Part shown: positions 1 to 64,000 of the stretch, piece by piece
Layout of the letters: every line of letters starts with the position of its first letter
Numbering within the stretch: position 1 is the stretch's first letter
Assembly: GCA_964016885.1 (NCBI GenBank)
Contig: OZ024741.1
Span: forward strand, 401,884,001 to 401,948,000
Origin: Eledone cirrhosa
Taxonomy: Eukaryota
Direction of reading: 5' to 3'
DNA length: 64,000 nt
The notes under the pieces: model-generated
What the model saw: only the letters and a program-made list of their open reading frames with translations
What the model was told of the DNA's origin: nothing
Databases searched by the model: none
Position numbers and translations under genes: made by a program

Positions 1-309
1 GAATTGCAGCCCTGAGATGTGTTACCTGACACTGATGGTCTTTTGGTGGAAACTTTCTCTACCTGGTTATTCAAATCACTTTACTACAGTCAAGGTGTTC
101 CCACACATGGCTAGGTCAGCCCGAACATGAAACCAACATTAGTGTTAGCTGTGTATATACAATTAGTGTATATATATAGTAGTTTGTGCTTTTCATAATT
201 TAGCAAGGTTTTTCTGGTTGGATGCATTTCCTATCACCAACTTTACAGCATGGACTGGGTATATTCTTTATGAGACCAGCACAACCACTATATATATATA
301 TATACATAT

Positions 310-2773
310 ATGACAGATGAAATCTGTGGCTGGAGCAGACCTATAGGCAGGAGGAGAGTAACTTGGTGGTGGAACAGTAAGGTGGAGGAGTCGATCAAGG
401 CCAAAAATCAGGCTTGGAAAGTATGGCGGGATGGGGGAAGTAGAGAACACTATCAAGTGGCCAGGAGGGAAGCTAGGAGACAAGTGTACTTCGCAAAAAG
501 GGAAGCAGAGGAAAGAAAGTTAAAGCATGTTCTACAACGCGAGGACCAAAAACGTGAGGTGTTCAGGATTGCTAGGCAATGTGTCAAGGAAAACAGTGAT
601 ATTGTCGGGGAGAAGTGTGTAATTAACGATGATGGCATACTTGCCATCACCGACGCTGATAAGAAGGTAGCTTGGAAGTGTCACTACGAAAGGCTACTAA
701 ATGAGGAGAATAAATGGAAGAAAGACATTCTCCCCCACATCGACCCAATAGAGGGACCAGCAGTGCAAGTTGAAGGTAGTATAATAAGTAAGGCAATCAA
801 AGATATGAAGACGGGTAAGGTGGCTGGGCCTTCGGAAATTAGTTGCTGAAATGCTGAAAGCATCTGGAATGGTGGAACACACTATGGTCACCCGGATAGT
901 AAACCAAGTCATACAAAATGGTCTTGTACCAAAGGACTGGCGTAGCAGCATCATCATTAACTGCTACAAGGGTAAAGGAGATGCCCTAGATAGGGGAAAC
1001 TATAGAGGCATTAAATTAATTGACCAGGTCATGAAGATCACAGAAAAAGTAATAGCGCAACTAATCAAAGAGCGAATTGATCTAGATGAAATGCAGTTCG
1101 GGTTTGTGTCAGGTAAAAGTACCACAGACGCTCTTTCATTGTATGACAACTACAGGAGAAGTACCTAGCTAAAAGTAAACCCTTATACTTAGCTTTCGTT
1201 GACTTGGAGAAAGCCTTTGACAGAGTCCCCTGTCATTATCTGGTGGGCCCTTAGAAAACTAGGGGTTGATGAATGGCTTGTGAGAGCTATAGAAGCTATG
1301 TATAAAGAAACAGTCAGCAAGGTTAGAGTTAACAACGAATATAGTGAAGAGTTTAGCATAAAAGTTGGTGTTCATCAGGGCTCCGTCCTTAGCCTCCTCA
1401 TATTTATTATCGCCCTCCAAGCTATAACGGAGGAGTTCAAGACCGGCTGCCCATGGGAACTTCTATACGCAGATGATCTAACGCTCATAGCTGAATCAAT
1501 GGCTGAACTAGAGAAGAAATTCCAAACATGGAAGCATGGCCTAGAATCAAAAGGCCTTAAAGTTAACTTGTCTAAGACTAAAGTTCTAATATGTAGGAAG
1601 GAGAATAGGGCACTGGTCCCATCTGGGAAATGGCCATGCTCAGTGTGTAGGAAAGGAGTAGGTAGAAACTCCATTTTATGTCCCAAATGCAAAGTATGGG
1701 TGCATAAAAGATGTAGTGGGATCACAGGTAATCTATCTAAGAATATAGATTTTATATGTGGCCGGTGCTCAGGTGCAATAAGTAGTAGAAATAAGTAGTA
1801 GGATACTAGCTCCTTCCATTGCCAAGATGGTTCTATAGAAATAGTGGACACCTTCTGTTACCTGGGTGACAAAATCAGCAGTGGGGGAGGGTGCTCTGAA
1901 AGTACTGTAGCTAGAGTCAGAACGGGATGGAAAAAGTTCAGAGAGCTTATACCACTATTGGCCACTAAAGGTTTCTCTCTAAAAATGAAAGGCAGGTTGT
2001 ATGATGCCTGCATACGAACAGCAATGTTGCATGGCAGTGAGACATGGGCCTTGTGTGCAGAGGATATACGCAGACTGGAGAGGAACGAAGCTTGCATGCT
2101 CCGTCGGATGTGTAATAGTAATATACGTGAACGGCAAAGCATAAATGAACTAAGTGAGAAATTAGGAATAAGATGAATCAGATGCTGTTTATTCAAGAGA
2201 AGACTACGTTGGTATGGTCACGTGATGCGCATGAAAGACGACAGCTGTATAAAAAAGTGCAGGGCGATCAAAATAGACGGTAGCCACGGAGTAGGCAGAC
2301 CCAGAAAAACCTGGGATGACTTGATAAATTCTAACCTCACACACTTACACCTCTCCAAGACAATGTCACTGACCGAGATCTTTGGCGCTACACAGTCATA
2401 CAGAAGACCCGCCTTGCCTAAGTACAAAGCGAAACCTACAGTCAGTATGCACCTCTTAACCAAAATACACCCCCATCTACACCACCCCTTTCGATGTAAA
2501 GCTATGTTGGTACCACAACATCCAGTCTGAAATAAATGAGGTCGTGTAGGTGTCACGACAAAAAAAACACACAGTCCACGCAGTAATGTGGCCGTGTAGG
2601 TAACACAGTAAAAACCTCCCAGTCCACACTGTAAATGTGGTTGGTGTTAGGAAGGGCATCCAGCCGTAGAAAGCCTGCCGACAGTTCCGAGCAAGACAAC
2701 CAATCTTGCCTCAAGTGGGACAATTCCCATCCAGAACCATGCTAGCGTGGAAGATGGACGTTAAACGATGATG
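310..2773 (+). mobile_element. RTE LINE family 1, 5'-truncated and frameshifted copy
   Basis: ORF fragments nearly identical to the 1076-aa ORF (GPS, NYRGI, QFGF, QGS, YADD, PHD, YLG); 3'UTR ends GACGTTAAAC(GAT)n. Confidence 0.95.
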
Positions 2774-2836
2774 ATATATATATATACGTATATGATACAT
2801 AGATATATATTTAGACATATATAAATATATATATTC

Positions 2837-2881
<45 letters not shown>

Positions 2882-3258
2882 GATAAATATATGTATATGT
2901 GTGTATATATATATGTATATATACACATACTTATTTTATGTGTATATATATATACATATATATACACACACGTATACATATATTTATCTATATTATGTAT
3001 ATATATATATATACATATTTATATATGTCTAAATATATATCTATGTATCTACATTTCAATCATATCTTATTTTGTTTGACCCGTTTAGCTTGTTCGCTTT
3101 TTGGGCTCTGGTGGTTAATGGCTTCTTAACCATCGTCTCAGTTTGTATGACCATTTTAACTTATGTTTATAGCTCTGGTATCTTCATATCCATGGAGCGC
3201 TTGTCTGCACAATACGGAAGTTGCGTTTCGCTAAAAATTATATTTGTATTTATGTATA

Positions 3259-3289
<31 letters not shown>

Positions 3290-3290
<1 letters not shown>

Positions 3291-4000
3291 GCATAAGCTG
3301 TGCCACTCACGTAAACAGCAAAGTTGACATGACCCGCAGAATGTGTTCCTGGATTTTCAGAACTTTGCAGTCGAGAGATATCGACACTGTTATCCTTCTC
3401 TTCTCCACTTTTGCCCGACCCCACCTTGAATACTGTTGTCCACTGTGGTCTCCCCAGACAAAACAAAGTATTATGAAGATTGAAGCACTTCAAAGGTCAA
3501 TTACAAAAAAGATAGATGGCATGACAGGTCTTGATTATTGGAGTCGATTAGAAAAGCTCAACCTTTATTCTCTCCAACGTCACCATAGCGCTACATCATC
3601 TGCATGATGTGGAAAATATTTCATCAGTATTGCCCAAATGATGTTGGCATTACTTTTAATGTACACTTAAGTCTTCTGCCCTGTGCTATCCGCCCACAAC
3701 AAAAATCACACTCGCATCTCATAACAACAATACGGTACAATTATTTCACCTCAATTGGCCCCACTCTCTTTAAACAATACACCAAAACACATTAAAACAA
3801 AAACAGACTCCATAAAGTTCAAGAAGTCTTTGGACAAATTCCTTCAAGAAATCCCTCCTACACTGGGATATGTCTCCGTAAACAATAACTCTCTACTTGA
3901 GTGGGCTGTGGAGCCCAAATCCTAATTTGAAAGACTTCGCCAGATGGTGCTACTAAGTTAGACATGGCCTGGGCCAATACTGGCCGAAACCTTTCAAAGT
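3290..4000 (+). mobile_element. CR1/L2-group LINE 3' fragment (second family); shorter piece at about 6040-6200
   Basis: RPHLEYCCPLWSP..IEALQR..TK.I.G...YW.RL..L.LYSL is a typical CR1-group ORF2 C-terminus. Confidence 0.8.
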
Positions 4001-4031
4001 TATAATATAAATAAATATATATATGTATATA

Positions 4032-4494
4032 TGTAGCAATATCTGTCCACGCCTTGAACCCTGAGTGACACCTAAAAGTCAAATTCTAGGTCACCATCCT
4101 TTCCGGCGTGGACAGGTTGATGCATGGGCGATCCCTCGAGGCGGGAGACAGAAGACGACAGGTATAAAAAGCCTGTGTCATCCCACGTCTAACACACAGA
4201 AAGATCGGAGCAGTATGCTATAGACAAGCTATGTAAAGATTCACTGCTACCTACAGGCTGCTGAGGTCTACAGACAACCACAGACCATTACTCCCTCTCT
4301 CCTGGTCTCAGACTACACCAACCTCATCAACCAACAAAATAACATTGTCAACCTTTGCGACTCGTGGTAACTTATTTCTAGTTCTTTTTGACTGAAGTGA
4401 AGTAAACCTTTCCATATATAAAATAAATCAGCTATTCTTGTTATTTCATCTAACAACCACTACTAATACCTTTCGTTACCTTGGTGACCCAGAC
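4032..4494 (+). mobile_element. probable LTR plus tRNA-Trp primer-binding site (Gypsy-like remnant)
   Basis: Starts TGTAGCAA, TATAAAAA near 4163, AATAAA near 4422, ends TTCGTTACC, then TGGTGACCCAGAC (12/13 match to the complement of the tRNA-Trp 3' end, TGGTGACCCCGAC). No gag/pol recognised. Confidence 0.5.
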
Positions 4495-5540
4495 CCAGGA
4501 ACGAACAGGTTGCTTCTAAAAAAAAAAAAATACGAAGTGGTATTTTAAAAAAGAAAACCACACGCAACCTTTCTTCACATAGCTTCCATTGACAACATCA
4601 ACTTTCTCAGCAATCTATAATTACCAAGCTTCTCATCTATATGGTACGATATGGTAAAACTTCACTTCTTCAAATTTTTCACCAAACTTCGACTCTACGG
4701 AATATTTACAGTGACTTCACTTCGATAGTAACAGCAACAACTCTACTAGCTTCCTAGTAAGAACGATAACACGCTTATCACAAAGAAAAATTGAACTTTT
4801 TGTTAAAAAAAATCATTTCTTCCTTTTTTACAATGTTCAAACATTTATTTCTTTTAAACTGTATATATGAACATTCATTTTTTTTTAATCATTGTATATA
4901 TGACTGCATACGCACACGCATTTCTTTGTCACACACCAACATGTTGTTGTCTATGGTATGTTCTTGATTAGGTGGGGATTCTGCGAGATCACTTTTCACC
5001 TGGTTGAGGTACGGTACAACTATAAAACACAAGAAACACCCACACTGGGACTACTCGCCTGGACTCACTCAGGCACGCAACTCAAAATTGCACACACTCA
5101 TGTCATAGCGTAAACGTCGACTCACTGGAAAAGCATCTTACGTGTGATAATACATCCAGAGAAATAGTTCTCTGTATCATATCATAATCCGATACCGCAA
5201 ACCCAAACGTTCAGCCATACACAACAGTTCGAAATACATGATCACAACTCTGTATATTTACTTTCTTCTAAATGTTACACACACATGCATAGTTATACAA
5301 TTTTTTTTTTCTCTCTCCAAATTTCTCTGCACTCGAAATGCAGGCGCAGTAACCACATTTTGTGTTTTGGGACACGCTTCTGGAATCAGACAGAGATGCC
5401 ATAACGTGTCTGATGACCGATCCAGACGTATAATAATATTGTCTGTGATCCAGAAACCTTTGGTAATGGAGTAGTTATATTTTGTGTTCACTTTCTAATT
5501 AAATAACTGTTCTATACATAGAGCACTCTTTTTACCTAAC

Positions 5541-6008
5541 ATCATCATCAACGTTTAACGTCCGTTCCACGCTTGCATGGGTTTGGACGGGGGTTTTCCC
5601 ACTTGGGCAAAAGTGATTTTCTTGCTCGCATAGGACTGTCTGGCAGGTTTTCTACAGTTGGATGCCCTTCCTAACACCAACCACATTTACAGTGTGGGTC
5701 TGGGAGGTTTTTACCGTGTTGCCTACACGGCCACATTACAGCGTGGACTGTGTTTTTTTGTCGTGACACCTACACGATCTCATTTGTTTCGGCCTGGATG
5801 GTGTGGCACCAACATAACTTTACATAGAAGGGGGCGGTGTGGATGGGGTAGGGGTGGTGGGACGGGGGTGTATTTTGTTAGGGATGCCTACTGACTGTAG
5901 TAGGTTTTACTTTGTATTTAGGTAAGGCGGGTCTTCTCTATTACTGAGTACCGCCAAAGGTCTCGGTCCAGTGACATTGTCTTGGTGAGGTGTAAGCGTG
6001 TGAGGTCG
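5541..6008 (-). mobile_element. RTE family 1 3' end (last codons plus 3'UTR)
   Basis: Near-identical to 8318-8795. Confidence 0.9.
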
Positions 6009-6242
6009 ATATATATATATATATATATTTATATGTATAACTGGCTCCGCTCTTTAACATTACCACAAAACACATTAAAACAAACATCCCATAAAATTAA
6101 AAAAGACTTTCAACAAATTCTTCCATGAAATCCCGGATATGTCTCCCTAAACAATAACCCTCTACTTGAATGGTATCCAAATCCTGATTTGAAAGAGTTA
6201 TTTGTATATATTTATATTTATGTATATATATATATATATATA

Positions 6243-6606
6243 CAATTACACCTCTCAAAGGCGATGACACACGACCGTGACCTCCCACGGGTACAAGCTG
6301 AAGCATATAGACAATATGCCCCCACCCCCTCCTACTGCAAAGTGGTCGTGGAGGTGCCACGGCAAAAAAGCACCCAGCCCACACTGTAAAGTGGACGTGT
6401 AGGCGCCACGAAAAAAAGCACCCAGCACTCACTGTAAATGAGGTTGGTGTTAGGAAGGGCATCCAGCTGTAAAAATCAAGCCAAAATCAGTTCCTGTATG
6501 AGCAAGGCATGGTCAGCCGACCAGACACTGCCCACAACAGAACCCGTCTAACCCATGCTAGCATGGAAGAACGGACGTGAAACGGTGGTGGTGGTGATGA
6601 TGATGA
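6243..6606 (+). mobile_element. RTE-related 3'-end element (QLHLSKAMTHDRDL plus SINE-type tail)
   Basis: GGTTGGTGTTAGGAAGGGCATCCAGC motif and (GAT)n end. Confidence 0.8.
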
Positions 6607-6744
6607 TATATATATATATGTGTGTGTGTATGTATATATACACACATAAATATATACTATATACATGTTAACTTAACTTAAATATGCACATATCATTATT
6701 ACTTTCAAAGTAAAGGATGTCATGAATGATACAAAATCAATCAT

Positions 6745-7047
6745 ATGCCTTGCTCATATGGGAACTGATTCTGGCTTGATTTCTACAGCTGGATGCCCTT
6801 CCTAACACCAACCTCATTTACAGTGAGTGCTGGGTGCTTTTTTTTCCGTGGTGCCTACACATCCATTTTACAGTGTGGGCTGGGTACTTTTTTGCCGTGG
6901 CACCTCCACGACCACTTTGCAGTGGGAGGGTGTGGGGGCATATTGTCTATATGCTTCAGCTTGTACCCATGGGGTGGTCGGATCTTCTGTATTACTGCGC
7001 GACGCCAGAGGTCACGGTCGTGTCATCAGCTTTGAGAGGTGTAATTG
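6745..7047 (-). mobile_element. inverted copy of the 6243-6606 element
   Basis: Reverse complement matches and starts at the same CAATTACACCTCTCAAAG. Confidence 0.8.
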
Positions 7048-7290
7048 GATATATATATACACACTTCAGTGGACGTTAAACAGTGATGATGATGATATAT
7101 ATATATATATATATATATATACTGAAGATACATATACATACACAAGTATAGACATATATATGAGGAAGTCCAACGGATACCAATAAATCCTGAGGTTTGA
7201 TCAATGAGACTGCAGTAGGAACACTAAGTAAATAGTTAAATATTTCTTTATCTTAATTGTGTTTCCCATATATATATATATATATATATA

Positions 7291-8269
7291 TATGGGAACT
7301 TCTCTATTCTGATGATCTGGTTCTTATAGCAGAATCAGTAGAGGAGCTAGAGAAGAAATTCTGGCTATGGAAACAGCAGTTGGAATCAAGAGAACTTGAG
7401 AGTGAACCTAGCTAAGACAAAAGTGTTGATAAGTAGAAAAGAGGATAAAACTCTGGTTCCATCAGGGAAATGGCCATGTTCGATATGTAGAAAAGCAACT
7501 GGCATAAATTCTATAAAATGTACGCAATGCAGGTCTTGGGCACACAAGAGATGTAGTGGGATAGCAGGCAAACTAACAGGTAGGGAGAACTACTATGCAG
7601 TAGATGTACAGGGAAAGTTAACAGTAGTAATAGACACATCTTTCAAATGCAGGTGGGTTCTATAGAAGTGGTTGATAGCTTCCGGTACCTAGGTGATCAG
7701 ATTAGCATCGGAAGGGGTGTTCCAAGGCCATAGTATCTAGAATAAGGACAGGTTGGAAGAAGTTTAGGGAGCTGCTTCCTCTGTTGACGAAGAAGGGTTT
7801 CTCCCTGCGTGCGAAAGGCCAGTTATATGATGCCTGTGTGAGATGCGCGATGCTGCATTGTAATGAGACATGGGCAGCAACTGCAGAGGATTTATGACGG
7901 CTGGAGAGAAATGAAGCAAGCATGCTCTGTTGGATGTGCAATGTCAATGTGCGTGAACGACCAAGCATAGATGAGTTGAGAGAAACTGGGTATAAGAGGG
8001 ATAAGTTGTGGTGTGCAGGAGAGAAGACTAAGATCGTATGGATATGTGATGCACATGGAGGATGACCGCTGGGTAAAGAAATGCCAAGAAATCCCAGTAG
8101 AAGGAAGACCACGACAAACATGGGCGGTTGTGGTGAGAGCAGACCTCAGATCGCTGAAACTCACCGAGGAGATGACAAAGGACCGTGACAAGTGGAGAGA
8201 TGCTGTGCTGAATAGGATCTGTCCCACCCTTGCAAGCTGGGAAAAGCGGACATCTGATGATGATGATGA

Positions 8270-8272
<3 letters not shown>
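7291..8272 (+). mobile_element. RTE LINE family 2, 5'-truncated and decayed
   Basis: WELLYSDDL..KTK..WPCSICRK..C..C..WAHKRC..YLG..ERRLR; ends ccttgcaagctgggaaaagcggac(GAT)n with almost no 3'UTR. Confidence 0.9.
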
Positions 8273-8317
<45 letters not shown>

Positions 8318-8319
<2 letters not shown>

Positions 8320-11300
8320 TCATCATCATCATCATCAGCGTTTAACGTCCGTGTTCCACGCTTGCATGGGTTTGGACGGGGGTAGTCCCACTTGAGGCAA
8401 GAGTGATTGTCTTGCTCGCATAGGACTGTCTGGCAGGTTTTCTACAGTTGGATGCCCTTCCTAACACCAACCACATTTACAGTGTGGGTCTGGGAGGTTT
8501 TTACCGTGTTGCCTACACGGCCACATTACAGCGTGGACTGTGTGTTTTTTTGTCGTGACACCTACACGATCTCATTTGTTTCGGCCTCGATGGCGCGGCA
8601 CCAACATAACTTTACATAGAACGGGGTGGTGTGGATCGGGTGGGGGTGGTGGGACGGGGTGTATTTGTTAGAGATGCCTACTGGCTGGAGTAGGTTTTAC
8701 TATATATTTAGGTAAGGCGGGTCTTCTCTGTTACTGAGTACCGCCAAAGGTCTCGGTCCAGTGACATTGTCTTGGAGAGGTGTAAGTGTGTGATGTCGGA
8801 GTTTATCAGCTCGTCCCAGGTTTTTCTAGGTCTGCCTATTCCGTGACTACCGTCTATCTTTATTGCCCTGCACTTTGTTATACAGCTATCGACTTTCATG
8901 CGCATCACGTGTCCATACCAACGTAGCCTTCTCTCGAGTAAACAACATCTGATCCCTCTTATCTCTAATTTATTCCTTAGATCGTTTATGCTTTGCCGTT
9001 CACGTATATTACTGTTACACATCCAGCGGAGCATGCAAGCTTCGTTCCTCTCTAGTCTGCGTATATCCTCTGCACACAATGCCCAGGTCTCACTGCCATG
9101 CAGCATTGCTGTTCGTATGCAGGCATCGTACAACCTGCCTTTCATTTTTAGTGAGAACCCTTTAGCAGCTAATAGTGGTATAAGCTCTCTGAACTTTTTC
9201 CAACCAGTTCTGACTCTAGCTACAGTACTTTCAGAGCACCCTCCCCCACTGCTGATTTTATCGCCCAGGTAACGGAAGCTGTCCACTATTTCTATAGAAC
9301 CCTCTGCGCAATTGAAAGAGCTAGTAGTTTGTGGGCACTTGCTGCTACTTATTGCACCAGAGCACCGGCCACATGTAAAATCTATGTTCTTAGTTAGCCT
9401 ACCTGTGATCCCACTACATCTTTTATGCACCCATACTTTGCATTTAGGACATAAAATGGAGTTTCTACCTACGCCTTTCCTACACACCGAGCACGACCAT
9501 TTCCCAGAAGGGACCGCCGCCTTGTTTTCTTTCCTACAAACTAGTACTTTGGTCTTAGCCAGGTTAATTTTAAGTCCTTTTGACTCTAGGCCGTGCTTCC
9601 ATGTTTGGAATTTCTTCTCTAGCTCGGCCATTGATTCCGCTATGAGTGTCAGGTCGTCTGCGTATAGGAGTTCCCATGGGCAGCCTGTCTTGAACTCCTC
9701 TGTTATGGCCTGAAGGGCAATAATAAATAGTAGTGGACTGAGAACAGAGCCCTGATGGACGCCGACTTTTACGCTAAACTCTTCACTATATTCGTTGTTA
9801 ATTCTAACCTTGCTGACTGTTTCTTTATACATGGCTTGTATAGCCCTCACAAGCCATTCGTCAACGCCTAGTTTTCTAAGAGCCCACCAGATAATGGAGC
9901 GGGGGACTCTGTCGAAGGCTTTCTCCAAGTCGACAAAAGCTAAGTAGAGGGGTTTACCTTTAGCTAGGTACTTCTCTTGTAGTTGTCGTACTATGAAAAG
10001 AGCGTCTGTGGTACTTTTGCCTGACACAAACCCGAACTGCATTTCATCTAGGTCAATTCTCTCTCTGATTAGCTGCGCTATTACTCTTTCCGTGACCTTC
10101 ATGACCTGGTCGATTAATTTAATGCCTCTATAGTTACTCCTATCTAGGGCGTCTCCTTTACCCTTATAACAGTTAACGATGATGCTGCTATGCCAGTCCT
10201 TCGGAACAACCCCGTTTTGTACGACTTGGTTAACTATGCGGGTGACCATGGTGTGTCCCACCGTGCCAGATGCCTTCAGCATCTCAGCAACTATTTCCGA
10301 AGGCCCAGCCGCCTTACCAGTCTTCATATCCTTGATTGCCTTACTTATTATACTCCCCTCGACTAACACTGCTGGTCCCTCTATTGGGTCGATATGGGGG
10401 AGACTGCCTTTCTCCCAATTATTCTCCTCATTTAGAAGCCTTTCATAGTGACACTTCCAAGCTACCTTCTTATCAGCGTCGGTGATGGCAAGTGTGCCAT
10501 CGTCGTTTAGTACACACTTCTCCCCGACAATATCACGGTTTTCCTTGACGCATTGCCTAGCAATCCTGAACACCTCACGTTTTTGGTCATCGCGTTGTAG
10601 AACATGCTTGAACTTTCTTTCCTCAGCTTCCCTTCTTGCTAAGTACACTTGTCTCCTAGCTTCCCTCCTGGCCACTTGATAGTCCTCTCTACTTCCCCCA
10701 TCCCGCCATACTTTCCAAGCCTGCTTTTTGGCCTTAATTGACCCCTCCACCTTACTGTTCCACCACCATGTTACTCTCCTCCTGCCTACAGGCCTGCTCC
10801 AGCCACAGACCTCGTCTGTCGCCAACAGCAGGTTTGCTTTCAGAAATTCCCACTCTCCCTCTATATTGTCCGACTCTAAATGTTCTTCCTTACTGTCGAA
10901 AGCATCAAGTAATATGCTTTGAAATTTATTCCTGGCTGTGGGGTCCTTTAACTTCCATATTTTCCTCCTGAGGATAGTCCTCTTCTGTTGTCGAGTACGT
11001 CTCGTCCTGACTATGAGGTCGCTAATTATCAGTCTATGTTGGGAGGTGCATTCTTCATGGGGGAGGGATTTAGTGTTAACAACAGACACTCTGTCACGTC
11101 TTCTGGTAAGGATATAATCTACCTGGCTTGTGTGTTCCCCGGATCTATAGGTGATCAGGTGATTGTCACGTTTTTTGAAGTTAGTGTTACAGATAGTTAG
11201 GTTATTTGCATCACAGAATTCCAGGATTCTGGAGCCTTCCTCATTTCTAGTACCAAACCCATAGCCTCCATGGATTTCGTCGTAGCCGTCACAATGTTGT

Positions 11301-12000
11301 CCAACGTGACCATTTAGGTCGCCTGCGATAATTATATAGTCACTGTCGGATATTTGGGAGGTAGTTAGCATCAGTGTCTCATAGAATCTGTCTTTTATAG
11401 TGCCGGGCAGTCCGGATTGGGGTGCGTACGCAGATATTACTGTCACCGTAGTTCTATTGAGGACAAGTCGTATTTTAATTATTCTGTCGTTCACTCTATT
11501 TACGTCTATTATCTTATCTGCCCACTTTTCTGCTACCATGATTCCTACTCCACCCAGCCCATCGTCGTTTCCCACCCAGAAAAGCTTATAACAACGTTTT
11601 TTACCCTCAATGAACCTAGCAGACCCACCCCTCCACCTGGTCTCTTGAATACAACAAACATCGACCTCCTTACGTTCAAGCATTTCTACAACCTCGTTAG
11701 CGCGACCCTTTAGGGTGCCTACATTTATGGTACCAACTCTGAAGTTTTGGATTGCGTTTGGGGGTTGGGGGCGGTGAGGGGCGGGGGGCGATGGTGTTAT
11801 GTTAGCCGTCCGCGGTCGAAACAATGAGGAGTGCTCGCATTCTCGTCCAAGGGGTGAATTTGTCTTTATCTTTGGCATTGTCGCTGAGCGTCCAGATTTT
11901 TCTCTCTCACCTCCACTCTCCAGGATTCCGCAGTCCATCCATCCATCATATATCGTATATCGAAAGGCAACCAGGCAAGCGATAGTATAGGCCTCTGGAT
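8318..12000 (-). mobile_element. full-length RTE-clade LINE, family 1 (5' boundary approximate)
   Basis: Single intact ORF, about 390-nt 3'UTR, (GAT)n tail abutting (TA)n; no TSD resolved. Confidence 0.95.
8708..11938 (-). CDS. RTE LINE ORF: AP endonuclease + reverse transcriptase with inserted PHD finger (1076 aa)
   Basis: APE motifs (TINV, IQETRW, SAYAPQ, GDLN, QVDYI, SQHR); RT motifs (FVDLEKAFD, QGSVLSP, YADD, FRYLG); C4HC3 finger at 9362-9493; no stops. Confidence 0.97.
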   Translation of the reverse strand: MDCGILESGGEREKSGRSATMPKIKTNSPLGRECEHSSLFRPRTANITPSPPAPHRPQPPNAIQNFRVGTINVGTLKGRANEVVEMLERKEVDVCCIQETRWRGGSARFIEGKKRCYKLFWVGNDDGLGGVGIMVAEKWADKIIDVNRVNDRIIKIRLVLNRTTVTVISAYAPQSGLPGTIKDRFYETLMLTTSQISDSDYIIIAGDLNGHVGQHCDGYDEIHGGYGFGTRNEEGSRILEFCDANNLTICNTNFKKRDNHLITYRSGEHTSQVDYILTRRRDRVSVVNTKSLPHEECTSQHRLIISDLIVRTRRTRQQKRTILRRKIWKLKDPTARNKFQSILLDAFDSKEEHLESDNIEGEWEFLKANLLLATDEVCGWSRPVGRRRVTWWWNSKVEGSIKAKKQAWKVWRDGGSREDYQVARREARRQVYLARREAEERKFKHVLQRDDQKREVFRIARQCVKENRDIVGEKCVLNDDGTLAITDADKKVAWKCHYERLLNEENNWEKGSLPHIDPIEGPAVLVEGSIISKAIKDMKTGKAAGPSEIVAEMLKASGTVGHTMVTRIVNQVVQNGVVPKDWHSSIIVNCYKGKGDALDRSNYRGIKLIDQVMKVTERVIAQLIRERIDLDEMQFGFVSGKSTTDALFIVRQLQEKYLAKGKPLYLAFVDLEKAFDRVPRSIIWWALRKLGVDEWLVRAIQAMYKETVSKVRINNEYSEEFSVKVGVHQGSVLSPLLFIIALQAITEEFKTGCPWELLYADDLTLIAESMAELEKKFQTWKHGLESKGLKINLAKTKVLVCRKENKAAVPSGKWSCSVCRKGVGRNSILCPKCKVWVHKRCSGITGRLTKNIDFTCGRCSGAISSSKCPQTTSSFNCAEGSIEIVDSFRYLGDKISSGGGCSESTVARVRTGWKKFRELIPLLAAKGFSLKMKGRLYDACIRTAMLHGSETWALCAEDIRRLERNEACMLRWMCNSNIRERQSINDLRNKLEIRGIRCCLLERRLRWYGHVMRMKVDSCITKCRAIKIDGSHGIGRPRKTWDELINSDITHLHLSKTMSLDRDLWRYSVTEKTRLT

Positions 12001-12489
12001 TTGTGAAGGCGCAAAAATAAAATTAGACTTTGACTATAATGAAAGGTTGTTATTATTGAGAGTGTGTGTGTCTGTGAAAGATAAACAGATAGGTAGAGAG
12101 TGTTGTCACCTGAGAACACTGGGGAATTCTAGGTCTGACAACATGTGTGGTGGAGAAAAGGGTGTGTGAGTGTGTGTTTCTGTATGTCCTAAGGAAAATC
12201 TGGGCTACAACTAGTGATGATAAAATGGAATATTTTTGGAGGTAAAATAAATAAATAAATAAAAATTAATTTAAAATACCAAAAACAAAAGCTTAACATT
12301 TTAAATGATTAAAACATAAAAACAAAAACACAATGACAAAACATTAAAATTCAATGAGATATGCAAACAGACATCTATGATTTTCTCATTTAAAAAAATA
12401 CTTTCACACCAACAGAAAAGTTAGTCTCAACCCAGAAACTAGTCTGCTCTGCTTTTTAATTTTTTTTGTAATTTTCTTTCTTTTAAAAT

Positions 12490-12694
12490 TTAACTCTTTA
12501 GCATTTAAACCAGCCATAACCGACCAGAGTTCACCAGAGCAACGTGAAATAAAGTGTCTTGCTCAAGGAAACAACACATCACCCGGTTCGAGAATTGAAC
12601 TCATAACCTCTCAATTGCAAGCCCAATGCTCTAACCACTAAGCCATGCACCTTCACAATAGTATATATAGAGTAATGTAAATGCTAAAGGATTA
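12490..12694. mobile_element. TTAA-flanked MITE remnant containing a truncated minus-strand tRNA-SINE head (about 12535-12654)
   Basis: ttaactctttagcattt...aaatgctaaaggattaa termini; internal reverse-complement A box TGGCTTAGTGG and B box GAGTTCAATTC. Confidence 0.65.
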
Positions 12695-12999
12695 AACACA
12701 ATCAGGTAAGTATTCATGTATGTATCTACATATGTATGAATATACAATTCAAGTATGTCTGTATAATTATTATGTTTTACCTTTTGATGAAGTGTTTGTA
12801 TCTGTGTACATTTATTCATACAGCCTAAACCCTGGAATGTTTTTTCTATTTTTAGGATTACTTAATGGTTTGTAGTTGCAATTCCTTGATTAGTTGTGGT
12901 CTTTTCTACTTCTGTAAAGACCAACTTGAAGATTTCTACTGACGCAGTTCAATAATCGAGTGCCCATATAATTACAAGTATATGTTATAATACAAATGC

Positions 13000-13230
13000 A
13001 TGACCTAATGGTTAAGGTGCTCAACATACGATCATGCTGTCAGTTCAATTCCTGGACAGGCTGTTGTGTTGTGTTCTTGAACAAAACACTTTATTTCACA
13101 TAGCTGAGAATGAGTACCAGCAGTAGCTGGGGAGTTAATCTTACAATAGACTAGCATCCTGTCCAGAGAGTCGTGCTCTCCGTCGTTTAACACCAAAGAA
13201 ACTAGGGATAAGCGTCGGCATGAGCTTTTG
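13000..13230 (+). mobile_element. decayed tRNA-derived SINE
   Basis: tgacctaatggtt..cagttcaattcc..tcttgaacaaaacactttatttcac, same head as 26631; a related minus-strand copy lies at about 50400-50645. Confidence 0.65.
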
Positions 13231-14882
13231 ATTTAAAACAGACTTTAATACAATATCTGTAATATCTGCGAGGTTTTGCATTTATTCAACATGACATTAT
13301 ATCTGCTGGACAACTCCTGTCCACACTTTTTTCTGTCCCAATTATATTGTCTAGTCTGTTAGAGGTTTTGACAGGAACATTCTAGCAGGATTCTATGCTT
13401 TCTGCATCTCTAATTTTTTTAATAATTTAATCTTTTCCATAAATAATTACATTATAAAGTGACCTGATAGGCAGATATATTGATAACATCTTCAGATAGC
13501 TGCTTATGATGTAGATCCTTGATATTCTACAGTGGCTGCAACTGCTGTTACATCTATGTATACATGCATGTATGATGTACAGAGTATGTATGCAAGCAAA
13601 TCATTTTGTTTAAAATTTATTAAACTTTACAACATAATCCTAATTTTTAATTAGAATTAAAATAATATAAGCAATGATTTTAATTGTATTTACAGTATTC
13701 TATTAAAACAGGATACAAGATATTGTGAATCCTTATAAATTACTTAAAAATAAGTGTACAGTATTCTACAGGTTTTTATACACAATAGCTGATATAGTAA
13801 AAAGTAATCTTCAAAAATGTTTAGAAGACAGAACCAACTGAGCAAAATCCACTTGTACAGAACAACCAAAAGGAACTCAAGGAAGAAAAAAAAAGAAAAA
13901 GAAAAAAAAAAAGCAATTTAAGATCACAAAGATCACAATTCAGTTCAAGAATGGTATTTATTAAGCATTAAAGAAGTTTTACTTTGTTGCTTATGTTTTA
14001 AGATTTTACCATTTTTGCTTTTCTTCTCTCATTTTGATGTACCAAACATGAACAAAAGGTATAGCTAGTAACTACCATCAATGGAAATGTTCTATTGAAA
14101 GACTTCATAATCCAAAACTCCATATAGGTAGTCATGATTTTAATGTCATATACAAAACATCCCTCATAATATCATTTTGTCTCCAGTTTAACAAGGATTA
14201 ATTAAACATGGAATGAACAGAATTAAACTTATGTTGTGGTCTGTATCATTAATTTAAAATATTTTCATGTGGATTAGCTGCAGTAAAATAATCACAATTA
14301 TAATTAAAGATTAAAACTGACATTAACTATAACAATGCATATACATGCTAGCCTTTTCTTGCTTTATTTTTGAAGAGTCCTACACTAGATTATCCACATG
14401 AAAAACAAATTTATATTAAAATTAAAATAATTGAAATATAAGAGACAATTCTGATCTTAAAGTTTGTCTTAAAGGGAGGAAGGGAAAAAAACCCCTACAA
14501 AACTAGAGAAGAAATGATATATGGAAGAGCAATGTTGTATTGGCTGCCCCCCAAACTATATTTTGAAGACCGATTTAATAGATTTCTAACTACCTTTCAT
14601 CAATCGTATAAGCTGTGGAGGGTAGGTACGTTTATATACATTGTACATACAAAACGCCATGTTACATCAGATATTCACAACACCAAAGTTTGTTTTTCTC
14701 GAGTCATCAATAGAAAATGTCAAATTTAAGTTTTATTTGAAGAGATGATTTTGTTTGAAATCTTTTCTCACACTGTAATAGTCTTGTATTTCTTCCCTTT
14801 CACCATCTAAACTGAAATAAAAACTTCTTCCTTTCCACTCTTCTCAAATATTACTTCTTAATGAATGCTTCTTGAAATTACA

Positions 14883-14888
14883 TTTATT
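14883..14888 (-). promoter_or_regulatory. candidate polyadenylation signal AATAAA of the RING gene
   Basis: AATAAA on the minus strand about 315 nt after the stop; other candidates lie further downstream in AT-rich DNA. Confidence 0.3.
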
Positions 14889-15202
14889 TCATGCTAACAT
14901 ATTAATTTTTTTTTTGTTTAAACTATCACACACAAGTGCAAGGGTTGATAATCTCTTTCATTTCCATATTTTAAATTAACATAGAAATTCAATAGATTAA
15001 AACAGACAAATTATACAGTCTTGATAATATATGAATGCTTGTGCATGGAGCAGTTTTTTTTTTGTTTGTTAAACATGCATTCATAAAAAATGCATGAATT
15101 AGGTCCAGGTTACATAAAAGTTAGAAGGTCCAAAAATAAAATCATTGAAAACAAAATGTTGGAAGGGAAGAAAATTTGAAGTGAGAAATTGAGGGATATT
15201 TT

Positions 15203-15295
15203 TCAGCTTAAATCCATAGAAGTCGAAGATGAATAGTGTTTTGCAGTTGTATCTCTTCCATTCAAGTCCTTTCTGCAAACTGGGCAGTTCCCATG
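15203..15295 (-). CDS. RNF115/RNF126-like: RNF115/RNF126-like terminal coding exon (HGNCPVCRKDLNGRDTTAKHYSSSTSMDLS*)
   Basis: Acceptor ctctttcttattgtag; completes the RING-H2 (CPVCR); TGA at 15205-15203. Confidence 0.95.
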   Translation of the reverse strand, partial: HGNCPVCRKDLNGRDTTAKHYSSSTSMDLS

Positions 15296-15414
15296 CTACA
15301 ATAAGAAAGAGAATGTTTAGAAAAGGTAAAATATGAATACAAATCTCTGCAAATATATTCTCCAATTGAAAATATAAACTAACTCTAGTTATGAGTATTA
15401 TTAATAGTTTATAT

Positions 15415-15770
15415 CAGTAGTTCAACCTTTTTATGTCAAAGAACAGTGTTGTGCAAGACAATTTCTCCATAAACCAATGGAAAGTGAGGAGCTGTGTTAG
15501 TCACATGCATAACAAAACACAATGAAGAGCATACTATATAATTTTATTATTAGATTTATACTGTAAATGTGACTCGACTCAACATAAGGTAGACTGAACT
15601 CGACATAAAGTAGACTACACTCGACATAAGGTAGACTGAACTCGACATAAGGCAGACTCCACTCGACATAAGGTAGACTGTGATAGTCAATAAAATGGAA
15701 GAAAAAGGTTTTATTCTTTTTGTGTGGCCTGCTACGAAATGGTCCATGGCTTGGTGGTTGGGGACCGGTG
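15415..15770. mobile_element. decayed hAT-like MITE with internal 21-bp tandem repeat (15573-15679, about 5 units)
   Basis: Ends cagtagttcaacctt and ggttggggaccggtg; unit ctcgacataaggtagactgaa. Confidence 0.45.
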
Positions 15771-17240
15771 GGTTACATGAAGGCTGTCGATTGGCAGAAT
15801 TGTTAGAGTATTGGACAAAATGCATTGTAGCATTTAGTTATGGCCCTTTACATTCTAAGTTTGAATCCTGCCAAGGACAGCATTGCCTTTTATCTTTCTG
15901 GAGTTAATACAATCTTATAGAATACAGTAGTTACAATTGAGGATAACTTGGTATCAGTAGAGACCATATCTTTGAAAATGGTTTTAGATGCCTATAATGT
16001 CAAAATGAGAAACAGGCACCTCCTCGATTGTTCTACATTGGACCTAGTGGAACATTGAAGATGTGGTTACTAGAGCATGGAAAGGACATAGTGGGACAAA
16101 AATGTGACAACTGGAAGGTGGAAAGGCTGCTCCAGCTCTGGGCTACTAGTACTTCACTGACAACAAAAGAATAACTATTCAACCTGACCTCAGAGTGGCA
16201 GTACATACCACCCCTTTCTATTCGGTGCTCTGTTTCTACCAATCAACACCTTTAACACGTATACTCTCCTTTCTTTAGCTGTCAACTCCCAATAAAGTCA
16301 TAAGAGTATCTAGGACATTTAATTCCTGATGGACCCTGTCCCTCATTAAGTTTTATCACAGTCAATTTCTTATCGATCCTGAATGAAAGGTCAAGATAAG
16401 GTGATCTACACAATAAAAGCACCCAGTACACACTGTAAAGTGGTTGGTTTAGGAAGGACATCCAGCTGTAGAAAGTTTGGTAAACAAGGAGTCGGGAGGA
16501 CCCTTCAGTTTGTGTCAAAAGACACAACTTCTCTGCACTTGACATGGCCATATGTAAGCAGGATGTAGACTCTTTGGCCTGTCTGTGAGGTCAGTAGCCT
16601 TGCCTCAGTACCAACTTGGTCTATGTAGACCTGTCCAACTCTTCTTTCAGGGAAAGCAGTTCTTAAACGATGATGATGCTACCCATGCAAGCATGGAAAA
16701 GTGGACATAAAAATGATATATATATAATTATCGTTTCACATCCATTTTCCACACTAGCATGGGTTAGCGAGTTGTCCTGTTGTGAGACAGCCAGATCAGA
16801 GCACCGTGTTTTGCTCACACAGAACTGATTTGGGGTTGGGTCTACAACTGGATGTTCTTCCTAATGCCATCCACCACATTTACATTGTGTACTGGGTGTT
16901 TTTTGTTGTGACACCTAACAACCACTTTACAGTGTGGACTAAATATACATATATATACACAATACATACACACAACAAAACTATTATCAGCAGTGTATGA
17001 GGAAATCGGATAAAAAATAGAATAAAGCAAGTTATTCAGAATAACAGTTTGATTAGTCATCTTGCTACTATAAATACATCTAAATATTCAGTTAAAATTA
17101 CAATATGACAAACATTGATATTTAAGTACATTTTGTACTTTTGTTATATATTAATGTATAATAATTTGAAGATATTCAAATTAAAATAAGTTAAAATAAA
17201 ATAAAAAAGATTTATTATAAGTACAATAAATTCTACGTAC

Positions 17241-17356
17241 CAATAATAACCACTGATCTATACAGTGTATGTGGTATTGATGCATGCAACCCAATTCTTT
17301 CACTTCTTCACTTAACTCAAATTCACTTAGACATATTGGACATTGGAGTTTTCTGT
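17241..17356 (-). CDS. RNF115/RNF126-like: RNF115/RNF126-like RING-H2 exon (D-RKLQCPICLSEFELSEEVKELGCMHQYHIHCIDQWLLL)
   Basis: Acceptor aatatcttttag, donor GTACGT; 116 nt, phase 1 to 0; C-x2-C-x14-C-x-H-x2-H-x2-C..W. Confidence 0.95.
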
Positions 17357-17665
17357 CTAAAAGATATTAAAAACAAATAACATTATAGACTGAAAAACTA
17401 CATTTCAGAGAAATACATCACATGTAACTGAAACATTTAAGCAGGAAATTTCAATGTTATTAATAATAATTTCTTCCTTCCTAACAACAAGTATATATTT
17501 TTAAATATGTGTTTACAGGGTTTTTAAACATGTAAAATAGAGTGAAGTGATTTGAAGAGATGTTACTTCAATACTGGATATACCATATATAGGATTTAAA
17601 GAAACATTTCAAAACTGAATGTACCACCATTACCCACTGTCTCATTCAAAGTAGAATGAAATGAT

Positions 17666-17887
17666 TTAACCTGCTAATATTTACATTTCTCTATATATAC
17701 TATTGTATTTTTGTGGTAAAGGCTTTATCTTACATAATTATCTCACATAATATCGAATCTATGAGATTTTGATATTTATTTTGAGAACAATACCTTAACA
17801 TCAGTATGAGTGACCAGTTATAGCCAGTTTGAAAAGAAAGAGGTGAGAGAATTCTGGCCAGATATCGCCGGTTTAAATGCTAAAGGG
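17666..17887. mobile_element. TTAA-type MITE, same family as 25020-25225
   Basis: Shared interior (atgagattttgatatt..tttgagaacaataccttaa) and aaatgctaaaggg end. Confidence 0.65.
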
Positions 17888-18325
17888 AACATTTCAAAAA
17901 TGGATGTACCATTACTCATTGTCCCTTTTAAAGTAGAATGAAACAATTTAAGGAAACATTATTTCAATACTGGACATTATCTAATTTTCCTTTGAAAATA
18001 GAGTGAAGAGATTTAAAGATACATTACTGTACTTCCAGACATACCATTATTCAGGATTTCAGACTAAACTTGGAGAGACTCGATGCCTGGTGAGGAAACA
18101 AGCACTGCCAAGTATTTCTAAGGCCCACTGAAATGTCAAATGACCAGAATAGTTTCCTAACAACTGGCTATACCAGTTACAGGAACTTGATTGATTGAAT
18201 AAAACCCTTCTGTTCTCCATGTTTCAAAGTTCACAATTGCTTTATTGGCATATTGGACTGTCACTTGTTTGTTCTCAGTATTACAAACAAATGAACACAC
18301 ATACAATAAACTCATCTTGTTTTCT

Positions 18326-18525
18326 TAAACAAACATTCATGAAAATACATGAATAAGGTCTAGGTTACGTAAAAGAGGTTTAAAAAATATTAAATAAGTA
18401 TTGAAAACAAAATGTGAGAAGGAAAGAAAATCTGAAGTAAGAAATTGAAGAGTTTTTTATATAGCTTATATGCAGACACACCAAAGATGTATAGTATTTT
18501 GTAGTTATTCTGTAAACTGGGTACT
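18326..18525 (-). pseudogene. decayed duplicate of the terminal exon and proximal 3'UTR of the RING gene
   Basis: Aligns by eye with 15069-15290 (cattcat..aggttac.taaaag..attgaaaacaaaatgt..gaagt.agaaattga..ttctg.aaactggg), with an internal deletion and no intact acceptor. Confidence 0.75.
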
Positions 18526-19479
18526 TTAAACACATTTATATAGATTTATATAGACACATCAAAGATCTATAGTATTTTGTAGTTATTCTACATTTAAAAA
18601 TATTTATTTAAGACTTATTGAAATTTCCTGCTTTAATTTTTACAGCTATAGAAACAGAAAAGAAATTTTAAAAGCAATTATATACGGCCAAAATGGCGAC
18701 AAGGAAGGTCGCTTGACCACGTCTTGACCAAACAAAATATAATATTTTCACCAAAAACTGCCCTTTAAACACATGTCAGATGGATTACAATATTCATTAT
18801 TACAATTACTTTGACTGTTCCCTGACAACTAGTACCAGATTCAAGATAGAATTATCTTAACGAAGTATATTTAATTTGACTTGATTTTCGCCAACAAACC
18901 ACATGTGGACATGGACGGGGAAAAAGGAAAAAAACAAAACAAATCACTACATCCCTTAAGGATCGCAGTAAGTACTCCACAAAACATATAAACAACAATA
19001 TACACACAGATTTATATACAGATATATACCATATGCATATACACACACGTGAAAAGAAACCACACTATTTCGTGTGAGACACTATACCAGCCAATTTTAC
19101 CAATTTACATTGGTAAAATATTTCTGAACATTGACTTCGCTTCTAACCCACATACACCTTTTAATTATATATATATACTAGCAGCTGAAAGTTAATAATT
19201 TGAAAAAAATATTATTGAAAGTTTATTATAAAGAAGCAGTATCAGGAAAAAAAAAACGTTATTTCGCTGTTAATAAACAATTGCCTTCTACAGTACGTTT
19301 CATTTAACTTACGCAGCATATTTATTTGTTTACATGCACAGACTCTTCTGTACACACACAACATTTAGGAAAACGGAAACAAAATACACAAAAAAACAAA
19401 ACAAAAAAACAGACATTTTATTTCTATCGTAATTAAGTGCGCTAAACCTATATTGTTTACATTCTGTGTTTTTCTACGG

Positions 19480-22400
19480 ATGGGCAGAAATAACAAAATT
19501 GCCATGGTGATATCCATTGATGAAGTATGCGACAAAACTGGTCGATGTTCCAAAATAGAACAGTGCCCAGAAGATCACACCTGCCATATCTGTACGGAAC
19601 CCGAAAACTCGTTCCGTAATCGCTGGGTCGAATGTGGAACCTGTCGCATCTCTGTCTGCCTTCAATGCGCCACAGGCTTCCGGAAGATCCCAGGCCAAAA
19701 TAAGAAACATCATATTGCTACAATGGATAGACTCTGGGAGATGGTCCAGCTAACAAACTGGTCGTTTCAGTGCCTGGACTGTATGCCTGCTTCTCCCATT
19801 GCTGCGGAACAACAACAACAACAAAAACCAAAGATCGTGTCTTCTACCATTGTTCCCGAATAACAACAACAAAAACCCGAGGATCGTGTCTTCCTCTACC
19901 ATTGTTCCTGAACAACAGCAAAAAGCAATGACCGTAGCTTCTGCTACTACCCCCGTTGAAGGACTTCATCAACAACAGCAACCTATGTCTTCCTCACCCG
20001 TTACTTTTCAACAACAACAACAACCAACGACTGTGTCTTCTACCATGCCTGTTGAAGGAGAAGAACAACAACAAAAACCGACCGTCAATACGAAGTTTGA
20101 GGAAATACGGCAAATGATTTCCGCTTTAAGTCAAGAAATAGCGGAAATAAAATTAAGCATTCGTGTAGAACCCCACAATGAGGGATCTTACCGGAGTGCC
20201 TTGTTAAAAAATCTCCGCGTACCTCATGTTGAACCTAGACGCATTGAGAATGCCACTGGTGTGCCGGAAGACATAGTTGATCTTCAGGCATTTGCTACCA
20301 GTTCATCCAAAGACCTGGGCTGTGCTCCCGCAAAGGGTGCTCTACGCCTTGGCCGACCAGGCCCGAAACCCAGGTTAATTAGACTGTCGTTTTCAAACTC
20401 AACTGAGGCACGTTCATACCTTGTAGCCTCTGATAAAGCTAGGCATGAAAGTCGGATTGCTTTCCGAACACGCCCTGGTCTTCCACCTGATGTCCGCCCA
20501 AAGTTGCGTGCTGCAGCTTCCCTAAACCGCAGCTCGGCAGAACATGAAAGCTTCAGCCTATGAGATGGGCAGATATGGAAGTTTGTTAAGGCTGGCGAAT
20601 CATGGAAAAGAGACACCAGCTGGTCTGAAAACACTGTACCCACAACAACTGACAATAAAGAAACTGAAAAAACTCTGGGAAACTAAATCAGAACAACCTG
20701 CCATCCCCTGCACATAATCATAGACTGGAATCAAAGTACAAACTGTTGTCCTTGAATGCACGTAGTCTATGCAATAAGATTCATCTTTTTGACTCCTACG
20801 TCAAAAGTATCAAGCCGGACTTCATTACAGTCACGGAAACTTGGGCACATCCCTTACTCTGTGATGGGGTTTTCAGCATGACTGGCTACAACCTGTTTCG
20901 TAAAGACCGTATTAATCGTCGTGGTGGTGGTGTAATGGTCTACGTTCGGTCAAATCTGTCGGCAATTCCTTGTGCTGATTTGAACCAATCACAGCAGGAA
21001 GTTTTTTTCTGCGATATACGTATGACCATGTCAACTTGGAGTCGTTTACCGTCCCCCAAATTACCCTCAGGACACTCAACTTTGTGATATCCTCAGAGCT
21101 GCTGCCAGGAAGACAGCCACTTATGTTTTCATTGCAGGTGACTTCAATCACCCTGAGATTGACTGGGAGACCTTTCGTTGGCCGCCAAGTGCAAATGACT
21201 TCCTTGAGCTGGTGCTGGACTCGAGTTAGTCCCAGGTGGTCACCTCCCCAATGAGAGGTGACAACACTTTGGACCTACTCTTCACCACTACTCCTGAAAC
21301 GGTCATTAGTGTTACTGCTGAGGAACCTTTGGATGATTCTGATCATGCTATGATCATTGCCAATCTATCCCTCATGGGCAGTAACAAGAACCACAACCAT
21401 CTCCAAACTGCTCACTTTGACTGGAATAAAGCAGACTGGAACTGTTACTGCACCGAGTTGCAACGGCCAAACTGGCTTGAGTTCTACGACTCTGGAGATG
21501 TCAACACTGTACTCCAGAACATCCTGAGCTCAATATGGACAGCATGTGCAGCATCGGTGCCACGTAAGCGGAAAAAACATCCCAAAAGCGGAATTTGGGA
21601 GACTGCAGCAGTCCGTCTTGCCAGAAAAGAACGGCGCAATGCTGAACGTGAGTACAAACTTCACAAATCAGACATTAATAGGAAGAGGCGAAATAGATCG
21701 TCCAACCACCTCAAACAGGTGACAAAAAAGGCAGTGCTTCAATTTGAGCAGCGCATAGCAACCAGCCCTGACAGTAAGGTGTTCTGGAAGTATGTTCACT
21801 CAAAGCAGAGGCCTCACTCTCCAGTTGGTCCTCTTCGCAATCCCCACACAAGCCAGGTTACTGACGACCCCAAGGAATGCGCAGAGCTCATTGCTGAATG
21901 CTATGCAGGCATTTTCACTATTGAAGACCAGAGTGTACCACCTCCACCACCTATGACACCAGACTCTATTACAACCATGGAATTTACACCTGCAATGCTG
22001 CGATGTCACCTAAAAAATAAACGCAACCATGCCTCTCCTGGTCTTGATGGTGTTACGTACCTGCTTCTTAAACGTGGTGGGTACTTCCTTCTACACCAGT
22101 TATCACGCTTCTTCCAATTCTGTCTGAACAACAGTGCTACTCCAGAACAGTGGAAAACTGGCAGTGTCATTCCTCTGATCAAAAAGGGTGACCGCACATC
22201 ACCTGTGAACTATCGTCCAGTCAGTCTTACTAGTTGCATTGCCAAACTGATGGAATCCTGTGTCAGAGAAACACTTTGGAACTTCTGGAGCTCTCACAGT
22301 CTTATCCGGCCCTCGCAATTTGGATTTATCCCCAACTCCAGCTGCTGTGATCAACTTATAGAGTTTCTTGAGGACATCACCCGGATCACTGATGGCGGCT

Positions 22401-23545
22401 CATGGGTGGATGTTGTTTACCTTGACTTTGCGAAGGCCTTCAATTCTGTGCCACACAAAAGGCTAATGGCAAAACTCTCTGCAATGGGTGTGAAGGATGA
22501 TCTTTTTAACTGGTTGAAGTCCTTCATTCTCAGTCGAAGAGAGGTAGTCACGGTTCTGGGACAGCATTCCTCACCATATGAGATGTCATCTGGTGTACCA
22601 CAGGGATCTGTTCTTGGCCCCCTTTTGGTTGTGGCATATATTATGACATAGATGCCAACTTAAGGAATGCCACAGTACTAAAGTACGCAGATGACATCAA
22701 GATGTACCTTGAGATAAAAAGGACAGATCCTGAACACTATAGATCTTGCTTGCAGTCTGACCTGGACACAATGCAACAATGGATCTCAGACTGGCAACTC
22801 AAGCTAGCTGTGGACAAGTGCACCACCATGCACTAATATCAAGAAGTCTTCCTGTGAACGTGACCTGGGCATTACGGTCATCAGCGATTTGCGTTGGACG
22901 AGGCACGTCTCTAAAATTGTCAAGAGGGCCGAGGGTGTCTTAGCATCACTCAGCAAGACCTTTGTCAGCCGCTCTCCAGATATCTATTTAAGGCTGTATA
23001 CAGCTATGGTGCGACCACACTTAGAATTTGCATCACCAGTCTGGAACCGCCATCTTGCTCAGGACATTGACCGCCTAGAAACTGTTCAGAGACGTGCAAC
23101 CAAGCGAATACCCTCCATCAAGCATCTACCATACACTGAGCGCCTTGCTTCCCTGGGCATAGATACATTGAAGCTCCGACGCCTGGCAACTGACTTGGTA
23201 AACACCCACAAAATTGTTAACCATGTTGCCAACAACAACCCTGAGTACCTTTTTGATTTCCATGTGTCTAACACACGTGGACATGCCCACAAAGTAAGAA
23301 AACAGCACAATTCCCATGACTTTCGGAAACACTTTTTCACGCTCAGAGTTGCTGAAGCATGGAACAAACTACCTGCATCAGTTGTTAGCTGTCGAGACAC
23401 TGCATCCTTTAAGGCCTCCATGCTTCCCGAGATCCGCCAACACTACAGCTAACACATACACACATGTACTTCCCTGACATTTGTGTATTATTCTATGTAC
23501 TATATTGACGAGTTGTAGTGCACCTGAGCACTTTACACAATAATT

Positions 23546-23576
<31 letters not shown>
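19480..23576 (+). mobile_element. near full-length decayed CR1 LINE (ORF1 with PHD-like finger; ORF2 APE-RT; (ATT)n tail)
   Basis: ORF1 19480 to about 20686 (CHIC..CGTC..C..C..CLDC, Q-rich repeats, LRLGR..PRLIRL) and ORF2 about 20700-23452 (NARS, VTETW, GDFN, LDL, SDH, NYRPVSLTS, YLDFAKAF, YADD, RPHLEFAS), with several stops and frameshifts; 3' GTGCACCTGAGCAC then (ATT)n. Confidence 0.93.
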
Positions 23577-23738
23577 AGTCTAAATCTGATAACATCAAAA
23601 TATTATGTGTTTAAGAGGTGTCTCCTTTTCATTGTTGGTTGACAGTACATCTAAGTTGACATATCATGTTGGTAATCTGACAGATGGTACAAAATACTCT
23701 TTAAGTGCCAAACATTGGATAAGATACATTGTCTAGAT

Positions 23739-24194
23739 CAGTGGTTCCCAAACTTTTTTTATCGTGGAACCCCTTGACATTATTTTAAAAATAATGGAAC
23801 CCTTATCTAAAATAAAACATATTATATTGACAAGGAGCAAACGTTTATTGATACAGGATACAGCACATGCTCACCATGTGAGACTTGGTACCTATGTTAC
23901 GTTTAAGAGAGAACTTAAATATTCAAATGAGATTCAAATACGTAAGTTTATTGTAAAAAGTTATAAATCTGATTATAATTCTGGGTATTACACGGTGATC
24001 ACAGTACACCCTTAACAATGGAATACTACAACCCAACTGAACGATTTGGCTGAGAGCTCCGCAGTGTAACACTCTTTGCATGTTTATATGAGGAGTATAT
24101 ACAGATCATACACGTTACAACTTGTTAGTCTTTACTTTTATAGTAAACTTCAACTTGCGTCTCACGGAACCCCTGGCCACTTTGGGAACCACTG
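23739..24194. mobile_element. hAT (Charlie-type) MITE
   Basis: TIR CAGTGGTTCCCAAA / TTTGGGAACCACTG; perfect 8-bp TSD GTCTAGAT at 23731-23738 and 24195-24202. Confidence 0.92.
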
Positions 24195-24367
24195 GTCTAG
24201 ATATACTGTAGTAACATTCTAATTTAATCAACTTCAATATAATTACATAGCAAAACTATTTCATCATACCTATATAATATTATAGCTTATATATGTATAG
24301 AACATTTTAATTAAATTTAGTTATGTAAGTTTTACTTGGACTAATGCAGATGTAGACATATATTCTC

Positions 24368-24452
24368 TATAGAAATGACTTCTACAAGACTAGAACTGTT
24401 TCATTCAAATGAAATTCATACAAATTCTAGTCCTGTAGAAGTCATTTCTATA
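24368..24452. repeat. 85-bp fold-back palindrome (mini-MITE-like)
   Basis: tatagaaatgacttctaca.gactagaa pairs with ttctagtc.tgtagaagtcatttctata. Confidence 0.8.
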
Positions 24453-24561
24453 TATAACAAAGTTGCCTATACTCTACCAACATATTAAGTACCTTTTTTA
24501 AATGTAGTCCCCCCCCCCCCACACACACACTCTACCCAACGAGAATCTATACACACACACA

Positions 24562-24600
24562 TAATAATGAAATGACTGTGTACAGTGCTCAGGTGCACTG
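24562..24600 (-). mobile_element. CR1 extreme 3'-end fragment
   Basis: Reverse complement of 23517-23555. Confidence 0.7.
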
Positions 24601-25019
24601 TATATATACACACACACACACACTGACCTCCTAAACTGTAATATTGCATCATTTCTATACTTTCATTTTCTAGATGCTATTTAAAATATATTAAAAATGA
24701 GTTTGATTCATTTATTATCTGACACTGACACCATCTCACAGGTCCAACAAAGGACACTATTTATGTGGGAACCAGATATTGGTTCAACATCCGACATGAA
24801 TGTGCCAACCTCCATTTTCATGTCTGTTTTGTTGTTTAAGCCATTCTGGGAAGGGTTCATGTGTGACTGCATCAATGAGTTCCCCTCATGTGAAGTGGGG
24901 GAGGAGTATGTGACCGACTCGACAGAGGCACTGTTTAAGTAGAAATTGTAGGAGGGAATCAATCCAGCAGTGGCAACGAATTTCGGAGTTTGGCACAAAA
25001 CCAAATGCTCGACTATGGA

Positions 25020-25226
25020 TTAACCCTTTACCATTTACATTACTTTCTATATACCATTGTATTTTCATGGTAAACACTTTATCTCTTATAATATCAAAGC
25101 TATGAGATTTTGATATTATTTATTTTGAGAACAATACCTTAATATAAGTATGAATGGCTAGTTACAGCTGGTTTGAACAGAAAAAGGTGAGAGGATTCTG
25201 GCTGGATAAAATGCTAAAGGATTAAG
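25020..25226. mobile_element. TTAA-flanked (piggyBac-like) MITE
   Basis: TTAA-CCCTTTACCATTT ... AAATGCTAAAGGA-TTAA. Confidence 0.7.
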
Positions 25227-26225
25227 TAGATCTCTATATAAGACTACCAGAAGGATTTCTAACAAGACCCAAGGGATCTCCATATAAGACAAACACTGGA
25301 TCCAGTATATCTTCATATAAGACTACCAGAGGGATATGTTTATATAAGACGGGTAAATACAAGGAAGATTATGCTTTGCAGAGGAGGTTAAATAAGACGA
25401 AAAAGTGGAAACTAAGCCAAAATCAGTTCTGTATGAACAGGATATAGTCATCTGACCTGGCTTGACTAACAGGACAACTCACCCAGCCCATGGTAGCGCG
25501 GAAAAATGAACGTCAAACGGTGATGATGATGATATATCTCGGAGCTGTCACTATTTAACCAAGATCAGACTCACTTTCCACATCATACCAGTTTTTCATC
25601 AATTTTAATTTCAGAGTTTTCTCCCTTGTATTTGAAGAGCTTCAAGTTATTGGGTTTTATTTTCATATCGCATCTAAGCTTTAGATTGAACATTTATAAG
25701 TATGTTGGCCCCCAGTTAAATTTAAATTATATTTAGTTTGCTCTTCTGGTCCAAGAAATCGATCTAATACTTTTCCTTTTAATCAACCCAAGCAAGGAAA
25801 AGTGGACATAAAACAAAATAAAAAGTATACGGTATCATACAACCACTTTCATTAGTAAACATTATTCTGATAGAATCTTAAGAACTACTTGTTCCTCAAA
25901 CTTAAATTTATAAGTAATGACTTATCTATGGTAAAATGACTGCAGTTAAGATCTGGTCATGGAAGCATACTAAACCAAGTAGTTTAAGTAGTCCTGAGGA
26001 TAAAGAATATGTGATAATGTAACCACTATACTCTTAATTAAAAATGGAATTAGTTATAAAAAATAAAGTTGATGCTTAATTCTATATAAACATTTAAAGT
26101 CATTGGAATACTTGTGTGTGTATACATATATGTGAGAGTAGATATGAGGTGCATCTTTGTAACATGACATGTCTTAGGCATTTAAACCTGGTGGGGCCAT
26201 TCTTCTCCAGGATGTATGTATGCAT

Positions 26226-26256
<31 letters not shown>

Positions 26257-26351
26257 TGTCTGAGAAGACCTGTAAAAATGCTTGTAAGTGATATATGATG
26301 ATTATATATAATAATAATCATAATTTTGTCTATTTCCCCATGCTGGCTTAT

Positions 26352-26616
26352 ATCATCATCATCATTTAACATCTATCTTCCATGCTAGCATGGGCTAGAC
26401 AGGAATTCTCCCATTTGAGGTAAGATTGGCCGGGTGACCGTGTCTCGCTCGTATAGGACTATCTGGCAGATTTTCTACGATTGGCTGCCCTTCCTAACAC
26501 CAACCATATTTACAGTGTGTATTGGGAGCTTTTTACCATGTTACCTACACAACCACATTACAGCATGGACTGTTTTTTTGTCGTGACACCTACACGACCT
26601 CATTAGTTTGGACTGG
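26352..26616 (-). mobile_element. RTE family 1 3'UTR fragment; similar tails at about 16380-16940, 27557-27682, 36860-37170, 43945-44490, 50959-51340, 60085-60255
   Basis: Contains a match to the GGATGCCCTTCCTAACACCAACC motif and a (CAT)n end. Confidence 0.85.
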
Positions 26617-26630
26617 ATATATATATATAT

Positions 26631-27042
26631 GAAGGCGCATGGCTTAGTGGTTAAAGCATTGGGCTTGCAATCGAAAGGTTGTGAGTTCAATTCTCGGACG
26701 GGGTGATGTGTTGTTTCCTTGAGCAAGACACTTTATTTCATATTGCTCCAGTGTACTCAGCTGTAGAAATGAGATGATAGGACTGGGGTCCCTATCATTC
26801 CACTGCAAAAAAGCACCCGGCCCACACTGTAGAGTGGACGTGTAGGCGCCACGGAAAAAAAGCACCCAGCACTCACTGTAAATGAGGCCGGTGTTAAGAG
26901 GGGCATCCAGCTGTAGAAATCAAGCCAGAATCAGTTCCCGTATGAGCAAGACAAGGTCAGCTGACCGGACACTGCCCACAACAGGACAACCCGTCTAACC
27001 CATGCTAGCATGGAAGAACAGACGTAAAACGGTAATGATGAT
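26631..27042 (+). mobile_element. full-length tRNA-derived SINE with RTE-type tail
   Basis: A box TGGCTTAGTGG, B box GAGTTCAATTC, central CCTTGAGCAAGACACTT domain, tail shared with the RTE-1 3'UTR, (GAT)n end. Confidence 0.9.
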
Positions 27043-27762
27043 ATGAGTGGAAAAAATGCTCTTATTTTGCTAAGGTGCAATATTCTCATGGATGTATTAG
27101 AAAATCAATATTTCTATCAATTTTTTCCTAAAGATACATTGATCTGTACTTCAGTGCCACCTAAATTATTGACTATTGATCTTTAACCGATTAATTCATT
27201 GTGTGCTGGCACTAGGCTTATCCCTATTGAAACATTTGTAGAGATTAAAGATGAAATTTGATTAACAACCTTAGTTTCTTGTTTTATTTTTAACTACACA
27301 CACACACTATCATTTCCGTTTAATGTCAATTTTTCCACGCTTGCATAGCTTGCTCCGGTGAGGGCTGTAAATTTGGCCGGGTACTTTACAGCTGGATGCC
27401 CTTCCTAACACCAAGCACGTTTATATACACATCATATACGCGAATGGCAAAACATAAATGAACTAAGTGAGAAATTAGGAATAAGAGGGATCAGATGCTG
27501 TTTACTTGAGAGAAGACTACACTGGTATGGTCACCTGATGTGCATAAAAGACGACAGAAAACCTGCCAGATAGTCCTATACGAGCGAGACATGGTCACCC
27601 AACCAACCTTGCCTCAAGTGGGACAATTCCCGTCTAACCCATGCTAGCGTGGAAGATAGACGTTAAACTATGATGATGATGATCATCATCATTTAATGTC
27701 CATCTTCCACGCTAGCAATTAAAGAAGTTTGAAACAAACCAAGAAATGAAAATATCACTTAC

Positions 27763-27856
27763 CCACTTGTTCTTTTGTTATATGAGCCAGGGAAAGAGCA
27801 TCTACTTTGTCTTTTTCAGCTGGAGGGATACCTGTTCCATCAATTTGATTCATCAA
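27763..27856 (-). CDS. RNF115/RNF126-like: RNF115/RNF126-like exon (LMNQIDGTGIPPAEKDKVDALSLAHITKEQV)
   Basis: Acceptor ttgctttttag, donor GTAAGT; 94 nt, phase 0 to 1; resembles LLNQ..TGPPPADKEKI.AL of RNF126/115. Confidence 0.95.
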
Positions 27857-27949
27857 CTAAAAAGCAAGTAAAATAGGAATTTACTCGTAACTTAAAACAA
27901 TTTCCATCATTAATTTGTCGTTTTTCCATGTTTATACAGGATGAACTGA

Positions 27950-29070
27950 CCGTCTCCAGCACAGCCTCTTGCCTTTTATTCATGTCTTTTCCATGTTTCA
28001 ACCTCCTGAGATCTATGTTCACCACTTCTCATATCTTCCTTTACCACTTTTTCTAATGTCTTCCTTCATCTTCTTCTGTAGATTCCTTCCACTTGGCACT
28101 TCTTTACCTATTCTGTTATCCATATGGATCACGTCCATACCAGTGCAGTCATCACTCTTACACACTGCATCTAATTCTTCTTATACCAAATCTTCCTCAA
28201 TTCATTTGTGCTGTAACTTTCATGCACCTTAAAATTACATATAAAGTAGAGCATACAGGCCTCATTTCTTTCTAGTCTTCCCACACTGCCCACATTTAAT
28301 GTCACCATTGCACTTCTTATACTAACATTATGCAATATGTTCTTCACTTTGAGAAAAATAAAAGCCCTTTTCTAGTTAGCAGAAGTAACAGTTCATTTTT
28401 CGCCATATTCTTACTCTACTTTCTATAAACCCATCAACACATAGCTAAGACACTTTCAACTACTGGGTATACCAGATTTAACCTCGTCTTCATAACATTA
28501 AGTAATCATTCTCACTAATAAACATTTTCTGTCTTTACAAGACTTACTTTGAGCTATCCCAATTCCAGGTTTTGTTTCCACATTTAGAGGTTTCTCTAAA
28601 TCTTTGGTAGATTCAGAGATAAGAACTAGGTTAATGGCATTCAAGAGTTCCCACAGGCAACCGGTTTTAAACTCCTACTATTGGCTGAGGAACCATAATA
28701 AACATTAGAAGACTGGGAACTGGGTTCTAATGAACACTAAATTCCTCATAGAACCCATTGCTCACTCACATCTTGCTGACAGTATCTCTGTACATAGTTT
28801 GTGCAACTTTCACAATCCATTTATCAGATAGTTTCCTGAGTAACAACAGACTACAGAGGGTGATACCCTATCACAAGCCTTCTCCAGGTCAACACTAAAT
28901 ATAGTGGTCTGCTCTTAGCTAAGAGATTCCACAGTAATTGTCTCACTAAGAAGCTTTCAGTGGTACGCTATCCTGGTACACACCAAAACTGTATCTCATC
29001 TACAACATAATTCTTACTTTTGTATCATAGTCCACCATCTTGGCATCTTTACAGTAGCATCTTTCACAAA
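27950..29070 (-). mobile_element. old, heavily decayed RTE fragment
   Basis: Remnants of DLEKA.DR.., WELL and C-terminal motifs on the minus strand. Confidence 0.55.
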
Positions 29071-30958
29071 CACTTCCTTTGCCTTTCTAATAATTCATTT
29101 TAAAAAATAAACAAAAATATAGCCCCCACTTGCAACCAAGGATGGCTTTCATTCAGGGTTTTAGGTGCCCCTGCAGTCATAGGAGAGACTCTCTTAACCA
29201 CTCCTTTTCTTGATCCAGGGTGTGACAGCTGGAAGGAGAGTGAAGGGTCTAGGCTGGTTCTTTATCAACCCCCAAAAGGTTGAAAGGCAAGAGTAGACCT
29301 CTGTGGGATATGACCAGAACAACAGATCCGACTGTCAAATCAATCACCTAATAATTTATGATACCACAATGAAAATAGGTGAGAATGACTAGCATGTGTC
29401 CTACTTCAGCTATTTTCAGTATCTTGACAGCTATCCTGATAATTTAACTGCTATCCCAACATCTGTGTCTAATTAAACTCTCAACTACGTGGCTGTCAAC
29501 TTAAATAGCTAGTACCATCTGTAGGGTTCACTATAAAAATCCCCTCTCCCCCATTTATAGCAACCTCTTGTAATAATATTTCCATACCTCTCTCTTCTTA
29601 GCACCAATAATACCAATTCCATAACTATCAGTCTATGTACACATTTCCCCAATGTCTTCATTTAGGTTGTCATACTGCTACACAATTCACAAACATCTCA
29701 TATCTCGGATTTGTTTCAAAACACTGGCAAATCTCTTACTTCCAACTTCTCTTTATGCTATATCAACCCAACATCTAACAAGCTAATAATACTATCCCTT
29801 GCTTTTCATGCCTGTCTCTTAGATTTTATGGCTCTATCTACAATACTAATTCAACACTATTTCACCATCCACAAATATTTTCTCCAGATTGTATTATGTC
29901 TCTAGCCATTATCCTGAGGTCACTGGTATATTCTTCTTTAAGAAAGGACTATGCATTCATAATCAGTTTCCTGTTCCTAGTATCAAATCTACTTGGTTTG
30001 CATATTGGCATGATTCATAAATGATCACATTGTTGACAAATTTTCTTCATGTGGTCTATGGCTAAAAAAAGTCTAAAGTCTGTCTCAAGCCCAGAAGCTT
30101 ATCAGTCCAGTGTTTATCCCAGTTTCTGTGGCATTAAGTAACTGAGAGTTCACGACCCCACCTGGACAGGATGCCAGTCCATCATTGGGTTAGATACCCC
30201 AGCTAATGCTGACACTTATTTTCAGCAGAGTATACTGAACTAACAACATCATGATCCATTAGGCCTATAACTAACCTAAGCTTAATTATTCTATCATATT
30301 GTGAAGATATGTTAAGAAATTTGCTTTGCAACCACATGGTTTGCAGTTTAATCCCAGTGTGGCACTTTGAAGAAGTGTCTTTTACTAACCTGAGGCTGAC
30401 CAATGCTTTGTGAGTTTAATTGGTAGATGGAAACTGTGTAGAAGCCTGTTGTATGTGTGTGTCCAGCCAATGTATGCTTATGTCATGTAGCTTAACAGTT
30501 CAACATACAAAGATCAGCACATTACTTAAAACTAATGCTCAGCATCAAGAAAGGCCTCTATCAGTAAAAAGAAACTGGCTCAAAACTATCCTGTTCAACT
30601 TGTGCTGATATAAAAAAGCAGATAATTATGACAACTATCTCAGTTTATCTATCCCACAGCCAATTATATAACTACTAACCTATCTAACCCATGAAGGGTC
30701 TAGCTGAGGTTCCACTACTTCTTACTTCTTCAACACAGACACATCCACTCATCTTCATTCTATCATCTCTACAATTTCTCTCTAAACCTACCTTACATTG
30801 TGCCAGTGTTGGTGGAGATAGACCTGAAGTAGCTGTCAGGATGGAGAAAAGTTTCCAGTGGTGGGTGGGTTGTTTGATGTCTTTTCTGCATCTGAAAGGA
30901 AGAGAGTTTGTGCGATCGTTTGATGACGGTCGAGGGGTTCTCAAATATTTGCCAGATA

Positions 30959-31134
30959 TTCTCACCCGACCACCCCACCGAGGTACACAGAACTAACATG
31001 GTGTTAGTCCTGTACATGTTCTCAGCCGACCACTCCACCATGGTATACAGAACTAACATGGTGTTAGTCCTGTACATGTTCTCACCCGACCACCCCACCG
31101 AGGTACACAGAACTAACATCGTCTTAGTCCTGTA
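30959..31134. repeat. 60-bp tandem repeat, 3 units
   Basis: Unit ctcacccgaccaccccaccgaggtacacagaactaacatggtgttagtcctgtacatgtt. Confidence 0.9.
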
Positions 31135-31811
31135 GATGCAATTAAGCTTTGTCATTGTATTTCTAACTCCTGATTTTAGCTTGGTTTTATTAGTTGGATG
31201 CCCTTCCTATCACCAACTACTATATAACAGACTCTGTACCTTTTATAATGCCACTAGCACTACAGATGTTATCTCTTGTCTGTCAGAACTAAAGTGTCTC
31301 TACTATATTGTCAGATGTTATTCCCAAGCCATGGAAAGCTGACATATTAATTATATTAACTGCTTACCTAAACAGGTGACTTTCACTGTAGTTTATAGAG
31401 TCTTACCTCATACATTTAAATACAGTCGCAACCCTTCTATCCAGGACACCTTCATATTACCTCATATCTCTCAACGCTGCTTTAGGTAAGGGGGGTACTT
31501 AGAGTAGACTGGCTGTCTCTCCTTGATGTTTCTAAGAGCACTTAAGAGTGTAGCAGTAGAAGGAGGGGCAGAGTTTGGGCTAGGCTGGTGGCTTTATTTA
31601 GATGAATTCCTAGAAGTGAAGGATGAGGTGACTGCTGACCAATAGGTTGGAGTAATTGGACTAATCACAGCTGGTTGTACTTGGCATGATTAGGGTTGGG
31701 TATCCCCATCCTAATAGTTAAACATATTGTGTATATTGGTTTCATAGACTGCTTAACATGCATTAATCAAATATTTCTAAACATTGAAAGAAGTTGGTGA
31801 TTTTAGTGATA

Positions 31812-32004
31812 AATAATAATTGTTTCTACTTTTTGGCACAAGGCCAGCAATTACCCAGTATATTACTGGTACTTTATTTTATCGACCTCGTAAGGATGAA
31901 AGGCAAAGTCAACCTCGGCGGGATTTGAACTCAGATCGTAAAGGGACGTAACTATGCTAGAAAGCATGTCTGACCCTCTACCGATACTGCCAATTATAAT
32001 AATG
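31812..32004 (-). mobile_element. tRNA-SINE family 2 (left arm of inverted pair)
   Basis: A box TGGCAGTATCGG, B box GAGTTCAAATCCC, core TTTGCCTTTCATCCTT..GTCGATAAAA, (ATT)n tail. Confidence 0.85.
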
Positions 32005-32129
32005 CTAACGATATTTTATCTTAACTTCCATCCAAATTTGCAAATCCATTATATGCTTATCTGTAGTTTTTCACTTAGGTCCCTTGTGATAGGAAAGCAA
32101 ACATCTTATTGCAACATGACTGACATAGG

Positions 32130-32392
32130 AAATATGACCTAGGCATTACTGTCAGCAGCGATTTGCGTTGGACAAAGCACATCTCTAAAATTGTCAAGAA
32201 GGCCGAGGGTGTCTTGGCATCACTCAGCAAGACCTTTGTTAACCGCTCTCCAGCCATCTAATTAAAGCTGTATACAGCTATGGTACGACCACACTTGGAA
32301 TTCGCATCATCAATCTGGAACCCCTATCTTGCTCAGAACATTGACCTCCTGGAAACTGTTCAGAGACGTGCAACCAAGCGCATACCCTCCAT
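32130..32392 (+). mobile_element. CR1 ORF2 fragment, same family as 19480-23576
   Basis: Matches 22861-23119 (RPHLEFAS..LETVQRRATKRIPSI). Confidence 0.9.
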
Positions 32393-32584
32393 CATTATTA
32401 TAATTGGCAGTATCGGTAGAGGGTCAGACATGCTTTCTAGCATAGTTACGTCCCTTTACGATCTGAGTTCAAATCCCGCCGAGGTTAACTTTGCCTTTCA
32501 TCCTTACGGGGTAGATAAAATAAAGTACCAGTAATGCACTGGGTATTTGCTGGCCTTGTGCCTAAAGTAGAAACAATTATTATT
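32393..32584 (+). mobile_element. tRNA-SINE family 2 (right arm of inverted pair); decayed copy at about 51370-51520
   Basis: Reverse complement of 31812-32004 with few mismatches. Confidence 0.85.
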
Positions 32585-33713
32585 ATATATTGTGTATGTA
32601 GGCGTTACAAGCCAAAACAAAGCTTACTAGCAAAACCTAGTCCCCTGACTGGTCTGGTCTCAGCATGTGACAGCTATCTAACCCATGCAAGCATGGAAAA
32701 TAGACATTAAACTGTATGAATGATGATACAGTGTATTATTTAAAATTTCTAGAAATTAAAAGTTCTTAATTTAAGTAATAAACAATAATGGGAATTTATC
32801 TCAATTTCCCATCAAACTTTGGTGACATGGTATCTGAAATAAATTACCTAAAAGATAAACCTTACAAAAACAGAATAAGAATATCAACATGAAATGCAGA
32901 AAATAGATGTTTAAAAAACTCCATTAGTTTACAAACTAGACTTGCAGCTACTTTAAAACATAATCTTACATACACCACAATATTCTAGTTTCCATCAATT
33001 TATGTTATATTTTTTAAAACCAATTTCACATCCAAATAGCTTGCAGTCAAAAACCCAACATTTAACTAAATTCTGACTTTACCACTACCACCACTACTAC
33101 AACCACTACCACTACTACTATTGCTGGTATTACAACTACTGCTGCCACTACTACCTTGCTGACTAAAGTTTGCCAGGCATGTGGTTAGCAGTAGAAAAAA
33201 CATCCAGTTATAAATTCATCTCCTTCAATATGAAATATCCCACTCATGCACATTTACAAAAATAAAAATAAAATTTTAAAAATTAAACACTTGGAAAGCC
33301 TTAAAGCAGCATTAAATTTTATTATCTTTTTTTTTTTTTAAATATTTAAAATTTAAATTTGAAAATTTATAATAATTAATGGTGGTATGGATTGATGAAA
33401 ATATGTGAAGGGCGTGCTCAGTAAAGGTGTAGAAATGGTAGTGGGGTGGGGGGTGTTGAACAAATAGATAAAATTGTGTACTAGTTGAGATGGTGAAGTG
33501 GGCTTGGGGTAAATTGTAAGAAATTGGAGTAAAGCTTTTGGTAATGTCTCAGTCTTAAATGTTGGAATGCTCTTGTCTTTCCTAGTCTCCACCTCAAAAT
33601 AACATCTATCGTTATCTTATCAAGTACATGTATGCATTGATGAAATAATTAGTTATTTGGAATATTCTGCAGGAGGTATATATATATACAAACATAGTTA
33701 ACAGTGTGTTAAG

Positions 33714-34295
33714 TTAACCCGTTACCATTTCCATTACTCTCTATATATATATGGAGGCACATGGCTTAGTGGTTAGAGCATTGGTCTTGCAATCGAAAGG
33801 TTGTGAGTTCAATTCTCAGACCGGGTGATGTGTTGTTTCTTTGAGCAAGACACTTTATTTCACATTGCTCCAGTTTACTCAGCTGTAGAAATGAGATGAT
33901 AGGGACTGGGGTCCCTTTCATTCCACTGCAAAGTGGTCGTGGAGGTACCACGGCAAAAAAAAAAAAAAGCACCCAGCACTCACTGTAAAATGGATGTGTA
34001 GACACCATGGAAAAAAAAAACCGCCAAGCACTCACTGTAAATGAGGTTGGTGTTAGGAAGGGCATCCAGCTGTAGAAATCAAGCCAGAATCAGTTCCTGT
34101 CCCACCCTTGCAAGCAGGGAAAAGCGGACGTAAAATGAGGATGATGATATATATATATATACTATTGTATTTTCACAATAAACAGTTTATCTCTCATAAT
34201 GTTGAATCTATGAGATTTTGATATTTCTTTTGAGAACAATACCTTAACATCAATATGAGTGGCCAAATATGACCAGTTTAAATGTTAAAGGGTTA
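33714..34295. mobile_element. TTAA MITE interrupted by a tRNA-SINE (33753-34148, + strand)
   Basis: ttaacccgttaccattt..[SINE in TA run]..aaatgttaaagggttaa; the SINE matches 26631. Confidence 0.8.
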
Positions 34296-34977
34296 AGCCA
34301 ATGTTTCATACTGAGCAAATTTCTTATGAATGTTGGAATAAAAACAGATTTGTCTTCATTTAATCGCTCAAGTTAAATTGAGATACTTGCTTCAAAAATT
34401 CACATTCAAACAAGAATTCCCTTATTTATTAGGATAAGACAAACTTTTAGGACTTTATATTTATGAGTGAATGATGAAGCTATGACAGTCACAGTCACTT
34501 GGCCTGCTAGAATTGACAGCTAAATCCCTAGGTCTTACCCTAACATGATAAAAGTAGCTGCATACACCATATAAAGTAATCCTGAATATAAATATGCCAA
34601 AAGTGAATACTGAATGGTCAGTCAAATGCCAGTCAAATGATGTCTGATACAAAGAAATGTTTTGCAAGTCACATAAAACAAACTATAAACTTTGTAAGGG
34701 CTTTTTTGAAAATATTCAAATACAATGAAATAAGATTGTTTACAAAACTGCACATAATACACAACACAATGTATGAGGAACGCTGTTCTATCATAGTGTC
34801 ATCTTTGTCACAGCTATCAGGTCAGATATTATAGCTTAAAGAATGGCTTTACTTAAAAGTCCAAGTGCAAAACTAAGAGAAACATCTGTAGCCTCAGTTA
34901 ATGGTTTCAGTCACTGGATTGCTGACCATACTGAGGCACCACTTTTTGGGAGGGATTACTTCATATAGACTGGAGTA

Positions 34978-35278
34978 CAGTGGAACCACGGTTCAGAAAC
35001 TTAATTCCTTCCTTAAGGCCATTCGTCACTCGAAATGTTTGTAAACTGAAATTATTTGTCCCATGCGTAATGTTGAGAGAGAGGTTGTGTGTAACTAACT
35101 ACACAGCAAGTGACTCTTTCTTGCTCATTCTCCCAGCTTGTTGCCAACCATTGTTGCAGGCTTGTGTGTTCGTTCCTAGAGACACCATTCATCATCTGAA
35201 ACGTTTTATGTTCAGAAAACTTGTCCCTGAACCAACCTTGTTCGTGATGAGAGGCATTAGTGAACTGAGGTACCACTG
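34978..35278. mobile_element. Tc1/mariner (pogo/Tigger-like) MITE
   Basis: TA-CAGTGGAACCACGGTTCA ... TGAACTGAGGTACCACTG-TA. Confidence 0.8.
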
Positions 35279-35484
35279 TACTTATTTTCACTTTTTACAG
35301 GAAAAATAAACAAAAAACCAAGCAACACTATCAGCCAGCTATAACTATATCTCAATCTATACTTAAGGTAGATGATTGATGGAACAAATTACAAGACATT
35401 AAACAAATGCACTGATTGTTAAGCTGTGTAAAACACAGACAGCCACACACACACACGTAATTATATTTATCTATCCAATAATTG

Positions 35485-36830
35485 TCATCATCTTCATTCT
35501 TGCTGTTCCACGTTTACATAGGTTGGAGAGGCCCTTCTCAGTACACCATCTCTCCACTTGTCACATTCCTTTGTCATCTGTGAACTTCAGTGATCTGAGA
35601 TCAACTCTCACCACTTCCATCCAGGTTTTCCTTGGTCTTCCTCTACCATGGCCCTCCTCCACTGGGATTACTTGGTACTTCTTTACCCAATGATCACCAT
35701 CCAGGCACATCGCATATCCATATCATCGCAGTTTCCTCGTGTATGTTACATCTGATTCTTCTTATAACTAGTTTCTCTCTGTTCATCTATGTGTTGGCTT
35801 TCTTACACATCGAAGCATGCTTGCCTCATTTCTCTCCAACCATCACATCCTTTGCTCATAACAGGTTCAAAACAGATTGTAGTTCCCTAAACTTCTTCAA
35901 TCCTATTATTATTCTAGTTACTATGCTCTCAAAACACCCTTCTCTACTACTAATTTTACAACCTAGTTAGCAGAAACTATCAACCACTTCTATGGATCTA
36001 TCCTGGGATAGGAAAAAGTTTATATTATTGGTATTCTTACTATCAATTGATCCTGAACATATACGACATACAAAGTCTTCTTGTTAATTCACTAGTTATC
36101 CCACTTGTCTACCCAAGATTTCCATTGTATATATTGAATAGAGTTTATACCTCCTCCTTGTCTACATATCAAGCATGGTCGTTCCCCTGATGAGATCAGG
36201 ACTATCTTCTTTCTTACTTATTAACACTTTGGTTTTTGTTAAGTATATTCTCAGTCCGTTTTATTCTAAGTTCTGTTTCCACAGCAGGAATTTATTCTCT
36301 AGTTCTTCCACAAATTCATCTATGAAGACACAAGTTCCCATAGACAACCAGTCTTAAATTCCTCTTATGGCCTGGAGGACTATGATAAACAGAAGTGGGT
36401 TAAAATCTGAACCCTGATGCACTCCTACCTGTCCCTTGAATTCCTTACTACACTCACTTTACTGACAGCTCTTCTATATATGGCTTGCACTGCTCTCACA
36501 AGCCACCTTTCTAACCTAGGTTCCTTAAAGACCCCCCAGATGACAAATTGGAGCATTCTGTCAAAGGCTTTCTCTAGATCAACAGAAGCCAGATATAGAA
36601 GCTTCTTCTTAGCTAAGAACTTCTCTCGTAGTTGTCTTACTAAAAAAAAAGACATCTGTGGTGCTCTTCCCAGGTATGAAACTGAACTGCATCTCATCTA
36701 ATTAGTTGTACTAGAACTCTTTCTGTCACTTTTATAACTTGGTCCGTCAGTTTTATTCCCCTCTAGTTGCTCCTTTCTAGAGTATCACCCTTTGTAGCAA
36801 TGAATGATTATGCTGCTGTGCCAGTCACTG
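35485..36830 (-). mobile_element. decayed RTE fragment
   Basis: VRQLREKFLAKKK.LYLA.VDLEKAFDR and downstream remnants. Confidence 0.8.
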
Positions 36831-37194
36831 GCCTAATATATTTGTTGTTGAGGACCCTTTAGTTGTGTCAAGGACATGACAGCTTCCGTAATGGTGATCT
36901 ACACAATAAAAGCATCCAGTACACACTGTAAAATGGTTGGTTTTATGAAAGGCATCCAGCAATAGAAAGCTTGCCAAGTAAGAGGTTAGGAGGACCCTTT
37001 AATTTGTGTCAAAAGACACAACAACAACTTCTCTGCACTCAATATGACCGTATGTAAGCAGGATACAGATCCCTTAGCTTGTCTGGGAAGTCACTAGCCC
37101 CGCTTCAATACTGACTTGGTCTATGTAGACCCATCCAAACTTGCTAGCAGGGAAAGCAGATGATAAATGATAGTAAAGATGATGATTATATATA

Positions 37195-37325
37195 TATTCA
37201 TTTTATTAAGGGTAAATAGTGAGTTTTATCACAGGGTCATCATACAAGTTCTTTTGTAATGACCCTGCGATAAACAGGCGAAACTGCAGAGTAACAGGAC
37301 TATTTAGCCTTAATAAAATGAAATA
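37195..37325. repeat. 130-bp fold-back palindrome
   Basis: ttcattttattaagggtaaatagt pairs with actatttagccttaataaaatgaa; inner tttatcacagggtcat pairs with atgaccctgcgataaa. Confidence 0.75.
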
Positions 37326-37383
37326 TTAAAACTATACATCAGTATTAAGTACTCTTTTCTCTCAGCTGTCAACCACATACAGA

Positions 37384-37942
37384 TCATCATCATCATTTTA
37401 CGTCTGCTTTTCCCTGCTTGCAAGGGTGGGACGGGTCTTATTCAGCACAGCATCTCTCCACTCATCACGGTCCCTCGTCATCTCCACCGTGAGCTTCAAT
37501 GATCTGAGGTCTGTTCTCACCACCTCCGCACATATTTTTCGTGGTCTACCTCTACCACGTCTTCCTTCAACTGGCATTTCCTGGCACTTCTTCACCCATC
37601 GGTCATCCTCCATGCGCATCACATGTCCATACCACCTCAGTCTCCTCTCCCGTACACTACATTCTATCCCTCTCAGACACAGTTTCTCTCTCAACACATT
37701 TATGCTGGGTCGTTCACGTACATTTACACTGCACATCCAACGGAGCATGCTTGCCTCATTTCTCTCCAGCCGTCGCATATCCTCTGCGGTTGCTGCCCAT
37801 GTCTCACTACCATGCAGCATCGCGCTCCTCACACAGGCCATACAACCGGCCTTTCGTACGCAGGGAGAAACCCTTCTTCGTCAACAGAGGAAGCAGCTCC
37901 CTAAACTTCTTCCAACCCGTCCTTATTCTAGATACTATGGCC
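37384..37942 (-). mobile_element. RTE family 2 3' fragment
   Basis: ORF 37398-37841 LHGSETW..ERRLRWYGHV..GRGRP; the stop lies inside the terminal motif. Confidence 0.92.
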
Positions 37943-38049
37943 TAAGAGAGATGGTTTTATTCGTAGATCTTCATTTCACCTAATTCCATTATACGTATAA
38001 TGGAATTAGGTAATAAAATGAACATGTACCAATAAAACCGTCTCTCTTA
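37943..38049. repeat. 107-bp palindrome with perfect 34-bp core (37978-38011)
   Basis: acctaattccattatac|gtataatggaattaggt; outer taagagagatggttttatt pairs with aataaaaccgtctctctta. Confidence 0.85.
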
Positions 38050-38199
38050 TTATACTATAACTCTGGTTGATACTTTACAGAAAAAATACTAAGGAATACA
38101 CTCATTGAGTGCTTTACATCTGTTTACAAAAAAGTCGGTAGATTATTTGATCAACTTTCATGAATCTATATATATATATATATATATATAGGTATCAAA

Positions 38200-38752
38200 T
38201 GTGTTCTGGAGAGGAGATTGCATTGGTATGGCCATGTGATGCATATGAAGGCTGACAGCTGTATAAAAAAGTGCAGGGCAATGAAAATTGATGGAAGCTA
38301 CAGAGTAGGTAGACCAAGAAAAACCTGGGACGAGGTGATAAAAACTGACCTTGCCCACTTACACCTCTCTAAGACAATGTCACTGGATCGAGATCTTTGG
38401 CGCATTGCAGTTGTACAGAAGACCCGACTACCCTTGCATACAAACCTAGTCAGTAGGCACCTCTTAACCCAATGTATACCCCACCCCACACACCCTACTC
38501 CATCCTCTCTTTTTTTTCCATTCCGTCCACTGTGTCGATGACACAACAGTCCACAGTGTAAAGTGGCCGTGTAGGAGACACGGTGAAAAGGCTCTCAGTC
38601 CACACTGTAAATGTGGTTGGTGTTAGGAAGGGCATCCAGCTGTAAAAAATCTGCCAGAGACACTGTCTCCCGACCATTCCCGCATCAAATGGAACAAAAC
38701 CATCTAACTCATGCTAGCATGGAAGATGGACGTTAAACGACGATGATGATGA
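38200..38752 (+). mobile_element. RTE family 1-like 3' end
   Basis: WYGHVMHMK..GRPRKTWDE..DRDLWR..KTRLP plus tail. Confidence 0.9.
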
Positions 38753-38827
38753 TCATCATCATTTTACGTCCGCTTTTCATTGCTTGCAAGGGTGGGATGG
38801 GTCTTATTTGATATATATATAATAATA

Positions 38828-39009
38828 ATAAAATAATACAAGGACGATTTTTTAAGCCTTCATTACGTTTATTGATTAGTGATATGCATATCGCTATTGA
38901 TCAGCTCAAGATTCGATCTGCATCGAACCATGAGCTGATCAATAGCGAAACATGCATCATAATCAATAAACGTAATGAAGGCTTAACAAATTGTCCTTGT
39001 ATTATTTAT
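38828..39009. repeat. 180-bp near-perfect palindrome (fold-back MITE)
   Basis: aataatacaaggac..aagccttcattacgtttattgatta..tcgctattgatcagctca mirrored by tgagctgatcaatagcga..taatcaataaacgtaatgaaggctt..gtccttgtattatt. Confidence 0.9.
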
Positions 39010-39472
39010 ATTACACTCTGTTTAGCTCTACACCTTGCCACTGACGTGAACCTAAACATGGAGTGCTCACCTGGGTGAACCTACAGTATCTTCACGTTAC
39101 ACTCACAGGATATATACATATATATATGTGACAACTGCATGTTATCAATATGGTGACAGATGAAAGGAACGAAAGAATACAGGACAGCCTCAAACTTTAA
39201 ATTCTACCATGTAACAGTAAAGCCTGAAATAGCCCTTTATCACATTTAGGTCAGCAGACTTCAGGAAATATATTTATATTAACAACTTAAAACCATAATT
39301 ACTTATATCACCAGCTTTGTGGCTATATGGTTGGTCTGATAACAGAGATAAAAATCATGTATTCAGTACATAGATAATATAAATGATACTTGAAAACTGA
39401 TAGGGTATTGAAGTGTGGGCAAAATAAAGAACAGCAACTTGATGCACATTAATAATAAGTATATGTACTGAT

Positions 39473-40500
39473 GGTGCCATGATAAAATGCACCCAGTTCA
39501 CACTGTAAGATAGTAGTGCTGGTGCCATGATAAAATGCAACCAGTTCACACTGTAAGGTGGTAGTGCTGGAGCCATGATAAAATGCACCCAGTTCACACT
39601 GTAAGGTGGTAGTGCTGGTGCCATGATAAAATGCAACCAGTTCACACTGTAAGGTGGTAGTGCTGGAGCCATGATAAAATGCAACCAGTTCACACTGTAA
39701 GGTGGTAGTGCTGGAGCCATGATAAAATGCAACCAGTTCACACTGTAAGATGGTAGTGCTGGTGCCATGATAAAATGCAACCAGTTCACACTGTAAGATA
39801 GTAGTGCTGGTGCCATGATAAAATGCACCCAGTTCACACTGTAAGGTGGTAGTGCTGGAGCCATGATAAAATGCAACCAGTTCACACTGTAAGATGGTAG
39901 TGCTGGTGCCATGATAAAATGCAACCAGTTCACACTGTAAGATGGTAATGTTGGAGCCATGATAAAATGCAACCAGTTCACACTGTAAGGTGGTAGTGTT
40001 GGAGCAATGATAAAATGCAACCAGTTCACACTGTAAGATGGTAGTGTTGGAGCCATGATAAAATGCAACCAGTTCACACTGTAAGGTGGTAGTGTTGGAG
40101 CAATGATAAAATGCAACCAGTTCACACTGTAAGATGGTAGTGTTGGAGCCATGATAAAATGCAACCAGTTCACACTGTAAGGTGGTAGTGTTGGAGCCAT
40201 GATAAAATGCATCCAGTCCACACTGTAAGGTGGTAATGTTGGAGCCATGATAAAATGCACCCAGTCAACACTGTAAGGTGGTAGTGTTGGAGCCATGATA
40301 AAATGCACCCAGTCCACACTGTAAGATAGTAGTGCTGGTGCCATGATAAAATGCAACCAGTTTACACTGTAAGATAGTAGTGCTGGTGCCATGATAAAAT
40401 GCACCCAGTCCACCTTGAAAGGCAGTAGTGCTGGTTTATTGCAGCCAATCCACACTGTAGGGTGGTAGCGCTGAAGTCAATAAAATGCACCCAGTACATG
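39473..40500. repeat. 48-bp minisatellite, about 21 units, running into a SINE/RTE tail (to about 40627)
   Basis: Unit ggtgccatgataaaatgcaaccagttcacactgtaaggtggtagtgct; gataaaatgc at 39481, 39721, 39961, 40201. Confidence 0.97.
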
Positions 40501-41006
40501 CTGTAAAGTAGGTGGCATTAGGAGGATATTCAGCTGCAGAAACCAAGCCAAAACATAATGTTTAAGCAAGACTTGGTCCAACCCATCTAAACATACAAGC
40601 ATGGAAAATAGATGTTAAACAGTGATGCCCAAAATGACTTTGTGAAATGAGTGTGGCTAGATTTGCCTCAGTAAAGCTGGTCTTAGAAGTCATCATAGAG
40701 GCTATGTACAAAGTGTTGCCAATTATGGTCTCTTTGACATTTCCCCCTATCGGAAGTATGGAAAACAATGTGCCTCAGCTGGTGGATCCCGTCCTTTGAA
40801 AATTACCAAAACAAAACAGGGAACCAAAGTGGAAGTTATGTTCATCACTCCAGCATATGCAGAAAAGAAGGTAAATCCTTGACAGAGCTTAAGAGTCATG
40901 TTCACGCCACCCAGGTATGAAAGGAGGATTAGGTGATGGTAATTTTTGAAATTGAGATGCAGCCATGGCCTCAGCCGGATGGCTGAAACAGGTAAAAGAG
41001 TAAAAG

Positions 41007-41037
<31 letters not shown>

Positions 41038-41109
41038 GTATGGATGCTAGGATGCATCCATAGGCGGTATGCCGGTTGAGCACTCTATGCTCCTTCAGAG
41101 CAGAGTATG

Positions 41110-41341
41110 ATAATATGGAAAACAAAGAATCAGTGATGCATCGGAACACAATTTATTACATATTACAATTGTTTCTCTGCCGAACAGCTCAAGGTGCGAT
41201 CTGTTTGCGGATCGAACCTGACTCTGGATTCGCAAGTTCCTCAGATACGTCTGGTGATTTTGAAGCAAATTATCTTTCTCAATTGTAATACATAATAAAT
41301 TGTGTTCCGATGCATTACTGATTCTTCGTTTTCCATATTAT
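41110..41341. mobile_element. MITE with about 60-bp TIRs
   Basis: ataatatggaaaac.aagaatcagt.atgcatcggaacacaatttatta is reverse-complemented at 41280-41341. Confidence 0.8.
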
Positions 41342-41999
41342 ATATATTGTTATAGTTGGGGAGGGTCATATTGTAATATTGCCAGAAATAATAACAGAAC
41401 ACACTCACTGTTTGGTTGGTTTTCGCTTCTGTATCTTTTAAATTTCCATAGTTAATTTATTTGGCAATCTATGTTTATCATTGATATGCTAGTGTGGAAG
41501 ATGGACGTTAAACGATGATGATGAACAATGATGATGACCAGCAGTTAAAAATACAGATATAAATATATATATATAGTCTATCAAAGTTCTTTCGTTGCAC
41601 ATCTGCAACATCATCAGTGGTACTATTGTATTGTAATGTAATATATATAAACATGTAGACCACTAAACTACTATATTAAAGACCTCTCCAGTCAGACTAC
41701 TATACTTAATTACCACATTACATACAAATCTACCAAATGATACGGGATGGCTTTAGCATCAGAAACCTTCGAAATGTAGTTCTATTTACCATTGATACCA
41801 GCACTGTCCCCTCTGTTTCTAACCTATACCTCAGCAGTTTTCTCCTACCTCAATACATATACACAGTCTCATACAGAGATAAGACACATCATCTCACTAT
41901 TCCACACACACACAGCTGCACAACTAAAACCCTACATCAGAAACTCACTTCCAAAACAAGAGACTGAAGGTAACCACTGAATAACCTATCACACATTTA

Positions 42000-42288
42000 A
42001 TAGGAATCCGAGGTGGTGTGCAGGAGAGAAAACTGCATTGGTTTGGATATTTGATACACATGGACCATGACTGATGGCTGAAGAAGTGCCAGGAAATGCC
42101 AATGGAAGGAAGTTGCAGTAGAAGACAACAAGTAAAGACCTGGGTAGAGGTTGTGAGAGCTGACCTCAAAATGCTGAAACTCACAGGAGAGATGACAAAG
42201 GAATGCTACATGTTGAGAGATGCCGTACTGTGAAGGACCCTTCCAACTCATGCAAACGTGGAAAATATGTAAAAACGATGATGATGAC
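42000..42288 (+). mobile_element. decayed RTE family 2 3' fragment
   Basis: Similar to 8000-8270. Confidence 0.75.
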
Positions 42289-43156
42289 ATAACACTAGAC
42301 AAATATACAGAGGACATTAGACACATCTCCAACAATCTTCAGTAGAGAAAGTAAAACAATTATCAAAGAAAGCAATAACAAGTACCACATCTGTCTCCAA
42401 CAAAAAAAACGATAGTGTAGAAGCAAAAGAGCAGACCCCATTCATGGGATCTGCAAGGCAGGGTTGACAATCTCAGACCCCTTCCATGGAATCTGAAAGG
42501 CTGGGTTGACACAACCTACATACAAAACTAAAATAGCGAGCTCCACATAGCAAATGTATAGACAACTCTGATAACTACAAAAAATACTAAGAGCGAAAGT
42601 TCAGTTGGATATGTGAAGGGCACTATTACTACAGTAAGTTTCAGTCCCCTACAGTTCCTGCTACTATACAAAACATCTCCAAACATTCAAACATTAAGAC
42701 AATACCCTAAACAGTTTCTCCCATTCAGCCCAGATATATAATAAAAAAAACAAAGTATGCATGAGCTCCCAAATCTATTAAAATGAATCCCACAAATAAC
42801 TAGAATTTACAAACCAAGTCTAGATTGACATTCATATCGTCAGAATGTGCAGTATAGTTAGACTAGACAAATGTAGGTTACAACACCTAGTTTAGTCAGG
42901 TCAGGCCAGCCAGTCAGTAGACTACTAGCATGCTATAGGTCTACACAACCACAGTTGAACTGGGGTGAGGGGGGGGGGGGGGTATCTACACAACAATAGT
43001 ATACTAAAGCTGCTGTTATAGCATAGGCAATAACTAATACAAGAGTTGACTAGTAGAGTTGGTATTTATGGAACTAAATAGCCAGAGATTAACTTCCATT
43101 TTGGGGACATTAGACAGTAAAAACAAATAAAAATAAAATAAACTAAAAATACTGAC

Positions 43157-43232
43157 CTGGCTTATAATAGAATCTAATCCACTGGCACCCCATGCATAAT
43201 CTGCTGGGTTAGCATGAAGAGGAAATATGTTT
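43157..43232 (-). CDS. RNF115/RNF126-like: RNF115/RNF126-like exon (NIFPLHANPADYAWGASGLDSIISQ)
   Basis: Acceptor ttcttcctttcag, donor GTCAGT; 76 nt; carries the family hallmark H.NP.DYAWG..GLD.I..Q. Confidence 0.95.
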
Positions 43233-43339
43233 CTGAAAGGAAGAAAACATAAACAACATTATATATATAAAATGCTATTTCAAATTAATAAGTGATTATG
43301 GCAAACATTAAATTTAGCAGAATGACAATTGAAATAAAT

Positions 43340-43650
43340 GACAAGATGGTGTCTGAGCAGCCTGATTTAAACACTAAATATCGATGGCAATGGAAATGGG
43401 CAACAAGATCCCAAACCTCACTCGCTTACCAAGTGGGGCGGGCTGTGCCAAATGTTTCCATTGGCCTTACTATTCCTGATACTATCTTCCAGTCGCAACT
43501 GCTGACAGGGTACACTAAATATAGAAGAACTAGAGGGCAGCAAAAAGCAAGATGGTGCGACAAGCTGACCCGATACCTCAGGCCCACATGGCCAGATATA
43601 GGAAGTGGTGGAGGTTAACAGGAGTGAGAAAAGCCTGGATTGGGATTTGA
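43340..43650 (+). mobile_element. decayed LINE C-terminal fragment (another RTE-like family)
   Basis: WKWA...RRTRG..KARWCD.L....W pattern. Confidence 0.45.
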
Positions 43651-44899
43651 ATAGGGTACATTACATGAGTCTCAGTGATTTGAGATCAGCTCTCACAACC
43701 TCTGCCCAGATCTTTCTTGGTCTACCTCTACTGTGGCTTCCTTCCACTGGCATTTTCTGGCACTAATATATATTCCTGGACATTTATATATAAATTATTT
43801 CTTATCCCCCACACCAGTTGTATTTTAAAATAGATTTATCAGACATGTAAATTCTACATTCAATATTTCTCTCGTAGAATTTTTTAATTTATAGAAATGC
43901 ATTTTCATAACAGCTGTGTAGTCTGCGTTTCTGTACATTTATATCATCATCATCATCACCATTTTACGTCCATTCTTCCACGCCAGCATGGGTTAGACAG
44001 GTTGTCCTGTTGTGGACAATGCCAGGTCAGGTGACCGTGTCTTGCCCATATGGAACTGATTTTGGCTTGATTTCTACAGCTGGATGTCTTCCTAACAACA
44101 ACCTCATTTACAGTGAGTACTGGGTGCTTTATTACCGTGGCACCTCCACTTTACAGTGTGGACCAGGTGATTTTTGTCACAACACCTACATGGCCACTTT
44201 ACAGTGGGAGAGAGGTGGGGCGGCATACTGTATATATGCTTCAGCTTCGGCTTGTACCTGTGGGAAGTCAGGTCTTCTGTATTACTACGTAACGCTAGAG
44301 GTCTTGGTCCTGCGTAAATTTGAAAGGTGCAATTTGGGCAAGGTCAACTTTTATCACCTCATCCCAGGTCTTCTTAGGTCTCCCCACTCGAAGGATTCCA
44401 TTGACTTTTAATGCTCTGCACCTTTTTATGCAGCTGTCAACCTTCATACACATCACATGTCCATACCAACGCAACCTCCTCTCCTGCACACAGCATTTAC
44501 ATTTATATATAAAATATATTTGATATTTCTCTCTTGCCCCGTATGATTTTGAAATAGATTTATCCTGGAACCTAGTCTCTTCCTCATTTGCTGCCCGCCC
44601 ACTCCGACGTACTACATACATCTAGACCAATCAAACGACAATAACACCAATTATCTTCAAATTTAACTCTAGCATCACAATCACTACTACTATCACTAAT
44701 ATAAGATATGAGTTCAGTGTGTTTTAGTTGGACTGTGTGGTGGCTGGACTTCAGGGTTTGAAAATGTCTTTCTGGCATGAATCTATTTTAATGCACGTGA
44801 CCAAGTGAACCTTCTTTATTTCAGCCATGGAAAGCTGGCACCAACCACAATACAGATTCCACCTTCCTTCCAAAACCCCTATCATCTTTTTTCCAGCAA

Positions 44900-47800
44900 A
44901 CTCCAAAACTTCAGAGCTTCAGCCATTAATATAGGCATAATGAGAAGATCAGGAGAGATTGTAGAGATGTTAGAGCGAGTAGATGTGTGTAGAAGAGACT
45001 AGGTGGTGGGGAAGATCAGCTAGACTCCTTGTAGGTAATGATGTTGGGTGGGAATTGATTAATGGTTAAGTGGAGTAGGTATTCTGTTAGCAGAAAAATG
45101 GGTAATGTTATCACAGTCAACAGGGCTAATGACAGAATCATTAAACTCAGGATGGTCCTAGATAGAACGAATGTGACAATTATATCTGCATATGCACCAC
45201 ATTCAGGACTGCTAGACAGACTAAAAGCAGACTTCTATGAACCCTATGAATCCCTAATACAGACTACTTCTCTAGTGAAAGAGAAAAAAGTATTAATCAT
45301 AGCAGGAGACTTTAATGGACATGTTGGGCAACACAGTGATGGCTTCTGCAAGGTACACATTACGCAGTACTGCCGAAGACCCACCTTCCCATGTGGCATT
45401 ACACAGTACTGCCGAAGACCCACCTTCCCATGTGGCATTACACAGTACTGCCGAAGACCCACCTTCCCCTGTGGCATTACACAGTACTGCCGAAGACCCA
45501 CCTTCCCATGTGGCATTACACAGTACTGCCGAAGACCCACCTTCCCCTGTGGCATTACACAGTACTGCTGAAGACCCACCTCCCCATGTGGCATTACACA
45601 GTACTGCCGAAGACCGACCTCCCCATGTGGCATTACACAGTACTGCCGAAGACCCACCTTCCCATGTGGCATTACACAGTACTGCCGAAGACCCACCTTC
45701 CCCTGTGGCATTACACAGTACTGCAGAAGACCCACCTCCCCATGTGGCATTACACAGTACTGCCGAAGACCGACCTCCCCATGTGGCATTACACAGTACT
45801 GCCGAAGACCCACCTTCCCCTGTGGCATTACACAGTACTGCCGAAGACCCACCTTCCCATGTGGCATTACACAGTACTGCCGAAGACCCACCTTCCCATG
45901 TGGCATTACACAGTACTGCCGAAGACCCACCTTCCCCTGTGGCATTACACAGTACTGCCGAAGACCCACCTTCCCCTGTGGCATTACACAGTACTGCCGA
46001 AGACCCACCTTCCCATGTGGCATTACACAGTACTGCCGAAGACCCACCTTCCCCTGTGGCATTACACAGTACTGCAGAAGACCCACCTCCCCATGTGGCA
46101 TTACACAGTACTGCCGAAGACCGACCTCCCCATGTGGCATTACACAGTACTGCCGAAGACCCACCTTCCCCTGTGGCATTACACAGTACTGCCGAAGACC
46201 CACCTTCCCATGTGGCATTACACAGTACTGCCGAAGACCCACCTTCCCATGTGGCATTACACAGTACTGCCGAAGACCCACCTTCCCCTGTGGCATTACA
46301 CAGTACTGCCGAAGACCCACCTTCCCCTGTGGCATTACACAGTACTGCCGAAGACCCACCTTCCCATGTGGCATTACACAGTACTGCCGAAGACCCACCT
46401 TCCCCTGTGGCATTACACAGTACTGCCGAAGACCCACCTTCCCCTGTGGCATTACACAGTACTGCAGAAGACCGACCTCCCCATGTGGCATTACACAGTA
46501 CTGCCGAAGACCCACCTTCCCCTGTGGCATTACACAGTACTGCAGAAGACCCACCTCCCCATGTGGCATTACACAGTACTGCCGAAGATCCACCTCCCCA
46601 TGTGGCATTACACAGTACTGCCGAAGACCCACCTTCCCATGTGGCATTACACAGTACTGCAGAAGATCCACCTCCCCATGTGGCATTACACAGTACTGCC
46701 GAAGACCCACCTTCCCCTGTGGCATTACACAGTACTGCTGAAGACCCACCTTCCCATGTGGCATTACACAGTACTGCCGAAGACCGACCTCCCCATGTGG
46801 CATTACACAGTACTGCCGAAGACCCACCTTCCCATGTGGCATTACACAGTACTGCAGAAGATCCACCTCCCCATGTGGCATTACACAGTACTGCCGAAGA
46901 CCCACCTTCCCATGTGGCATTACACAGTACTGCAGAAGATCCACCTCCCCATGTGGCATTACACAGTACTGCCGAAGACCCACCTTCCCCTGTGGCATTA
47001 CACAGTACTGCTGAAGACCCACCTTCCCATGTGGCATTACACAGTACTGCCGAAGACCGACCTCCCCATGTGGCATTACACAGTACTGCCGAAGACCCAC
47101 CTTCCCATGTGGCATTACACAGTACTGCAGAAGATCCACCTCCCCATGTGGCATTACACAGTACTGCCGAAGACCCACCTTCCCATGTGGCATTACACAG
47201 TACTGCAGAAGATCCACCTCCCCATGTGGCATTACACAGTACTGCCGAAGACCCACCTTCCCCTGTGGCATTACACAGTACTGCTGAAGACCCACCTTCC
47301 CATGTGGCATTACACAGTACTGCCGAAGACCGACCTCCCCATGTGGCATTACACAGTACTGCCGAAGACCCACCTTCCCATGTGGCATTACACAGTACTG
47401 CAGAAGATCCACCTCCCCATGTGGCATTACACAGTACTGCCGAAGACCCACCTTCCCATGTGGCATTACACAGTACTGCAGAAGACCCACCTCCCCATGT
47501 GGCATTACACAGTACTGCCGAAGACCCACCTTCCCATGTGGCATTACACAGTACTGCAGAAGACCCACCTTCCCATGTGGCATTACACAGTGCTGCTGAA
47601 GACCCACCTTCCCATGTGGCATTACACAGTGCTGCCAAAGACCCACCTTCCCATGTGGCATTACACAGTACTGCCGAAGACCCACCTTCCCATGTGGCAT
47701 TACAGTGCTGCTGAAGACCCACCTTCCCATGTGGCATTACACAGTGCTGCCAAAGACCCACCTTCCCATGTGGCATTACACAGTACTGCTGAAGACCCAC

Positions 47801-49142
47801 CTTCCCATGTGGCATTACACAGTACTGCTGAAGACCCACCTTCCCATGTGGCATTACACAGTACTGCATAAGACCCACCTCCCCATGTGGCATTACAGTG
47901 CTGCAAAAGACCCACCTTCCCATGTGGCATTACACAGTACTGCCGAAGACCCACCTTCCCATGTGGCATTACACAGTACTGCTGAAGACCCACCTTCCCA
48001 TGTGGCATTACACAGTACTGCTGAAGACCCACCTTCCCATGTGGCATTACACAGTACTGCAGAAGACCCACCTCCCCATGTGGCATTACAGTGCTGCAAA
48101 AGACCCACCTTCCCATGTGGCATTACACAGTACTGCTGAAGACCCACCTTCCCATGTGGCATTACACAGTACTGCAGAAGACCCACCTCCCCATGTGGCA
48201 TTACAGTGCTGCAAAAGACCCACCTTCCCATGTGGCATTACACAGTACTGCTGAACACCTACCTTCCCATGTGGCATTACACAGTACTGCTGAAGACCCA
48301 CCTTCCCATGTGGCATTACACAGTACTGCAGAAGACCCACCTCCCCATGTGGCATTACAGTGCTGCAAAAGACCCACCTTCCCATGTGGCATTACACAGT
48401 ACTGCTGAACACCTACCTTCCCATGTGGCATTACACAATACTGCAGAAGACCCACCTCCCCATGTGCACCAGATGAAACAAACACTAGTCTGCCCCAATC
48501 TTCGCCCTGCCCCACCCGTCTTAATACCTCCCCACATCAGCTAAATATCCCACTCCCCTTATCCATGTCCAACTTGCATACTCCCTCCCAACCCTTACCT
48601 TCCCCACCATTGATACACCTATTTAGTCCAACCAATACATGCAAGCATGGGAAGCTGGACATGCTCCACATCTGATCTCCCACAATGTTGTTGCCACGAG
48701 AAAAACACTAAGTCCAGTCTGTATGGTGAGCTGGTGCCACAACAAAAGCACAGTCTACCCTATATAAGTCACGTCAGTGACACAAAAATAAAACACCCAG
48801 TCCACTCTGTAAGGTGGTTGTGTTGGGAACATGAGAAAAAGCAGCCAGTCCAGCCTGTAAGACGCTCATGTTGGTGACACAATGAAAACAAATAACCCAG
48901 TACTGTGATTATGCTGACGGCACGACAAAATACAGCCAGTTCACCCTAAATGATTGTTTTGGTACCACAATGAAAAAGTAGCCAATCCACACTGTAGGTT
49001 AATATTAGGAAGGACATCCATTTGTAGAAACCAAGCCAAAATACAGATCTGTATGAGCAAGACGTGGTCACCTGACCTGACTTGTTTCATAACGTAAAAA
49101 CTTGTCTAAACCATGCAAGCATGGAAAAATAGACATATGATG
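44900..49142 (+). mobile_element. internally deleted RTE: endonuclease remnant + amplified last codons + 3'UTR/tail
   Basis: EIVEMLER..NDRIIKLR..ISAYAPHSG..IIAGDFNGHVG up to 45357; then the array; then 3'UTR-like sequence ending gcaagcatggaaaaatagacatatgatgat. Confidence 0.75.
45358..48466. repeat. 39-bp minisatellite, about 80 units, with higher-order structure
   Basis: Unit cattacacagtactgccgaagacccaccttcccatgtgg. Confidence 0.98.
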
Positions 49143-49400
49143 ATATATATAAGACAATAAAACTCCATTTTTCTACTTTGTTAGAATATAAAATTGGTTA
49201 ATTCCTAGAGCAAGAATCATACAATTATTTAACAAACAACATTCATTTTAATTTTGATAGTATTATTTGCAGATAGACTGACTTTTTATATTTTATGAAG
49301 TTTACACCATTTAACTTAAAGAAATAAAGATGATGGCATTGGTTAAACTATTCTAATTTCTAATGAATAAATATGAAATTATTTTAATATATATACTTAC

Positions 49401-49457
49401 AACATTCCAGTATTTGGCATTTCTGTTTGCAAAGGACTAATAAATTGGAATAATAGC
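49401..49457 (-). CDS. RNF115/RNF126-like: RNF115/RNF126-like exon (LLFQFISPLQTEMPNTGM-L)
   Basis: Acceptor ttttgttttcag, donor GTAAGT; 57 nt, phase 2 to 2; joins both neighbours in frame. Confidence 0.85.
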
Positions 49458-49520
49458 CTGAAAACAAAATTTACAGAATTTAAAAACAAACAATTATAAT
49501 TATAAAAAAAAACATTAACA

Positions 49521-49728
49521 AAATTCATTGATAATTAAGATGATCAAATTCATTGATTAATAAAATGATCAAAACATTGATAGTTAAGATGATCAAATTC
49601 ATTGATTAATAAAATGATCAAATTCATTGATTAATAAAATGATCAAATTCATTGATTAATAAAATGATCAAAACATTGATTAATAAAATGATCAAATTCA
49701 TTGATTAATAATAAAATCAAAACATTGA
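49521..49728. repeat. 25-bp tandem repeat, about 8 units
   Basis: Unit aaattcattgattaataaaatgatc. Confidence 0.9.
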
Positions 49729-52015
49729 GATAAGGTAAATAAATAGATCAAAGTTTAATGACTGAAATGTACTCAAAAACATCAATCTTCTAAAAGCTAC
49801 TAAGGACTCTTCAGCTGTGTTAACACAACCTCTTCCTAGTGTTGGTGATCTACAAGATAAGGGGTTGCAAATAGGGAGGGCACCCAACCATAGAAAGATT
49901 GCTAACGAAAGGGTCAGAAGGACTCTTCAGTTGAGTTAATGGCACAGCAACCTCCTACAGTTGGTGATCTACATGATAAACACACCCAGTACACACTGTG
50001 AAATGGTTGCTGATAAGGAGGGCACCCAACCAATAGAAAGATTGCTAGACAAAAGATAAGGACTTTTCAGTTGTGTCAAAGACAACCTCCCTTGTGCTGG
50101 TACCATGATAAAATGCACTCGGCAGAGCACGGGAAAATATGTAAGCAAGATGTAAGGCCTGTCTATCTGAGAGGCCAGTAGCCCCACTTAAATAGTGACT
50201 TGGTCTGTAAAGACCTGTCCAACCCTTACTAAGCAGGGAACGATGTTAAATGATGAGGAAGAAACTGTTAGTAATGTTCTGTTGTGACATTATATCCTAA
50301 TATCAATATATCTCAGGAAAGAAATATATTTGTTGACACTAATCTCTAGGATGTACTAAAAAAGTTGAAAGTCTGTCTCAAATCTGGAGGCTCATCAGGC
50401 TGCTGGTGTTTATCCTGGTTTCCATGGTGTTAAGTGACTGAGAGCACATGACTTCCCCCTGGACATGACACCAGTCCATCACAGGGTTAAACCCCCAGTT
50501 ATTGCTGGTACTCATTTTCAGCTGAGTATACTGGAACAATGTGAAATGAACTGTTTTGCTCAAGAACAACACACAACCCAGTCCAAGAATCAAACTGATG
50601 CCATTATCATCATACATCCAACACCTTTACCACTAGGCCATGCTTCTCTGGATTGTATCCCTTATTAAAAAAAAAAAAACTACATCCTTCTGTTATATAT
50701 CTAGTTGAATTAAAATTTTCTGATATTGACTAATTTTACAATTACTAACTTTTGCAACATATAAAAAAAACAATTCTGAATTGAAAGTGCTCCAATTTTA
50801 GTCCTCACACAAACATTAGTTGTTTAGCCCCAACTCAGTCCGAATGAAACAGACTTGTAATCAAAGGTCTAACAGCTACGACCATCACATGTATCTACTA
50901 CTATATAATAAAGTACTATTAAAACATATCTACAAATATAAATGACTACCATGAATTTCATCATCATCATCGTTTAATGTCTATCTTCCACGCTAGCATG
51001 GGTTAGACGGGAATTGTCCCACTTGAGGCAAGATTGGTTGGGTGACTGTGTCTCGCTCATATAGGACTATCTGGCAGGTTTACTACAGCTGGATGCCCTT
51101 CCTTACACCAACCACATTTTCAGTGTGGACTGGGAGCTTTTTACCATGTTACCTACACGACCACATTACAGCGTGGACTGTGATTTTTGTCGTGACATCT
51201 ACACAACATCATTAGTTTGGACTGGATGTTGTAGTACCAACATAACTTTACAGAGAAAGGGTGGTGTTGGTGGGAGTGGGAGGATGGAGTAGGGGTAGTG
51301 GGTTGGGTGTATATTTGGTTAAGAGGTGCCTACTGACTGTAGGCATTTACCTACATATACCTAGTATATGGCAGTGAATTGGCAGAGTCGTTTGAATGCC
51401 AGAATACTTTGATATTCATTTCAGCTCTCTGCTTTTTGTGTTCGAATCCTGCCATGGTGAACTTTGCCTTTCATCCATTTGAGGTTGATAAAAAAAGTAC
51501 CAGTCAAGTACTGGAATCAATTTTTCCTCCATATCTCAATCTCACTTCCATTCTCCCACTTTAAAAGAAATCTGCTGGAGAGGAAATGGGCTCTGCCAGG
51601 TTTAAAGATGCCCTAGAAACACCAAATATCAATATGGCACACTCAGGAATTACAGGTCCATACCATACATATCTCATGAACAAGTACACAACTTCAGAAG
51701 TGGAAGGGTTTACTAAAAGAACTGTGACACTTTCTCACCTCCTCCATAACATTGGAATGATAGCAACCCGTCTGAGGAAGGAGCCCTGTGAGGTGGGGTC
51801 ACTGGGCATTGTCCACGGGGCGAAGCCAAAACATCACTCTGACCTAGATATAGAATCTAGTCACCGCTTTTCTCCGTTCCCTTATCTAATAGTCCTTGCT
51901 CTCCCCTCTCCTTTATGACATTTATAGTTCTTTCCAATACTACTTTCTTTTTCTCTATATTTGACCAATTTATAGTTATATCAACAATAAATAAATAAAT
52001 TCTTAAAAAAATATA

Positions 52016-52469
52016 TTAAACCTTTTGATACCAACCCACTGAAACCCTCGCCTCTGCTTCTATGGAATAAAACCACTTATTTTAAAGGGTTCTTATTTAA
52101 CAGCCCGCAACAGCTTCGAGGGTACTAATGAAATTTGTTAAAAGAATTTAACACGGTCTCTGATGTTGCATAATGCACCTAAAACTGAAGGTGAAAGATT
52201 AGTCAGAATATGAACTTCACGGCGAGCTCCACCGATTTCCAAGGTATTTAGGGACTGGGCAATGATTGGTCAGTGGGAAAAATTCAAAAGTACCTTCGAT
52301 GGTGTCATGGACTATAAATTAAAATCTTCCAACATCATTTTTATACGAGAATCTTTTGTTATATTACAAATATCACCTTAATAAAGAAACAAGTTTATCA
52401 AATCATTCCAAATTTTCCGTTAATTTAATACAATGTATTTTATTAGAAATATGGTAACGAAAGGGTTAA
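52016..52469. mobile_element. TTAA-flanked MITE beside an exon donor
   Basis: ttaaaccttttgatacca ... tggtaacgaaagggttaa; partial relative at about 55365-55500. Confidence 0.55.
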
Positions 52470-52487
52470 ATAACATTAGATATTTAC

Positions 52488-52633
52488 CTTTCTATATCAT
52501 AATATTGATTAGGTCTGTCTCTTGTGTTATGCCGACGCCTACCATTACTTCGACGCTCACTGCCTTCTTCCTCTCTTTCATGTTGTCGATTTTCTCTGGA
52601 GCGAAGGACTGGATTTCTAACATTTTCCCAGAA
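52488..52633 (-). CDS. RNF115/RNF126-like: RNF115/RNF126-like exon (FWENVRNPVLRSRENRQHEREEEGSERRSNGRRRHNTRDRPNQYYDIE-R)
   Basis: Acceptor cctttattttag, donor GTAAAT; 146 nt, phase 0 to 2, open; R/E-rich linker as in the family. Confidence 0.8.
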
Positions 52634-52659
52634 CTAAAATAAAGGGGAAATATTTTTAA

Positions 52660-52945
52660 AAAAGAGAGAAAAAGATGAGAGATGAGAAAAGAGAGCAGAG
52701 CAAAGAGAGAGAAAGGAGAGTGGAAGAGAAATGAGAGAGAAAAAAGAGTGGAAGAGAAAAGAGAGAGAAAAAAGAGTGGAAGAGAAAAGAGAGAAAAAAG
52801 AGTGGAAGAGAAAAGAGAAAAAAGAGTGGAAGAGAAAAGAGAAAAAAGAGTGGAAGAGAAGAGAGAGATAGGAAGAGAGAGAGAAAGAGTGATGAGAAAT
52901 GAGAGAGATAGGAAAAGAGCTAAAGGGGAGAGAGGGGTGAGGTAA
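52660..52945. repeat. GA-rich simple repeat (long polypyrimidine tract on the gene strand)
   Basis: (aaaaagagtggaagagaaaagag)n. Confidence 0.9.
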
Positions 52946-53089
52946 TATAAACAGGGATTATCTGTTGATCTATTTAACAGCTTTTAGAAAGCCAAATATA
53001 TGTTGTATATTTAGCTTATGTTTCTATGTTGTGGCTGTCCTTGACAATGTACTTAATATACTTAGTGGTGTATGTAACTTGCGAGATAC

Positions 53090-54445
53090 ATCATCATCAT
53101 TGTTTAACGTCCATGTTCCACGCTTACATGGGTTTGGACGGGCGTTTTCCCACTTGAGGCAAGAGTGGTTGTCTTGCTCGCATAGGACTGTCTGGCGGGT
53201 TTCTACAGCTGGATGCCCTTCCTAACACCAACCACATTTACAGTGTGGGACTGGGAGGTTTTTACCGTGTTGCCTACACGGCCACATTACAGCGTGGACT
53301 GTGTTTTTTTGTCGTGACACCTACACGATCTCATTTGTTTCGGCCTGGATGTTGTGGCACCAACATAACTTTACATTGAAAGGGGCGGTGTGGATGGGGT
53401 GGGGGTGGTGGGACGGGGGTGTATTTTGTTAGAGATGCCTACTGACTGTAGTAGGTTTTACTTTGTATTTAGGTAAGGCGGGTCTTCTCTATTACTGAGT
53501 GCCGCCAAAGATCTCGGTCCAGTGACATTGTCTTGGAGAGGTGCAAGTGTATGAGGTCGGAGCTAATCAGGTCGTCCCAGGTTTTTCTGGGTCTGCCTAC
53601 TCCGTGGCTACCGTCTATCTTTATTGCCCTGCACTTTTTTATACAGCTGTCGTCTTTCATGCGCATCACGTGACCATGGCAACGTAGTCTTCTCTTGAGT
53701 AAACAACATCTGATCCTTCTTATTTCTAATTTTTCCCTTAGTTCGTTTATGCTTTGCCGTTCGCGTATATTACTATTACACATCCAGCGGAGCATGCAAA
53801 CTTCGTTCCTCTCTAGTCTGCGTATATCCTCTGCACACAATGCCCAGGTCTCACTGCCATGCAACATTGCTGTTCGTATGCAGGCATCATACAGCCTGCC
53901 TTTCATTTTTAGGGAGAACCCTTTAGCGGCTAATAGTGGTATAAGCTCTCTGAACTTTTTCCATCCAGTTCTGACTCTAGCTACTGTACTTTCAGAGCAC
54001 CCTCCCCCAATGCTGATTTTATCACCCAGGTAACGGAAGCTGTCCACTATTTCTATAGAACCCTCTGCGCAATTGAAAGAGCTAGTATTTTGTGGGCACT
54101 TGCTGCTACTTATTGCACCAGAGCACCGGCCACATGTAAAATCTACGTTCTTAGTTAGCTTACCTATGATCCCACTACATTTTTTATGCACCCATACTTT
54201 GCATTTGGGACATAAAATGGAGTTTCTACCTACGCCTTTCCTACACACTGAGTATGGCCATTTCCCGGAAGGGACCGCCGCCTTATTTTCTTTCCTACAA
54301 ACTAGAACTTTAGTCTTAGCCAGGTTAATTTTAAGGCCTTTTGATTCTAGGCCGTGCTTCCATGTTTGGAATTTCTTCTCTAGCTCGGCCATTGATTCAG
54401 CTATGAGCGTTAGATCATCTGCGTATAGGAGTTCCCATGGGCAGC
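53090..54445 (-). mobile_element. young 5'-truncated RTE family 1 copy
   Basis: Open frame 53469-54445 from CPWELLYADD to the end, near-identical to the full-length element, with a full 3'UTR. Confidence 0.96.
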
Positions 54446-54539
54446 ACATATTAAAGAACATAGCTAATCCGCATCACTAGGCTAATGGATATAAAACAAT
54501 GACAATTCGAGTTGGGATGAAATAGTCAGCACTACTTGC

Positions 54540-54900
54540 TTCTAGAGATGGCTGAACGTACCAGTAATTATGGCAATTACCTGGAAAGTGTAGCCCCAGA
54601 TCAGAGAGTGACTCCAGTTAGAATTGCTACTTCTCCGAATTGAAAGATCACAACACCAATACTACAGGCATGTGGTTAGAATGTCTCAGGAAAGGATCAT
54701 TGGACAGATTTTACAGGCAAAACCAACTTGCATGAGACCCAGGGGTAGACTCTAAGCAAAATGGTTGGATAACATCCATGAGCTTAGCTGGTCACACTTG
54801 GGTATCCAGCTCGATCAGTTAGAGACAGTTGCTTCTGACAAGACATGCTGGAGGGAGTGTTTGAGGACTGCCTCCACAACCTTCTCAGGAATAAGTAGGC
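54540..54900 (+). mobile_element. decayed RTE-like LINE C-terminal fragment (different family)
   Basis: LLLRIERSQ..YRHVVRM..RPRGR...WLDNI..L.W..LGI. Confidence 0.65.
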
Positions 54901-55623
54901 AAAGAAGACCTACAATGCCTTGTCATCTTCCAAATACAAAGACATGAAATACTTTGCCATCTTTATCATTAGAAAATGATACTGTAATAAAAAAAATTTA
55001 GATATAATGTCAGATTAAAGCAGAGAGGAGGTGACTTTTAGTTAGGATAATATATGTTTATCAGCAAGTTATTTTGTTAACAGTCTTAAATTTATTAAAA
55101 CTTTTGTTATATCAATGTCACTTTTATCATGCAGTGTGTGTAACAAAAATGTGTCAAGATATCATTATTATTGTGAAAAACATTTAAAATTCTACTTGCA
55201 GGCATACCAGAATTGAGTTTGTCCAGAGCACCAACTGTAAAGCTTGCTTGCTTCATAGTTCCAAGCCAAAGCATGGGTATTCTTACACAAGTATTACAGG
55301 TATTGAATGAAATTATAAAACTGCATTAATTAAACCTATACTAGCAAACAAAATATTTTCTACTTTAACCATTTTGATACCAAATCTCCTCTGGTTTTAC
55401 AATACAAAATTGCTTTAAAATATTTATGTCTAAAAACCTATTGTAATTTTGTTAAGTAATGTTCCAAATACTAGCTTAATAATGAAAAAGTAATTTTAGG
55501 AAATTTCCCTAAATTCTTGATTTTCAAAAATCATAGGTTATAGGAATAACTTATGATTTTCAGGAATAAGTAGGTGAAGAAGAAGAAAAAGATATTTAAC
55601 AAAAAAAAAGAAAAATATCTTAC

Positions 55624-55693
55624 ATCAAAAATATGTCTTCCAGAATCTTGATCTTGTTGTAAAGGCGTAGTTCTTGGTGTGTTGGAAAAATCT
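55624..55693 (-). CDS. RNF115/RNF126-like: RNF115/RNF126-like E3 ligase, first exon visible in window (DFSNTPRTTPLQQDQDSGRHIFD)
   Basis: Acceptor ctatcttcag, donor GTAAGA; 70 nt, phase 2 in and phase 0 out, in frame with the next exon. Low-complexity linker, so assignment rests on splice sites and phase. Confidence 0.7.
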
Positions 55694-55919
55694 CTGAAGA
55701 TAGAAGTTGTTAGGACATAAAACAATTATCACAGATTAACATTTTTTTCTTTCTTTTTTACTCTACCAAATCTTTGGAAAATGAAAATATCACCCAGAAC
55801 TGAAATCTAACAAAATTACAGAAATTGTAAATGAATACTTTGGAGTGGAGAGAGGATGATAAAATCTCAAAGATGAGTTTAAAAAAAAAATTTCTTTTAC
55901 TATTAACCTTATTTTTGGA

Positions 55920-58900
55920 CATCATCATTGAGACCACATTCAAACATTCCTGACAAAGTCTCTCCACAATTTCCTATTGCCTCTGGCAACTGTTTCTTAG
56001 AGAGGTTTGTATTGTCTGAGAGTTGATCAATGAAGTTTCAAGCAGGTCTTCCACTACTGTCTCTCCTATGAGTTAGTTCCCACAATAGTAACTTGTGTAT
56101 AACTTCCTCTGCTGTGAGTTAGTTCCCACAATAGTAACTTGTGTATAACTTCCTCTCCTATGAGTTAGTTCCCACAATAGTAACTTGTGTATAACTTACT
56201 CTACTCTCTCTCCTATGAGTTAGTTCCCACAATAGTAACTTGTGTATAACTTCCTCTACTCTCTCTCCTATGAGTTAGTTCTCACAATAGTAACTTGTGT
56301 ATAGCTTACTCTACTCTCTCTCCTATGAGTTGGTTCCCACAATAGTAACTTGTGTATAACTTCCTCTACTCTCTCTCCTATGAGTTGGTTCCTACAATAG
56401 TAACTTGTGTATAACTTCCTATATTATGTCTCCTATGAGTTGGTTCTCACAATAGTAACTTGTGTATAACTTCCTCTACTCTCTCTTCTATGAGTTGGTT
56501 CCTACAATAGTAACTTGTGTATAACTTCCTCTATTGTGTCTCCTATGAGTTGGTTCTCACAATAGTAACTTGTGTATAACTTACTCTGTCTCTCCTATGA
56601 GTTGGTTCCTACAATAGTAACTTGTGTATAACTTCCTCTACTCTCTCTCCTATGAGTTAGTTCCCACAATAGTAACTTGTGTATAACTTCCTCTACTCTC
56701 TCTCCTGAGTTAGTTCCCACAATAGTAACTTGTGTATAACTTCCTCTACTCTCTCTCCTATGAGTTAGTTCCCACAATAGTAACTTGTGTATAACTTCCT
56801 CTACTCTCTCTCCTATGAGTTGGTTCCCACAATAGTAACTTGTGTATAGCTTGCTCTACTCTCTCTCCTATGAGTTGGTTCCTACAATAGTAACTTGTGT
56901 ATAACTTCCTATAGTGTCTCCTATGAGTTGGTTCTCACAATAGTAACTTGTGTATAACTTCCTCTACTCTCTCTTCTATGAGTTGGTTCCTACAATAGTA
57001 ACTTGTGTATAACTTCCTCTATTGTGTCTCCTATGAGTTGGTTCTCACAATAGTAACTTGTGTATAACTTACTCTGTCTCTCCTATGAGTTGGTTCCTAC
57101 AATAGTAACTTGTGTATAACTTACTCTACTCTCTCTCCTATGAGTTAGTTCCCACAATAGTAACTTGTGTATAACTTCCTCTATTCTCTCTCCTATGAGT
57201 TGGTTCCCACAATAGTAACTTGTGTATAACTTCCTCTACTCTCTCTCCTATGAGTTGGTTCCTACAATAGTAACTTGTGTATAACTTCCTCTACTGTCTC
57301 TCCTATGAGTTAGTTGCCACAATACTAACTTGTGTATAACTTCCTCTACTGTGTCTCCTATGAGTTGGTTCTCACAATAGTAACTTGTGTATAACTTCCT
57401 CTACTGTCTCTCCTATGAGTTAGTTGCCACAATAGTAACTTGTGTATAACTTCCTCTACTGTGTCTCCTATGAGTTGGTTCTCACAATAGTAACTTGTGT
57501 ATAACTTCCTCTACTGTCTCTCCTATGAGTTAGTTCCCACAATAGTAACTTGTGTATAACTTCCTCGCCTATGAGTCAGTTCCCACAATAGTAACTTCCT
57601 CTACTGTCTCTCCTATGAGTTAGTTCCCACAATAGTAACTTGTGTATAACTTCCTCTACTGTCTCTCCTATGAGTTGGTTCCCACAATAGTAACTTGTAT
57701 ATAGCTTCCTCTACTCTCTCCTATGAGTTGGTTCCCACAATATTAACTTGTGTATAACTTCCTCTACTGTGTCTCCTATGAGTTAGTTCCCACAATAGTA
57801 ACTTGTGTATAACTTACTCTACTCTCTCTCCTATGAGTTAGTTCCCACAATAGTAACTTGTGTATAACTTTCTCTACTGTCTCTCCTATGAGTTAGTTCC
57901 CACAATAGTAACTTGTGTATAACTGCCTCTACTCTCTCTCCTATGAGTTAGTTCCCACAATAGTAACTTGTGTATAACTTCCTCTACTCTCTCTCCTATG
58001 AGTTAGTTCCCACAATAGTAACTTGTGTATAACTTCCTCTACTCTCTCTCCTATGAGTTAGTTCCCACAATAGTAACTTGTGTATAACTTCCTCTACTCT
58101 CTCTCCTATGAGTTAGTTCCCACAATAGTAACTTGTGTATAGCTTCCTCTACTCTCTCTCCTATGAGTTGGTTCCCACAATATTAACTTGTGTATAACTT
58201 CCTCTACTGTGTCTCCTATGAGTTAGTTCCCACAATAGTAACTTGTGTATAACTTCCTCTACTGTGTCTCCTATGAGTTAGTTCCCACAATAGTAACTTG
58301 TGTATAACTTCCTCTACTGTCTCTCCTATGAGTTAGTTCCCACAATAGTAACTTGTGTATAACTTTCTCTACTCTCTCTCCTATGAGTTGGTTCCTACAA
58401 TAGTAACTTGTGTATAACTTCCTCTACTGTTTCTCCTATGAGTTGGTTCCCACAATAGTAACTTGTGTATAACTTTCTCTACTGTGTCTCCTATGAGTTG
58501 GTTCCCACAATAGTAACTTATGTATAACTTCCTCTACTGTCTCTCCTATGAGTTAGTTCCCACAATAGTAACTTGTGTATAACTTCCTCTACTGTCTCTC
58601 CTATGAGTTGGTTCCCACAATAGTAACTTGTGTATAACTTCCTCTACTGTCTCTCCTATGAGTTAGTTCCCACAATAGTAACTTGTGTATAACTTACTCT
58701 ACTGTGTCTCCTATGAGTTGGTTCTCAATAATAACTTGTGTATAACTTCCTCTACTGTCTCTCCTATGAGTTAGTTCCCACAATAGTAACTTGTGTATAA
58801 CTTCCTCTACTGTCTCTCCTATGAGTTAGTTGCCACAATAGTAACTTGTGTATAACTTCCTCTACTGTCTCTCCTATGAGTTAGTTCCCACAATAGTAAC

Positions 58901-59400
58901 TTGTGTATAACTTCCTCTACTCTCTCCCCTATGAGTTAGTTCCCACAGTAGTAACTTGTGTATAACTTCCTCTACTGTCTCTCCTATGAGTTAGTTCCCA
59001 CCATAGTAACTTGTGTATAACTTCCTGCTTACTTCTCCAGTAATATTCTGCCAATCATAACTGTCTTTTAGCAATTGTTATCTTAGGCAAATTTCTTTAT
59101 AAACTTTTAATTGTAATATATTGATGTCAGTTTATGTTTTGTACAATCCTAAGCATTTTAGTGTATGCACCATCTAGTTACTTCTCAAGTGTCTGTATCA
59201 GGGTCTATATACATGATCCATACAACACCAACTCAATAGATGTTCTGAAGAATGATATTTCTATTTTTCTGGGTATTGTTTTGGACACAAAGATTGATTA
59301 ATATTTACATCTACACTACTTTTCAACTGGTTTCATCTAGATCACCATAAACTGTCATATTTGTGGATGTGTATAGGCCTTCATTTGGAAATATGTTCCT
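55920..59400 (-). mobile_element. decayed RTE-like LINE 3' fragment hosting the 55-bp array
   Basis: Minus-strand translation LVLYGS..TL..TLEK*LDGAYTKMLR..NLPKI..YWRSKQ-[EVIHKLLLWELTHRRESR]n-GRPA*NFIDQL.., then a short GATGAT tail. Confidence 0.8.
56053..59025. repeat. 55-bp minisatellite, about 54 units
   Basis: Unit gagttagttcccacaatagtaacttgtgtataacttcctctactctctctcctat; period confirmed at 57781, 58001, 58111. Confidence 0.98.
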
Positions 59401-60385
59401 GGTTGAAATTTAGTTTGATCATAAATCAAACAATAATATAGATGAAATACATTATTTTTATATCCACATGGAAGATAGACGTTAAACGATGATGATGATT
59501 TACCATGCTGGCATGGGCTGGATGAGACACCTTTGGGGCAGTTTTTCTATTGCCAGATGTTCCTACTGACACCAACCAATACTTTATTATTTCTTAAGTA
59601 TATGATGTTCATTAAACAAAAAGCTGCAAGACATTGTTTATGAGGGGCATAAACAAACATCACTGCTTGCTTTCGATATGGAGACATGTAGCTTCTAATA
59701 GCTACACATATGATGGCTACCTTACAGTTTCCACTAACCTAATATGCTCAATAATATTTTTGTTTTTATTTAAGGTAAATTTAATGTAAATATAACTACA
59801 GTTTTTTATTTAAAAGCCTCGTTGTGAAAAGAGGTAAACACTTGATATTATTGTCTGTATGAATTTCAGAGATTGTTGACTCCTCATCAGAAGGAAACTA
59901 GTCTTATGTTCCTGTCTACAGAGGAATCTTTACAACATTGCTACATCAAGTAGGATGTAGAATAGAGCTGAAATGATCAGTCTAATTCATATGACATGCA
60001 TCTAAAACAAATTTCTAACTTCAACTAGTACCACATCTCTGCCACAGTTGAGACATAACAAGAAATGTATATTTAAATTAGTGTCTACACTGTTAATGTG
60101 GTTAACGCTAAGAAGGGAATCCAGCCACAGAAACTAAGCCAGAAACAGTTTTGTATGAGCAAAACAGAGTCACCTGATCTGATTTGTCTCACAACAGGAC
60201 ATCTCATCTAACCCATGATAACGTGGAAAATAGACGCCATGTGATGATGATGATGATACAAGTTCCCACCTTTGCCAGGGACAAAAACATTAGTTGAAGC
60301 TAAGATCTTTTCAAAACTTTTCATGTTTATCTAATTGTAGACAATTTACTTCACTGATTTCTTTCAATCTATCGTTGCAAATGTA

Positions 60386-61217
60386 TATATATATATAAAA
60401 CTGAGGATGTCTGTGTGTGGGAGTTTGAATCCCTAAAGCTCGAGAAGCACCCAACCGACTGTTTTCAAACTTTACACATGTAATACCTATGTTTCAGGGA
60501 GTATGCTGAGCAAAGAAAATTTCAAATTTTCAATGCCCTAGGGACTGCATTAGGCGATTTAGCGATCTCTCTCTATAATTATTAGTCTTTCTCTTTTTAG
60601 ATAGATACATACATACATATAACGTCGCGCCCTTATAATATCTGTCTGTATGTCTGTCTGTGAGTTTGAATCCCTAAAACTCGAGAAGTACCCAACTGAC
60701 TTTTTTCAAATTTTACATGTGTATTACTTATGTTTCAGGGAGTGTTATGCACATAAAACTGCAGTTTTTTTTCAGCTTTTTAGGGTTTTTTTGAGGCGTT
60801 ACGTCAGACCAATTTCCTTGAAATTGTAACTATGTATTAGTCAGTCTCTTCATACCGTGAGCAAAAAAAAATCCAACTCTTTTATGGCTTAGGGCCCGCA
60901 TTAGGTGAAAAACTTCATTTTTTCAGCTTTTTAGGGCTTTTTTGAGGCGTTACATCTAGCTGATTTTCCCGAAATTTCAAGGCATATTATGCACATAAAA
61001 AAAATTCATTTTATTGAACCCCTAGGGCCCGCATTAGGTGAAAACCTGCATTTTTCCTGCTTCATCGAGGAAAATCTTAAAGATTATCCAGCCATCAGAG
61101 TATTCGGTTTATTTTCTTTACATATTGTCCAGGCATGCAGTTTTTCCACGATTAGGTCTGTTGGCGGCCCGCGTCCCAAAATACCCTATCCCATGCAACA
61201 CTGGGTACCACTGCTAG
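60386..61217 (+). mobile_element. non-autonomous Helitron A
   Basis: 5' (TA)nTAAAACTG with TC not intact; 3' hairpin cccatgcaacactggg then CTGCTAG|T; internal duplication 60408-60503 / 60651-60744. Confidence 0.75.
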
Positions 61218-62910
61218 TATTGTATAAAACCAACTGTAGTATTAGCTAAATATTTTAACTAACAGTTGCAAATGTTATATTGTATAAAACCAACTGTAGC
61301 ATTAGTTAAATATTATAACTAACAGTTGCAAATGTTATGTTGTATAAAACCAACTGTAGCATTAGTTAAATATTATAACTAACAGTTGCAAATGTTATGT
61401 TGTATAAAACCAACTATAGCATTAGTTAAATATTATAACAAACAGTTGCAAATGTTATCTATATATATAAAACTGTGGTTGTCTGTCTGTCTATCGATTT
61501 TTGGCACACATCTTCTCTTAGAATCTCTCACGGAATTGCACCGAAATTGCTATACTTGTACATTGAGCCCTAGCGAAGACATCGGAAAAAAAATATTTCA
61601 AATTGACCCGCCCTATCTGACGAAATCGAATATAATGTATCGATTTTTGAGCGTAAGTGATCAGTTATTTCCCTTTGTTCTGTTTACATTGAGCGTCTGC
61701 GTGCAAAAATTAAAAAAATTACGCTGGCTTTCTCAGCGTTTAAAATGACATTAACACACTGCAAAATTCATCAGTTCAAACACTAAGCTTCCGTTTTGCT
61801 TCATTTCCATTTAAAAGCCTTTTAAAACAATATTTTTACTTGAAAACAAGTCTATTTAAAGACTACGTAAAACAAGCAAATATTTCGTAAAAAAAAGCAA
61901 AAATTATATAAGTTTATTTAAAATATATGTATCTGTAAATTTCGTTAGGCGTGCAGACAGACTTTAAGCCAAAAAAGAAACTTAACATTGTAACTTTAAC
62001 ACAGCTACTGAGCGACCCCGAGCAACGCCGGGCTGTATCTGTAAATTTCGTTAGGCGTGCAGACAGATAGTCGTGCAGAGAGGTGATATACGCGTGCAGA
62101 CAGACAGTCGTGCAGAGAGGTGTTATACGCGTGCAGACAGTCGTGCAGAGAGGTGATATAGGCGTGCAGACAGACAGTCGTGCAGAGAGGTGATATAGGC
62201 GTGCAGACAGACATAACTGATAATTTGGTTACGCTAATGTTTTTCTCTGCGTTGCAGTGTTTACATTTTCGATCTTTGTTAATAAATAACCAGTGCAGTT
62301 TCTATCCCTAGCATCCTCTTTTGTTATAAGATTCGGGTTATCGTTATGTTTTCTTAACTTCATAAGGCATATTGTTGGTTGAGGGAATATTAATCAAAAA
62401 CACCACATGCAAGTCTGCACAGTAGACACTACAGTTTTTAAGCCAAGAAAGAAACTTAACATTGTAACTTTAACACAGCTACTGAGCGACCCCGAGCAAC
62501 GCCGGGCTTTACTGCTAGTGTTGTATAAAACCAACTGTAGCATTAGTTAAATATTATAACTAACAGTTGCAAATGTTATGTTGTATAAAACCAACTATAG
62601 CATTAGTTAAATATTATAACTAACAGTTGCAAATGTTATGTTGTATAAAACCAACTATAGCATTAGTTAAATATTATAACAGTTGCAAATGTTATGTTGT
62701 ATAAAACCAACTGTAGCATTAGTTAAATATTATAACTAACAGTTGCAAATGTTATGTTGTATAAAACCAACTGTAGCATTAGTTAAATATTATAACTAAC
62801 AGTTGCAAATGTTATGTTGTATAAAACCAACTATAGCATTAGTTAAATATTATAACTAACAGTTGCAAATGTTATGTTGTATAAAACCAACAGTAGTATT
62901 AGCTAAATAT
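61218..62910. repeat. 60-bp minisatellite (4 + about 6.5 units) split by Helitron B
   Basis: Unit tgttgtataaaaccaactgtagcattagttaaatattataactaacagttgcaaatgtta. Confidence 0.95.
61458..62518 (+). mobile_element. non-autonomous Helitron B (1061 bp)
   Basis: A|TCTATATATATAAAACTG ... CCCGAGCAACGCCGGG hairpin ... CTAG|T, no TSD; removing it restores the satellite unit exactly; internal ~35-bp repeats at 62055-62210. Confidence 0.9.
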
Positions 62911-63489
62911 TTTCAAATTTCAACTAGTGCCATCATGTGCCCCTACCCTTCAATCCATACCCCATTCTGGAGGTAGCCTCCACCCTGAAGTCCATAAGTC
63001 CAATTGGCACCTACCTACTTAATTATAAACATATATGCAACTCTGCTAGAAATTATAAAATTATTACATAATTGGTGTACATCAGCAAATATGTGCATAT
63101 CCACACAGAACACAAACATATATCTATGTACCTTGGGGCCAGATCTGATAAATTCTAATGTTTGCCTACCTAGGTTATTCAGTTAGAAGTTACAAAATTA
63201 TATTTGCATAAGTAGTGTGTATCTGCATGTGTGTGTATTCACACACACACACCTTTGTGGCAGATGTGGGCTCTAAACCATAAGGTAGGTGGCCTGTCTA
63301 AGACAGCAGAATTCAGAATAAATAACAATGTTTGGGGGTACACTATATGCTGTAGTGAAGGCAGTCACTTCAAATAAATAGGACTACATGGGGAAGACAT
63401 GGAATCTGTAAGCCTTACTGAAGAGAGCAGCCACTGAGTGAAAGCAAGGACAGGGAAGAGAGGACTCTAAGTCCTGACAAAAACACTTT

Positions 63490-63870
63490 TTTGCTAAAAG
63501 GTGGAGGTAATTGGAGTAATACAATAACTCAGAACAGTGATAGTCAATAGAATGACAATGGTTATCTACTTAGACCCCACAATCAGGACTAAGTAAAGAA
63601 CAAAAGGATAGTTTCTATGAGTACCTCTTATAGATGATTTCAGTAACAGATGACAGCAACTTCATCTTGGTTGGTGATGAATGGACATTTTGGAAAACAC
63701 CAAGATGGTTACTCTGGAATACATGATGGCTATGGAAATGAAGAGGGATCAAGGCTCCTCTAGGAACATTGAGCCCTGTAAATAACCTAACCATTTGCAA
63801 CACTAATTTCAGGAAATCAGCTAACCAGCCATGTGATCATCTACCAATCAGGTGAACATTTAAGACTGTG
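63490..63870 (+). mobile_element. decayed RTE endonuclease fragment
   Basis: Remnants of VISTxTPQSG, VGDxxGH and LTICNTNFRK motifs. Confidence 0.6.
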
Positions 63871-64000
63871 AAGGAGGTAGATAGAAACTGTGTGGAAGCA
63901 TGCTTCTGTCTTTGAATGGTAGACTTAATGTCACCTGTTACACCACCACCTAGTCCTGTCCTTCAGTGGTAGACTTAATGTCACCTGTTACACCACCTAG

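Follow-up and report, generated by a model that had tools for sequence, protein, structure and literature searches.

Do the large minisatellites in the introns of one Eledone cirrhosa gene arise where they stand, from the 3' ends of the retroelements around them, and by what process? The window analyzed here, a stretch of 64,000 nucleotides, holds arrays with units of 48, 39, and 55 bp within a single gene (Table 1). The first-pass annotation had taken them for three independent cases of one recurrent process acting on RTE 3' ends, either repeated template jumping by reverse transcriptase or later slippage and unequal exchange. Our analysis corrects the mechanism proposed earlier. The three arrays are minisatellites derived from transposons. 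Each started from a different seed and probably lengthened well after its host LINE copy had inserted, through slippage and unequal exchange at the DNA level.

Table 1. Features of the host gene, its arrays, and the adjoining elements (positions within the window)
Feature	Position	Strand	Remarks
Near-full family-A LINE, natural reference	8337..11990	-	one 1093-codon frame: endonuclease, reverse transcriptase, PHD-like finger
Host gene, RING-H2 E3 ligase	15210..59900	-	exon borders by eye
Exon-like segments of host gene	59838-59900, 55630-55702, 52489-52635, 43158-43232, 27769-27857, 17241-17357, last near 15210-15297	-	
48-bp minisatellite	39465-40434	+	20.2 copies by TRF, 970 bp
Family-A LINE/SINE 3' end and tail, holder of 48-bp array	40435..40590	+	best relative 77% identical
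Family-A LINE 5' part, endonuclease-coding	44902..45357	+	cut by private ~2.5 kb deletion at left edge of array
39-bp minisatellite	45358-48466	+	80 copies by TRF, 3109 bp
3' UTR and tail of same element as 39-bp array	48467..49145	+	67-75% identical to relatives
Family-B LINE 3' end and tail	55921..56059	-	
55-bp minisatellite	56153-59026 (TRF, 52.9 copies); 54 units from ~56060	-	2967 bp
Family-B ORF remnant upstream of 55-bp array	59027..59275	-	~250 nt; copy 5'-truncated
Fourth array, 50-bp unit (start)	63917..64000, continuing beyond window	+	~198 more copies, ~9.7 kb

The arrays themselves are real. TRF confirmed all three as head-to-tail repeats of units between 10 and 100 bp, and their summed length is about 7.0 kb, as first described. 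With exon borders placed by eye, each lies between exon-like segments of the same minus-strand RING-finger gene, the first exon of which is located about 29 kb past the window end; from its motifs, the gene is presumably RNF126/RNF115-like. The proposed inflation of introns is supported for two of them, in which the arrays make up 34% and 72%, with a 6% share in the third.

The origin of the units follows from comparison with the host LINEs. The family-A reference encodes an AP endonuclease and a reverse transcriptase in a single frame and ends in a short-repeat 3' tail, features of RTE-clade LINEs, and from C-terminal motifs and tail we take the host LINEs to belong to that clade. Family B shows weak translated similarity to family A (25-45%), with a tail identical in kind. 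When aligned to a LINE library built without window-derived seeds, all three units matched LINE 3' regions (E values of 1e-18, 5e-4, and 2e-16 for the 48-, 39-, and 55-bp units), and the reading of each unit as a slice of its host retroelement copy is upheld. The accompanying statement that element sequence adjoins every array stands in part. The 55-bp array has colinear flanks on both sides when set against the other family-B copies (19 of 19); the 39-bp array is adjoined as described on its right, but on its left stands endonuclease-coding sequence of the 5' part of the element rather than 3' sequence; and the 48-bp array has element sequence on the right side only, its left flank giving no match in 1.38 Mb of sampled genome.

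The 55-bp array belongs to a family that can be followed across the genome. Its unit encodes the last ORF codons of family B, 125-180 nt from the tail, and in the unduplicated element a 6-bp direct repeat, AGGAAG, lies at both ends of the unit, as in the Haber-Louis type of minisatellite. The junction word between units gave 1,294 matches (control, 0), and matched patterns recovered 18 loci with flank, unit, and junction versus 140 single-unit copies. In all, 22 loci on 8 contigs carry 2-68 units each, most of them with intact element sequence on both sides. Duplication in about 11% of detectable copies, when the background rate for a 55-bp stretch is about 0.25%, identifies the AGGAAG-bounded site as a strong recurrent duplication hotspot. 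The seed is a duplication between the two AGGAAG repeats, 55 bp apart at the family-B ORF end, presumably made by slippage or by unequal crossover between them. On C1-C4, 9 of 12 arrays but only 3 of 33 single copies lie within 20 Mb of a chromosome end (p 4e-5), and the bias persists when the C1 cluster is counted as one (4/7 arrays, p 0.011).

The other two arrays began differently, and the three are therefore not like events, as had been supposed. The 48-bp array (20 units, 93.2% mean pairwise identity, 17 distinct unit types in ordered blocks) is an expansion of a repeat that pre-existed in tandem in the family-A 3' UTR: at least two copies are found in 16 of 23 sampled 3' ends, and three other loci hold 4.3, 6.4, and 13.8 copies. 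This tandem repeat was the seed. The 39-bp array (about 80 units, 94.9% identity, 15 distinct unit types in ordered blocks) has a unit drawn from the terminal ORF codons, which in its own subfamily lie about 700 nt short of the tail. Unit and right flank are contiguous in dispersed copies, with a match to the unit at 8 of 11 loci. All 74 junction matches fall inside this one array (control, 0), and none was found outside it at one mismatch, which makes it a single-locus array. Its left edge coincides exactly with an edge of the deletion of about 2.5 kb, and the homology at the unit boundaries, only about 2 nt, is too short for direct-repeat seeding. The seed arose once, probably in the same rearrangement as the deletion. 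A non-autonomous deletion family behind this element was considered and rejected, as the break interrupts none of the 14 other copies examined.

The idea that all large arrays derive from RTE 3' ends fails on a fourth array in the same gene. This 50-bp array is the largest of the gene, is multi-locus, and has its source in the middle of a SINE-like element, without an RTE 3' end (the unit gave one match, E 2e-4, in 1.9 Mb). In this array and its relatives, a near-identical 9-bp direct repeat bounds the unit, within the 5-10 bp range that also includes AGGAAG. With a SINE-like body as the source of this array and of its relatives, the route to such arrays needs no RTE 3' end. All four large arrays of the gene are of retroelement origin, more than the sample average would lead one to expect, which counts against the present reading. 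Of the six smaller window arrays, none matches the RTE library.

The proposed link to RTE 3' ends was also examined in a genome sample of 138 segments of 10 kb (1.38 Mb), in which TRF bases amount to 25.2%. In a test that is small, length-biased, and limited to RTE families seeded from this analysis, 3 of 47 complex minisatellite arrays matched the RTE library, compared with 88 of 705 controls (p 0.35), as did 0 of 20 large arrays. In favor of the first-pass annotation, all three matching arrays fall inside the last 500 nt of the element, versus 44 of 88 controls (p 0.24), and the 55-bp site is a recurrent hotspot; these 500 nt, however, hold 53% of RTE bases in the sample. The enrichment that the first-pass annotation expected for this segment was not found in this sample, and the data do not support a mechanism peculiar to RTE 3' ends. 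A label-free comparison with any dispersed DNA gave 10/47 arrays and 255/705 controls, figures that do not prove depletion because families that are less common or more ancient escape a database of 1.38 Mb. As the window is rich in RTE sequence (36%, and 39% of its introns), the local chance of three of three RTE-derived arrays is about 0.05, and 0.01-0.02 for the last 500 nt. Complex arrays account for 18.6% in distal versus 7.0% in interstitial sequence (p 0.043). The genome probably converts many kinds of DNA into kilobase-scale arrays, especially toward the ends of chromosomes. The gene itself lies in a distal, RTE-rich region, where, because copies are 5'-truncated, 3' ends are probably the most abundant starting material.

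What decides between the mechanisms is the age of the units relative to their hosts. Units are 93-95% alike within arrays and the host copies 67-84%, so that growth to kilobase scale postdates insertion. For the 48- and 39-bp arrays, the flanks are 67-77% identical to their best relatives. In the window 55-bp array (54 units of 37 distinct types, arranged in ordered blocks, with 92.9% identity), the first and last units are 98% identical and share two derived letters, and private letters common to first and last units recur in several arrays of this family; single-unit copies of the site are 82.1% identical (n=35). Repeated template jumping in target-primed reverse transcription, writing kilobase arrays at insertion and specifically from RTE 3' ends, would account for the 3'-region position of all three window units and all three RTE-matching sampled arrays. 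However, it predicts units about 82% alike, and sits poorly with the block duplications in the 39-bp array, where a block of nine unit types is repeated (shuffles reach this in at most 6 of 500 runs), with the lack of 3'-end enrichment in the sample, with the origin of the gene's largest array, and with the 51-bp and 76-bp arrays that arise at another family-B site, some 250-300 nt farther upstream. As the units are younger than their hosts, the arrays were not built by template jumping, although it may have seeded some. As array builder it is largely refuted by unit age, rescue being conceivable only through complete later homogenization of every array, and we consider it highly improbable; of the mechanisms first offered, later slippage and unequal exchange survive. 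Equally remote is the explanation that the arrays are assembly artifacts. No read record spans an array, but the 17, 15, and 37 distinct unit types stand in ordered blocks, element sequence is intact around most of the 22 loci, and a 69-nt contig over the 39-bp unit junction has a depth of 151 in run X1 compared with about 7 in unique flank, a ratio of about 20 that is no measure of copy number, in a run that may be the source sample; array lengths are those of the assembly.

A closer rival places only the seed at retrotransposition, where reverse transcriptase would slip once from one short direct repeat to another or a dimer-bearing sub-master would be copied, and leaves the expansion at the DNA level. 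Initiation during retrotransposition is suggested in PMC3389668, and the position of the 39-bp array at an internal deletion would fit. So would a dimer at C3:14.9, the units of which, 84% alike, are as old as the insertion; however, plain dimers occur at only 1 of 18 loci, and the private letters shared by first and last units, in the window array among others, speak against it. Truncation of the 5' end within 45 nt of the array affects 6 of 18 array hosts and 1 of 15 singles, an excess that falls short of significance (p 0.095; 0.29 by rank test). Array hosts also share letters: one flank letter occurs in 6 of 10 of them and, in two counts, in 0/37 and 7/77 single-unit copies, and one unit letter in 12 of 13 non-C1 arrays and 11 of 35 single-unit copies. 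Some 55-bp arrays may therefore descend from a sub-master already holding the duplication. An obligate duplicated sub-master for the family was rejected on account of the seven single-unit copies with the marker flank letter, which the window host itself lacks. Array hosts are 81.6% identical in their flanks among themselves and 82.1% to single-unit copies, and their tree has 9 changes between array and single labels compared with 11.1 when shuffled. The tree, which is star-like, neither establishes nor rejects monophyly of the hosts that bear arrays (p-AU 0.278). Flank was sufficient in 12 of the 20 array rows, and 8 of the 10 rows dropped out of 63 (<150 aligned columns) were arrays. On balance, we regard seeding at reverse transcription as unlikely, and prefer growth and seeding at the DNA level.

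On top of DNA-level growth, exchange between loci can act. Arrays of the 55-bp family no more than 15 Mb apart on one chromosome are 91.7% alike, compared with 86.3% for others (permutation p 2e-4), or 88.6 versus 85.7 without the C1 cluster at 425-435 Mb (p 0.015). Seven C1-distal arrays are as similar between as within arrays (92.9%) and hold a common letter found in 0 of 35 singles, although in 13 of 15 pairs their host flanks are only 77-86% alike; a single-unit neighbor at C1:430.5 lacks the cluster letters. Likewise, the window array and C2:398.7, 3.2 Mb apart, have a common three-letter variant, two letters of which co-occur in 0 of 35 singles. Variants common to neighboring arrays on unrelated host copies suggest ectopic exchange, by gene conversion or template switching, in which existing arrays would convert, or trade units with, nearby single-unit copies. 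Not every 55-bp array would then have been born in place. We put this forward tentatively, as one possibility. The flanks overlap over short lengths only (39-325 columns), local duplication acts too, as two C1 pairs with 96-99% identity show, and C2:219.2 (91.2%) and C26 (91.0%) are just as close to the window array. Repair inside arrays that favors the majority variant could moreover slow divergence and mimic exchange, and pattern ascertainment inflates between-array identity. The broader speculation, that conversion writes array and variants into unrelated copies within a few Mb near chromosome ends and that fixed LINE/SINE hotspots feed a sizeable part of the tandem quarter of the genome, appears somewhat more doubtful. 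Ectopic spread, if true, would connect dispersed repeats with the way in which concerted evolution of satellite families begins.

Transposon-derived minisatellites are already known, and the invertebrate LINE-based case is a new addition. The direct-repeat model and transposon hotspots are described in PMC3389668 and PMC6947457, where the work of Jurka and Gentles (2006) and of Haber and Louis (1998) is also cited. Among the human examples of Ahmed and Liang (2012, PMC3389668), units are likewise slices of the host element, some with 5-10 bp direct repeats, hotspots lie inside elements, and local expansion comes later; their LTR12 case, with the repeat already in the master, resembles our 48-bp unit. 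The human arrays have mostly 2-3 units, whereas those here reach 50-200, in RTE-type LINEs of an invertebrate and with one site duplicated in about 11% of detectable copies. The squamate SINE-derived satellites of Vassetzky et al. (2023, PMC10702118) share, in the sections available, multi-locus arrays of one retroposon slice with few to hundreds of units, a subtelomeric tendency, and greater uniformity of longer arrays. Their units are 70-290 nt from SINEs, compared with 39-55 nt from LINE ORF ends or UTR repeats here, and the sharing of variants between neighboring arrays seen here does not appear in those sections. The first third of an O. vulgaris repeat paper (PMC13282606) contains no treatment of minisatellites. 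A mostly open-access literature search found no cephalopod minisatellite paper and, by titles, none on template jumping building such arrays or on ectopic minisatellite spread. The 55-bp site amounts to a natural experiment: more than 100 copies hold a single unit, and at least 22 hold arrays of 2-68 units. It offers a common background against which to compare how minisatellites are born, grow, and spread, a matter that the papers cited leave open. In a retroposon system of 1998 with a six-base unit, germline instability has reportedly been measured. In that system, listed in PMC6947457 and PMC9659126, one retroposon site expands into arrays at many loci, as it does here with a unit of 55 bp.

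The window (G000:C2:401.88-401.95 Mb of the 3.0-Gb assembly; the contig end is 14 Mb away) contains three large minisatellites, 7.0 kb in summed length, which Tandem Repeats Finder (TRF) places where the first-pass annotation had put them. Minus-strand exon-like segments encode a RING-H2 E3 ligase (Pfam zf-RING_2) with PDB relatives including RNF126, and from its motifs we take the gene to be RNF126/115. As its first exon lies about 29 kb past the window end, all three arrays are intronic within a single gene; the 48-, 39- and 55-bp arrays have intron shares of 6%, 34% and 72%, respectively, with exon borders read by eye. The earlier reading, in which all three were born in situ from RTE 3' ends by template jumping or by later slippage or unequal exchange, is mostly right as an observation and overstated in mechanism and generality.

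Arrays and repeat elements of the window and of compared genome stretches (L-numbers)
Feature	Position	Strand	Remarks
48-bp array, x20	39465-40434		TRF
39-bp array, x80	45358-48466		TRF
55-bp array, x53-54	about 56060-59026		TRF and unit comparison
50-bp array, about 9.7 kb	63917-64000 and L256:1-9686		fourth and largest of the RING-H2 gene
48-bp repeat, two-copy versions	6334-6438 and 6809-6924		TRF
Near-full LINE, family A	8337-11990	minus	uninterrupted 1093-codon frame: endonuclease, reverse transcriptase, PHD-like finger
Two-frame LINE-like element	about 19450-23450	plus	49-bp internal repeat at 19814-19942
MITE-like short elements	38831-39007, 41110-41341		arms 48 and 62 nt, 94-96% complementary
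Two arrays, same 60-bp unit	61218-61458 and 62519-62911		1 kb apart, 37-bp array between
84-bp array, x17	L121:2921-4385
76-bp array, x14.8	L259:1201-2312		second family-B site
51-bp array, x5.1	L012:1297-1553		second family-B site

The 48- and 39-bp arrays are hosted by LINE family A and the 55-bp array by family B; the two putatively RTE-type families have a tail type in common and weak translated similarity. Both flanks of the 55-bp array match 19/19 family-B copies in colinear order; where a copy has a single unit, two AGGAAG words spaced 55 bp apart enclose it. For the junction word the genome gives 1294 matches (control, 0). A pattern counting every array once gave 18 array loci, against 140 single-unit copies by a matched pattern, and the site is thus arrayed in roughly 11% of cases versus an expectation of about 0.25% per 55 bp based on the genome sample. 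With four loci followed up additionally, the family comprises 22 loci of 2-68 units each, and 9/12 arrays versus 3/33 single copies lie near chromosome ends. A second family-B site is also arrayed, and stretch L013 holds a 39-bp x4.1 array whose left edge is identical to that of the 55-bp unit.

Units are 92.9% identical within 55-bp arrays versus 82.1% among 35 single-unit copies, which argues strongly against template jumping as the builder of kilobase arrays; in the window, first and last units are 98% alike, with derived letters in common. Host flanks form a star tree (array-array 81.6%, array-single 82.1% and single-single 84.1% identity), with 9 label changes versus 11.1 when shuffled and a p-AU of 0.278, at which a single clade of array hosts is not rejected (53/63 rows kept). 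Full independence of the arrays is opposed by one flank letter (6/10 array hosts versus 0/37 and 7/77 single-unit copies) and one unit letter (12/13 non-C1 arrays versus 11/35 singles). Together with a dimer whose units are 84% alike, as old as its insertion, and host ends within 45 nt upstream of the site (6/18 array hosts versus 1/15 singles, p = 0.095), these common letters make it possible that the duplication was seeded during reverse transcription or already arose in a sub-master. Single-unit copies with the marker flank letter (L260-L266) are located on small contigs or close to the ends of chromosomes, 6/7 also with the array-common unit letter, and are possibly a regional subfamily.

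Arrays at most 15 Mb apart are 91.7% alike versus 86.3% for the rest (p = 2e-4; 21 arrays, a 99% twin and a half-locus duplicate left out), and p is 0.015 for the 15 arrays outside the C1 cluster. That cluster (C1:425-435 Mb; L216-L220, L223, L187-L194) holds seven arrays within 10 Mb, two of their hosts being 99% identical. These seven have letters in common that are rare or absent in singles, and most of their host flanks are only 77-86% alike. The window array has a unit variant in common with an array 3.2 Mb away. The simplest reading of this likeness would be ectopic exchange, against which count short flank overlaps, local duplications and the two distant arrays to which the window array is equally close. 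The 22-locus hotspot family and its possible ectopic spread are the parts deserving follow-up.

The 39-bp unit is the ORF end of a family-A element. In dispersed copies the unit and right flank are contiguous, and 0/11 carry an array at this position. The left flank is endonuclease region, and as 14/14 other copies run on beyond that point, about 2.5 kb has been lost privately at the array edge. All 74 genome matches of the junction word fall within the window array (control, 0), and a 69-nt contig spanning a unit junction has a depth of 151 versus about 7 for unique flank, from a run that may be the assembly's source and in which no sequence reaches across a whole array. Units are 94.9% alike (17 types), with a repeated 9-type block (500 shuffles: mean 2.9, maximum 6), whereas flank identity to relatives is 67-75%. 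This block duplication and youth point to growth after insertion, which would proceed by unequal exchange or slippage, as the first-pass annotation had allowed.

The 48-bp array, adjoining element sequence on its right side only, is instead an expansion of an inherited repeat and no new birth. The repeat is already tandem in family-A 3' UTRs, with at least two copies in 16/23 sampled 3' ends and 4.3, 6.4 and 13.8 copies in 3/11 loci of one subfamily; two further expansions occur among 47 sampled complex arrays. The near-full family-A LINE is a candidate young copy. The two-frame element is presumably CR1-like by its motifs.

In the fourth array of the gene, the unit is bounded by a near-identical 9-bp repeat and stems from a SINE-like element's body, in which a tRNA-like box was recognised by eye and ARAGORN detected no tRNA. 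With 50-bp-spaced matches at C4:330.9, C26:13.08, C7:10.45, C8:34.87 and C28:107.2 Mb, its units form a second hotspot family. Such an origin weakens RTE 3' ends as the general source and adds weight to direct-repeat hotspots located within dispersed repeats. Nor was the suggested 3'-end enrichment found in 138 evenly spaced 10-kb stretches (L021-L080, L096-L133, L146-L185): RTE-library matches occurred in 3/47 complex arrays (at least four units, primitive period 16-200) versus 88/705 length-matched controls (p = 0.35) and in 0/20 arrays of at least 900 bp, in a small test limited to RTE families seeded in this analysis, which detected all three window units as a positive check. Six smaller window arrays gave 0/6 matches. 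RTE cover is 10.3% in the sample (53% of RTE bases in the last 500 nt) and, with a larger library, 36% in the window, 39% in its introns and 26% for the last 500 nt. The local chance of three-of-three RTE arrays is near 0.05 (0.01-0.02 for the last 500 nt); among about 47,000 windows, some would be expected to carry such a set.

The window arrays are of a known kind, TE-derived minisatellites. In the parts of the literature consulted, human examples have the same features of hotspots, direct-repeat seeding and master-inherited repeats (PMC3389668, PMC6947457), SINE-derived satellites are multi-locus and subtelomeric (PMC10702118), much as the 55-bp family is multi-locus and end-biased, and ectopic repair is discussed as a route to such arrays (PMC9659126). 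The literature searched gave no cephalopod minisatellite report.

Tandem repeats make up 25.2% of sampled bases, and array DNA makes up 18.6% of distal versus 7.0% of interstitial stretches (15 versus 81 stretches, p = 0.043), with RTE content also higher in the distal ones. In several stretches a single minisatellite fills 8-10 kb, with unrelated 16-66 bp units. The 84-bp array, included among the 47, resembles what we take by motif to be a C2H2 zinc-finger coding repeat. The 60- and 37-bp window arrays, without RTE-library match, lie inside another repeat family.
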